Source of the DNA: Leucoraja erinacea
Lineage: Eukaryota
Direction of reading: 5' to 3'
DNA length: 64,000 nucleotides
Assembly (NCBI RefSeq): GCF_028641065.1
Contig: NC_073384.1
Span: forward strand, 16,926,001 to 16,990,000
A program made the position numbers and the translations under genes. Shown piece by piece: positions 1-64,000 of the stretch. The notes beneath the pieces were generated by a model. That model was given only the letters and a program-made list of their open reading frames with translations. It did no database searches and was not told the origin of the DNA. Each line of letters begins with the position of its first letter. Position 1 is the first letter of the stretch.

Positions 1-350
1 GATAGACAGAGTTGACGTGGAAAAGCTTTTCCCACTGAGAGTAGGGAAGATTCAAACAAGGGAACATGACTTGAGAATTAAGGGCCTGAAGTTTAGGGGT
101 AACATGAGGGGGAACTTCTTTACTCAGAGAGTGGTAGCTGTGTGGAATGAGCTTCCAGTGAAGGTGGTGGAGGCAGGTTCGTTTTTATCATTTAAAAATA
201 AATTGGATAGTTATATGGATGGGAAGGGAATGGAGGGTTATGGTCTGAGCGCAGGTATATGGGACTAGGGGAGATTATGTGTTTGGCACGGACTAGAAGG
301 GTCGAGATGGCCTGTTTCCGTGCTGTGATTGTTATATGGTTATATGGTTA
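1..350 (+). mobile_element. CR1 LINE 3' end
   Basis: ORF2 C-terminus (FFTQRVVAVWNELP) and (GTTATATG)n tail; same family as the 3427-7908 element. Confidence 0.88.
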
Positions 351-355
351 TATTA

Positions 356-1390
356 GCAATGTTACAAAATTTTGAGATTTAAAAAATCAAGTCTGCAATT
401 TATCCCATCAGATAAAGCATAACAATAAGTTTAATTTGACATGTAATTCACTTTCATATCTCAAGTAATAAAAAAGTTATGGCCATTTTCATACTCGGAA
501 ATTAGCATCTTGTTCCCTATTGATTTTCTATGGACATAACAAAAAAGCTGTGATCGTGGACAGTCAAAAGCCCATAACCTTCTTAAAAATTAAGAGAACT
601 GAATGAAATTTTCAGTTATCACAGATTGAAGCATTCTGAAACAAATATAAAATAATCTTACTTGGATGACCTGAAATTAAAGCATATAATTAGTTAGTTA
701 CCCAATTGTAGCTAATTTCAAACTTCAATTACTAGATCTAAACATCTATCCATTTCTTAATAAATGATTAACATTTTTAAATAGCCCGTGTCCAAATAAT
801 ATTCACAAATAATTCACGATAAAACATGATTTTAAAATCTCATTTACATCAATTTATAGGCCAAATGGAAGGAATTTAGTGTTCAATTGCTGTAAATTAA
901 AGTCCATTTTAAATCGGCTTTCTAGTGGGTTCCTGTGAACGCGCTGGTTTAGAACGTTCACATTGCGCTGGATTTGTGCCCTCAAGTGCCCAGAAAAATA
1001 CTGCGGGATATAAAGAGCCCAAAATGAACTACTCGCTATAGAAAACTTTATATACAGGGTTCTTAAGAAGCCCCATTTAATGTAAAAATAAGGTACATAC
1101 CTTTAATTGTTTGCTTTATAAAACCCTGGGGCTGCGAGAGGTTGCGAGTTTAGAGAGTGATTTTTAGACTACTATAACTATTATACAAGGCCATAAAAAA
1201 CTAATAATACCTTTTGCGACGGGGTCTTCCAGCGATTTTCCGTTAATGATTTACTAGGCTGAACATTTTCGATTGCAACAGCCTAGTAAAAATCGCATTT
1301 TAAACCCGCCCCCTCTAAACAGCGCCAAAATCGCGCACACGGGGTAGGGCAGATGCTCAGCCACGATTCGGGTAGGTTTTGTAACATACC
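356..1390. mobile_element. Non-autonomous TIR DNA transposon (MITE-like)
   Basis: Left end GCAATGTTACAAAA and right end TTTTGTAACATACC form a 14-bp imperfect inverted repeat, flanked by TA (or TAG); AT-rich, no ORF; the CR1 tail resumes after it. Confidence 0.6.
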
Positions 1391-1499
1391 TAGTTGTATG
1401 GTTATAAAGTGGGCCAAAAGCGGTCAAGATCAGACTTTTAGTAATATAGTGGGATCCAGTTAATCAACTGGTTCCCATCTATAAAGTTAATCAACAGGA

Positions 1500-2220
1500 T
1501 AAAAAATTGGCTTCATGGAAGGCAGCAGAGGGTGATGGTGATGGGTTGTTTATCGGACTGGAAGTCTATGTGGTGTGTTCCAGGGATCGGTGCTGTGCCC
1601 ATTGCTGTGCAGTTTATATCAGCGATTTGGCTGAGAATGTAGAAGGCATGATTAGTGAGTTTGCAGTGACACTAAAATGGCTGATTTCATAGATAGTGAA
1701 GATAATTAATTTGTTACAGTAAGAATATTGTTAAGTGAGAATGTGTGCAAAGGAGATGTATAAGCATGTTGTCACAACTTGAAGGCCCTAACTATAACAA
1801 GAGGTTGGGCTGGCCAGGGTTTTATTCCTTGGAGCCCAGGAGGCCGAGGGATTACCTTATATAAATTTATAGGATCATGAAGGGGATAGGTAGTGTGAAT
1901 GCACAGTGTCTTTTACCCAGAGTTGGGGAATCAAGAACCAGAGGACATAGACGAGAGAGGAAAGATTCAATAGAAAACTGAGGGGCAACGTTTTCAAACA
2001 GAGGATGGTGGATATAAGGAATGATCTGACAGAAAAGGTAGTCAAGGCAGGTACGATAACTGCATTTAAAATACATGTGGACAGGTACATGGATAGGAAA
2101 GTTTTAGAGAGATATGGGGTAAGCCTGGGCCAGTGGAAGTAGTGCAGATGGGACATCTTGTGGTCAACTTGGGAATTTTGGACTGAAGGACCTGTTTCCA
2201 TGCTGTGTAACACTATGACT
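1500..2220 (+). mobile_element. Old degraded CR1 ORF2 3' fragment
   Basis: Decayed RT motif (ISEFAVTLK, equivalent to ISKFADDTK) and CR1-like 3' sequence. Confidence 0.7.
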
Positions 2221-3069
2221 CGTCCAAAAGTACATTAAAGGAAAGAGGGTAACTAGTGAGAGACTAGGTTTCCTCAGACATAAAGGTACTCTGCCTCAGA
2301 ATTTTATAAATGTTCCATTAGATTACCCCTCAGCCTTGGATGCTCTAGAGAAAATAGTCCACATTTATAATAATAATAACTTTATTTATAAAGCGCTTTT
2401 AGACAACATCAGTTACCACAAAGTGCTGTACATGGGAAGTCAACAAAAAGTTATTACAAACTACTAAAACCATTAAGACGACAGGACTATAAAAACAGTA
2501 AAAATTAAAATACATTAAAAGCACTAAAAACAGGAACAATGTCTCAGCCAGTGTCGAAAGCCAGTGAATAAAAGTAAGTTTTTAGGGAGGATTTAAAGAT
2601 TGACAGTGAAGGGGCCTGTCTGATCTGCAGCGGCAAGGTGTTCCAGAGTGCCGGGGCAGCAACAGAAAAGGCTCTATCCCCTCTGATTTATGCAACCTCG
2701 CCAGATAACTAATGCCCAGGCAGCATTCTGGTAAACATCTTCTACAACGTCTTCAAAGCCGCCACATCATTCCTGTAATGTGGTGACCAGAACTGCACAA
2801 ACAACTCTGCCCAACCAAAGTTTCATGCAGCTGCAACATGACTTGCCAGCTTTTACACTCAATGTCCTGGTCAATGACACCAAGTATATGGTAGACCTTC
2901 TTTACCAGGAGTCAAGAAACTAGAAATGAACTGCAACAGTGAAATTCTTACTTGCTGCAGCTTCCGACACACAGCTACACCAAGAAATAAATGCACTTTC
3001 AATTATGTTATCCTAAATAAATGGGGCGATGGCTGTGCAAAGACCCACCAAATTAGATGGAGCAATCAT

Positions 3070-3425
3070 AATAGTCCATAGTGGGGTGCTGAAGTAGGGT
3101 TGTGGTTCAAGAACTTGATTGTTGATGGGAAGAAGCTGTTCTTCAACTTGGAGGTAACAGCCTTCAGGCTCCTGTACCTTCTTCCTGATGGTACAGGGAG
3201 ATGAGAGTATGGCCATGATGATGCGGATCTGTTTCTTGGCACCATTTGGTCAGTTGATCGATCTCCCCCCAATACTCTGACTCATCATCATCCATAATTG
3301 GTTCAACTATGGTGGTGTCGTCGGCAGATTTGAAGATGGAATTGGAACTGTGTCCGGTCACACATTAATGGGTACAGAGTACGGGGCTGATCACCCAGCC
3401 TTGAGGTGCTCCTGTGCTGATGGTT
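3070..3425 (-). mobile_element. Rex1/Babar-like LINE RT fragment
   Basis: SNSIFKSADDTTIV...DESEY and SGRRYRSLK motifs, shared with the 50089-51280 copy. Confidence 0.7.
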
Positions 3426-3426
3426 C

Positions 3427-6400
3427 CTGATCAAGCAGGAAGTTTGGCTGTGAGGTGGAGGATATGCATTACTGATCACAGAGGCCCGGGATCGTTGGAG
3501 CGAGTGGAGGAGGGTCAGGGCTGTGAGTATATAAATCGAGCGCGGGGCTTGCTTTTACAGAGGCCCGGGATCATTGGAGCGAGTGGAGGAGGGTCAGGGC
3601 TTACCGAAATCCATACTCCATAGGGAGGGTTCTGGTGGAAGCCGCTGATTGGTGGAAGCAGACTAGAGGAAGCAGCTGATTGGGTGCAACCTCAGGTTAG
3701 CATTTCTGCTTTCTGGTTAAAGGTACAGTGCTTTAGTAAAGGTACAGTGAGCTAAGGGTACAGTGGACTAAAGGTACAGTGCTTTAGTAAAGGTACAGTG
3801 AGCTAAGGGTACAGTGCTTTGTGTTTATATAATAAAGGTGCAGTTTAATGGTCACGAGGGAGCAGCTGTTGTGAGTCAGATACCTGCTGATTTCTCCCTG
3901 CAGTTTCTATTGTATTATACTTGTATCGGATTCAGGGTAAGGTGGGAGAATGACGGCCAGAGCAGTGTACTGTTCGGGATGTCAGATATGGGAGGTCATG
4001 ATGTCGGATGGCCCTCCAGACGTGCACATCTGCACCAGGTGCAGTGAGATGGAGCTCCTAAGGGACCGTATTAGGATCCTGGAGCAGCAGCTCGATGACG
4101 TCTGTCTGGTCAGGGAGAGTGAGGAGGTCATTGAGGGGAGTTATAGGGAGGTGGTCACTCCAAAACCACAGGAGAGAGACATGTGGGTCATGCTAAGGAA
4201 GGACAAGGGGCAGAGGCAGGAACGAGTGAGTACTCCAATGTCGGTACACCTTGCAAATAAGTACTCCTGTTTGAGTACAGATGGGGGTGACAGCCTGCCC
4301 GTGGGGGTAGCGAGAGCGGACGGGCCTCCAGCACAGAGACCGGCCCTGTTGCTCCTGAAGGTAGGGACAAAAAGAAGAGGGCAATAGTAATTGGGGACTC
4401 TATTGTTAGGGGGTCGGATAGGCGATTCTGTGGACGCAGTCGGGAGACCAGGATGGTGGTCTGCCTCCCTGGTGCCAAGGTCTCGGACGTGTCTCAACGC
4501 GTCCAAGATATCCTGAAATCAGAGGGAGAGGAGCCTGAGGTTGTGGTACATATAGGTACCAATGACATAGGTAAAAAAAGGTAAGAGGTCCTGAAGGGAG
4601 GATTTAGGGAGTTGGGAGGAGAGTTAAGGAAAAGGACCAAAAAGGTAACAATCTCAGGATTACTGCCTGTGCCACACGACAGTGAGAGTAGGAATGGAGC
4701 GAGGTGGAGGATAAATGCGTGGCTGAAAGACTGGTGCAGAGGGCAGGGATTCAAGTTTCTGGATCATTGGAACTTCTTTTGGGGAAGGTGGGACCTGTAC
4801 AGAAAGGATGGGTTGCACTTGAACCCGAGGGGGACCAATATCCTGGCAGGGAAATTTGCAAAGGCTACTGGGGGGACTTTAAACTAGAATGGTTGGGGCG
4901 AGGGACTCAAATAGAGAAAGCTAGTAGTCAGAATGGGAGGCAGGAAGCAGAAAAGGGAAGCACTCGGGCACAAGAGGAGAAAGAAAAAAAAGGAAATAAA
5001 CAGAGAATAAGAGGCGGGGGGTTTCTTAAATGTGCATATTTTAATGCTAGGAGCATTGTAAGAAAGGTGGATCAGCTTAGAGTCTGGATAGACACCTGGA
5101 AGTATGATGTTGTGAAACATGGTTGCAGGAGGGCTGTGATTGGAAACTAAATATTCCAGGATTTCGGTGCTTCAGGTGTGATTGAATTGGAGGGGCAAGA
5201 GGTGGAGGTGTTGCATTACTAGTCAGGGAAGATATTACAGCAGTACTTTGGCAGGATAGATTGGAGGGCTCATCTAGGGAGGCTATTTGGGTGGAACTGA
5301 GAAGTGGGAAAGGGGTGGCAACACTTATAGGGGTGTATTATAGACCGCCAAATGGGGATCAAGAATTGGAAGAGCAAATATGTAAGGAGATAGCAGATAT
5401 TAGTAGTAAGCACAAAGTAGTGATTGTGGGAGATTTCAACTTTCCACACATAGACTGGGAAACACATTCGGTAAATGGGCTGGATGGTTTGGAGTTTGTA
5501 AAATGTGCGCAGGATAGTTTTTTGCAGCAATACATAGAGGTACCTACTAGAGGAGGGGCAGTGCTGGACCTCCTGTTAGGAAATGAGACGGGACAGGTGA
5601 CGGAGGTATGCGTTGGGGAACACTTCGGGTCCAGTGATCACAATACCATTAGTTTCAATATAATTATGGAGAGGGTCAGAACTGGACCTAGGGTTGAGAT
5701 TTTTGATTGGAGAAAGGCTAACTTTGATGAGATGCGAAATGATTTAAAAGGAGTGAACTGGGACATTTTGTTTTATGGGAAGGATGTAGAAGAGAAATGG
5801 AGGACGTTTAAAGAGGAAATTTTAAGAGTACAGAATCTTTATGTTCCTGTTCGGTTGAAAGGAACCAGTAAAAATTGGAAAGAGCCCTGGGTTTCAAGGG
5901 AAATTTGACATCTTGTTCGGAAAAAGAGGGAGGTCTACAATAATTATAGGCAGCATGAAGTAAATGAGGTGCTTGAGGAGTATAAGGAATGTAAAAAGAA
6001 TCTTAAGAAAGAAATTAGAAAAGCTTAAAGAACACATGAGGTTGCTTTGGCAAGTAAGGTGAAAGTAAATCCAAAGGGTTTCTACAGCTATATTAATAGC
6101 AAAAGGATAACGAGGGATCAAATTGGTCCATTGGAGAGACAGAGTGGACAGCTATCTGCAGAGCCAAAAGAGATGGGGGAGATATTGAACAATTTCTTTT
6201 CTTCGGTATTCACCAAGGAGAAGGATATTGAATTATGTGAGGTAAGGGAAACTAGTAGAGTAGCTATGGATACTATGAGTTTCAAAGTAAAAGAAGTACT
6301 GATACTTTTGAAAAATATAAAAGTGGATAAGTCTCCAGGTCCTGACAGGATATTCCCTAGGACATTGAGGGTGAGTTAGTGTAGAAATAGCTGGGGCTAT

Positions 6401-7908
6401 GACAGAAATATTTCAAATGTCATTAGAAACGGGAAAAGTCCCCGAGGATTGGCGTACTGCGCATGTTGTTCCATTGTTTAAAAAGGGTTCTAAGAGTAAA
6501 CCTAGCAATTATAGGCCTGTTAGTTGGAGTTCAGTGGTGGGGAAATTAATGGAAAAGATACTTAGAGATAATATATATAAGCATCTGGATAAACAGGGTC
6601 TGATTAGGAACAGTCAGCATGGATTTGTGCCTGGAAGGTCATGTTTGACTATTCTTCTTGAATTTTTTGAAGAGGTTACTAGGGAAATTGATGAGGGTAA
6701 AGCAGTGGATGTTGTCTATATGGGCTTTAGTTAGGCCTTTGACAAGGTTCCTCATGGAAGGTTGGTTAAGAAGGTTCAACTGTTGGGTATAAATGCAGGA
6801 GTAGCAAGATGGATTCAACAGTGGCTGAATGGGAGAAGCCAGAGGGTAATGGTGGATGGTTGTTTGTCGGGTTGGAAGCAGGTGACTAGTGGGGTGCCTC
6901 AGGGATCAGTGTTGGGTCCTTTGTTGTTTGTCGTGTACATCAATGATCTGGATGAAGGTGTGGTAAATTGGATTAGTAAGTATGCAGATGATACCAAGAT
7001 AGGGGGTGTTGTGGATAATGAAGAGGATTTCCAAAGTCTACAGAGTGATTTAGGCCATTTGGAAGAATGGGCTGAAAGATGGTAGATGGAGTTTAGTGCT
7101 GATAAATGTGAGGTGCTACACCTTGGCAGGACAAATCAAAATAGGACGTACATGGTAAATGGTAGGGAATTGAAGAATACAGTTGAACAGAGGGATCTGG
7201 GAATAACCGTGCATAGTTCCTTGAAGGTGGAATCTCATATAGATAGGGTGGTAAAGAAAGCTTTTGGTATGCTAGCCTTTATAAATCAGAGCATTGAGTA
7301 TAGAAGCTGGGATGTAATGTTAAAATTGTACAAGGCATTGGTGAGACCAAATCTGGAGTATGGTGTACAATTTTGGTCACCCAATTATAGGAAGGATGTC
7401 AACAAAATAGAGAGAGTATAGAGGAGATTTACTAGAATGTTGCCTGGAGTTAAACAACTAAGTCGCAGAGAAAGGTTGAATAAGTTAGGTCTTTATTCTC
7501 TGGAGTGCAGAAGGTTAAGGGGGGACTTGATAGAGGTCATTAAAATGATGAGAGGGATAGACAGAGTAGATGTGGATCAGCTTTTCCCTTTGAGAATAGG
7601 GAAGTTTCAAACAAGAGGACATGACTTCAGAATTAAGGGACAGAAGTTTAGGAGTAACATGAGTTCCTTCTTTACTCAGAGAGTGGTAGCGGTGTGGAAT
7701 GAGCTTCCAGTGGAAGTGGTGGAGGCAGGTTCGTTGGTATCATTTAGAAATAAATTGGATAGGCATATGGATGAGAAGGGAATGGAGGGTTATGGTATGA
7801 GTGTAGGCAGGTGGGACTAAGGCAAAAAAGTTGTTCGGCACCGACTAGTAGGGCCGAGATGGCCTGTTTCCGTGCTGTAATTGTTATATGGTTATATGTT
7901 ATGTTATA
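3427..7908 (+). mobile_element. Near full-length, inactivated CR1-clade LINE (ORF1 Zn-finger/esterase; ORF2 endonuclease-RT)
   Basis: ORF1: CxxC...CxxC, coiled coil, SGNH esterase motifs (GDS, GTND, DGLHLN). ORF2: APE motifs (YRPP, VGDFNFP, SDH), RT (PGPD, NYRPVS, GVPQGSVLGP, YADDTK). (TTATATG)n tail; several stops and frameshifts; short tandem repeats in the 5' UTR. Confidence 0.93.
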
Positions 7909-9249
7909 TTAGGGAGAAGTTCACAGTGGCACTTGGAGAGGACATACTAGAGGATTAATCCACTGTGGGTAGTTTAGTCACAGCGGGTAAAGTTCACATT
8001 AAACAAAGGCACGATCATGCTGACGGGATGATATAATGGGCCCTCCAAAAACCAGCAGGAAATAGAACAAATATATAAACTGATTACAGGAAACTTTAAA
8101 ACTATCAGGGTTGTCAGAAAGAGCGATTTTTTAACTTCCCCAATATTAACTCAGACTTCCTTTGTGCTAGAGGCATAGTTAGGGCAGGGTTTGTTAGATT
8201 CAATCCGGAAAGCGTTCTTGAAAAGTGTGTGGGTAGTTAAATTCGAAAAGTGATCTTACTGGAATGTACTGGTATTTGGTTCTAGCCATGCGACTGACAT
8301 TTATTGCCGTCCAATGTACCCAACCTTGACAACCATGTCCCTCCTCCTGACTGGAACATGCCGGTTTTGAACTTTTGATCATTTGGACTTTAATAGGCCC
8401 CCGCATGTCAGATGTGAACTTACCCAATAACAATAGAGTCATAGAGTCAATAGAGTCCCAGGGAGCCGTACAGACCTGATTCACCCACCGAAGAACCACG
8501 CCGCCAACCGGAACGCACCCCGGTAGGCCCTACTCACCCAGGGGCCTGACTTGCACATGCCTCCCAGGGGACTGCAGAGAACCCGGGCAGCAAGGCCTGT
8601 CTGTGCCAAAGGAGTCCGGGGCGGTGTGAGCCTCGGCAGCAATGGGAACCTTGGCGGCGGTGGGGCCTCGGCGGTGGTGGGGCCTCGTGATTGTCATGCG
8701 ATCAGCGATCGATGTGCGTGCGAGTGGGAGGGGAAGACAATGGAGGACCTGGCGCGGGGGACCACCAAGAAGAACAATGGAGGACCCAGCGTAGGACGAC
8801 CGCCATGAGGGAAGGTGGGAGAACAAAGGAACCAGTGTGGGTGAGGGGGTGGGGACTCTAGTGTTAGAATCCTCTGCCCAGGAGATAACCCTGTGTTTGT
8901 TTGTTTGTTCATTCCAGTTAAGCAACTGTACACATGACAGCCAGCCAACAGTCACTTGTCTTTTTTTTTCACTTTTATTTTAATTTAAATTTAATTTCAC
9001 GTTTTCGTGTTCCTGTTGTGTGTTGTGACTGTTGGCAGACCAATTCCCCTCTGGGTATGAATAAAGTTCTATCGTATCGTATCATACAGTGTGGAAACAG
9101 GCCCTTCGGCCCAACTTGCCCACACAAAACAACATGCCCAATCTACACTAATTCCATCTGCCTGCATTTAGTCCATATCCCTCTAAACCTGCCCTATCCA
9201 TAGTCATGGAATCATATGGGACCTTCTGTCATACATGTCCATGTCTAAT

Positions 9250-9575
9250 GTTGGGGAAGTCCAGGACAAGGGGTCACAGCTTAAGGATAAGGGGGAAATC
9301 CTTTAAAACCGAGATTAGGAGAACTTTTTTCACACAGAGAGTGGTGAATCTCTGGAACTCTCTGCCACAGAGGGTAGTTGAGGCCAGTTCATTGGCTATA
9401 TTTAAGAGGGAGTTAGATGTGGCCCTTGTGGCCAAGGGGGTCAGAGGGTATGGAGAGAAGGCAGGTACGGGATACTGAGTTGGATGATCAGCCATGATCA
9501 TATTGAATGGCGGTGCAGGCTCGAAGGGCCGAATGGCCTACTCCTGCACCTAATTTCTATGTTTCTATGTTTCTA
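9250..9575 (+). mobile_element. CR1 (HER1-like) 3' fragment
   Basis: RTRGHSLRIRG...FFTQRVVNLWNSLP and (TTTCTATG)n tail. Confidence 0.85.
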
Positions 9576-11860
9576 ATTGTTTCTTAAACTCCCAACTTAC
9601 TTTTGCTAGTTGCTACCTAATATTGTTGTAATTTGCTGTACTACAATTTAATACCTACCCCCAAGGTCCAGACCTGTCTTTATTCATAACTATCTTATAG
9701 CTTATGACGATATGAGGCTATGAATGAGAATAAGTCTGGACCTTGGGACAAGTTGTTGAGGAAAGGAACTTTGGATGACGAAGGAGGTCGAAATTTGGTC
9801 CAAAAGAAAGAGCAAGCATATGTAAGCATAACCTGGACGTAAATGTAGATGGCTAGGTAAGTAAGTTTGCAGACAACACCAAAATTGGTGGAGTTGTGGA
9901 CAGTAAGGAAGGTTGTCAAAATATACAATGAAATACAGAAATAGGTGGAGAAATGACAGTTGCAGTTTAATCTGAGCAAGTGAATGGTGTTGTACTTTGG
10001 GAGGTCAAATTTAAGGAAAAAGTAAGACATAAGTGTTGTAAGATTTGGTGTTCATAAGCTCAGATATAGATACTGGTTTACCAAAAAAGACACAAAGTGC
10101 TGGAGTAACTCAACTGGTCAGGCAGCATTTCTGGAGAACACGGATAGGTGTCATTTTGGGACAAGGCACAAAGTGCTGAAAGGAATTTCTGGAAGTTGTG
10201 GATGTGTCCCAGTCCATCACATGGACCAATATCCCCACCAATGACTCCATCTACACTTCACATTGCCTTGAGAAAGAAGCCAACAAAATCAATATGTATT
10301 TGTTGTCTATCCTGACTGATTGTGGTCAGGAAGTCAAGGATCCAATTGTAGAGGTGGGTACTGACTCATCAGTTCAGGAGTTTGGAGAGCATATTGACTG
10401 GTTGCATCACGGCCTGGTAGTGCAACTCAAACATCCAGGAATAAAGAAGAATGTAAAAAGTGGTGAACACTGCACAGTCCATCACGGGTATTGACTTCTC
10501 TACCATCAAAGGACCTACAGGAGTCACTGCCTCAAAAAGGGAGCCAGCATCATCAAAGACCCACACTCTCTCATTTGGCTGGACTTATGGTGTTCAAGGT
10601 TGTAGATTGATGATGCATGTGAACCAATCACACATAAGCCAGCATCACTAACTCCACCCCACTATAACACTTATACTAACACTCGTTTCCAGCACTGCAG
10701 TTCGAGCAGCTAGGATGCACTGACAACCTGTCGTCCTCAACGCTGCTAAGTTTCAAGTGCTCATTAAAGATGTGTTTAAATCACACACTGTCTCTGGCTC
10801 TTGTTTACAAAGGTGAAGCTATGGTCAATAATAATAGGAGTCTGGTGTAGGTTCGGCAAAGGCTTGGCGAACAACGTAACCAGGAAGGAGCTGGAGAAGT
10901 CGGATGCAAGGGGCAAGGACCGGTGTCGGAGGGTGAACCGGGGTAATGCCTCCAGCGTCTTCAAGGTTGGCTGCAGGAGGTACCCTCAGGACACAAAGAT
11001 GGCCAGAGAAGGAAAGGAGAGAGGAATGATGCTCCAGTGTATCGAGCGTGGGGGCCGACTGGACATAATAACGCCAATAATGTCAGCGCCCGCATGTGTA
11101 ATATGTGCAAGAGGAATTTCTCTGTGCAGTTGCATATGTGACAAATAAAGCACTATTGAGGTGTCCTTGTTAACCAGGTGTTGCACAGCCAGGGAAATGA
11201 CGTCTGCTGTGGACCGGTTTTGGTGGTAGGTGAATTGCAATGGATCAAGACTAGATAGGGCTCTTAAAGATAGCAGTCAGGGGATATGGGGAGAAAGCAG
11301 GAACGGGGTACTGATTGGGGTTGATCAGCCATGATCACATTGAATGGTGGTGCTGGCTCGAAGGGCCGAATGGCCTACTCCTGCACCTATTGTCTATTGA
11401 CAAGGACTGGAGTTATTGTGTGTCATGACCAGCCTTACAAAGCTACTGTGGAATATGAACAATGCTTCACGTCTGTCAGTCCCTTAGGCTATTTTCATGC
11501 TGTTTGCCCTTTTTCTCTTATGGTTACATTTCCTAAATTTCTTCATATTATGAGTTTGCAGATTATATAGTTTTGGCACTTAAAGGAAATGCACTGAATT
11601 GTTTTTTACTGTGATACCTGAATTACCTGACCAAATTTTGCAGGAAAACGTTATCATGAAATCTGAAGTCATTTACATTGGATAAGCCTTTTTAAAAAGC
11701 AATGAAAGAGGAAGTTAGCTCTAAATAAAACCACATCAGTTATTTTAGAGGGACTATTTTTAAATTATAACAACTGACACATTAACAGAAGTTTGTCAAG
11801 CCTCAATTGTATTAAACATGATAAAAATGGAGAAACCAGTCCTTCATTAACTTGAGCAGC

Positions 11861-12080
11861 GGGGCAGCACAGTGGTGCAGCGATAGAGTTGCTTCCTTAC
11901 AGCGCCAGAGACCCGGGTTAGTTCCTGACCACGGGTACTGCCTGTACAGAGATTTTTTATGTTCTCCCTGTGACTGCGTAGGTTGTCTTCGGGCCCTCCA
12001 ATTGCCTTCCACATTCTTAAAACATGCAGGTTTGTGGGTCAATTGGCTTCTGTAAATTATCACAAATATATAGGATAGAA
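11861..12080 (+). mobile_element. tRNA-derived SINE (HE1/V-SINE-like)
   Basis: Head GGCAGCACAGTGGTGCAGCGATAGAG...GACCCGGGTTAGTTCC with A/B-box-like motifs and a body shared with many copies in the window. Confidence 0.7.
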
Positions 12081-12109
12081 CTAGCCTTTTCTTTTTCTTT
12101 TTCTTTAAT

Positions 12110-12820
12110 CTTTAGCGATATAGTGTGAAAACGGGCCCTTCAGCCCACCGAATCCATGCCGACCAGTGATCATCCCGCACACCAGCATTATACTACATAC
12201 TAGGGACAATTTTACAATTTCTACCAAAGCCAATTAACCTACAGATGATCAGATGATCAGCTGTTCCTGATTGAGCCAAAGACTAAGCGGAAGCTCAGAG
12301 GGGACCGTGCCTTTGCTGTGTCGGCTCCGAGATTGTGGAATGAATTGCCTCTGCACGTTAAACAGGCCCCTTCTCTAGCTGTTTTTAAGTCACTCCTGAA
12401 GACATATCTATTCTCCGTGGCCTTTGTAGACCAGTGAGGTGTTGAATTGTTTATTAACTTTATTTGCTTGGTTTTGCTGCGTTGCTCGTACTCGTTTTTT
12501 ATGTTTTTTTAATTTATTGTTTGGATTTTCGTATGTAATTTATGCGCCTAGTGTTAGTTGTATGTTCTGTTGTTCTGCCTGTTTTATGATGTCTTGCTTG
12601 TTTTCTTTTTTCTGTACAGAACTTTGATCAGCTTTGGTTGTTTTTAAGGTGCTTAACAAATAAAGTTATTATTATTATTATTATTACAATCCTGTATATC
12701 TTTGGAGTGTTGGAGGAAACCGGAGCACCCGGAAAAACAGACAGCAACTGTAGTTAGGGTGAACCCGTGTTTTTTTTGCACTGTAAGGCAGCAACTCTAC
12801 CGCTGCGCCACCGTGCCACC
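12110..12820 (-). mobile_element. HE1-like SINE interrupted by an L2-like 3' fragment (~12250-12685, + strand, (TTA)n tail)
   Basis: SINE halves on both sides of a segment encoding GDRAFAVSAPRLWNELP that ends AATAAAG(TTA)n. Confidence 0.6.
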
Positions 12821-14391
12821 CAGTGTATGGGTGATTGCTAGTCGGCGCGGATTTGGTGGGCCGCTGTATCTTTAAACTAAACTAAAACCCTGTGGACCAT
12901 GGTCAAACTCGTAACGGGTTTTCGACAAGGGAGGGAGAAACTTTCTGCCAAAAGTGGAAAACTGAGGATGCGGGTAACCTCATTACTTCCTTTTCAGAGA
13001 AAATGCAAAAGCATGCAGGATAAAATAGAAATCCTTGCAAAGTAATTTGTAATGTAATTTCCCTCTTCTGAAATATGTTACTTGACAGATTGCACAATTT
13101 CTTGTTCAGAGGCACCCTTAAATTTCTGCAGGCTCAACGTAAATGTAGTTCGCCTGCCTTTTTGTCAATAGTACTTAACTCACGTGCATCAAGAAATACT
13201 CAGAGTTAGCATTTAAAAATAATCCCTCCAAAATAAGCAGATGTGGTTTTCTTTAGAGTTGAATTCATCTCCACTGCTTGTTAGAAATACATTTAACAAT
13301 GTGAATAAATTCAATTTCAGGATGATATTGTCCCTTGAAAAATGTGGTCACTCATCACACATCTCTCTGCTCAACTTTAGGTCGCCTCATATAAGTCAGA
13401 GTGTGGTGAATCTGTGGAATTCATTGCCCCAGTAGTCTGTGGAGGCCAAGTCAATGGATATACAGTATTTAAGGCGGAGATTGACAGATTCTTGATTGCT
13501 ACGGGTGTCAGAGATTATGGGGAGAAGGCAGAAGAATGGGGTTGAGAGGGACAGATAGATCAGCCATGAATGAATGGCCAAGTATACCTGATGGGCCGAA
13601 TGGCCTAATTCTTCTCCTATAATTTATGAAGATACTTCCATGCTGGCCTCTCATACATTCCTCATTGCTTTCAGTCAGCTATTGATGGTCATGCCTTTAA
13701 CATGCACCCCTCATTACCCCCTCTTCCACCACTCCCCCCTCCCACCCCCTGTCCAAGCTCTCTTCCTATCTCCTCCTTTCTTAAAATGTAGTACTCTGAT
13801 CAAGTGTTTCACACAAGCATAGAACAGTACAGCAGAGGGAAAGGTTCTTTGGCCCACCATATCTGTGTCGAACATGATGCCAATTTAAACTATTCCCATC
13901 TGCCTGCACATGGTCTCACCATTCTCTACTTGTTAATGTCTATGTCGAAATGTCTATAAACTATCACTCAGATCTGCCTCCACCACTTCCCCTGGCAATG
14001 TGTTCCAGGAACCTAACACTCTGTGAAAACAAGAACTTGCCTCATATATATTCTTTAAACTTTCCTACTGTCATCTTAAAGCCTTGATATCTAATGTTTG
14101 ACATTTCTACCCTGGAAAAAAAGACTGAATATTCTAACTGGTCTATGGTGCTGTAGTCAGGCGACTCTGCGTGCAGGTCCCAGAAGGGGATTTATGATCA
14201 TACATTACAATTGCTCCACTCATCTAAATCTTTATATCTACAGCAACATTTCTTACTCTAACTATGCTCTTCTTAATCTCCTCTCTGACTCCTGGGACCA
14301 AAGGACCTCCCGGAATGACTCTTGGATGGTACACAAAAGTGCTGGAGAAACTCAGCGGGTGCAGCAGCATCTATGGAGCGAAGGAAATAGG

Positions 14392-14420
14392 CAACGTTTC
14401 GGGCCTAAACCCTTCTTCAG
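14392..14420 (-). ncRNA. Minimal hammerhead-ribozyme-like motif in a Penelope-terminus repeat
   Basis: Minus strand reads CTGAAGA-A-GGG-TTTAGG-CCC-GAAA-CGTTG. Confidence 0.45.
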
Positions 14421-14619
14421 ACTGATGATTCATGCCTCTTGGAGCTGTGAGGACCCGACCAGTGAGGCCTAGCACGACCGAAAAAACTGCGGCCTATTGA
14501 CCGTCCAGAGCCTCCAACCAACAATCCCCCCCCCAGAGCTGCAAACTCCACGATGGTGAACAGGATTCAACTTGCTGATATCATTTCTCACATTAATAAT
14601 GCTCCCATTAATCTCCCCT

Positions 14620-15262
14620 CAGAGACAGAGTGGACAGGGGCACAGAGAGGGCAGAGGCAGAGAAAAGGCAGAGGCACAGAGAGGGAGGAGGGGGGGGGGG
14701 CGGGGGGGGGGTAGAGAGAGAGAGAGAGGGCAGAGATTGAGAGAGAGAGGCAGAGACAGGGAGGCAGAGAGAGAGAGCGGCAGAGAGAGAGGGTAGAGAC
14801 AGAGAGACAGGGCGGGGAGGGGGGAGAGCAAGAGGGGGGGAGAGAGAGGGGAGAGAGGGGGGAAAGAGGGGGAGAGAGAGAGAGGGGGAGAGAGAGGGGG
14901 GGAAGAGAGTGGGGTAGATAGGGGAGAGAGAGGGAGAGAGGAGAGAGAGGAGGAGAGAGGGGGGAGGGAGGGAGGGGGAGAGAGAAGGAAAGGGGAGAGA
15001 GGGGGGGGAGGGAGCTGAGAGAGAGAGGTGGAGAGGGGAGGAGGAGAGAGAGGGGGATAGTGGGGAGGGAAGGAGAGGGGAGGGGAGAGGGGGGGGGGGG
15101 GGGGGAGAGGGAAGAGAGAGAGGAGGAGGGGAGAGTGGGGGGGGGATGGAGAGAGGGAGGGGGAGGAGAGAGGGAGGAGTGGGGAGAGTGAGGGGCAGGG
15201 AGGGGGGATAGAGGGAGGGGAGAGTGGGAGGGGGAGAGAGGGGAGAGAGAGGAGAGAGAGAG
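14620..15262. repeat. Purine-rich (GA/G)n low-complexity tract
   Basis: ~640 bp almost entirely G/A on the + strand, with long G runs. Confidence 0.95.
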
Positions 15263-15285
15263 CAGCTCTTGGGTACAGAGCCCGC

Positions 15286-15593
15286 CTTGCACCCTGCTTG
15301 AAATGGTACAAAACGGCACTTGAGTTTGGTTGCCTTGCACCCTGCTTGAAATGGTATGAAACTGCACCTGAGTTTGGTGGCCTTGCACCCTGCGTGAAAT
15401 GGCATGAAACTACATTTGAATTTGGTAACCTTGCACGCTGCTTGAAATGGTACAAAACGGCACGAGTTTGGTTGCCTTGCACCCTGCTTGAAATGGTATG
15501 AAACTGCACCTGAGTTTGGTGGCCTTGCACCCTGCTTGAAATGGTATGAAACTACACAAATTTGGTGGTCTTGCACCCTGCTTGAAATGGTAT
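15286..15593. repeat. 48-bp minisatellite, ~6.5 units
   Basis: Unit CTTGCACCCTGCTTGAAATGGTATGAAACTGCACCTGAGTTTGGTGGC starting at 15286, 15334, 15382, 15430, 15476, 15524, 15570. Confidence 0.93.
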
Positions 15594-16529
15594 TCAAGGG
15601 AATCTGTACCAATTTGAAGATAGTCCAAGACCCACAAACAATAATGCCATCACGTCTAAACATTTCTATATGTAGATGGAATATTGAATAATTAAAGAGA
15701 GAACACCACTTATAACATCTGCCCACCTGGGCATATGTTCCATGTTTTCAAACCTCCCTGTATAAGCTATCAAATTTAACCTGGTGCAGGTGACTCTTGC
15801 GTTACTGTTAATGTCCTGTTAATGGAAATTCACCGTCACAAATTACAACCCAAAGTTTGAAATAGTGATTAAAATTGGTCCTGATTTATTGTCGTAGTAA
15901 CTAATCAACACAAAATTCACCTTTATTTTCAACTCGGGTTTCTTAATGCATACGTGGATAACTGTATGGAAATTCGTGATATGGACTGTTATCCAGGAAA
16001 CACAACCTCCCATAACATGGGGATCACCTTCATTCAATCAGTAATATTTCATAAAGTTTGGAAAATAATATACATTTTCTTACATTGCAACGGCACAATT
16101 TAGAATATTATAAAACTTTAAAGCACACTTTAAAATCAATCAATCAATCAACCTTTATTGTCATCTTGCAAGCAACAAGTACAGTGCAAAATGAAAAGAC
16201 GTTTCCCAGTGAATAGCGGAGCCTCGCACATGAAATTTAAAACACTTCTCACATAATAACACTAAAAAAAACAATCCAGTCCCTGATGGACAGAATAAAT
16301 AGTTAAAATCAGGTAAAAAACACAATGTTAAAAACAGTAAACCAATCATAGAAAAAAAACAAAAAAAAAACAAACAAAAAAAAAACATGGTTTTATGGAA
16401 TAGAAACTGTACTTGACAATAAATATTTACATTCTTTAAGATATATGAAGCACCATGTGGAAAGATGACCATATATTTTGATTTTCAGAAGCCATTCGAT
16501 GAGCATGGCTTCTGTAAATTTACTACACC

Positions 16530-16900
16530 GAGTTTAGAAGAATGAGGGGACCTGAATGAAATACAGTATAATGAAAAGCTTGGATAGAGTGGATGTGGAG
16601 AGGATGTTTCCACTAGTGGGAGAGTCTAGGACAAGAGCTCATAGCCTCAGTATTAAAGGACATTCTTTTAGGAAGGAGATGAGGAGAAATTTCTTTAGAC
16701 AGAGGGTGGTGAATCTGTGGAATTCTTTGCCACAGAAGGCTGTGATGGCCAAGTCAGTGGAGATATTTATGGAAAAGTAAAGATCGATTCTTGATTAGTA
16801 CAGGTGTCAGAGGTTATGGGGTTAGGAGGGAGAGAGATCAGCCATGATTGAATGGCAGAGTAGAATTGATGGACCGAATAGCCTAATTCTTTTCCTATCC
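16530..16900 (+). mobile_element. CR1 3' fragment
   Basis: DRVDVERMFPLVGESRTRAHSL...FFRQRVVNLWNSLP. Confidence 0.85.
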
Positions 16901-17009
16901 CTTTTGTCCTAAAGGTCACGGTATTGTAGGTAATTTATGACCATAAATAGAGGATAAGCTAACGAACAGGTAATGGGTGAAATTAAGCATACTAAGAGGA
17001 AAATTACTA

Positions 17010-20000
17010 ATTTTACTTCGGAGTCACATGAGAAACGGACCGTCAGGTGAGTACCCTGAGGTCGGTTTTTCTATTACAGGGGAGCCTTTTTCTGCTTGTG
17101 TGTTACAGGCAGAGAAAAAGGCTCTGGAACAAAACTGTCCCCTGTTCGAGGAGGAACGCTTTCCGTCAGGGAGGGGGGCAGCAACAGGCGGTAGGAGCGT
17201 TTACCCGGTGTTCCGCTATTCCCCGACACCGTGCCGAGCCCAGCCCGCAAGTACCCGAGCAGCGGGCTGGATGCATAGCCACCCAAAGAGGTATCCGGCA
17301 GGTGTTTTCCCGATTTCGGACGGGACGTCTCTCCACCCGCACGGGGGGGAGAGAGAGCCGCCTGAGTCGCTGGAGCGGCTCTCGGAGCAGGTGCCTGCGA
17401 GACGCGCTGCTTGAGGGGTGCTCTCGCTTCTACAAGGCACAAAAGCTCTAGAAGAACCTGTCCCCCGCTCGACTCCAGCGGAGGAGAGTTCCATTGCAGG
17501 GGGGGCAGCAACAGGCGGTAGGAACAATTACCATGCGCTCCGCTATCCCCATCACCGCGCCGAGCCCAGTCCCGCTAGTGCCTGAGCTGCGGGCTGGATG
17601 TTTAGCCATCCGAAGAGGCATCCGGCCGGTGGCTTCCGACTTGTCGGAGGGGACCTCTCTCCACCCGCAGGAGCTCCTGCGAGACATGCTACGTGAGGGG
17701 CAGTCTCACTGGAGGGTTCAGGCATACCCTCCACAGTGCCTAGGCACTGCCCATCGCTTCCTCCGTAGTGTGGTTAGCTTTGGGGTGACCAGGGCTGGGC
17801 TGGTCATGAAGAGGGGGTCGCTGGCTGAAGAATTCGGGAGTATGCCAGGGGTGCAGGAACAGGAAGAGTTGCTGGGTGTGTGTGGACCGCTACGTGGCTA
17901 CCCCACGTGCAGGAAGGCCATTAGAGCCTAAAAACTAACGGCCAGCTCTTGACCACCTCTCCGACAGGTGCCTACAGGAGTAGGTGGTTAATGAGGCTTT
18001 AAAATGTACAGCTCCAATAAATTATAGTCCTTCAAAGTGCCAGCAGTCAACAGCCAATTCTGGGGGCACGTCGGGACAAATACTCGGACCAGGAGCTGAT
18101 ACTGCAGCGGATCCTCAGGCTCCTGACGTCAGCCATCACACCATTTGCTCGTTTTCTGTGGACAATACGGAGATGACCACTAACTAACAAATCACTCTCG
18201 CACTGTTGTGCAACACGCAGAGCGAGATAAATTACCTCCGTATATAAATCATAAGACCTGCCCTAAATCCCGAATTTGGGTTGTGCTAAACCCCAGCCAC
18301 TGAGTCAGACTCACTGCTCTTTGGCAAAAAACCTCATGGGAATAAAAACTTTCGGCCTCATGAGGGCAGGCCCCAGGACGAGCAAACCCCAAAAATACAA
18401 TACCCAAGCGGCAGCACCCCATCGCGTCCACCAGTCGACGTCTACCATATGGGACTGGTGAAAGCTCGGGGACCGCATTTTTTTATGCCCGGGAGTCTTT
18501 TAGACCACGGCCCAGAGCAGGACCCCATGGAAAATGCGCCACCCCCCAACATCACCGCCACGTCAGACAACGCGCCAGACTCGCTGGTCTGGGAAGAGAC
18601 AGAAGAAATGTCCATATCCATGGAGGTAGGTGGGTCTGGTGCCTACAAAAATATGTAAAATAAGGAATCTAATTTCAAAGGATACTTTATGGCAAGCATT
18701 GGCCTCAAATATGCTTACTATTCAGTACCCATTCAAAAGGATCTACGCAGATACCTAAAATTTACCTGGATGGGGCAACTATGACAGTTAAAGCATTACC
18801 CCATGGGGTAACGTCAGCTCAAGGTTATTCATTAAGATACTAAAACCAGCCCTGGCAAAACTAATAAGAAGACCATGGAATTGGCTATGTCAGCTGTTTT
18901 TCAGCTACAAAACAGTTTTCGAAACCCTGGGGTTTGTTTTACATCCAGATAAATCAAAGTTGAAGCCATCCACTATCATGGACTACTTAGACTTCACAAT
19001 TAATTCAGTCAATATGACTTTAACTTGCCAAAAGTCTAAACGGTTGAATTGGCACAATTATGCCACAATTTAATGGTCAACGAGTAACCAACTATTCGAC
19101 AAGTAGCAAGAGTAATTGGGAAAATAGTAGCAGCATTCCTGGCTACACAATTCGGACAATTGCATTATAAAATCTCCAAAGAGCAAAGGTACAGGCATTA
19201 AAATATCATGCAGGTCATTATGATCGGGTCATGAAATTACCCACTGAAACTATATCAAAACAGTTGGCATAGTTTCAGCCCTATCATTATCTAACAGGTG
19301 GTAGATGGACTAACCTAAAGTCATCATTACTACTTACACGGGGCATTAATTATTTAGCGATGTTGGGTGCCTTTTATGGATTAAAAGCATATACATCAAA
19401 TATGCATCACTGCATGTACGGTTACAAATGGATAATACTACGGTGGTGGCCTACATTAACCATATGGGAGGCATAAAATCGGTATCATGCGACAAATTGG
19501 TCAACACAATATGGCAATGGTGTGTCAAAAAGACATATTTGGCTGTCAGCAACTTACCTATCAGGTAAGCTAAATACAGTGGCAGACACCAGGTCACGCA
19601 AATTCAATGACAACATCGAATGGATGTAAAACCCAAAGTATTAGCAAAAATGATCAAGCTATATGGCACGCCAGATATCAATTTATTTGCATCAAGGCTA
19701 AATCACCAGATACCTATGCATGTCGCTTGGGAACCAGACCCAGAGGCAGCAGCGGTAGTAGATGGCTTCACGCTGGATTGGGGAAATTCCTTCTTCTATG
19801 TTTTCCCTCCCTTATGCCTCATCAGTCAGGTACTACGAAAACTACAGATGGACTCTGCATTAGGGTTTGATAGTACCCGACTGGCCTACACAGCCATGGT
19901 TCCCAATACTGCATAACATGTTTGTTGAGGTCAGAACAAACCATCAACACCATGTCAGCATCCCTTTCGAACATCCACTAAGAAGCAGTACTTAACCAGC

Positions 20001-21380
20001 ATCAAGAAATATGAGAAGTACTGCCAGGAAACAGGGACCACGTACACAACAGCAACAGTCACCAACGCACTGGAGTTCCTGGCCTACCTACACCACAAAG
20101 AGGAATCAGCTACAGTGCCGTCAACACAGCAAGGAGTGCCCTGTCTGCTTATTGAAACCAGCACCAGGACAACAGCCGATGGGATCCCATTCACTGGTGG
20201 TCAAATTAATGAAGGGCATCTATAACATCAAACCCCTAGACCAAGGTATACCCATTTATGGGATGTCAGTGTGGTCCTGACGTACCTCAGGGGATGGCCA
20301 CCAGCCAGATCCCTCAGCCTTGAACAAACTACCCTGAAAACGCTCATGTGGATGGCACTTGTATCCACTCAGAGGGTCCAGTCACTACATCGATTGCGAC
20401 TGGACAACATGGTGACCACCTCAGACCAGATCTCGTTCATCATCCAGGGTCTGGTAGACCAGAGCAGGCCAGGTATAGCCAATCCAGTTGTGGTGTTCCG
20501 GGCTTACCCGCCAGAGCCGCGGTTGTGTGTCATGACCTATCTACTATATTATATAGACACAACCTATAACATCAGAGGGAGTGAAAAAGCCTTATGGGTC
20601 AGCCACAAAAAACCTCATGGCCGGGTAACAAGCCAAACCATTGCAAGAAGGCTCAAGCAGGTACTAAAGGCTGCCGGAATAGACACTAACTTTTTTCAAA
20701 TCTCATTCCACCAGGGCAGCGTCTACATTAACGGCCGAAAGAATGGACGTACCAGTTGTCCATATTCTGACGACAGCAGAATGGTCGAGGGAAACGACAT
20801 TCAGAAAAATTTTACAATAAGCCGTTGACAAAACCTGACTTGTTTGCAGAAAAATGATCAAACTGCAAATATTTAATTTAAGCCCGGGGAAGCAATTAAT
20901 TTGTTATTGTTACTAAATACCATTTTTGTTTCTCGAAAAACAGATTCATTGGTTGGTTACGATAACACACTTCCTCCCTCAAGAACTTTGGCAGTGAGTG
21001 AAATAAAACTGTTACACGGTTTGAAATCACAGAGCTTTGAAGTCTTCACGTAGTCACTCATGTGACTCTGAAGTAAAATAGTAAGATTAAACGAGAACTT
21101 ACCAGTTTGAAGTTTGATCTGTATTTTATGAGGAGTTACGATGAGGGATTACGTGCCCTCCGCTCCCACCCTCATAATATAGGTCAAACTGATAACTGAT
21201 GTTTCCTTTTCTTTACTATGTTTACTTCAATAACTGTGTCTATCTGTGATTCCACACCGCTGCTTGGAAGTATGCCGTGCATGCGCGCTGAGCGGGTTCT
21301 TCACGTAATCCCTCATCGTAACTCCTCATAAAATGCAGATCAAACTTCAAACTGGTAAGCTCTCGTTTAATCTTACTATT
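17010..21380 (+). mobile_element. DIRS1-type tyrosine-recombinase retrotransposon, decayed
   Basis: Frameshifted RT (LKYAYYSVPI...RRYLKFTW), RNase H (MDNTTVVAYINHMGG), methyltransferase-like domain (INLFASRLN...LDW...YVFPP, 19620-19916) and recombinase (LKTLMWMALVSTQRVQSL, 20271-20828). Internal complementary region 21057-21155 matches both termini. Confidence 0.9.
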
Positions 21381-22327
21381 AATTTGTAGTCAGTTTATCT
21401 AACCACAGATATCAGTGGGAAATCATGTTGAGAAGGTAATGTAGCAACGCATCATAGTAATATCTTGGGACTTTAATTCACATCGGGTCTGGGAAATAAA
21501 ATTAGCTCTAATTGTGTAGATGAATTTGCAGCATGTGTATAAGATGATATTCTATATCGGCATGCTGAAGAATCAACAAAAATGCTGAAAAATCGTAGGT
21601 AGACAAATGTGCTGGAGAAACTCAGCGGGTGCAGCAGCATCTATGGAATGAAGGAAATAGGCAACGTTTCGGGCCAACACCCTTCTTCAGACTGATGTGT
21701 GGGGGGGGGGGGGGGGGGGGGGAGCTGAGGGAGAACTGAGAAGGGGAGGAGACAGCAAGGGCTACCAGAAATTGGAGAAGTCAATGTTTATGCTGCTAGG
21801 GTGTTACCTGCCCAAGCGGAATATGAGGTGCTACTCCTCCAATTTCCGGTGGTGCTCACTCTGGCCTCGGAATGGGAGGGGGAGATGAAGTCCTGAGCCA
21901 CAGGGAGATCAGGTTGGTTAATGCGGACCGAGCGGAGGTGTTCGGCGAAACGATCGCCAAGTCCATGCTTGGTGTCACCGATTTAGATCAGCTGACATCT
22001 AGCGCAGCGGATGCAATAGATGAGGTTGGAGGAGATCCAGGTGAACCTCTGTCGCAACTGGAATGACTGCTTGGGTCCTTGAACGGAGTCGAGGGGGGGT
22101 GAATGTATGAGTTGTGAGTTGTTGGGTAGACTGGGAAACTACATTAAAAGAATAAATGTGGCAGGAGCAGACCAATCTGTAGGCTATCTACTTTATGTGA
22201 GATTAAGGGTAAGAAAATATTGAGGCATATGCCTAAGAACCAGAACGAAGAACTGTGACATTTGGGAGTTCTGTGCTTTGACAGATACCAGCCAGAAGAA
22301 CCCTGAGGGGTGACCTTTAATCAGTCA

Positions 22328-22444
22328 CTATGTACGTTTGATGGCAGCATATTCGGTTGTCTCCTCGCTGACTTCTAAGGTTGGAGCTTTGGCATTCTGT
22401 CGTACAAACTGAATATCAGCATAGAGTATCTCCGGTTCCGCAGA
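22328..22444 (-). CDS. Terminal coding exon with ITIM and ITSM
   Basis: ctctattgcag|TCT GCG GAA...; SAEPEILYADIQFVRQNAKAPTLEVSEETTEYAAIKRT*; ILYADI is an ITIM, TEYAAI an ITSM. Confidence 0.9.
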   Translation of the reverse strand, partial: SAEPEILYADIQFVRQNAKAPTLEVSEETTEYAAIKRT

Positions 22445-25400
22445 CTGCAATAGAGAAACAGAATGTAAATGACACAAGAGAATGCTGAATCTATAAGCCG
22501 ATTTTGTCCATCAGTCAGAAAATACGCAAAATCACTCCATACCATCACAGTTTATAATGAATGGCATCAAAAACATATAAGATGAACAAGAAAGAACATT
22601 TACCAAAAGGGTAAAAAAGAGCAAACTAGTTATAAGCATAGAGTAATACAGTGTGGAAACAGGCCCTTTTGCCCAACTCACCCACACCAGCCAACAATGT
22701 CCCATCTACCCTAGTCCCACTTGCCTGCCCTTGGTCCATAACCATCCAAACCTGTCCTATCCATGTACCTGTCCAACTGTTTCTTAAACGATGGGATAGT
22801 CCCAGCCTCAACTACCTCCTCTGGCAGCTTGTTCCATCCACTCACCACCCTCTGTATGACAAAGTTACCCCTTGGATTCCTATTAAATCGTTTCCCCTTC
22901 AACCTGAACCTATGTCCTCTGGTCCGCAATTCCCCTACTTTGTGTAAAAGATGGTGGATCTACCCGATCTATTCCACTCATGATTTTATATACCTCTACA
23001 AGATCTCCGCTCATCCTCCTATGCTCCATGGAATAGAGACCCAGCCTACTCAACCTCTCCCTATAGCTCGCACCCTCTAGTCCTGGCAACATCCTTGTTA
23101 ATCTTTTCTGAACACTTTCAACCTTGACAACATCTTTCCTATAACATGGTGCCCAGAACTGAACACAATATTCCAAATGCGGTCTCACCAACGTCTTGAC
23201 TGCAACATGACCTCCCAAGTTCTATGCTCAATAATCTCTCTGATGAAGGCCAAAGTGACAATAGTTGTTTTGATCACCTTATCTACCTGCAACTCAACAT
23301 TTATGGCACCATTCACTTGTACTCCTAGATCCGTTTGCTCTACAACACTACCCAGAGGCCTACCATTTTCTGTGTAGGTCCTACCCTAGTTCGACGTCCC
23401 AAAATGCAACACCTCACACTTCTCTGTATTAAATTCCATCAACCATTCCTCCGCCCACATGGCCAATCGATCCAGATCCTGCTGCAATCGTTCACAACCA
23501 TCTTCACTATCTGCAAAACCACTAACTTTTGTATCATCAGCAAACTTGCTAATCTTGCCCTGTATGTTCTCATCCAAATCATTGCTGTACATGACAAGCA
23601 GTAACGGGCCCAGCACCGAACCCTGTGACACATCACTAGTCACAGGAATGAACGTGATGTATGTACGTAAGACTTTGAATATAATGATATTTATGGAAGC
23701 TTGTTCATATGTAAGAGTGTAAGGTGGACATTTGTAAACCTGAGATGGCTTGTATAGGTCTAAAAAGGAAGTGATGGCATTCAATTAAAGCATGGGCCAA
23801 AATGTCGCCTGTCCATTTCTTTCCGCAGATGCTGCCTGACCCACCGAGTTGCTCCAGCAGTTTGTATTTATGTCTGGTACTTACCATAGTGACATTGGGG
23901 GCCGGTTCTGTATTGGTCTTGGTTTCAACTGAAATAAAATAAGAATCTGTTGAGTTGTCACATACGGGTGAGAATCAAAATGAAATCATAGTGCGGTATA
24001 CAAACTTATTGTCATCCCTTATCCACTGCATTCAGATAGCTGCAACATCCTGCAGAACACATATGTTTAGTTTAGACATACGGCGTGGAAACAGGCCCTT
24101 CAGCCACCAAGAGAGAAGGCAGGTACAGGATACTGAGTTGGATGATCAGTCATGATCATATTGAATGGTGGTGTAGGCTCGAAGAGCCGAATGGCCTACA
24201 CCTGCACCTATTTTCTATGTTTCTATGTAAGTATACGCCGGCCAGCAATCCCCGTACACTAGTCAAGTCAAGTCAAGTCACTTTATTTCTATAGCACAAT
24301 TAAAAAACAACTCTCGTTGGCCAAAGTGCTTTACATTGGTGGAGGTACTAACGTTATACAACATTGGTACGTACATACATAAATACATATAGCCCTCACT
24401 CAGAGGACGTCAAGAAAGGCTTGAGACTAAAGATGAGTTTTAAGTCTCGACTTAAAGGAGTCGATGGAGGGGCAGTTCTGATGAGAAGAGGGATGCTGTT
24501 CCACATTCTAGGGACAAACCTGTACGTCTTTGAAGTGTGGGAGGAAACCAGAACATTTGTGGAAAACCCACACGGTCACAGGGAGAATGCACAATCTCCG
24601 TACAGACAGCACCCGTAGTCAGGATTGAACCCAGGTCGCTGGTGCTGTAAAACAACAACACAACACCGCCATCGTGCTGTCATATGTATGAAGAGTTTCT
24701 CACTCTTGACAGAGGCATGACAAGATTCACATATGTCTTAAAGGCTAGACGTCTGGCTTACTTCTGGAGTCTGCAGGCTGTGGATCAGGCCCTCTTTAGG
24801 GAGTTAAGCCAAACTGTGTAGGCCTATGCTTCAGTGCAGTATTGTAGAAGTTGCCTTTTAGTTGGTGGATCCGGAAACTTCTCAATTGAATGTAAAGGAT
24901 TATAATTTAATTAATTCATGGACATATACCCTTTAGTTCACTATCATAGGTTTAAATTCAGCCACTATCAAATCGATTGAAATTTGAGAGTCTGTGTTAA
25001 TGTTGGTTTTTCTAAAATTCTGCCATTAATTTGTCACTTATAGCAGGCATCTTTTGATAGGCTGCAGGAATTTATATATATCCAATAATTTGTTTAAGAC
25101 TGATGGTGTGTCCAATTAGTTGAGGAGGGCAGAGGCAGCAGTACTTGGTGGCAGGCTGCTCTCTATTTTAGGGACACAAGAGACTGCAGATGCTGGAATC
25201 TGATAAGGTAGCGTGGTGTTGAAGGAAGGACATGGCTGGAGATCTGCAACAGCCTGGGATTTGCCTGGAACAGGCACTTCTCATAAGAACTAGAGCGAGG
25301 ACTTTTAAAATAGCACTACTAGATGGTGCCTCTTGCATGCGGGCCCAGTAGACTATTTCTGTACAATTGCTATAATTAGGGATCGGAGTATAGCAATATT

Positions 25401-28400
25401 CTACTGGACTGTTTGTATGAAAAATAATTTCATTGTTAGCACTTCGCAAATGTGACAATAAAAGCACTTTTGAACCATTATTTCCGCATGTCACCTTCTG
25501 TAGGATTCCAGCATCTCTTGTTTCCACATTAGCTTTCAGCCTCTATTCCAACCATCTGCTCCCCCACTTGGCTCATCTGCCCCTCTTTCCTCGCTTCATC
25601 TGTTTCTATCTATTACTGTCCTGCCTCACACCTCCCCTTCACCTCTTTCTGTTGGCTATCTGCTCTCTATGATCATGACCCAAAACATCAACCAAAACTC
25701 TATTTTAGTTGCCTAGATGGAGACTTTGAGTGCTTGAATAGATTGTTTAGATACAAGATCTAATAGAGAGGAGATATGTATTCCAACTGTTCCTATTGAT
25801 CTAAGATATAGGAGCAGATTTAGGCATTTGGCCTATCAAGTTTGTTCCACCATTCAATCATGGCTGATCGATATTTCGCTTTCATCCCCATCCTCTCCCT
25901 GTAACCTTTGGCACCCTCACTAACCAACAACCTATCAATCCCTGATTTAAAAATACCCAATGACATGGCCTCCACTGCCATCCATGGTAATGGATTCCAC
26001 ACTCAGATATGGTGTTAGAGCAAGATGACTAAGTTGTGCAGAATTTTCTTTGAAGATTGCTTTAAATCTTTATATTTCTCTGACAGAGAACTGTGAAGCT
26101 AATTTGTTGAGTATGTTTAAAGGAATTGAAAAGCCAAAGAGGTTGAATAGTTTAAGTTGAGAATGGTGCAACACTGGGCTACTTCCTTGACTGTTTCTTA
26201 TGTTCTTACATTTGGAATCATTACTGAACATAGACAACATTTGAAGAAATCCCCAATATGAGTACTGAAATTTATTTTTTACCTGTAACTGTCGAATAAA
26301 CTGGGTTCAGGTCTTCAGTAGAGTTCCTAGTGAAATGATATAGAACACACTGTCAGTGAACTATTTATATTTGTTGAATGTCTCTGAAGAACAATAACGG
26401 GACTGCATTGGTATTGGTTTATTGTTCTTATGTGTAATGAGGTACAGTGAAAAGTTTTATTTGCATGCTATCCAGTCAAATCATACTATACAATCAAAGC
26501 AGATACAAGTACAACAGGTGGTGCAAAGATAAAAATACAAGAGAAACAAATGTGGTGTTATAGCATTTTAGCTTTACGGCCACAGACAAAAAACAAGTGA
26601 TGCCACAATGGCACAGCGGATGCTACATCTTGATGATATGAGACTTGTCTTAGCAGGAAAACCAGAGCAATTTTCAAATATATGGATTCCTTTCATGGAT
26701 TCATTACAAGGATAGTATGTTGCAACATAACATCAGAATTAAACCGATTTACAGACTGGGTGATGGGTGTGGTATATCAACACTTTTTGTGTTTTTTTTC
26801 CTTTTTAAAAAAAAAGTTTTTACTTACTCTTTGATTACACTCATTTGGTAGGGGTTCTATTCTTACATATTCACTTTCTCTTTCACTTTCTTTCTTTCTT
26901 GCTCTTTCTCTCTTTTTCTATTTCATCTTTGTTAAAATTAAAATGGAAGCTGTACAATAAATGTATTATGTCATATGCCGCGGTTTATACTTTTGTATAC
27001 TGCTTCTAATAAAAATATGAATAAAAAAGTAAAACAGATAAATAAATAAAACAGATAAATAAATAATAAATAAATAAATAAACACAATGGCGCAGCGGTA
27101 GAGTTGCAGCATTACAGTGCAAGAGACACAAATTCAATCCTAACTACGGCTGCTGTCTCTACGAAGTTTGTACATTCTCCCCGTGACCTGCGTGGGTTTT
27201 CTCCGGTGCTCCAATTTCCTCCCACACGCCAAAGATGTACAGGTTTGCAGATTAATTGGCTTCGATAAAAATTGTAAATTTGCCCCAGTGAGTAGGATAG
27301 TGTTTGTGATCACTGGGCTTAGTGGGCTGAAGGGCCTATTCCCACACTATACCTCTAAAGTCTAAAGAAAGGTCTGCAATGTGGTGGGATGTTCAATAAT
27401 CACATAAAATTGTCTTATTTTCTAAATGGGGAGATCATTCAGAAATCAGAGGTGCAAAGGGACTTGGGAGTACTGGTGCAGGATTCTCAAAAGATTAATT
27501 TGCAAGTCGAATCGGTAGTAAGGAAGGTGAATGCAAAGCTCACATTTACTTTGAGGGCTATAATACAAAATAGGTTGTAATGCTGAGGCTTTATAAGGCA
27601 CTGCTCAGACCGTGTTTGGCATATTATGAGTAGTTTGGCGTATTATGATCAGTCTATATCTGAGGAAGGATGTGCTGGCATTGGGACCCAGCCTCTCCAG
27701 TCCCTCCACATAACTGAAGTTTTAGTTTAATTTAGTTTAAGATACAGTGTGGAAACAGGACCTGCGGCCCACCGAGTCTGCGCCGACCAGCGATTCCCGC
27801 ACAATAACACTATCCTAAACACTAGGACAATTTACCATTTTACCTACAATTAGCCTGCAAACCTGTACTTCTTTGGAATGTATGAGGAAACAAGCAAACC
27901 CATGCAGGTCACGGGAAGAACAGACAAACTCTGAACATATAGCACCCATAGTCAGAATCGAACCCGGGTCTCTGGCGCTGTAAGGCAGCAAACCCACCTT
28001 TGCACCCGTGCCTGAACTGTTCCATCCCATGAAACTTCCATGTTCTACGACTCTTTCCTCCGGTCTTTGCTGGATTCAACGCCCATGCCCACCATGCTTA
28101 ATTCAATATCATATTAAAGCAAGATGTGAAAATACATTTTACTCACCCTTCGGATTTAAACATGTGTTGGAAGCACACCCATTTCTTCATATAGCACACT
28201 GCTATTGCTAAGATGATGAATAAGAGGACGAATACCAGGACACAGGCTACAATACCGCCCAAGATTTTCGAAGACAACTTTTCATATGTTTGATCTGAAA
28301 AATATCAAAGGTTTATAGAGTTTAGTTGCAACATGTGTTTATTTCTCTCATTTTAAGCAAACACACAGGCTTGCTTGATGCCCCATCATAGATGCCCCAT

Positions 28401-31400
28401 CATAGCATTCTCCAAAGCTACCCAGATTGGGATAAAAATAGAAAATTGTGAACACACTCAGCAGATCAGGCTGCATCTGTGGGGAGAGATACAATCTACT
28501 CTGCAAGTTGAAAATCCTTCATCAGAACTGAGCAAGCGAGTTGGTCTGAGAGACAAGGTTGGTCTAAGTAGCCAGGAACCTGGGGGAGGGCAGGGGGTGG
28601 AACAAAGTGAATGTCTGTAATAAAACATAGAACAGTGTAGCATGGGAACAGGCTTAATCTCTGGAGAATATGGATAGGTGACATTTTGGGTCGGAATCTT
28701 TCTTCAGACTGATTGTGTGTGTGGGGGGAGGGGAGGATAGAAAGCTAGAAGAGAGGAAGGGCAGGACAAAGCATGGCAGGTAATAGGTAAAACAGGTGAG
28801 GGGTTTTGACAGGAAGATGGTTGGATAAAGGCCAGAGATGAAAAAACAGGTAATTGTCATTGAGTCATAGAGTGATTAGTGTGGAAACAGGCCCTTCAGC
28901 CCAACTAGCCCACATCGGCCAACAATATCCCAGCTGCACTAGTCCCACTCCCCTGGGTTTGACTGCACTGGGTCCTAGTGCCAATCTCCCCAACACTGGT
29001 AACCTCAGTGGCTGGCAAAGATACTAGAGGATACTCTGCGACCACCCCCCCCCCCCATCAAATATCGCCTCGGCCTCAGTTCACTCACCTGCCTTCCTCC
29101 GGCCCCAATCTCCATCCCTGGCGTGTGTTCACCATCCCCCTTGACCTCCCCCTCTCCGACACCGAATGGTCAGTCCTCAGCAGAGGCATTAACTTTGTTC
29201 CCCTCCGTCCCCACCTCAATGAGTTCCGCGCCCACCGCGACTTGGAGCTCTTATACCGTTGCCTCCACCCCACAGCATTCTTCCATGGGAAGGAGTCCTC
29301 GCCCCCTATTGATGATCCCTTTTCCCGTCTCCAACGAACCCCCTCCTCGTGGACCCCCCCTCATGGCCATCTTCCGGCTTTAGACCTTTTTATCCAAAAC
29401 TGTAGGCGGGGCATCAACCACCTCAACTTCTCCACTCCCCTGTCTCACTCCAATCTCTCCCCCCCTGAACATACTGCCATTGACTCACTCCGAAACAACC
29501 CAGACTGGGTTATCAAACCCGCCAACAATGGAGGTGCCATGGTAGTCTGGCGCGTTGATCTCTACAAAGCTGAGGCCATGCGCCAACTCTCGGACACCTT
29601 CTCCTACTTACATCTGGACCAGGGAATGGGGGGGTCTCACAAGTGAAATAGCTTAGGGCCTCTCTTCATCTAAATCTGACCCTGCATAAATATATACATG
29701 AAAATGAATCGGTATGGGCAAGTTGGGCCGAAGGGCCTGTTTTCACGCTGTATGACTATGAAAACTAAAAGATTCAATACTTTTAATGTTTTTAACATTG
29801 TAAATATTGTAAACTGAAATAAAAATGAACGTGCAAAACTGCTATCCCACAACGCGCAAAACTGCTCTATATTTTCACTAACGGAGATCGTTTAGTATTG
29901 TGTAAACTGAACTTACTAGTGACAATCATCTTGGTTCCGTTCCCTCTGATATCTCCCCACACTGTGCAGTAATAGACGGCAGAGTCATTGAGCATCACGT
30001 TTGTGACATTCAGGATGAAGCTGCTGTTGGAGACGTCTTTGAATGGCTGGAACCGCTCAGTGAAGCCTGGTTTCCTTCGTACGCTGCCTCCTGCCTCGTG
30101 TGTTAAAACCCACTCCATGTCCTGCCCGGGTAGTTCTCGGTACCAGTGGACGTCAGTGTTTCCCACTTTAGCGTTCTCCATGGAGCACCATAACCGTGCC
30201 GTGTGACCCTCAGTGACACGCTCCAGCCTCGGGAATTGGATCAGGATCGGAGGATTTGCATCTTTAATGGGAAAATACGTCTTCTTAAAAAAAAAACACT
30301 CAGCACAACCCTGCTTAAAGAGTGCACAGAATCTAACACTAAATATGTAGAATTGTTTTAGTCATTCTATAGGATGGGAGAATGCAACCTTCACGTGGTC
30401 CACCCTGTTTCGACTAATGCAATCAACCCGACGTGCACAAACCACTAGATGTAGTGTTTCGTGAGGCTGTGCACGCTGTACACAAGAAGTAGTCATTCTA
30501 TCGCATGCAATATGGAGTCCTTTTGATTAGGGCCATAGGTGTGCACAGCACAGGAATGGGCCCTTGTGATACTTAAACCAGAACAATGTTACTGAGTTCA
30601 GTGATCCTGCAATATTATATAACTTGTGCATGGGGCCAAACAAAGTTCTGAATGGGTTTGTGGAGAGGTTTGCTCCTGCTACTCAAGAGAGTTTAAACTA
30701 GTGAGACAAGGGGTTGGGACCCAGAATGACAACGGACTCATATGTAGACAATAGAACAGGCAAGTCCAGTGGAAGCATTGGCAGAGATGAGAGGGGGAGC
30801 ATGAGAGGACTGGTAGGTTTAGCTGCATTCACTTTAAAGCAAGAAGCACAGGAGGTGAGACGGATGAGTTGAGAGTGTAGATTACCACTCAAGATTATGA
30901 GGGGAAGCATGGATGAGGGAAGAGCTGTAATCTATTATTAATTTATTAATAAGTAAGTGAGGCATTTGGAATATATCAGGACAGGGTGGAGTCAAAATGT
31001 TTTTGTAAAGGAAATCATATTCAACAAATCAGCTAATTTTTTGAGATTGTAGTTACCAGCACAGATAAGGGAAAACTAGCTGATGTGAATTTGGACTTTC
31101 AGAAGGCATTTGACAAGCAACAAAGGTGCAGACAAAAATAAAAACTCTCACATATACCTGTCTTTCCACTCGCTATTCATTATACAGCCCTAGCCCCTGT
31201 GGGTACATTTATCTGCCACATCACCTCCACCTTCCGGTTCCGATCTACCTCACCATCCGCCCTCGGGTTCCACATTTTATTCCAACCTTTTCTTATCAGA
31301 TTTCATTATTTGTAATCTATTGTCTTTTCCGCTTATCACCTCCAGTCTTTGTTAATATCTTCCCCTATCCCTCCTGCACATGATAATCAACCCTTCCATA

Positions 31401-34400
31401 TACGATGTTTAAGAAGGAACTGCAGATGCTGGAAAATCGAAGGTACACAAAAATGCTGGAGGAACTCAGCGGGTGCAGCTGCATCTATGGAGCGAAGGAA
31501 ATAGGCAACGTTTCGAAACGTTGCCTTTCTTCACTCCATAGATGCTGCTGCACCTTCTGTGTTTCTACAGCATTTTTGTGTACCTTCCATATAGAAACAT
31601 AGAAACATAAAAATAGGTGCAGGAGTAGGCCATTCGGCCCTTCGAGCCACCACCGCCATTCGATATGATCATGGCTGATTATCCAACTCAGTATCCCATC
31701 CCTGCCTTCTCTCCATGCCCCCTGATCCCTTTAGCCACAAGGGCCACATCTAACTCCCTCTTCAATATAGCCAATGAACTGGCCTCAACTACCTTCTGTG
31801 ACAGAGAATTCCACAGATTCACCACTCTCCGTATAAAAAATGATTTTCTCATCTCGGTCCTAAAAGACTTCCCTCTTATCCTTAAACTGTGACCCCTAGT
31901 TCTGGACTTCCCCAACATCGGGAATAATCTTCCTGCATCTAGCCTGTCCAACCACTTAGGAGTTTAGTAAGTTACTATAAGATCCACCTTCAATATTCTG
32001 AATTCTAGCGTGTACAAGCCGAGTCTATCCAGTCTTTCTTCATATGAAAGTCCTGCCATCCTAGGAATCAGTCTGGTGAACCTTCTCTGTACTCCCTCTA
32101 TGTCAAGAATGTCTTTCCTCAGATTAGGAGACCAAAACTGTACGCAATACTCCAGGTGTGGTCTCACCAAGACCCTGTACAACTGCAGTCGAATCTCCCT
32201 GCTCTTATACTCAAATCCTTTTGCTATGAATGCTAACATACCATTTGCTTTCTTCACTGCCTGCTGCACCTGCATTCCTACTTTCAATGACTGGTGTATC
32301 TCCCCTTTTCCTAATCGGCCACCATTCAGATAATAGTCTACTTTCCTGTTTTTGCCACCAAAGTGGATAACCTCACATTTATCCACATTATACTGCATCT
32401 GCCATGCATTTGCCCACTCACCCAACCTATCCAAGTCACCTTGCAGCCTCCTAGCAGCCTCCTCACAGCTAACACTGCCCCCCAGCTTTGTGTCATCCGC
32501 AAACTTGGAGATGTTGCATTCAATTCCCTCATCCAGATCATTAATATATATTGTAAATAGCTGGGTTCCCAGCACTGAGCCTTGCGGTACCCCACTAGTC
32601 ACTGCCTGCCATTCTGAAAAGGACCCGTTTACTCCTACACTTTGCTTCCTGTTTATCAGCCAGTTCTCTATCCACATCAATACTGAACCCCCAATACCGT
32701 GTGCTTTAGGTTTGTTTACTAATCTCTTATGTAGTACCTTGTCAAAAACCTTCTGAAAGTCCAGATATAGCACATCCACTGGTTCTCCTTTATCCACTCT
32801 ACTAGTTACATCCTCAAAAAATTCTATAAGTAAGTAAGTAAGTTTTATTTATATAGCACTTTTAAGTCAACTCGCATTGACACCAGTGCTTTACATAAAT
32901 TAGATAATAAGTTTCCATACAAACCAGAGAAAAAGGTTAAAAAAATAAAGAAAATGGACACAACACATTTTAGAGTTCAACACAAACGTCCCCCCACAGC
33001 ACAATCAAACATTTCCACTGTGGGGAAAGGCACCAGAAAGTTAAGTCCTCTTCCTCTGAAACACCTGAGGTCGGGGCCCATTTGTAGCCTTGCAGCCAGT
33101 CCGATGATTTTCATGGCCCTCTTGACGTGAAGATGGAACTCTGTCGTCGGGTGAAACATTCCTCAGCGGCTTGGAAATTCTGGAACTGCTGCCTCCTGCC
33201 CAGAGACCGGAGACCGGGGCACTTGTAGCCCTCAGGCCGCGCCGGTTGGAGCTCCGACCCCGGCGAACTCAATCCCTGGCTCCACGGTGCTCCAAATCCA
33301 GCGCCGCCAGCGGCCGGCTGCCCACAGCCACAGCTCTGCAATGTTGGGAGTCGGCGGCCACAGCGCTCCAGAGCTTACCGCACGGCGAGCCGGTAAGGCA
33401 TCGCTCGCTATCTGTTGGTATCCCAGCGCTGTGCCGCTGTCGAAGCTGTAGCCTGGCCAGTCCCGACAGGAAAACGCCGCTCCATTCTCGATGGTAGGCC
33501 GCGAGGACTGGGCGAAGAAGCAGCTTGGAGGGATGCTGCCTCTCTGACCAGGTAGGTGACTAAAAATTAAATTTTCCCCCTTCCCCGCCCCCGCCCACCA
33601 CATAAAAGACCTCCAACTAACAAACTAACATTTTTTAACAGGACTTAAAATACATAAAAGGTGAAGAGACGGACTGCGGACAGGCTGCCATACACAGACG
33701 GCGCCCACTCCTGCACATCCGCCATCTTTTTTTATAAGATTCGTCAGACATGATTTACCTTTCATAAATCTATGCTGACTTTGTCCAATGAATTCACCAC
33801 TTTCCAAATGTGCTGCTATCCCGTCTTTAATAACTGACTCCAGAAATTTCCCCACCACCGATGTTGGACTAACTGGTCTGTAATTCCCCGTTTTTTCTCT
33901 CCCTCCATTTTTAAAAAGGGGGGTTACATTAGCTACCCTCCAGTCCTCAGGAACTACTCCAGAATCTAAAGAGTTTTGAAAAATTATCACTATTGCATCC
34001 ACTATTTCTGCGGCTACTTCCTTAAGTACTCTGGGATGCAACTTATCTGGCCCTGGGGATTTATCGGTCTTTAATCTATTCAATTTACCTAACAACACTT
34101 CCCGGCTAACCTGGATTTCACTCAGTTCCTCCATCTCATTTAACCCCTGGTCCATCTGCTGAGTTCCTCTGGGACTACTATCTACATTGGAGATCCTTGG
34201 ACTATCTTTGATTGGAATCACTGGCTTTATCTAGCACTAAACGTTATTTACGTTATTCCCTTTATCGTGTATCTGTGGATGGCTCAATTGTAATTATGTA
34301 TTGTCTTTCCACTGACTAGTTAGCCTGCAAAATCTTTTTACTGTATGTTAGTACACGTGACAATAAATTAAACTCAAACACATAACCTCAAGCTTGGCTT

Positions 34401-37400
34401 TTTCTTAAGAAATTGATAATATTTCTTCTCCCATTGGATTTTATGAGCTAATCTATTCCTTTTAACAACATATGAAGTGATCCTCTTTCTCTACTTACTC
34501 TGATTTGTTTCAGGAGGGATATGGGCCAAATGCAGACAGGTAAGACTAGTGTAGCAGGACATGTTAGCCGGTGTGGGCAAGTTGGGCAGAAGGGCATGTT
34601 TCCACGCTGTATGACTCTTTGATGTTATGCTATTAGTTGGTAATACCTTCCATCTCTGACAGCTCAAACCCAAAGGCAAATCCTTTTTCATCCACAAACC
34701 ATTTGCGGAGACTATTCACACTTTTGATTTTTGTTCTCTTGTACTCGTCCTTTCACACACTTATCTATTTCCTAGCTGTTGCACTTTACACGCCAAGGAT
34801 AACTTCCCCACTCTCTGTTTTACTGGGAGTGGTCACAGAATTCCCATGTGTCAGTGAGTCATTGCGTGAAGGTTGAAGTGTGAGCTGCTGTTATCGTCAG
34901 TGTAGGCAAACAATGACTTACCAGTTACATTGAGCTGGGATCCTGCTCCATAGATGTAACTCCACACACTGCAGTTGTAGACAGCAGTGTTATTGATGGA
35001 GACATTGGTGATGGTCAGAATGTAACTGTTGCTCATGGCATTCCTAAAAGACTGAAAGCGGTCAGAGATACGGGCGGACCTGGTGACGTTGCCATCCACA
35101 AAGTGGCTCATTATCCACTCGCTGTTTTTCCCAGGTCGCTGCTGGTTCCAGTGGACGTCAGTGTCATTCACACCAGCATTGTGCAAGACACATTGCAACT
35201 GCACGGTTACACCCTCTGCCACCTTGCTGACTGACGGAGACTGGATAAGGACCGGATCATACATGGGATCTGTGTGAATATACATGGAGCTCAATGGAAG
35301 GCATCATATTTCTCCAGCATTTAGTGTGTAACAGTTTATAAAATTGGAATACCATCACATACTTCCCAGTGAGACTCAGGATAATTGAAGAGAAAGATTA
35401 TCGAGGATGTCAGATTTATCCATGTTCTCCGGACTTGCTGGCTGACCTTTTAAGTTACTCCAACAGCTTTTGCCTTTTGTTTTTAATGTTTGCCTTCCAA
35501 ACTGCTCATTCTATCTACATGTTGACTTGTATGAGAACACCCAGATTCCTCTGACATTACAGTCTCACAACATTAAAAAAAATGCTTTGCATGTCAATCT
35601 TTCCTACAGAAGTGAATGAAGATATAGTCCATCTGACTTGTCCTGCTCTTTATACTTGTCTGTGCCCCTTGCAGCCTCCTCACATGTTGCATCGCCTACC
35701 TTGTAACCTGGATATGTTATACTTGGAGGTACACAAAATTGCTGGAGAAACTCAGCGGGTGCAGCAGCATCTATGGAGCGAAGGAAATAGGCGACGTTTC
35801 GGGCCGAAACCCTTCTGCAGCAGAAGGTGAAAACGGGCCGTGCGGGACTGGGGAACGATGAGGTTGGAAGCTTGGTCGGGCAGGGCGTGGGGATTGATGA
35901 AGTCGGTGATGGTGCTAGAAATGGTGGCCTGGTGCTCATCAGTGGGGTCATCGTCCAAGGGTAAGTAGGAGGAGGTGTCCGAGAGTTGGCGCGTGGCCTC
36001 AGCTTGGTAGAGATCGACGCGCCAAACTACCATGGCACCTCCCTTGTCGGCTGGTTTGATGACCCAATCTGGGTTTTTGCGGAGTGATTCAATGGCAGTG
36101 CGTTCAGAGGGGGAGAGATTGGAGTGAGACAGGGGAGTGGAGAAGTTGAGGTGGTTGACGTCGCGGCGGCAGTTCTGGATAAAGAGTTCCAGAGCCGGGA
36201 CTTTACGAGGGGGGTTCCACGAGGAGGGGGTGCGTTGGAGACAGGAAAAAGGGTCATGATTGGGGGACGAGGACTCCTTCCCATGGAAGTGCGCTGTGAG
36301 GCGGAGGCGACGGTAGAAGTGCTCCAAGTCATGGTGGGCGCGGAACTCATTGAGATGGGGACGGAGAGGGACAAAGGTAAGACCTCTGCTGAGGACAGAC
36401 CGTTCGGTGTGGGAGAGGGGGAGGTCGGGGGGGATGGTGAACACCCGGCAGGGATGGGAGTTGGGACCAGAGGAAGGCAGGTGGGTAGACTGGTGATGGG
36501 GCGATGTGTCGGGGGGGGGGGGGGGCTGTGGGTGTTGGGGGGGGGGTGGTGGGTGGTCAGGGGGTTGGGGGGGGGGGGGGGGGGAGTGAGAGGGCTGTAA
36601 TGTGGGTGGGGAAGCGCAGGGGTAACATAGTTGGAGGGGGATGGGGGAGAGTCAGTGGAACAGCCACTGAGGTTAGCAAGGCTGGGCAGAGGGGCACTAG
36701 GACCCAGTGGAGTTGAGCCCAGGAGAGAGGGAGTGAGCATCGTGGAGGCTTGCGGCCCAGTGCAGAGTCCAGGCTCCAGGTAAGGCGACGGCTGTGGGTT
36801 GCTGGAGGGGGGTGGAGCGGACCCGATGGTCGTAGTCCAGTGGCAGTTCAGTCGGGGTCCGCGGCGATGTGTGGGAGGTCCCAGTGGGTGGATAGTCGGC
36901 GGGGCGGTGGCGAGATGTTATACTTGGTCTCCTCATCCTCGATTGTGAACAGTGAGGGTCCCAGCACCAAACCCTACTCCACCTCTCACTAGTCACAGCC
37001 TCTCAGCTTGGATACCTGCTGTTCATTCCAGTTCCTCCAAGAGTTTCTACCCTACTTTGCTAGTTACAAACATCTAATAACGTGAGCTTTAAAAGATTTC
37101 TCAACCATGATGTCGATTTCATACATCCACGTTGACTCTGTTCTTACACTGACCCTATTCTTCTGCCTTTGTGTCGGATTCTTATCTTTCCTTTACCGCC
37201 GATGGTGCAATGAGTTATCTACTTCATTGGAACATGGAAATTATATTGAGGGGGAATTTCAACTGTGCTTCACACTATTTAACATGGATTAGGGGCCCGC
37301 ATCAATGCAATGCTGATGAGCAATGACTCAGATCCAGACAACAATGAACTGTCAGCCTGAGGGAGGGCATGAACACAGGTGATCAACGTGTAACCTGTTT

Positions 37401-40400
37401 CTTCTCAGCCAGTCCCAGAGGCCTGGCCTTGGATCCAGTGACAGCGTTGTTGTTGTTGTTGTTGCCTCTGCTCTGTGAGTGGTTCAAGTCTCAGTGATTC
37501 CTGGTTGAAAACAAGCCCGAAGTTTTGACGGTCGGCGGGACTGGGAACCCGTCAAAAGGCTCATCGGTCGGCATGACCAGGAGTGAGCTGGAGACGTCAG
37601 ACACAAGGAGCAAAGGCCGGTGCGAGGTTGAACCAGGGACATGTCTCCAGTGCCTCCAGATAGTCTGCTGGAGGCACCCCGAGACACAACGATGGCCGGG
37701 CGAGGAGAGGAGAGGGACGTTGGTTCGTGGGAACTACTCCAGTACATCGAGTTGTGGGCTGACCGGACGTTGCACTTTGAATGAAGGCGCCAAAACATGG
37801 CACCACCAGCATGTGTAATATATGCAAAAATAATTTCACTGCACAGTTGCATATGTGACAAATAAAGAACTATTGAACCATTGGAATATGGAGGCAGCAT
37901 TGGTTAATCTAAAGCCATGACAAGTTGTAGTTCTGCTCTCCTGTACCTTAACTCAAACAGCTGTGAGCAGTGCCCTGCTATTACACTGAGCCCTAAACAA
38001 CGTATCTAGTTTTCTCTACAATGAAGAACACACTGCACATTTAAATTTATTTCCCACAACCCAGATCTGACATCAGTTACCATATCAGTGCTCACACCAT
38101 TAGTGAGGGGCCAAAATGTATTGGTCTCCAGAATCAGGGCTCCAGTACGATCTCCTTACTCTTTCAGTACTCCCGGTACATGTGCCAATTCAAGGGAAGT
38201 GAATTACACCCAATATAGTTACACATAGGTTAATGAAACCAAATATAATTTGTACTCACTGGTTACATTGAGCTGGGTTCCATTCCCTCTGATATCTCCC
38301 CACACTGTGCAGTAATAGACGGCAGAGTCATTGAGCATCACGTTTGTGACATTCAGGATGAAGCTGCTGTTGGAGGCGTCTTTGAACGGCTGGAACCGCT
38401 CAGTGAAGCCTGGTCTCCTTCGTACGCTGCCTCCTGCCTCGTGTGTTAAAACCCACTCCATGTCCTGCCCGGGTAGTTCTCGGTACCAGTGGACATCAGT
38501 GTTTCCCACTTCAGCGTTCTCCATGGAGCACCATAACCGTGCCGTGTGACCCTCAGTGACACGCTCCAGCCTCGGGAATTGGATCAGGATTGGAGGATTT
38601 GCAACTTTAATGGGAAAATACGTCTTCTTAAAAAAAAACACTCAGCACAACCATGCTTAAAGAGTGCACAAAATCTAACACTAAATATGTAGAATTGTTT
38701 TAGTCATTCTATAGGATGGGAGAATGCAACCTTCACGTGGTCCACCCTGTTTCGACTAATGCAATCAACCCGACGTGCACAAACCACTAGATGTAGTGTT
38801 TCGTGAGGCTGTGCACGCTGTACACAAGAAGTAGTCATTCTATCGCATGCAATATGGAGTCCTTTTGATTAGGGCCATAGGTGTGCACAGCACAGGAATG
38901 GGCCCTTGTGATACTTAAACCAGAACAATGTTACTGAGTTCAGTGATCCTGCAATATTATATAACTTGTGCATGGGGCCAAACAAAGTGCTGAATGGGTT
39001 TGTGGAGAGGTTTGCTCCTGCTACTCAAAAGAGTTTAAACTAGTGAGACAAGGGGTTGGGACCCAGAATGACAACGGACTCATATGTAGACAATAGAACA
39101 GGCAAGTCCAGTGGAAGCATTGGCAGAGATGAGAGGGGGAGCATGAGAGGACTGGTAGGTTTAACTGCATTCACTTTAAAGCAAGAAGCACAGGAGGTGA
39201 GACGGATGAGTTGAGAGTGTAGATTACCACTCAAGATTATGAGGGGAAGCATGGATGAGGGAAGAGCTGTAATCTATTATTAATTTATTAATAAGTAAGT
39301 GAGGCATTTGGAATTTATCAGGACAGGGTGGAGTCAAAATGTTTTTGTAAAGGAAATCATATTCAACAAATCAGCTAATTTTTTGAGATTGTAGTTACCA
39401 GCACAGATAAGGGAAAACTAGCTGATGTGAATTTGGGCTTTCAGAAGGCATTTGACAAGCAACAAAGGTGCAGATAAAAATAAAAACTCTCACATATACC
39501 TGTCTTTCCACTCGCTATTCATTACACAGCCCTAGCCCCTCTGGGTACATTTATCTGCCACATCACCTCCACCTTCCGGTTCCGATCTACCTCACCATCC
39601 GCCCTCGGGTTCCACATTTTATTCCAACCTTTTCTTATCAGATTTCATTATTTGTAATCTATTGTCTTTTCCGCTTATCAAATCCAGTCTTTGTTAATAT
39701 CTTCCCGTATCCCTCCTGCACATGATAATCAACCCTTCCATATACGATGTTTAAGAGGGAACTGCAGATGCTGGAAAATCAGGGAGCATCTATGGAGTGA
39801 AGGAAATAGGCAACGTTTCGAAACGTTGCCTTTCTTCGCTCCATAGATGCTGCTGCACCTTCTGTGTTTCTCCAGCATTTTTGTGTACCTTCCATATAGA
39901 AACATAAAAATAGGTGCAGGAGTAGGCCATTCGGCCCTTCGAGCCTGCCCCGCCATTCGATATGATCATGGCTGATTATCCAACTCCCTGATTATCCCAT
40001 CCCTGCCTTCTCTCCATACCCCCTGATCCCTTTAGCCACAAGGGCCACATCTAACTCCCTCTTCAATATAGCCAATGAACTGGCCTCAACTACCTTCTGT
40101 GGCAGAGAATTCCACAGATTCACCACTCTCTGTGTAAAAAAAATGATTTTCTCATCTCGGTCCTAAAAGACTTCCCTCTTATCCTTAAACTGTGACCCCT
40201 AGTTCTGGACTTCCCCAACATCGGGAATAATCTTCCTGCATCTAGCCTGTCCAACCACTTAAGAGTTTAGTAAGTTACTATAAGATCCACCCTCAATATT
40301 CTGAATTCTAGCGTGTACATGCCGAGTCTATCCAGTCTTTCTTCATATGAAAGTCCTGCCATCCCAGGAATCAGTCTGGTGAACCTTCTCTGTACTCCCT

Positions 40401-43400
40401 CTATGTCAAGAATGTCTTTCCTCAGATTAGGAGACCAAAACTGTACGCAATACTCCAGGTGTGGTCTCACCAAGACCCTGTACAACTGCAGTAGAACCTC
40501 CCTGCTCTTATACTCAAATCCTTTTGCTATGAATGCTAACATACCATTTGCTTTCTTCACTGCCTGCTGCACCTGCATTCCTACTTTCAATGACTGGTGT
40601 ATCTCCCCTTTTCCTAATCGGCCACCATTCAGATAATAGTCTACTTTCCTGTTTTTGCGACCAAAGTGGATAACCTCACATTTATCCACATTATACTGCA
40701 TCTGCCATGCATTTGCCCACTCACCCAACCTATCCAAGTCACCTTGCAGCCTCCTAGCATCCTCCTCACAGCTAACACTGCCCCTCAGCTTTGTGTTATC
40801 CGCAAACTTGGAGATGTTGCATTCAATTCCCACATCCGGATCATTAATATATATTGTAAATAGCTGGGATCCCAGCACTGAGCCTTGCGTACCCCACTAG
40901 TCACTGCCTGCCATTCTGAAAAGGACCCGTTTACTCCTACACTCTGCTTCCTGTTTATCAGCCAGTTCTCTATCCACATCAATACTGAACCCCCAATACC
41001 GTGTGCTTTAAGTTTGTTTACTAATCTCTTATGTAGGACCTTGTCAAAAACCTTCTGAAAGTCCAGATATAGCACATCCACTGGTTCTCCCTTATCCACT
41101 CTACTAGTTACATCCTCGAAAAATTCTATAAGTAAGTAAGTTTTATTTATATAGCACGTTTTAAGTCAACTCGCATTGACACCAGTGCTTTACATAAATT
41201 AGATAATAAGTTTCCATACAAACCAGAGAAAAAGGTTAAAAAAATAAAGAAAATGGACACAACACATTTTAGAGTTCAACACAAACGTCCCCCCACAGCA
41301 GAATCAAAAATTTCCACTGTGGGGAAAGGCACCAGAAAGTTAAGTCCTCTTCCTCTGAAACACCCGAGGTCGGGGCCCATTTGTGGCTTTGCAGCCAGTC
41401 CGATGATTTTCAGGGCCCTCTTGACGTGAAGATGGAACTCCGTCGTCGGGTGAAACATTCCTCAGCGGCTTGGAAATTCTGGAACTGCTGCCTCCTGCCC
41501 AGAGACCGGAGGCCGGGGCACTTGTAGCCCTCAGGCCGCGCCGGTTGGAGCTCCGACCCCGGCGAACTCAATCCCTGGCTCCACGGTGCTCCAAATCCAG
41601 CGCCGCCAGCGGCCGGCTGCCCACAGCCACAGCTCTGCAATGTTGGGAGTCGGCGGCCACAGCGCTCCAGAGCTTACCGCACGGCGAGCCGGTAAGGCAT
41701 CGCTCGCTATCTGTTGGTATCCCAGCGCTGTGCCGCTGTCGAAGCTGTAGTCCCGGCCAGTCCCGACAGGAAAACGCCGCTCCATTCTCGATGGTAGGCC
41801 GCGAGGACTGGGCGAAGAAGCAGCTTGGAGGGATGCTGCCTCTCTGACCAGGTAGGTGACTAAAAATTAAATTTTCCCCCTTCCCCACCCCTGCCCATCA
41901 CATAAAAGACCTCCAACTAACAAACTAACATTTTTTAACAGGACTTAAAATAAAAAAAAGGTGAAGAGACGGACTGCGGACAGGCTGCCATACACAGACG
42001 GCGCCCACTCCTGCACATCCGCCATCTTTTTTTATAAGATTTGTCAGACATGATTTACCTTTCATAAATCCATGCTGACTTTGTCCAATGAATTCACCAC
42101 TTTCCAAATGTGCTGCTATCCCATCTTTAATAACTGACTCCAGAAATTTCCCCACCACCGATGTTGGACTTACTGGTCTGTAATTCCCTGTTTTCTCTCT
42201 CCCTCCCTTTTTAAAAAGGGGGGTTACATTAGCTACCCTCCAGTCCTCAGGAACTACTCCAGAATCTAAATAGTTTTGAAAAATTATCACTATTGCATCC
42301 ACTATTTCTGCGGCTACTTCCTTAAGTACTCTGGGATGCAACTTATCTGGCCCTGGGGATTTATCGGTCTTTAATCTATTTAATTTACCTAACACCACTT
42401 CCCGGCTAACCTGGATTTCACTCAGTTCCTCCATCTCATTTAACCCCTGGTCCCTCTGCTGAGTTCCTCTGGGACTACTATCGACATTGGAGATCCTTGG
42501 ACTATCTTTGATTGGAATCACTGGCTTTATCTAGCACCAAACTTTATTTACGTTATTCCCTTTATCGTGTATCTGTGGATGGCTCAATTGTAATTATGTA
42601 TTGTCTTTCCACTGACTAGTTAGCCCGCAAAAGCTTTTTACTGTATGTTAGTACACGTGACAATAAATTAAACTCAAACTCATAACCTCAAGCTTGGCTT
42701 TTTCTTAAGAAATTGATAATATTTCTTCTCCCATTGGATTTTATGAGCTTTTAACAACATATGAAGTGATCCTCTTTCTCTCCTTACTCTGATTTATTTC
42801 AGGAGGGATATGGGCCAAATGCAGGCAGGTGGGACTAGTGTAGCAGGACATGTTAGCCGGTGTGGGCAAGTTGGGCAGAAGGGCATGTTTCCACGCTGTA
42901 TGACTATTTGATGTTATGCTATTAGTTGGTAATACCTTCCATCTCTGACAGCTCAAACCCAAAGGCAAATCCTTTTTCATCCACAAACCATTTGCGGAGA
43001 CTATTCACACTTTTGATTTTTGTTCTCTTGTACTCGTCCTTTCACACACTTATCTATTTCCTAGCTGTTGCACTTTACACGCCAAGGATAACTTCTCCAC
43101 TCTCTGTTTTACTGGGAGTGGTCACAGAGTTCCCATGTGTCAGTGAGTCATTGCATGAAGGTTGAAGTGTGAGCTGCTGTTATCGTCAGTGTAGGCAAAC
43201 AATGACTTACCAGTTACATTGAGCTGGGATCCTGCTCCATAGATGTAACTCCACACACTGCAGTTGTAGACAGCAGTGTCATTGATGGAGACATTGGTGA
43301 TGGTCAGAATGTAACTGTTGCTCATGGCATTCCTGAAAGACTGAAAGCGGTCAGAGATATAGCCAGACCTGGTGACGTTGCCATCCACAAAGTGGCTCAT

Positions 43401-46400
43401 TATCCACTCGCTGTTTTTCCCAGGTCGCTGCTGGTTCCAGTGGACGTCAGTGTCATTCACACCAGCTTTGTGCAAGACACATTGCAACTGCACGGTTACA
43501 CCCTCTGCCACCTTGCTGACTGGCGGAGATTGGGAAAGGATCGGATCATCCAGGGGATCTGTGTGAATATACATGGAGCTCAATGGAAGACATCATATTT
43601 CTCCAGCATTTAGTGTGTAACAGTTTCTAAAATTTGAAACATACTTCCCAGGGAGGCTCAGGATAATTGAAGAGTAAGATTATCGAGGATGTCAGATTTA
43701 TCCATGTTCTCCGGACTTGCTGGCTGACCTTTTAAGTTACTCCAACAGCTTTTGTCTTTTGTTTTTAATGTTTGCCTTCCAAACTGCTCATTCTATCCAC
43801 ATGTTGACTTTAAGTTATTTTGTGTATGAGAACACCCAGATTCTTCTGACCTTACTGTCTCACAACATTAAAAAAATGCTTTATGTCCATTTTACCTGCA
43901 GAAGTGAATGAAGATATAGTCCATCTGACTTGTCCTGCTCTTTATACTTGTCTGTGCCCCTTGAAGCCTCCTCCCATGTTGCTTTGCCTACCAACTAACC
44001 TGGATATGTTATACTTGGTCTTCTCATCCTCGATTGTGAACAGTGAGGGTCCCAGCACCAAACCGTACCTCTCACTAGTCACAGCCCCTCAGCTTGGATA
44101 CCTGCTGTTCATTCCAGTTCCTCCATAGATTCTACCCTACTTTGCTAGTTACAAACATCTACCAACTTTCAGAGATTTCTCAACCATGATGTCCATTTTA
44201 TACATCCACGTTGAATCTGTTCTTACACCGACCCTATTCTTCTGCCTTTGTGTTGGATTCTGATCTTTCCTTTACTGCCGATGGTGCAATGAGTTATCTA
44301 CTTCGCTGGAACATGGAAATTATATTGAGGGGGAATTTCAACCATGCTTCACACTATTTAACATGGATTAGGGGCCCACATCAACATAATGCTGATGAGC
44401 AATGACTCAGATCCAGACAACAATGAACTGTTAGCCTGAGGGAGGGCATGAACACAGGTGATCAACGTGTAACCTGTTTCTTCTCAGTGAGTTCCAGAGG
44501 CCTGGCCTTGGATCCAGTGACAGCGTTGTTGTTGTTGTTGTTGTTGCCTCTGCTCTGTGAGTGGTTCAAGTATCAGTGATTCCTGGTTGAAAACAAGCCC
44601 GAAGTTTTGCCGGTCGGCGGGACTGGGAACCCGTCAAAAGGCTCATCGGTCGGCATGACCGGGAGTGAGCTGGAGATGTCAGACACAAAGAGCAAAGGCC
44701 GGTGCGAGGTTGAACCAGGGAAATGTCTCCAGTGCCTCCAGGTAGCCTGCTGGAGGCACCCCCAGGCCACAAAGATGGCTGGGCGAGGAGAGGAGAGGGA
44801 CTTTGGTTCGTGGGAACTACTCCAGTACATCGAGCTGTGGGCTGACCGGACGTTGCACTTTGAATGATCATGACGCCAAAACATGGCACCACCAGCATGT
44901 GTAATATATGCAAAAATAATTTCACTGCATAGTTGCATATGTGACAAATAAAAAACTATTGAACCATTGGAATATGGAGGCAGCATTAGTTAATCTAAAG
45001 CCATGACAAGTTGTTGTTCTGCTCTCCTGTACCTTAACTCAAACAGCTGTGAGCAGTGCCCTGCTATTACACTGAGCACTAAACAACGTATCTAGTTTTC
45101 TCTACAATGAAGAACACACTGCACATTTAAATTTATTTCCCACAACCCATATCTGACATCAGTTACCATATCAGTGCTCACACCATTAGTGAGGGGCCAC
45201 AATATATTGGTTTCCAGAATCAGGGCTCCAGTACGATCTCCTTAATCTTTCAGTACTCCCGGTACATGTGCCAATTCAAGGGAAGTGAATTACACCCAAT
45301 ATAGTTACACATAGGTTAATAAAACCAAATATAATTTGTACTCACTGGTTACGTTGAGCTGGGTTCCATTCCCTCTGATATCTCCCCACACTGTGCAGTA
45401 ATAGACGGCAGAGTCATTGAGCATCACGTTTGTGACATTCAGGATGAAGCTGCTGTTGGAGGCGTCTTTGGACGGCTGGAACCGCTCAGTGAAGCCTGGT
45501 TTCCTTCGTACGCTGCCTCCTGCCTCGTGTGTTAAAACCCACTCCATGTCCTGCCCGGGTAGTTCTCGGTACCAGTGGACATCAGTGTTTCCCACTTCAG
45601 CGTTCTCCATGGAGCACCATAACCGTGCCGTGTGACCCTCAGTGACACGGTCCAGCCTCGGGAATTGGATCAGGATTGGAGGATTTGCAACTTGAAAGGG
45701 AAAATATCAACAGATGAACACTAATGTTGGAGTTGCTAAATACTTCATGTGTTTCAACTTAAAATACATTCATCCTTTGTCATTAGATAACCTCATGTAA
45801 AAGTAATGCTAACTTGGTTAGCAACTGATATTAAAATCATGATTGCAGCTGATTGCAACTTTCTCCCTGTTCACGATTATCTTTCACTCTCTCACTCTCT
45901 TTCTCTCTCTCTCCCTCCAGTGTTGGGAGGTGTTGCCTCACAATGGGGATTTCATTTTTCATTTAGCTTTGTTTAGTCGTGTATTTAGTCCTTTGCTGCT
46001 ACAGAGATAAGCAGATCTCTGTATATTGGAGGAATAAGAGGGTATGGAAATAGTACAGATAGATCATTGAGGTGGTAATGCTTAGTTTACTTTAGTGTAA
46101 AGATGCAGCATGGAAACAGGTCCTTCACTCACTGAGCCCATGCTGACCATTGAGTAATTGATCTCAGTGTGGCAGACGGTGCAACTAGGTTCAAATGTTT
46201 CTTTATTAGTCACGTACACCGAGGTGTAGTGAAATGCTTGTTGCCAATGCAGCACATAAAAAAAGAATACAAACATGACAATAATAAAGAAATTTAACAT
46301 AAAAAACATCCCTCCACAATGGTTTCCATTATGAGGGAAGATACTAAGTCCAGTCCCATCCCCATGTCCGCCCATAGTTGGGCCTATTGAGGCCTCCGCA

Positions 46401-47761
46401 GTCGCCGCTACGGAGGCCCAATGTTCCAGGCTGTTCTCGCTGGGTAATGGTGCTCTGGCATCGGGAGAATCTTCTCCGCGGCATGGGACACCTGGAGCGG
46501 CCGCCTCCTTACTCGAGACCGCGTCTTCCAAAACCAACAAGGACGCGCCGGATGGAGTTCCACAACTGGTGATCTCGGTGAGAGATCCCAGGCTCCCGAT
46601 GAAAAGTTCAGCGCTTTCGGCCGCTTCATCGGCGGACCTCAGCTTACCGGATCTCCAGCGCGGCGACCCGGGCAAGGCATCACCCGCTCTGCGATAGTGC
46701 TCCAGCGCTGTGCCGCTGCCGAAGCTGAGGTTCTGGGTGGTCCCCTCAGGAAACGCCGTTCCAGGCCCGCTGGTAGGCCGCGAGGACGGGTCGACGGTGC
46801 AGCCCGGAGAAAAGCTTCCTCTCCGACCAGGTAGGGACCCTGAAAGATAGTTTCCCCATTCCCCCCCCACCCCTCATATAAAAAAGACTAGAACTCCAGA
46901 ACAAAAACACTTTAACTAACTAAAAATAAAAAAAAAGATTAAAAAACGGACAGCTGCAGGACATACCATACAGGTATGGTGCCCCAACTAATAGTGCCCG
47001 TGCATAAACTGTGAATGGCTCGATTGTAATCATGTATTGTCTTTCCGCTGACTGGTTAGCAGGCAACAAAAGCTTTTCACTGTACCTCGGTAGATGTGAC
47101 AATAAAGTAAACTCAAACAAAAGTGATTATAAATAAAGAAACTAGCCTACCTATACTGTAATTTCTTTACATTCATCTGTTCACACTATGTGTACCTCTC
47201 TGGCAATGCCGAATTACCTTCTCCATCCTGATCTCAGAACGCAGTAACGAGTGATCTGCATTATTCAGTTAAAAAATAATTTTGACCTATTTTCATTCTC
47301 CATTTTGCAGTGTGAACTTTTAATGATGTTTGTCTCTGTAAAACTGACAACATGACATCATGATTCCTCGTGATGTTAGGATTGGAATTAGAACCAATTT
47401 AAATACTCACTGGTTACATTCAGCTTGGTTCCTTTTCCAAATAAAGTCCCCCAAATGTTACAGATGTAATCAGCAGAGTCGGCAATCTTCACCTCTCTGA
47501 TGGTCAGTGAGTAGCTGTTACTGGTGGCATTCCTGGAAAGCTGAAATCGATCGGAGAAGCCCAGTGACCTGTAAGTGTAGCCATTGACATAAAGACTAAG
47601 TTTGATTTCTCCATTACGTGAGTTGAACCAGTGAACGTCGAATTTGTTCACAATGGCATCCACATTGGTGCTGTTCAGGACACACCGTATCTCCACTGTT
47701 TCACCTTCACGCACCACCAGAGCACCTGGGGATTGGATCAGGACTGTGTTTGCCTTTAGAC
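22328..47761 (-). CDS. Multi-exon gene: type I membrane receptor with six VJ-type Ig V-set domains, neutral TM and ITIM/ITSM tail (inhibitory immune-type receptor); leader exon not located
   Basis: Ten exons with canonical AG/GT sites and compatible phases (47411-47761, 45346-45690, 43211-43558, 38260-38604, 34922-35269, 29917-30261, 28147-28294, 26283-26326, 23885-23928, 22328-22444) total 2435 nt and read without internal stops to TAG at 22328-22330. Confidence 0.88.
22625..23645 (-). mobile_element. CR1 ORF2 3' fragment (intronic)
   Basis: QGSVLGP...ISKFADDTK, LVRPHLEYCVQFW, QRVVSGWNKLP. Confidence 0.88.
23885..23928 (-). CDS. Cytoplasmic exon 2
   Basis: ttatttcag|TT GAA ACC... to ...ACT ATG|gtaagt; 44 nt, phase 1-0; VETKTNTEPAPNVTM; bridges the phases of its neighbours exactly. 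Confidence 0.75.
26283..26326 (-). CDS. Cytoplasmic exon 1 (NPVYSTV)
   Basis: tttcactag|G AAC TCT... to ...GTT ACA G|gtaaaa; 44 nt, phase 2-1, matching the TM exon; encodes NSTEDLNPVYSTVT. Confidence 0.75.
27085..27370 (+). mobile_element. HE1-like tRNA SINE
   Basis: TGGCGCAGCGGTAGAG head plus family body. Confidence 0.7.
27720..28010 (-). mobile_element. HE1-like tRNA SINE
   Basis: Reverse-complement SINE body with (TAAAC)n-type tail. Confidence 0.7.
28147..28294 (-). CDS. Transmembrane exon
   Basis: tttttcag|AT CAA ACA... to ...GAA GG|gtgagt; 148 nt, phase 1-2. NQTYEKLSSK-ILGGIVACVLVFVLLFIILAIAVCY-MKKWVCFQHMFKSEG: uncharged hydrophobic span then a KK stop-transfer signal. Confidence 0.9.
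28960..29625 (+). mobile_element. Penelope-like element ORF fragment
   Basis: VLSRGINFVP...SNLSPPE...LRNNPDWVIKPANNGGAMVVW, the N-terminal region of a PLE RT. Confidence 0.8.
29917..30261 (-). CDS. Ig V exon 6 (type B, membrane-proximal)
   Basis: cattaaag|AT GCA AAT... to ...GTC ACT A|gtaagt; 345 nt, phase 1-1; ends YYCTVWGDIRGNGTKMIVT. Confidence 0.92.
30371..30489. mobile_element. Short retroposed insertion with 12-bp TSD (also present in the duplicate, ~38712-38830)
   Basis: TAGTCATTCTAT at 30359-30370 and 30490-30501. Confidence 0.6.
31590..34150 (-). mobile_element. CR1 ORF2 3' portion interrupted by a GC-rich non-autonomous retroposon (~32831-33730)
   Basis: KSPGPD...NYRPVS (33625-34221 ORF) continues as YLDFQKVFDKV...FADDTK (31964-32797 ORF); TATAAG repeated at the insert edges. 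Confidence 0.88.
34922..35269 (-). CDS. Ig V exon 5 (type C)
   Basis: cacacag|AT CCC ATG... to ...GTA ACT G|gtaagt; 348 nt, phase 1-1; paralog of V exon 3. Confidence 0.9.
35727..36914 (-). mobile_element. Penelope-like element insertion with 13-bp TSD
   Basis: LSRGLTFVP...IKPADKGGAMVVW; ATGTTATACTTGG at 35714-35726 and 36915-36927; single empty site at 44006-44018 in the duplicate. Confidence 0.9.
38260..38604 (-). CDS. Ig V exon 4 (type B, chimeric flanks)
   Basis: cattaaag|TT GCA AAT... to ...GTA ACC A|gtgagt; 345 nt, phase 1-1; near-identical to V exons 2 and 6. Confidence 0.9.
39895..42450 (-). mobile_element. Duplicate of the CR1 plus nested retroposon block
   Basis: Near-identical to 31590-34150. 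Confidence 0.88.
43211..43558 (-). CDS. Ig V exon 3 (type C)
   Basis: cacacag|AT CCC CTG... to ...GTA ACT G|gtaagt; 348 nt, phase 1-1. VQLQC...DVHWNQQRPG...DTAVYNCSVWSYIYGAGSQLNVT. Confidence 0.92.
45346..45690 (-). CDS. Ig V exon 2 (type B)
   Basis: tttcaag|TT GCA AAT CCT... to ...GTA ACC A|gtgagt; 345 nt, phase 1-1. ARLWC...DVHWYRE...DSAVYYCTVWGDIRGNGTQLNVT. Confidence 0.92.
46186..46970 (-). mobile_element. GC-rich non-autonomous retroposon
   Basis: Shares its body (GCGCTGTGCCGCTGCCGAAGCTG...GGCCGCGAGG...GACCAGGTAGG) with the 32831-33730 and ~59690-60515 copies. Confidence 0.65.
47411..47761 (-). CDS. Ig V exon 1 (type A, membrane-distal)
   Basis: cccacag|GT CTA AAG... to ...GTA ACC A|gtgagt; 351 nt, phase 1-1. 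GLKANTVLIQSP...VEIRC...DVHWF...SDRFQLS...YSLTI...DSADYICNIWGTLFGKGTKLNVT has B-strand Cys, C-strand Trp, DxAxYxC and FGxGT. Confidence 0.92.
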
Positions 47762-47949
47762 CTGTGGGTAATAACAACAAAAGATCAGAACAGATGATGA
47801 TCACAAAAATAATTTGAAACAAAAGGCAGCATGAAAGATCTTGGATATTCATGAATGTTCTGCACATGTATCCTCAATTTGTAAACTCTCTTGTTTTCTC
47901 CTGAGCAGTAAATCAAGAACAAAGCTGGCAGTTCTAGTAATATTAATTT

Positions 47950-48525
47950 AGTATAGGAGCAGGGAGGTTTTACTGCAGTTGTACAGGGTCTTGGTGAGAC
48001 CACACCTGGAGTATAGCGTACAGCTTTGTTCTCCTAATCTGTGGAAGGACATTCTTGCCATAGAGGGAGTACAGAGAAGGTTCACCAGACTGATTCCTGG
48101 GATGTCAAGACTTTCATATGAAAAAAGACTGGATGGACTTGGCTTGTACTCGCTAGAATTTAGAAATTTGAGGGGGGATCTTATAGAAACTTACAAAATT
48201 CTTAAGGGGTTGGACATGCTAGATGCAGGAAGATTGTTCCCGATGTTGGGGAAGTCCAAAACAAGAGGTCATAGTTTAAGGATAAAGGGGAAATCTTTTA
48301 GGACTGAGTTGAGAAAAACATTTTTCACACAGATAGTGAATCTCTGGAATTCTCTAGAGTTAGATGTGGCCCTTGTGGCTAAAGGGATCAGGGGGTATGA
48401 AGAGAAAGCAGGTACAGAATACTGAGTTGGATGATCAGCCATGATCATATTGAATGGTGGTGCAGGCTCGAAGTGCCGAATGGCCTACTCCTGCACCTAT
48501 TTTCTATGTTTCTATGTTTCTATGT
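47950..48525 (+). mobile_element. CR1 3' fragment
   Basis: YRVLVRPHLEYSVQ...TRGHSLRIKG and (TTTCTATG)n tail. Confidence 0.88.
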
Positions 48526-49329
48526 ATATGTAAGATTTTGTTGCAGTCGGATAAAGACTAAGGAAATTCAACATTCTTCCAACAGCACTTACAAATGTCT
48601 ACACATGGACCGCATAAAGCATCCTATTGATTACATCACCGCCTAGTTTGGTAATTACTCTACCCTACACTCCACGCTGCCTCGGGAAAGCAACCAACAT
48701 CGTGAAAGACCATTCACTCCCCTGTCATTCCTACTTGTCCCCTCTCCTGTCGGGCACTGGACACAAAACTTCACAGCATCCGGCAGCAGTTCTACGATAC
48801 AATACGATAACATTTTATTCATCCCCGGAGGGAAATTGGTCTGCCAACAGTAACAAAACTCAAGGTACTCAAATACTTGAAATTAAAAATGAAAAAAAAG
48901 AAAATGACAAGCAACTGTTGGCTGGCTGCTGTGTGTACAGCGCCTTAACCAGAACGAACGAACAAACAAAACAAACAAACACATGCTTATGCCCTAGGAA
49001 GAGGATTCTAAAACTAAAGTGCCCCGGACACCAGTTCCCATTTTGGTCTCCCACCGTCCCTCAATGCAGTACCCCCATGCCGGGCCCCCATTGTTCTTTG
49101 CAACAGCCCTCACTTTCCTTGGCTCCTACTCTTTCCCTGGTTACCCTCTTACTCTAATACAATTGTTCAATCCTTGGGATTCTTCATAATTTTTAATTTT
49201 TTCTTGCCCCTTTCCTCTCCTCATTTTTTTTTTAAAGTAGCCTTTTGCTCTGTTTAAACCCAAGTGTCTCTCCTGTTTTCATTTGCCTATGCCTGCCAAA
49301 TGCTTCCCTTTACTTCATCAAATGTGGGT

Positions 49330-49610
49330 GCTACGTTAGTGCATGAAGACTGCTGCCTCACAGAGCCAGAGACACGGCTTCAATCCTGATCTCAGGTGCT
49401 GTCTGTGTGGCGTTTGCATGTTCTCCCTGTGTGACCACATGGGTTTCCACCGGGTGCACCGGTTTCCTCCCACATTCCAAAGACGTGCGCGTTTGTAGGT
49501 TAGTTGGCCTCTATAAATTGCCTCTATTGTGTAGGGAGTGGATGAGAAGTGGGATAACATAGAACTAGTGTGAACAGGTAATCAATGGTCGGCATGGGCT
49601 CGGTGCTCGT
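49330..49610 (+). mobile_element. HE1-like SINE
   Basis: Family body (GGTGCTGTCTGTGTGG...TTCTCCCTGTG...GGTTTCCTCCCACATTCCAAAGAC). Confidence 0.65.
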
Positions 49611-50088
49611 TGCTTTGTGTTCCCTGATCCTACTATCTTAACCTTTCACTTCTCCAGGATTGTTAGCTCTGAAACTGCACAAATCTCACTATTAGAAGAC
49701 TCCTACAACCAAATGCTCCCAATCTGCTTCCACCAGGTGCTGCCTTATTGAAATCAGGCTGCCCCAATTTAGGACCTTGTCCTCAGCACCAATTTTCTCC
49801 CTTTCCATTACTGTCTTGAAACTTAAAGCAAATTAACATCAATAAAATGACATCAATAAATTAACACCAATAAAATAACACCAATAAAATGATCCATTGC
49901 TAAAAAGAACATTTCCTGGAAGAACTCAGCCTGTCAGGCAGCATATGTGGACCAGTCTGGACGCCAAATTTCAACTGTCCATTTCCCTTACCAGTGGTTG
50001 CCTGATTTGCCGAGTTCCTCTTGCATTTTGTTTATTGCTCCACATTCCAATATCTGCCATATCTTGTGTCTCCATGCTCCAGGGATCC

Positions 50089-51280
50089 ACAGACCACAGT
50101 CTGTTCATATTGGTGGAAATGTGTCAGACTCGATAACAATCAGCACGGGAGCACCTCAAGGCTGCGTGCTCAGCCCCCTGCTGTACTCACTCTATACTCA
50201 TGACTGCGTAGCCGGTCATAGTGGGAACTCCATCATCAAGTTCGCTGACGACACCACTATTGTGGGACGTATCACTGATGGGGATGAGTCCGAGTATAGA
50301 AGAGAGATTGAGCAACTGTCCATATGGTGCCAGCACAATAACCTGACCCTCTACACCAGCAAAACCAAGGAACTGATTGTGGACTTTGGAAGGAGTAGGA
50401 TGGGGACCCACAGTCCTGTTTATATAAACGGGTCAATGGTTGAAAGGGTCAAGAGCTTCAAATTCCTGGGTGTGCACATCTCGGAAGATCTTTCCTGGTC
50501 CGAGAACACTGATGCAATTATCAAAAAAGCACATCAGCGCCTCTACTTCCTGAGAAGATTACGGACAGTCGGTTTGTCAAGGAGGACTCTCTCTAACTTC
50601 TCCAGGTGCACAATAGAGAGCATGCTGACCGGTTGCATCGTGGCTTGGTTCGGCAACTTGAGCGCCCTGGAGAGGAAGAGACTACAAAAAGTAGTAAACA
50701 CTGCCCAGTCCATCATCAGCTCTGACCTTCCTTCCATCGAGGGGATTTATCGAAGTCGCTGCCTCAAAAAGGCTGGCAGTATCATCAAAGACCCACACTA
50801 TCCTGGCCACACACTCATCTCCCTGCTACCTTCAGGCAGAAGGTACAGGAGCCTGAAGACTGCAACAACCAGGTTCAGGAACCCCACAGCCATCATGCTA
50901 TTAAACCTGGCTCAGCCAAAACTGAACATTAATAACCCATTGGTTACACAGAAAAACTGGAGAAACTCAGCGGGTGCAGCAGCATCTTCAGAAGAAGGGT
51001 TTCGGCCCGAAACGTTGCCTATTTCCTTTGCTCCATAGATGCTGCTGCACCCGCTGAGTTTCTCCAGTTTTTCTGTGTAACCTTCGATTCTCCAGCATCT
51101 GCAGTTCCCTCTTAAACATTAATAACCCATTATTTGTTATTTGCACTTTATCAGTTTATTAATTCATGTGTTTTGTAGTAAATGCCTACTATGTTCTGTG
51201 TGCTGAAGCAAAGCAAGAATTTCATTGTCCTATCAGGGACACATGACAATAAACTTGAACTTGAACTTGAACTTGAACTG
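50089..51280 (+). mobile_element. Rex1/Babar-clade LINE, 5'-truncated RT
   Basis: RPQSV...STGAPQGCVLSPLLYSLYTHDC...IIKFADDTTIVG...KTKELIVDF...KKAHQRLYFLRRL; (AACTTG)n tail. Confidence 0.85.
50942..51114. mobile_element. Palindromic Penelope-terminus mini-element with 17-bp TSD, nested in the Rex1 3' end
   Basis: AACATTAATAACCCATT at 50925-50941 and 51115-51131; inverted arms GGTTACACAGAAAAACTGGAGAAACTCAGCGGGTGCAGCAGCATC. Confidence 0.75.
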
Positions 51281-51829
51281 CTACCATTAGCCCAGCCTTA
51301 TTTCCCAAGATTAGGTCCAGTGCAGCTAATAGGACTATCTACACATTGGCTGAACTCTCCCGGGTTTACTTTACTAATTTTTCCCCATTTAAACCCTTTG
51401 CACTAATGCACTCTCAGTCAATATTGGAGAAGTATAAATCCCCCACCATTAAAACCCTACTCCTCTTGTATTGGATGTGGACCATTGGCTTAAAGATTAA
51501 TCTGCAGTACAATTCTGCTCCATTTGGGAAGATTTGTAGGGAGGATGCAGTTGTAAGAGAAAGAGTGTAACAGCAAGAACTTTCACCATTAGGCCCTACG
51601 ACCCATGATGTCTGCGCTGAACATGCCGCCTACTTAAACTAATCTCTTCTGCCTGCACATCCCTCCATTTCCTGCATATTTACTTGCCTATCTAAAATGT
51701 TCTTAAATGCTACTATCGTATCCACAATCACCACTGACAGTACATTCCAGGTGCCTAAATATAGCCAAAAAAACGGCTTTGTATCTTCTTTAAATTTTTC
51801 TCTTCTCACCTTCAACCCAATGTCTAAGA

Positions 51830-52070
51830 GTGGCACGGTGGTGCAGCGGTAGAGTTGCTGCCTTACAGAGCTTACAGTGCCTAAGACCCGGGTTTGATCC
51901 TGACTACAGGTGCTGTCTCTACCAAATTTGTACGTTCTCCCCGTGACCAGGTCGGTTTTCTCCGAGATCTTTTGTTTCCTCCCACACTCCAAAGACATAT
52001 AGGTTTGTAGGTTAATTGGCTTGATATCAATGTAAAATTGTCCCTAATGTGTGTTGGATTGTGAATGTAT
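51830..52070 (+). mobile_element. HE1-like tRNA SINE
   Basis: GGCACGGTGGTGCAGCGGTAGAG...GACCCGGGTTTGATCC head. Confidence 0.75.
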
Positions 52071-52737
52071 GTATAATCTTCTGGATCTTCTGCCAGCCTT
52101 CTTCACTGTCCACAATCCATACATTTTTGTGTTATTTGTAAACGTACTGGCATAGGAGCTGAACCCCACTGATCTCCTCTGCTACGTCCTTCACCTTGTT
52201 GAATATTGATGCAAAGTACTCCTTTAGTACCTCACCTGCATCCTCTGACTCCAAGCTTTAAATCCCTCCTTTTGCGCTGTGTGATCCCATCTTCTCGCTA
52301 GTTACCCACTTGTTTAAATGTGTGTCTAAATGCCTTGGGATTGTTGTTAATTCTGTTTGTCAAGGGCATTTCATGGCCCCTTTGGTCATCCTACTTCCCT
52401 GCTTTAGTTCCTTCCTGCATTCTTTATATTCCTTAAAGTTCCTGTCTGATTTCATCTTCCTACATATTACAAATGCGTCTGTTTCCTTTTTGGCCAAATT
52501 TACAAAGTTTTGCTGCCTGCTTCCCATTCTTTCCCTACTCCTCAAGTTACCCCAGCATTCCCTCTCTCTCTATCCCTCCCCCACCCAAGTCGCACCAGCT
52601 TCTCGTTTTCACCCAACATACAGCTAACAATGGGCTGTTTCCTTTATCATCATTATTTTTTGCATATCTTTCATTCATTGTTCTTTATCTCTCTACATCA
52701 TCATCTATATCTCTAGTTTCCCTTATCCCTATCTAGT

Positions 52738-52765
52738 CTGAGGAAGGGTCTTGACCCGAAAAGTC
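52738..52765 (+). ncRNA. Minimal hammerhead-ribozyme-like motif in a Penelope-terminus repeat
   Basis: CTGAGGA-A-GGGTC-TT-GACCC-GAAA-AGTC: CUGAnGA box, stem II, GAAA box, GUC. Confidence 0.5.
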
Positions 52766-55158
52766 ACCCATTACTTCTCTCCAGAAATGTGGCCTGCCCT
52801 GCCGAGTTACTCCAGCTTTTTGTGTCTATCTGCGGTTTAAACCAGCATCTGAAATTCTTTCCTACTCATACCAGTCTTGAACTTTGGTCTTTAAATGACT
52901 CCCACGTTAGATGTGGACTGACCCAAGAACAGCTACTCCCAAATTAATCCCTCTAACTTGTGACCAAAAGTGTTGTAATTTGTTCCCCCCCAGTCCAGAT
53001 GTATCCTTAATCAGAACTATCTTAAAATTCTGATGGAGTTGTGAACACTGTTCCAAAAATGTTCTCCCACTGAAATGCCAATCACCATTACCTCTACCTG
53101 ACCCTCTACTGCCCGCACATGGAGATCTAGCAAAAACCTCAAACTAAATGAATATCATATCATAAGATCATGTGATCATAAGTGATAGGAGCAGAATTAG
53201 GTCATTCAGCCCATCAAGTCTACTCCACCATTCAATCATGGCTGATCTATCTCTCCCTTCTAACCCCATTCTCCTGCCTTCTCCCCCATAACCTCTGACA
53301 CCCGTACTAACCAATATTGTTATCCGAATGAGAACATTTTTAGTAAGCCTGGAAATAGATAATGAATTAGTTTAAGAACCTATTCAGTATGTAGGATCAA
53401 CAGATATCAAAACTATCAAACAGGACATAACTTGCAGCTTAATGTTCCAGGGTTTGATGTTTCAGGTGTGGTAGAGAGGGAGGTAAATGTACTGGAGGAG
53501 TTGCACTATTAATTGATGAAGGTTAGGCAGTGGATGTTGTAGACATGGATTTTAGTAATGTTTTTGATAAGTTCTCTCATGATAAACTGATCCAGAAATG
53601 TAAGATGTCTGTATTTCACGATGACTTGGTCATATGCATTCAGAAATGGCTTATTCATGGACACAGGGATGTGGAAGGAAGATATTCTGGTTGGAGGTCT
53701 GTGACTAGTGGGAATCTGCTATTCTAAGCCAATGTCCTTTGCCACAATTGCTCTGTGGGACAATGTGGAACTGACAGAGGTGGGAGATGAGGACAAGGGG
53801 AGCCCTATCCTTGTTCTGGGTGGACAGAGAGGGATTGAGAGCAGAAATGTGAGACTTGGTACATGAACAGTTGAGAGTCTTGTCAGCAATCAGTCTTTTT
53901 AACAGACATAGGAGAAGGGGATAGAGAGCTCAGTAATATGGCTTGAAGATGGCAACTCCTCCCTCATTGTCAGTAATGATGATGATGAAACTTTTGTGGA
54001 TATTGCCTCCATTTAATTTGCAGAAAGTATTTCATTAGGTTCCAAAAATGTGAGCACACAAGATATGAAGTAACTTTGTAAAACAAGAGACAGAGAAGTT
54101 CCATGATTCGCTGAGTGTGTCAAATGGCAATCCTTGGTAATCCTTAGGGATCTGCACTTTTAACCAGATGGGAGAATTCAGAGTTATATATAAAAGTAAA
54201 ATCAGATCTGAAGGAAAATCCTGGAAGCATTTAGCAGGTCAGACAGCAAAGTGGCAAGTGAAACTCAGTTCATAGTTTAGACAGTGACCGGATGTTCACA
54301 CTTGTTCACGTGATGTTCCATGTTTACAGACACGACTGAATTAGGAAGCAGAGGATGTCGTGCAAATTACAAAGGTACAGACAGAGGCATTGAGTGGCCA
54401 GACTATGGAAGATGGAATTTATTGCGGGAAAATATGTCGACATATATTTTAGATCCGTCAATATCAAACCACTCTCTTCTTAACGCGTGTCATCCCAGTT
54501 ATTTTGAACATCGTTTGGTGTTATATTTAAATTAATCATTCATGTATCCCAATCATGCCAGAGTTGCCTTTACTCACCAATGACTTTAAACAATAGTCTT
54601 ATCTTTTCAAGATCTTCCAGTGTCCAGTTGCTCTCTAATGCCAATCCCAAAGGAGTTGTGGTGTGCTCTGATCCAGAATGCCCAGATGCCCATCAGGGGG
54701 TTCGGCTACCAGGAGCTAACCAAGTTGGCCCTGCCCAAAATCTATCACTTCACAGTGTATAGGAAGGAACTGTAGATGCTGGTTTACGTTGTACATGGTT
54801 CATGTTACAATGACAATAAAGAAACTATTCTATTCTACACCGAAGGTAGACACAAAATGCTCGGTCGAGGTCGAGATTCAGGTCGAGACACTTCTTCAGA
54901 GCCAGAGGAGTAGCAGCGAGAAAGGGTGTTGCAGAACTCCCATCAGAGGAGAACCTCTTCGAGATAGGCATACCATGAGGAGATTTCGCAGTGAAACAGA
55001 CAAAGAGTGCTGGAAGGAACTGCAGATGCTCTTTTACATAAAAGATAGACACAAAATGTTGTGGTAACTCAGCAGGTCAGGAAGCATCTCTGGAGAACAG
55101 AAACAGATGGCATTTTGGGTCGAGACCCTTTTTCAGACACGAAGAAGGCCTGGTTGGT

Positions 55159-55186
55159 CTGAAGAAGGGTCTCGACCTGAAATGTC
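55159..55186 (+). ncRNA. Minimal hammerhead-ribozyme-like motif in a Penelope-terminus repeat
   Basis: CTGAAGA-AGGGTC-TC-GACCT-GAAA-TGTC. Confidence 0.5.
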
Positions 55187-55799
55187 ACCTATGCTTTTCT
55201 CCAGGGATGCTGCCTGACCCACTGAGTTACTATAGCATGTTGTGTCCATCGATCACTTCACACTTCTCTGGATTGAATTCCACATGCCACCCAATCAATG
55301 GACAATCTAGTGCTGCCCTCCAGTGGCAGCAAACATTCTTCTTCACTATCAGTAACACTGCCAAATTTTGATATTAACTGCAAGCTTCATAAATGTTGTA
55401 TTTTATGTTAACCAAAAGCAAGAGGCTGGGAAGAACCAATCCACAGAGCCTTCCATTTAAAAATTCTCTCAGCATCCGTCATCCTGTTTCACTCAAGCAG
55501 CTACTTCTCAACCCCTCCCACTCTGCTAATTTTTTACCCACATCATGCCTCCAATGCTTCTGCAACTATTTTTAATTTTGGTTCACTGTGTTTTGATCCC
55601 TCAACAAAGAGAAGTAGGTAATTCCTAACCAGGCCCCTCAAGCTTCCCTCACCATTCAATATGATCATGGCTGATCTGCCCAGAACTCATCTCATCCTCT
55701 GTGCACAATCGCCCTCAATCCTCCCGATCCCTCAAAAGGTTGTCTACCTCCACCTTAAGTACTTTTGATTGTCTAACTTCTACAACTCCCTGAGACAGA

Positions 55800-56100
55800 G
55801 TTTAGTGTAGTTTAGAGATACAGAGCGGAAACAGTCGCTTCAGCCCACTGAGTCCGCACCAACCAGCGATCCCTGCACATTAACACTATCCTAAATAAAC
55901 ACTTAAATCAAGCCAATTAACCTAAAAACCTGTATGCCTTTGGAGTGTGGGAGGAAACCAAAGATCTGAGAAAACCCACACGGTAATGGGGAGAATGTAC
56001 AAACTCTGTACAGACAGCACCCGCACTCGGGATCAAACCCGGGTCTCTGGCGCTGCAAGGGCTGTAAGGCAGCAACTCTACCGCTGCACCACCGTGCGCC
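55800..56100 (-). mobile_element. HE1-like tRNA SINE
   Basis: Reverse-complement GGCGCACGGTGGTGCAGCGGTAGAG head, body and tail. Confidence 0.75.
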
Positions 56101-58189
56101 CAATTTCAGAAATTCACTACTCTCTGCAAAAATGTCTACACACCTTAGTGTTTTAAATGACCAGGCATTTATTGTAATATGTTCCCTCAGTCAAGATTCT
56201 CTCACAAGTGCAAACATCTAAGCATCTACCCCATCACGCCGGAATCACCAGCTGATGTTGTAATAAAAGAGACCGGAGATGATCGATACTGTACGTGGTA
56301 ACTTTTAGTAGCGATCTGTATGATTGGTCAAACGGAGATTTGCCGTACGGGGGAAGCTTTAAGCTATCTATGATGAAGAAATGGATAGAGATAGTGAAGA
56401 ACATCAACCCCCATAGAAAGAGGGAGCAGGTGATAAACAAAAAGAGGAAAATAAGGGTCCTGTGTCTATAACACAAAGCAGGTGGTAGTGTTGTCAGTTA
56501 TAGTTGTACTGCTGTATATAACTTTAAGATTGAAGGACAAAGTAACTCTTACGTCCCTCTGGAGCAACAGCAAGGGAACGCCCAACAGGGATGGTATCCA
56601 GTCCCGCACTGATATTTTTATAATCTCTAGAACTGCCGTTACTGGGAAGGCAGGCTCTGTGCAAACTGGGAGCGGTCTTACACTGCACCGCAGATGGTAT
56701 GTTTATGGAACTACCTCAAATTCGGATCCATCAATTGCTCAATTTAATTAATAAGGAAAAACAAGGTCAAAATGCGTCCATCCCATACTGTTAGCAATTG
56801 AGTAGCAATCCATACAGTCAATTGGTCAGCCGACTTCATTGTGCTCTGCAAAGAGTGCAGGATCCAAAAGGCCAGTATTACAGTATCTTGTCGAAACCAG
56901 CCGAGAACATAAGTGAACACATTGCATGGCAAAAAGCTGGAGTAACTCAGTGGGGCAGGCAGCATCTCTGGAGAGAAGGAATGGGTGATATTTCAGGTCG
57001 CGATCCTTCTTCAAGTGTGATGTTTCAGGTCGATATCCTTCTTCAGATATAACTACATTCACTGAACCTTTTTTTCTCATTTATTATGTTGTTTACAGTG
57101 TACTATGTTTACATATTCTGTTGTGCTAATGAATTAAAGAATGTTGTTCTATCTGGGACATATGACAATAAAACACTCTTGACTCTTGACACATATCCTG
57201 CACTGCAATAAACAATCTGGTTGATGGGCGCAATGGTGGAAATTCTGCCACGATTTCTCTTGAATTTCCCCAACACTTAGAGAATGTTTAAACTTTTCCT
57301 AGCACCCTAGTTACCTAAAGAAAGAGACCTGCCTTTTACAATCCATATTTTGAAACATGTTTCGAAATAACGGTGTTCCTCATTGCTTAAATACAACTGC
57401 AATAATAGTTAGAAAAAGGAACTTGCAATTCCATTTTAACTCTTGAACTTCTACAGATATACAGTTGAGAACATATTGACTGGTTGCATCAGGGTTCGGC
57501 CACTCAAACACCCAGGAGTGAATAAGATTGCAAAAACTGGTGATCGCTGCCCAGTCCATCGTCGGTTCTGACCTCCCTATCATCAAAGGAAGTTACAGGA
57601 ATCACTGCCACAAAAAGGCAATAGACCATAAACAATAGGTGCAGGTGTAGGCCATTCAGCCCTTCGAGCCAGCACCACCATTTAATGTGATCATGGCTGA
57701 TCATCTCCAATCAGTACCTGGGTTCCTGCCTTCTCCCCGTATCCCCTGACTCCGCTATCTTTTAGAGCCCTATCTAGCTCTCTCTTGAAAGTATCCAGAG
57801 AACCGGCCTCCACCGACCTCTGAGGCAGAGAATTCCAGACTCACAACTCTCTGTGAGAAAAAGTGTCTCCTTTTCTCTGTTGTAAATTGCTTACCCCTTA
57901 TTTTTAAACTGTGGACCCTGGTTCATAAACTCATGGATATTTATGAATATTCTGCACATTCATTCCCAATTTGTAGTTTCATTTTCTTTTCATCTGAGCT
58001 CCACACTTCCACTCAGCACTGAAATGACCAACAATCCTTTTGGTAAAAGTACAAACACTGAATGTCAATGGATAAATCCTGTTCTATGTAAGTGTTTGTT
58101 GACTGTAATTGTGTTAAACTGAGCAGTATATCCTGAACAAAGCTAGTATTTTAGTAAAATTCATTTAGTATAGCCAATAGACAATAAAC

Positions 58190-58860
58190 AAGAGACAATA
58201 GGTGCAGTATTAGGCCATTTGGCCCTTTGAGCCAGCACCGCCATTCACTGTGAACATGGCTGATCATTCACAATCCTGCCTTCTCCCCATATCCCTATCT
58301 TTAAGAGCTTTATCGAACTCTCTCTTGAAAGCATCCAGAGAACTGGACTCCACTGCCTTCTGAGGCAGATAATTCCACAGATTCGTAACTCTCTGGGTGA
58401 AAATGTTTTTCCTCATCTCCGCTTTAAATGGTCTACCCCTTATTCTTAAACTGTGGCCCCTGGTTCTGGGCTCCCCCAACATCGGGAACATGTTTCCTGC
58501 CTCTAGCGTGTCCAAACCCTTGATAATCTTATGTTTCAATAAGATCCCCTCTAATCCTTCTAAACTCCACAGAGTATACAAGCCAAGCCGCTCCATTCGC
58601 TCAGCATATGACAGTCTCGCCATCCCGGTAATTAACCTTGTAAACCTACGCTACACTCCCTCAATAGCAAGAATGTCCTTCCTCAAATTAGGGGACCAAA
58701 ACTGCACACAATATTCCTGGTGTGGTCTCACTAGGGCCTGTACAACTGCAGAAGGACCTATTTGCTCCTATATTCAACTCCTCTTGTTATAAAGGCCAAC
58801 ATGCCATTCACTTTTTTCACTGCCTGCTGTATCTGCATGCTTACTTTCATTGACTAATAA
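58190..58860 (-). mobile_element. CR1 3' fragment
   Basis: TRGHSLRIRGRPF...FTQRVTNLWNYLP. Confidence 0.85.
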
Positions 58861-59089
58861 ACTAGGGAGCATGTTTGTGTCTGCAAAAAGCTTTTAGAGG
58901 CACCAAATGTGACAAAAGGACCATAAAGACACAAGTGTGTTGGAAGGAACTGCGGATGCTGGTTTACACCAAAGATAGACATACAAAGCTGCAGTAACTC
59001 AGCAGGTCAGGCATCATCTTTGGAAAATTTGGTGACATTTTGGGTCGAGAACCATCTTCAGACCAAAGAAGGGTCTCGATCCGTTTAAA

Positions 59090-60515
59090 ATCTCTTCCCT
59101 GTCCGGGAGACCAGACCTTTTCCCTGTCGGGTCTCCGTTGTCGTTGGGGCCTAGCACCGTGGAGCGGCCTCCAACCTGAACGACCCGGGGGCTCGGGAGA
59201 CTGCGGAGCTGCGGACTACTCACCATCGTGGGACGGGCTGGCCTCGGAGCGTGGGGAGCGGTGTTGATTCACTGCTGCGACTCGACTCCTGGGGCTCGGA
59301 GGCTCCAGCAACGCAGCCGCAGGTCCGGTGGACTGGGACATCGGTAGCTCGCGGGTCCGGGTGGAGAGACCGCTTACCGGAGCTCCCGCAACGCGATTTC
59401 TCCAGCCCGTGTCGCGGGGTTGGAATGACCTGGTGCGGGGTCGTACATCGCCCGGCGCGGCTTCATGGCCGTGGGACATTACAGCACCCGCCGGGGGCTC
59501 CAACATTGTGACTTTTAGATCGGGAGCGGGGCCGTAAATCGCCTGGCACGGCCTAAAATGGCCGTGGGACTTATCATCGCCCGCCTGGGGCTTGGACATC
59601 GGGAGAGACATGGAGAACAGGGGAGAGAAAAGAATTTGCCTTCCATCACAGGACTTTGTGCCTTCCATCACAGTGGGTTTTCGAGTGGGAGCGCTGTCCT
59701 GTACGGCTGCCAGTCCTGCAGCTATCCGTTTTTTACACTTATTTTTTATTATTTTTAGTACGTTAAAGTGTGTAGTCGGGGGGGTCTAATCTTTTTATGT
59801 GTGGGGGGTGGTGGGGGGGAAGGGGGAATCTGCTTTTTCAAGTCTCTACCTGGTCGGAGAGGCTGCCTTCCTCCGAGTAGCGCCTTCGACCTGTCCTCGT
59901 GGCCTACCAGCGGGTCCTGGAGCGACGTTTCCTGAGGGGACCTGGCCAGAACCTCGGCTTTGGCAGCAGCACAGCGCTGGAGCGCTATTGCGGAGCGGGC
60001 GATGCCTTGCCTGGGTCGCCGCGCTGGAACTCCAGTATGCTGGGACCGCTGACAATAACATCGTGGAGCCGCGGTTCTGTGGAGCGGCCAGCTGCGGCGC
60101 TGAACTTTGCATCCCGGAGCCTGGGATCTCTCGCCGAGATCGCCAGTGTGTGAAGCTCCGTCCAGCGTGGTCTGTTGGCTTGGAAGCCGCGAACTCAGGT
60201 AAGAAGGCGGCCGTTCCTGGCACCACAAGCTGCTGAGGGTTCTCCCGACGCCGGAGTACCATCATCCGGCGAGAACGGCCGGGAACATCGGGCCCCGTAA
60301 CGGCGACTGTGGAGGCCTCAATAGGCCCGACTCTGGGTGGACAAGAGGATGGGGACTGGACTTTGTGCCCTCCCCCACAGTGGGAACCTCTGTGGGGGGA
60401 TGTTTTTATGTTTTAATGTTAAACTTTTTGAATGTTGTATTTTTATTAGTGTGCTGCAAGGACATCTGAATTTCTCATGAATAAGGGGATTAATAAAGTA
60501 ATCTATCTATCTATG
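59090..60515 (+). mobile_element. Two adjacent GC-rich non-autonomous retroposon copies
   Basis: Bodies related to 61620-62235 and to 46186-46970 (reverse complement); ends AATAAAGTA(ATCT)n. Confidence 0.6.
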
Positions 60516-62237
60516 GATGTTTGTGTGAATTCAATTGTGTGTGTGTCTGTAGGAAATTGTCTTTGTTTGTATGGCTGTGGAAACGGAATTTTGTTTGAGC
60601 CTCACTGAGGCTCAAATTACAATAAATATTGTATTGTATAAGGCAGCTAATATAGTCAAGGATCTTTTTTACCCCAGCTATTCCCTCTTCTTCTCTCTCA
60701 TTTTGGGCAGAAGATATAAAAGCTTGAAACTACATACCACCAGATTCAGGAAAAGCTCTTCCCCACTGTTATTAAATTTCTGAAGAGATCTCCCTTAAGC
60801 TGGGGTGTCGGCCCGATCTTCCAACTTATCTCATTGCTGAAATTAAGACTTTTTCTCTGTAACTTCAAGAAGTAGAGGACATAGATTTAAGGTGAGGTAG
60901 GAAAGATTTAACAGGAACCTGAGGGGCAATGTTTTTACACAAAGGGTGGTAGGTGTATGGAAGGGGCTGCCAGAGGAGGTAGCTGAGGCATTATCACAAT
61001 GTTTCAAAAACATTTGGACAGGTACATGGATAAGATGTATAGAGGGATATTGGCCAAACAGAGGCAGGCGGGACTAGTTTAGACGGGGCATGTTGGTTGG
61101 CGTGGGTAAGTTGGTCGGTATGACTATAACTTTAATGCTATTATGCTACAACGTTATATTCTGTGTGGTAATTTTCTCTTTACACTACCTGTTGTACTTG
61201 TGTATGACTGGAGTGTACTCATGGAAAGTGTAATTTGTCTGGAAACAAAGCTTTTCACTATATCTCATTCAAGATTCAAGATTCAAGAGAGATAAGTTTT
61301 TTTGGCCTTCCATCACAGCGTTGTGATGAAAGTTGTACATTATGTTGTGTCTTGGGTCTAGCTTTATAAAGTCAGTTAGGCCTCATTTAGTATTGTGTGC
61401 TTCAGATCGATCCATTACAGGAGGCTTTGGTGAGGGAGCAGAAAAGGTTCACCTAGACTTGTCTGTGTATCAGCTATAAGGAGTGGTTGGACATCATGTT
61501 TGGTTTTCTCTGGGGCATTGGGGTCTGAGGGGTGACCTGATAGTTTATAAAATGATGAGAGGCGTAGATAGAGTAGATGAACAGAGCTTTTCGAGAATGA
61601 AAACATCAAATATCAATTATGCGAAGTGGCGGTGCCTAACGGCAACGGCTCGGCTGCAGTCCGTCTGTCTTTTAAAATTGTTTTTGTCCCATTAGATGTA
61701 TGTTTTTGGTTCTAATTTTTATTATTTTTTAACTGTGTATATGTAGGGGGTGGTGTGGGGGGTGAAACCGTTTAATTTCTTCCCTGTACGGGGACCTGAC
61801 CTTTTTCCCTGTCGGGTCTCCGGTGTTGTTGGGCATAAAATCGTGGAGCCCGCAGCTGCCTCCAACCTGAGAGCTCTAGTCGCGGACTCTGCGGACTCGC
61901 CATCGCGGAGCTGGCCGACTTCGGAGCGGGGACAGCTGTGGTGGCGCGCGATTGCAACCCGACTTCAGAGCTTCGGAGGCTCCGGCTGCAGGCCCGGTGG
62001 ACAGGAACATCGGTAGCTCGCAGGTCCCTGGTGGGAGACAACTTTTCGGAGCTCCCGCAATGGCAACTTCTCCCGCCGGAATCGCGGGGTTTAAATGACT
62101 CCAAGCAAGGCCTAACATTGCCCGGCGTGGCTTAAATGGCTGCCGGACTTACAATCGCCCGCCAGGGGCATTAAAATCATGAGCCCCAGTTGCCTCGATG
62201 CTGTAGTTGGACTGCTAGACCGCGGGATAAGAATAAA

Positions 62238-62712
62238 GACTGATTCCTGGGATGGCAGGACTTTCATATGAGGAAAGACTGGATAGACTCAGCTTGTACA
62301 CGTTGCAATTCAGAAGACTGAGGGGGGATCTTATAGAAACTTACAAAATTCTTAAGGGGTTGGACAGGCTAGATGCAGGAAGATTATTCCCGATGTTGGG
62401 GAAGTCCAGAACTAGGGATCACAGTTTAAGGATAAGAGGGAAAACTTTTAGGACCGAGATGAGGAAATCATTTTTTACACAGAGGGTGGTGAATCTGTGG
62501 AATTCTCTGCCACAGAAGGTAGTTGAGGCCAGTTCATTGGCTATATTTAAGAGGGAGTTAGATGTGGCCCTTGTGGCTAAAGGGATCAGTGGGTATGGAG
62601 AGAAGGCAGGGATGGGATACTGAGTTGGATGATCAGCCATGATCATATCAAATGGCGGTGCAGGCTCGAAGGGCTGAATGGATTATTCCTGCGCCTATTT
62701 TCTATGTTTCTA
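62238..62712 (+). mobile_element. CR1 3' fragment
   Basis: GLSYEERLDRL...RRLRGDLIETYKI...FFTQRVVNLWNSLP. Confidence 0.88.
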
Positions 62713-63244
62713 AGTAAAGGGAAGATAAGTCCGTAGAAGGGTTTCGGCCCGAAATGTTGCCTATTTCCTTCGCTCCACAGATGCTGCCGCACCCGCTGAG
62801 TTTCTCCAGCAATTTTGTCTACCAAAGGAAGAGATAAGACTTTTGCCTTCCATCACAGCGAGGAGCTGTTGGAGATTCACTGTGATGGATGTTTGTGTAA
62901 ATTGTGTTAAGTGTGTGTTTTTTTTTGTAATGTCATAACTTAGGAATTTCATAGGAATTAAATTTTGTTCAAACCTTGTCTGTTTGAATGACAATAAAAG
63001 ACATTCTATTCTACAAAGCTTTAAGGGTGAGAGGGTGAAAATTTAAAGGAGCTTTACAAGGTTATTTTTTTACACAGAGTGGTTCTGCTGAAGTAAGTGG
63101 TGAAAGCAGATATGAGAGAATGTTTCAGAGGAATTCAACAGGCAGGGAATAGAGGGACACCTACAATGTGCAGGAATTGTGGTTAGTTTGGGATTAAGCA
63201 AATCCCTTGATGAGTTTGAGTCATTAAAGTACACAAGAGTTTAG

Positions 63245-63663
63245 TCACTGGAGTTTAGAAGGATGAGGGGGATCTTATAGAAACATAAAATTATAAAAGG
63301 ACTGGACAAGCTAGATGCAGGAAAAATGTTCCCAATATTGGGCGAGTCCAGAACCAGGGGCCACAGTCTTAGAATAATGGAGAGGCCATTTAAGACTGAG
63401 GTGAGAAAAAACGTTTTCACCCAGAGAGTTGTGAATTTATGGAATTCCCTGCCACAGAGGGCAGTGGAGGCCAAGTCACTGGATGGATTTAAGAGAGAGT
63501 GAGATAGAGCTCTAGAGGCTAGTGGAGTCAAGGGATGTGGGGAGAAGGCCGGCACGGGTTATTGATAGGGGATGATCAGCCATGATCACAATTAATGGAG
63601 GTGCTGATTCGAAGGGCCGAATGGCCTCCTCCTCCACCTATTTTCTATGTTTCTATGTTTCTA
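63245..63663 (+). mobile_element. CR1 3' fragment
   Basis: RRMRGDL...TRGHSLRI...QRVVNLWNSLP and (TTTCTATG)n tail. Confidence 0.85.
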
Positions 63664-64000
63664 AGAGGGAATTTAGAGTTCAAGAAGAGGACATGGGATA
63701 GCTTTGGCAGGTAAGTAAATGAGAATCCTAAGAGATTCTGTAAGTAATGGAGAGCAAAAGAGTAAAGAGTGAGAGAATATGTCCATTTAAGGAGCAATGC
63801 AGTCATCTATGCTTGGATTCTTAAGCAGTGTATGAGATCCTAAATTAATATTTCTCATTGGTACTTACTGTGGAGGAAGTCGAGGAAGCTAAGGAGTTGT
63901 GGAATAAACACTGGAAGATCCAGTAAAGTAAGTCAGTTGTTTGAGGTCAGTCGTGAGTAAAGGCAACAGTGGCATGATATAGGGATACCTAAATAATTAA

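Follow-up and report, generated by a model that had tools for sequence, protein, structure and literature searches.

A skate gene with six non-rearranging VJ domains and a predicted ITIM/ITSM tail, probably descended from a germline-joined sigma-2 light chain gene

The stretch of Leucoraja erinacea DNA analysed here (64,000 nucleotides of contig NC_073384.1, referred to as the window) contains six immunoglobulin exons whose V domains are close to those of the light chain sigma-2. The gene to which they belong probably codes for a sigma-2-derived inhibitory paired receptor, i.e. a type I protein with six VJ domains and an ITIM plus an ITSM in its tail, whose VJ exon would have come from a germline-joined sigma-2 gene. 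A wider history, to which we give a little better than an even chance, is that RAG acting in germ cells of early cartilaginous fish made a light-chain VJ exon that was exapted into innate paired receptors and conserved for more than 400 million years, with its CDR loops still diversifying. Single-exon VJ genes are routinely taken as relics of the gene split by RAG, but this family appears to have gone the other way, from an antibody light-chain V+J to innate receptors.

By six-frame translation, the minus strand of the window was seen to carry six V-set open frames from about 47.8 to 29.9 kb, in the order V1-B-C-B-C-B. The V1 exon (47411..47761), which codes for the membrane-distal VJ domain, ends in the J-like motif FGKGTKLNV and was supported by Pfam, splice sites and a V1-B1 joint in run X4. 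It is followed by B1 (45346..45690, RGNGTQLNV; Pfam, splice sites, and joints in X1, X2 and X4) and C1 (43211..43558, YGAGSQLNV, with an N-glycan sequon at IMGT 103; Pfam and splice sites). The remaining exons were defined by splice sites and frame: B2 (38260..38604, RGNGTQLNV, 97% amino acid identity to B1), C2 (34922..35269, YGAGSQLNV, 92% to C1) and B3 (29917..30261, RGNGTKMIV). All six have an AG acceptor and a GT donor, are in phase 1 at both ends and have an open frame, and their Pfam V-set scores were 50–58 bits (cut-off 26). Each spans strand A to a J-like G strand, has the two canonical cysteines only, and ends with a splice donor one base past the last J-like codon, as at the identical codon in joined sigma-2 genes of the skate. 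The pattern Y-x-C-x2-W-x4-G-x-G-[ST]-x-[LM]-x-V occurred six times in the window and in none of 30 simulated windows of matched dinucleotide content.

The sequence-only reading had described every Ig exon as a germline-joined V+J unit with a very short CDR3, and this was borne out: the quoted J-like motifs are present letter for letter with the phase-1 donor directly after them, the CDR3 equivalent is 6 residues, and no RSS was detected at the 3' end of any VJ exon by a scan that did detect RSS at rearranging V segments of the same genome. Its J-like diglycine stood as far as G-x-G is concerned, whereas the canonical F-G-x-G was found only in V1, IMGT 118 being R in B and Y in C. Rearranging V segments and orphan J segments were ruled out as identities, as the exons lack RSS and the remaining F-G-x-G-T matches of the window have no J-like continuation.

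The sequence-only reading did not take in the ITAM paralogues, the range of the family, or the transmembrane and ITIM/ITSM end of the gene, which lies beyond the coordinates it gave. On the same minus strand, a transmembrane exon with no charged residue (28147..28294) is followed by a first cytoplasmic exon with the tyrosine motif PVYSTV (26283..26326), a second, spacer cytoplasmic exon (23885..23928) and a terminal exon (22328..22444), identified by motif definitions and a spliced contig in X1, with ILYADI, TEYAAI and the stop. ILYADI and TEYAAI match the ITIM and ITSM definitions as given in PMC12151841. A candidate split-leader exon of 16 codons plus one base, also on the minus strand, is located 7.4 kb past the window end (G000:C8:16997344-16997392); it is 76–88% identical to leaders of named relatives and, judging from order and strand, likely belongs to V1. 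The predicted full open frame has 811 residues and 32 N-glycan sequons, and the product is predicted to be a type I membrane protein with six non-rearranging V+J domains and an ITIM+ITSM tail.

Contigs from public runs showed exact CT..AC joints at 45690-47411 (V1-B1, X4) and 43558-45346 (B1-C1, X1 and X2), and in another contig (X1) a C exon was spliced directly to the transmembrane exon and then to the terminal exon. These contigs come from two organisms, are a few percent divergent and could be those of orthologues or paralogues, the six-domain form being a gene model. In three RNA runs labelled as the same species (1–6% of each run read, tissue unspecified) the depth over the C2 exon was zero. 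For the protein of a neighbouring paralogue (P0036), an AlphaFold model built on 44 sequences had three complete V domains with a bulge in their G strands, a transmembrane helix and a disordered tail (mean pLDDT 79, pTM 0.48); in a single-domain model built on 11 sequences the G strand was unfolded.

A search with the B domain detected 90 relatives among 182 candidate proteins, 89 of which were named from sharks, skates and rays. They carry automatic names only, including SIRP-alpha-like and pIgR-like. The top matches were skate proteins (94–95%), and the exons adjoining this gene are identical to L. erinacea gene models. The chimaera Callorhinchus milii also has members, one of which (P0230) consists of three tandem VJ domains and a transmembrane segment, and the best 150 of 1.84 billion representatives included no relative outside chondrichthyans. 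No description of the family was found in the literature at the level of titles and abstract openings, also with six member gene IDs, although supplementary gene tables may already list the loci. The family, with its members in sharks, rays and a chimaera, is uncharacterised in the literature found.

In the skate the family forms a cluster (contig C8, 16.47–17.22 Mb) with two ITIM/ITSM genes, five transmembrane/tail sets of a second type and one long-stalk gene. The second tail type is an ITAM (YMDL-x7-YGH[L/I]), present in three copies and in a fourth that carries a stop. Among the 90 relatives (isoforms counted), 34 tails had ITIM/ITSM, 18 had ITAM, 12 had other tyrosine motifs and six were short, while 20 proteins had no transmembrane segment; none of the 70 transmembrane segments had a charged residue. 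Clustered paralogues thus combine similar ectodomains with opposite tail motifs, and the chondrichthyan family is predicted from these sequences to be one of paired inhibitory and activating receptors, with the skate gene as an inhibitory member.

Several comparisons support closeness of the family to sigma-2 well. The best non-family matches in the skate genome were germline-joined VJ-C clusters on C1433 and C1206, and the V of the C1433 genes is 82–92% identical to the named type I light chain of L. erinacea; type I corresponds to sigma-2 (PMC5985310). Scored with the family profile, sigma-2 V domains of the same genome reached 88–113 bits; no lambda domain exceeded 73, no other antigen-receptor V 58 and no non-rearranging or non-receptor V-set domain 47, and the UrIg-like V scored 33.5. 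Above 75 bits, the best 150 of 1.84 billion representatives contained nothing but domains of the family and of sigma-2-type VJ-C1 chains (84.6–119 bits), the next domain scoring 62, and the sole bony-vertebrate domain above that level was a coelacanth light chain. The V of B1, of the gene's domains the nearest to sigma-2, had a mean identity of 43% to sigma-2 (n = 9), 31% to lambda (n = 18) and 20% to non-receptor domains (n = 21). All six family domains tested had their highest identity to sigma-2 (means 35–43%, compared with 19–21% for non-receptor V-set), and B1 also aligned at the DNA level with skate sigma-2 V over about 300 nt (58–60%, E down to 9e-21). The Cys23-Trp41 and Trp41-Cys104 spacings of B and C (13 and 58) equal those of chondrichthyan sigma-2, but are shared with IgM VH (likewise 13/58) and so are non-exclusive; those of V1 are 17/55. 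For sigma-2, CDR1 and CDR2 lengths of 8 and 7 residues are given in PMC5985310, with which the spacing of B and C agrees and that of V1 does not. Sequence and fold searches of the PDB returned engineered antibody fragments, which did not distinguish the isotype, and a protein atlas search returned generic V-set and lambda clusters only.

A maximum-likelihood phylogeny, which the sequence-only reading had proposed, was built in four versions from FR1 to Cys104 (95 columns, CDR3 and J excluded). The reference labels were mostly assigned here from motifs, RSS type and C exons, and the set contained no named NKp30, PRARP, SIRP, CD8 or lamprey sequences. Family and sigma-2 joined in all four trees, with an SH-aLRT of 90 for 116 rows, 99/94 for 73 rows (43 of the 116 left out for speed or long branches), 99/92 for an altered 73-row set with ten non-rearranging VJ references, and 94/90 for 41 rows under the C20-PMSF mixture model. 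The ten references, non-rearranging VJ(-C1) domains of the skate genome, fell outside the clade of family and sigma-2. Monophyly of the family itself was weak (93/59 in the ten-reference tree) and was broken in the 116-, 73- and 41-row trees. The family was nested within the antigen-receptor group (95/96 in the 73-row tree, 95/91 in the 41-row tree), and no tree placed its domains with CD300-, Siglec-, butyrophilin-, nectin- or TIM-type V-set, in agreement with the antigen-receptor link suggested earlier from the sequence.

The direction of descent is one that we infer, because AU tests, which rest on 95 columns and fix deep forks weakly, reject none of the alternative rootings: all antigen-receptor V without the family (p = 0.071), sigma-2 monophyly (p = 0.205), the family with non-receptor V-set (p = 0.232) and the family with UrIg-like V (p = 0.10). 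The sequence-only reading had left a pre-RAG VJ lineage and a germline-joined antigen-receptor gene side by side; the evidence favours the latter and names it as sigma-2 (type I), while the former is disfavoured, with AU values of 0.071 and 0.232. As a pre-RAG relic, the family together with sigma-2 would keep a slowly evolving, never-split VJ exon of the kind hit by the RAG transposon, the family being sister to all rearranging V and sigma-2 their earliest branch. We consider this unlikely. The two AU values do agree with it, as does the joined state of sigma-2 in coelacanth, gar, turtle and skate (PMC5985310, PMC2192082), and a split leader and a donor at the J position are also expected of the precursor according to PMC12227049. 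However, none of the four trees is rooted there, and the family lies inside the antigen-receptor group; the 150 best representatives include no relative from outside chondrichthyans; the gene has no C1 domain, the proposed precursor being VJ-C1; and the CDR3 lengths of joined sigma-2 vary.

The last point also bears on the number of joins. Sigma-2 is split in horn shark (PMC2193156) and joined in skate (PMC2193156, PMC2192082) and in coelacanth, gar and turtle (PMC5985310). Joined sigma-2-type genes have a CDR3 of 8, 10 or 11 residues, compared with 6 in the family, and these differing lengths would fit germline joining on more than one separate occasion, with one such join at the base of the family.

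The location of the gene was also compared with that expected of a relic. Its neighbours, from flanks sampled in part, are PTK2B, a TRIM gene, MCM3, a DUF4772 gene, CHRNA2/4, a GULO-type oxidase, a butyrophilin-like gene about 400 kb away and IIGP genes. As far as sampled, this set resembles a human 8p21/6p12-type block and not the MHC or the antigen-receptor complex. Proposed pre-RAG relics, in contrast, sit in the MHC or an antigen-receptor complex, whose markers as named in PMC12227049 and PMC10751288 differ from these neighbours. No C1-set exon was found on contig C8 among 150 scored of 220 candidates, and there was no remnant constant exon or RSS tying the locus to an Ig cluster. A perfect octamer was absent from the 250 bp upstream of family leaders and equally from those of sigma-2 leaders, and is therefore uninformative. 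No donor of the transmembrane and tail exons was traced. Retention of the leader intron and of the J donor led us to reject a processed-mRNA retrocopy as the origin.

For descent from a germline-joined sigma-2 gene, the following course is proposed. A sigma-2-like V and J would have been joined once in the germline, before the chimaera/elasmobranch split, which would have fixed the 6-residue CDR3. Together with its split leader but without a constant exon, the phase 1-1 exon may then have landed beside transmembrane and tail exons away from the Ig/TCR clusters, and tandem multiplication of the VJ exon would have produced V1, B, C and further types. In the protein, the CDR-equivalent loops of V1 would contact a ligand that varies, either a pathogen or a polymorphic self molecule, and the heavily glycosylated B/C repeats would form a stalk whose length, altered by exon duplication, sets the reach. 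The phosphorylated ITIM/ITSM would recruit SHP-1/SHP-2 and dampen activation, presumably in leukocytes, and be opposed by the ITAM-bearing paralogues. By analogy with established ITIM/ITSM receptors, these binding, reach and signalling roles are likely.

Variation among skate V1 paralogues (four of the five V1 exons) was concentrated in the loops: 15 of 25 CDR columns were variable, compared with 8 of the 88 in the framework (Fisher p = 4e-7). The pN/pS ratio was 4.2 in the CDR and 0.84 in the framework, a rough figure from four sequences, whose pairs are not independent and contain few synonymous changes. No such CDR bias was seen in nine B exons or in four C exons. These results suggest that V1 is likely the domain that binds ligand. 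The CDR3 itself hardly varied in length, being 6 residues in 241 of 243 parsed family domains (259 extracted).

A second alternative, which we regard as very improbable, is that the product is a sigma-2-derived adhesion or Ig-binding molecule (e.g. a surrogate-light-chain-like partner of a heavy chain) with V domains paired as in an Fv, and not a leukocyte ligand sensor. Light-chain ancestry and the precedent of VpreB discussed in PMC2193156 would suit it, and V1 domains have retained F118 in 39/56 and G-x-G in 56/56. Other interface positions are eroded: V1 has I103 (47/56) and S44 (39/56), B-type domains have S118 (81/139) and N120 (95/139), and C domains have N103 (27/48), within a sequon in the copies of the window. 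Fv-type pairing is unlikely because these residues, at IMGT 44, 103, 118 and 120, are eroded, and the ITIM and ITAM paralogues together with the CDR-focused variation would suit ligand sensing better.

It is hardly credible that the gene is a common non-receptor V-set gene of the CD300/pIgR/MDIR, Siglec, butyrophilin, SIRP or NITR type whose G-x-G arose by convergence, since against a tail resembling those of SIRP, Siglec and PD-1, the automatic names, the butyrophilin-like neighbour and the AU value of 0.232 stand scores of at most 47 bits compared with 88–113 for sigma-2, mean identities of 19–21% compared with 35–43%, a DNA-level match that is sigma-2, and trees that still yield sigma-2 without the J motif.

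By the features tested, the gene lies outside Ig/TCR, sigma-2 light chains, UrIg, NITR, NKp30, SIRP and CD300. Domains of CD300/pIgR/MDIR have a second disulfide in the C-C' region, and the skate domains lack its cysteines. SIRP is organised as V-C1-C1 and Siglec as V-C2; with these and CEACAM-type receptors (the Siglecs being the CD33-related ones) the skate gene shares the ITIM+ITSM tail, activating paralogues and a distal V domain that varies most, but its ectodomain consists only of VJ domains of different ancestry. NKp30/NCR3 has a single VJ domain and a charged transmembrane residue, whereas the skate gene has six domains and its relatives no such residue. A single-exon VJ with G-x-G is common to the skate gene and to NKp30/NCR3, PRARP and CD28H-type receptors (PMC11599192).

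In contrast to Ig/TCR, the gene has no RSS-flanked split V and J and no C1, but it has the split leader, the J-type G strand and the phase-1 donor. With sigma-2 it shares the V clade, the loop spacing of B and C, the register of the split leader (G-L-x-A), the J donor codon and the germline-joined state, as reported for skate (PMC2192082, PMC5985310). A sigma-2 light chain has one VJ and one C1 and no transmembrane segment, whereas the skate gene has tandem V, a transmembrane segment, an ITIM/ITSM tail (ITAM in paralogues), a fixed CDR3, an eroded interface and another locus.

NITRs likewise form a non-rearranging multigene cluster with J-like motifs in a single exon (bioRxiv 2021.06.11.448072) and have inhibitory and activating forms (PMC7916673). 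They differ in having V and I domains, while all six skate domains are sigma-2-like VJ, and activation in the skate family is predicted to use a cytoplasmic ITAM. One NITR-like teleost V (P0106, label assigned here) was separate from the family in two trees. By analogy, the skate gene would work in the manner of a NITR/SIRP-type paired receptor.

If descent from sigma-2 is correct, the family would be a direct example of a path that Lee et al. 2000 predicted with no instance to show. In PMC2193156, the rejoining of an Ig gene was proposed as a way to a novel receptor, with the statement that a direct example was lacking. Among cartilaginous fish the family would then correspond to the NITR/KIR-type receptors, and it would caution that a receptor with a non-rearranging VJ may descend from antigen receptors instead of preceding them. 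It is also a candidate ITIM/ITAM paired family for cartilaginous fish, in which NITR homologues were reported to be lacking, as far as described in bioRxiv 2021.06.11.448072. Should the pre-RAG rooting be true instead, nothing alive would be closer to the pre-RAG VJ exon than sigma-2 and the family, a result of at least equal importance. Since many public genomes carry the family, descent direction, cell type and ligand are directly testable.

UrIg and UrIg2 are elasmobranch genes with a non-rearranging single-exon VJ, a split leader and internal exon-pair duplications with near-identical copies, but have at least three C1 domains after the VJ and are linked to the MHC or antigen-receptor complex (PMC12227049). 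The UrIg-like V of the skate genome did not group with the family in two trees, and UrIg2 was ruled out as an identity of the skate gene by its C1 domains. A tandem exon-pair duplication was also observed here, with 96% DNA identity over 5.8 kb between two copies of a C+B unit (29908-35726 and 38251-44018, within 29908..44018), indicating that duplication of this unit gave the gene two extra domains.

Several further copies of the receptor family on the skate contig that carries the window (C8) are decaying, a birth-and-death pattern. One B exon (17053713) has a frameshift, another (L011, 17.17 Mb) has LINE-like sequence in place of its 5' end, and an ITAM exon (L162) contains a stop. At 17.14-17.15 Mb there are TM and tail exons, for which a search of the vicinity found no V exon. 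A further member of the family (L040/L083, 16.47-16.49 Mb) has, besides a B domain, a domain of a fourth type and a stalk exon that is very long and rich in Asn and Gly; its orthologue P0056 is a protein of 1999 residues with a TM.

In the window gene, the B2 and B3 exons have AAG acceptors (at 38604 and 30261, respectively) with a short pyrimidine tract. In one contig, as in the neighbouring paralogue's named model, the last B exon is left out, suggesting that the stalk length of family genes may differ through alternative splicing. Many LINE reverse-transcriptase and SINE fragments are dispersed through the window, which also contains a GA-rich low-complexity tract (14625-15593 region) and a 48-bp minisatellite (15284-15593).

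The part of C8 that adjoins the GULO-type gene (17.35-17.43 Mb; L113-L120) contains several immune genes: it has V and C exons of butyrophilin-like type, together with an interferon-inducible GTPase (IIGP) and one PRY-SPRY exon.

Elsewhere in the genome, non-rearranging VJ exons accompanied by a C1 exon were found on C17 (15.9-16.3 and 19.9-20.1 Mb; L144-L146, L160), C13 (5.51-5.58 Mb; L042, L065), C32 (14.37 Mb; L150) and C1438 (256 kb; L058). They occur as clusters and as single genes, and are candidates for NCR3-, SIRP- or PRARP-type genes. On C1460 (239-245 kb), L141 has its VJ in one exon, with three C1 exons downstream; it is likely UrIg, the UrIg2 V being its best natural match in the PDB.

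A divergent, light-chain-like VJ-C1 protein of Chiloscyllium punctatum (P0225), with about 40% identity to sigma-2 chains, branches below sigma-2 and the family, and is possibly an unrecognised light-chain lineage. Germline-joined antigen-receptor genes of the skate include a fully joined IgM-type VDJ exon with C1 exons downstream (L025, C31, 192 kb) and an array of lambda (type II) VJ-C clusters (L032-L034, L074, L075; C25, 22.3-23.0 Mb), some of which have a CDR3 of 8 residues with C-x2-W.
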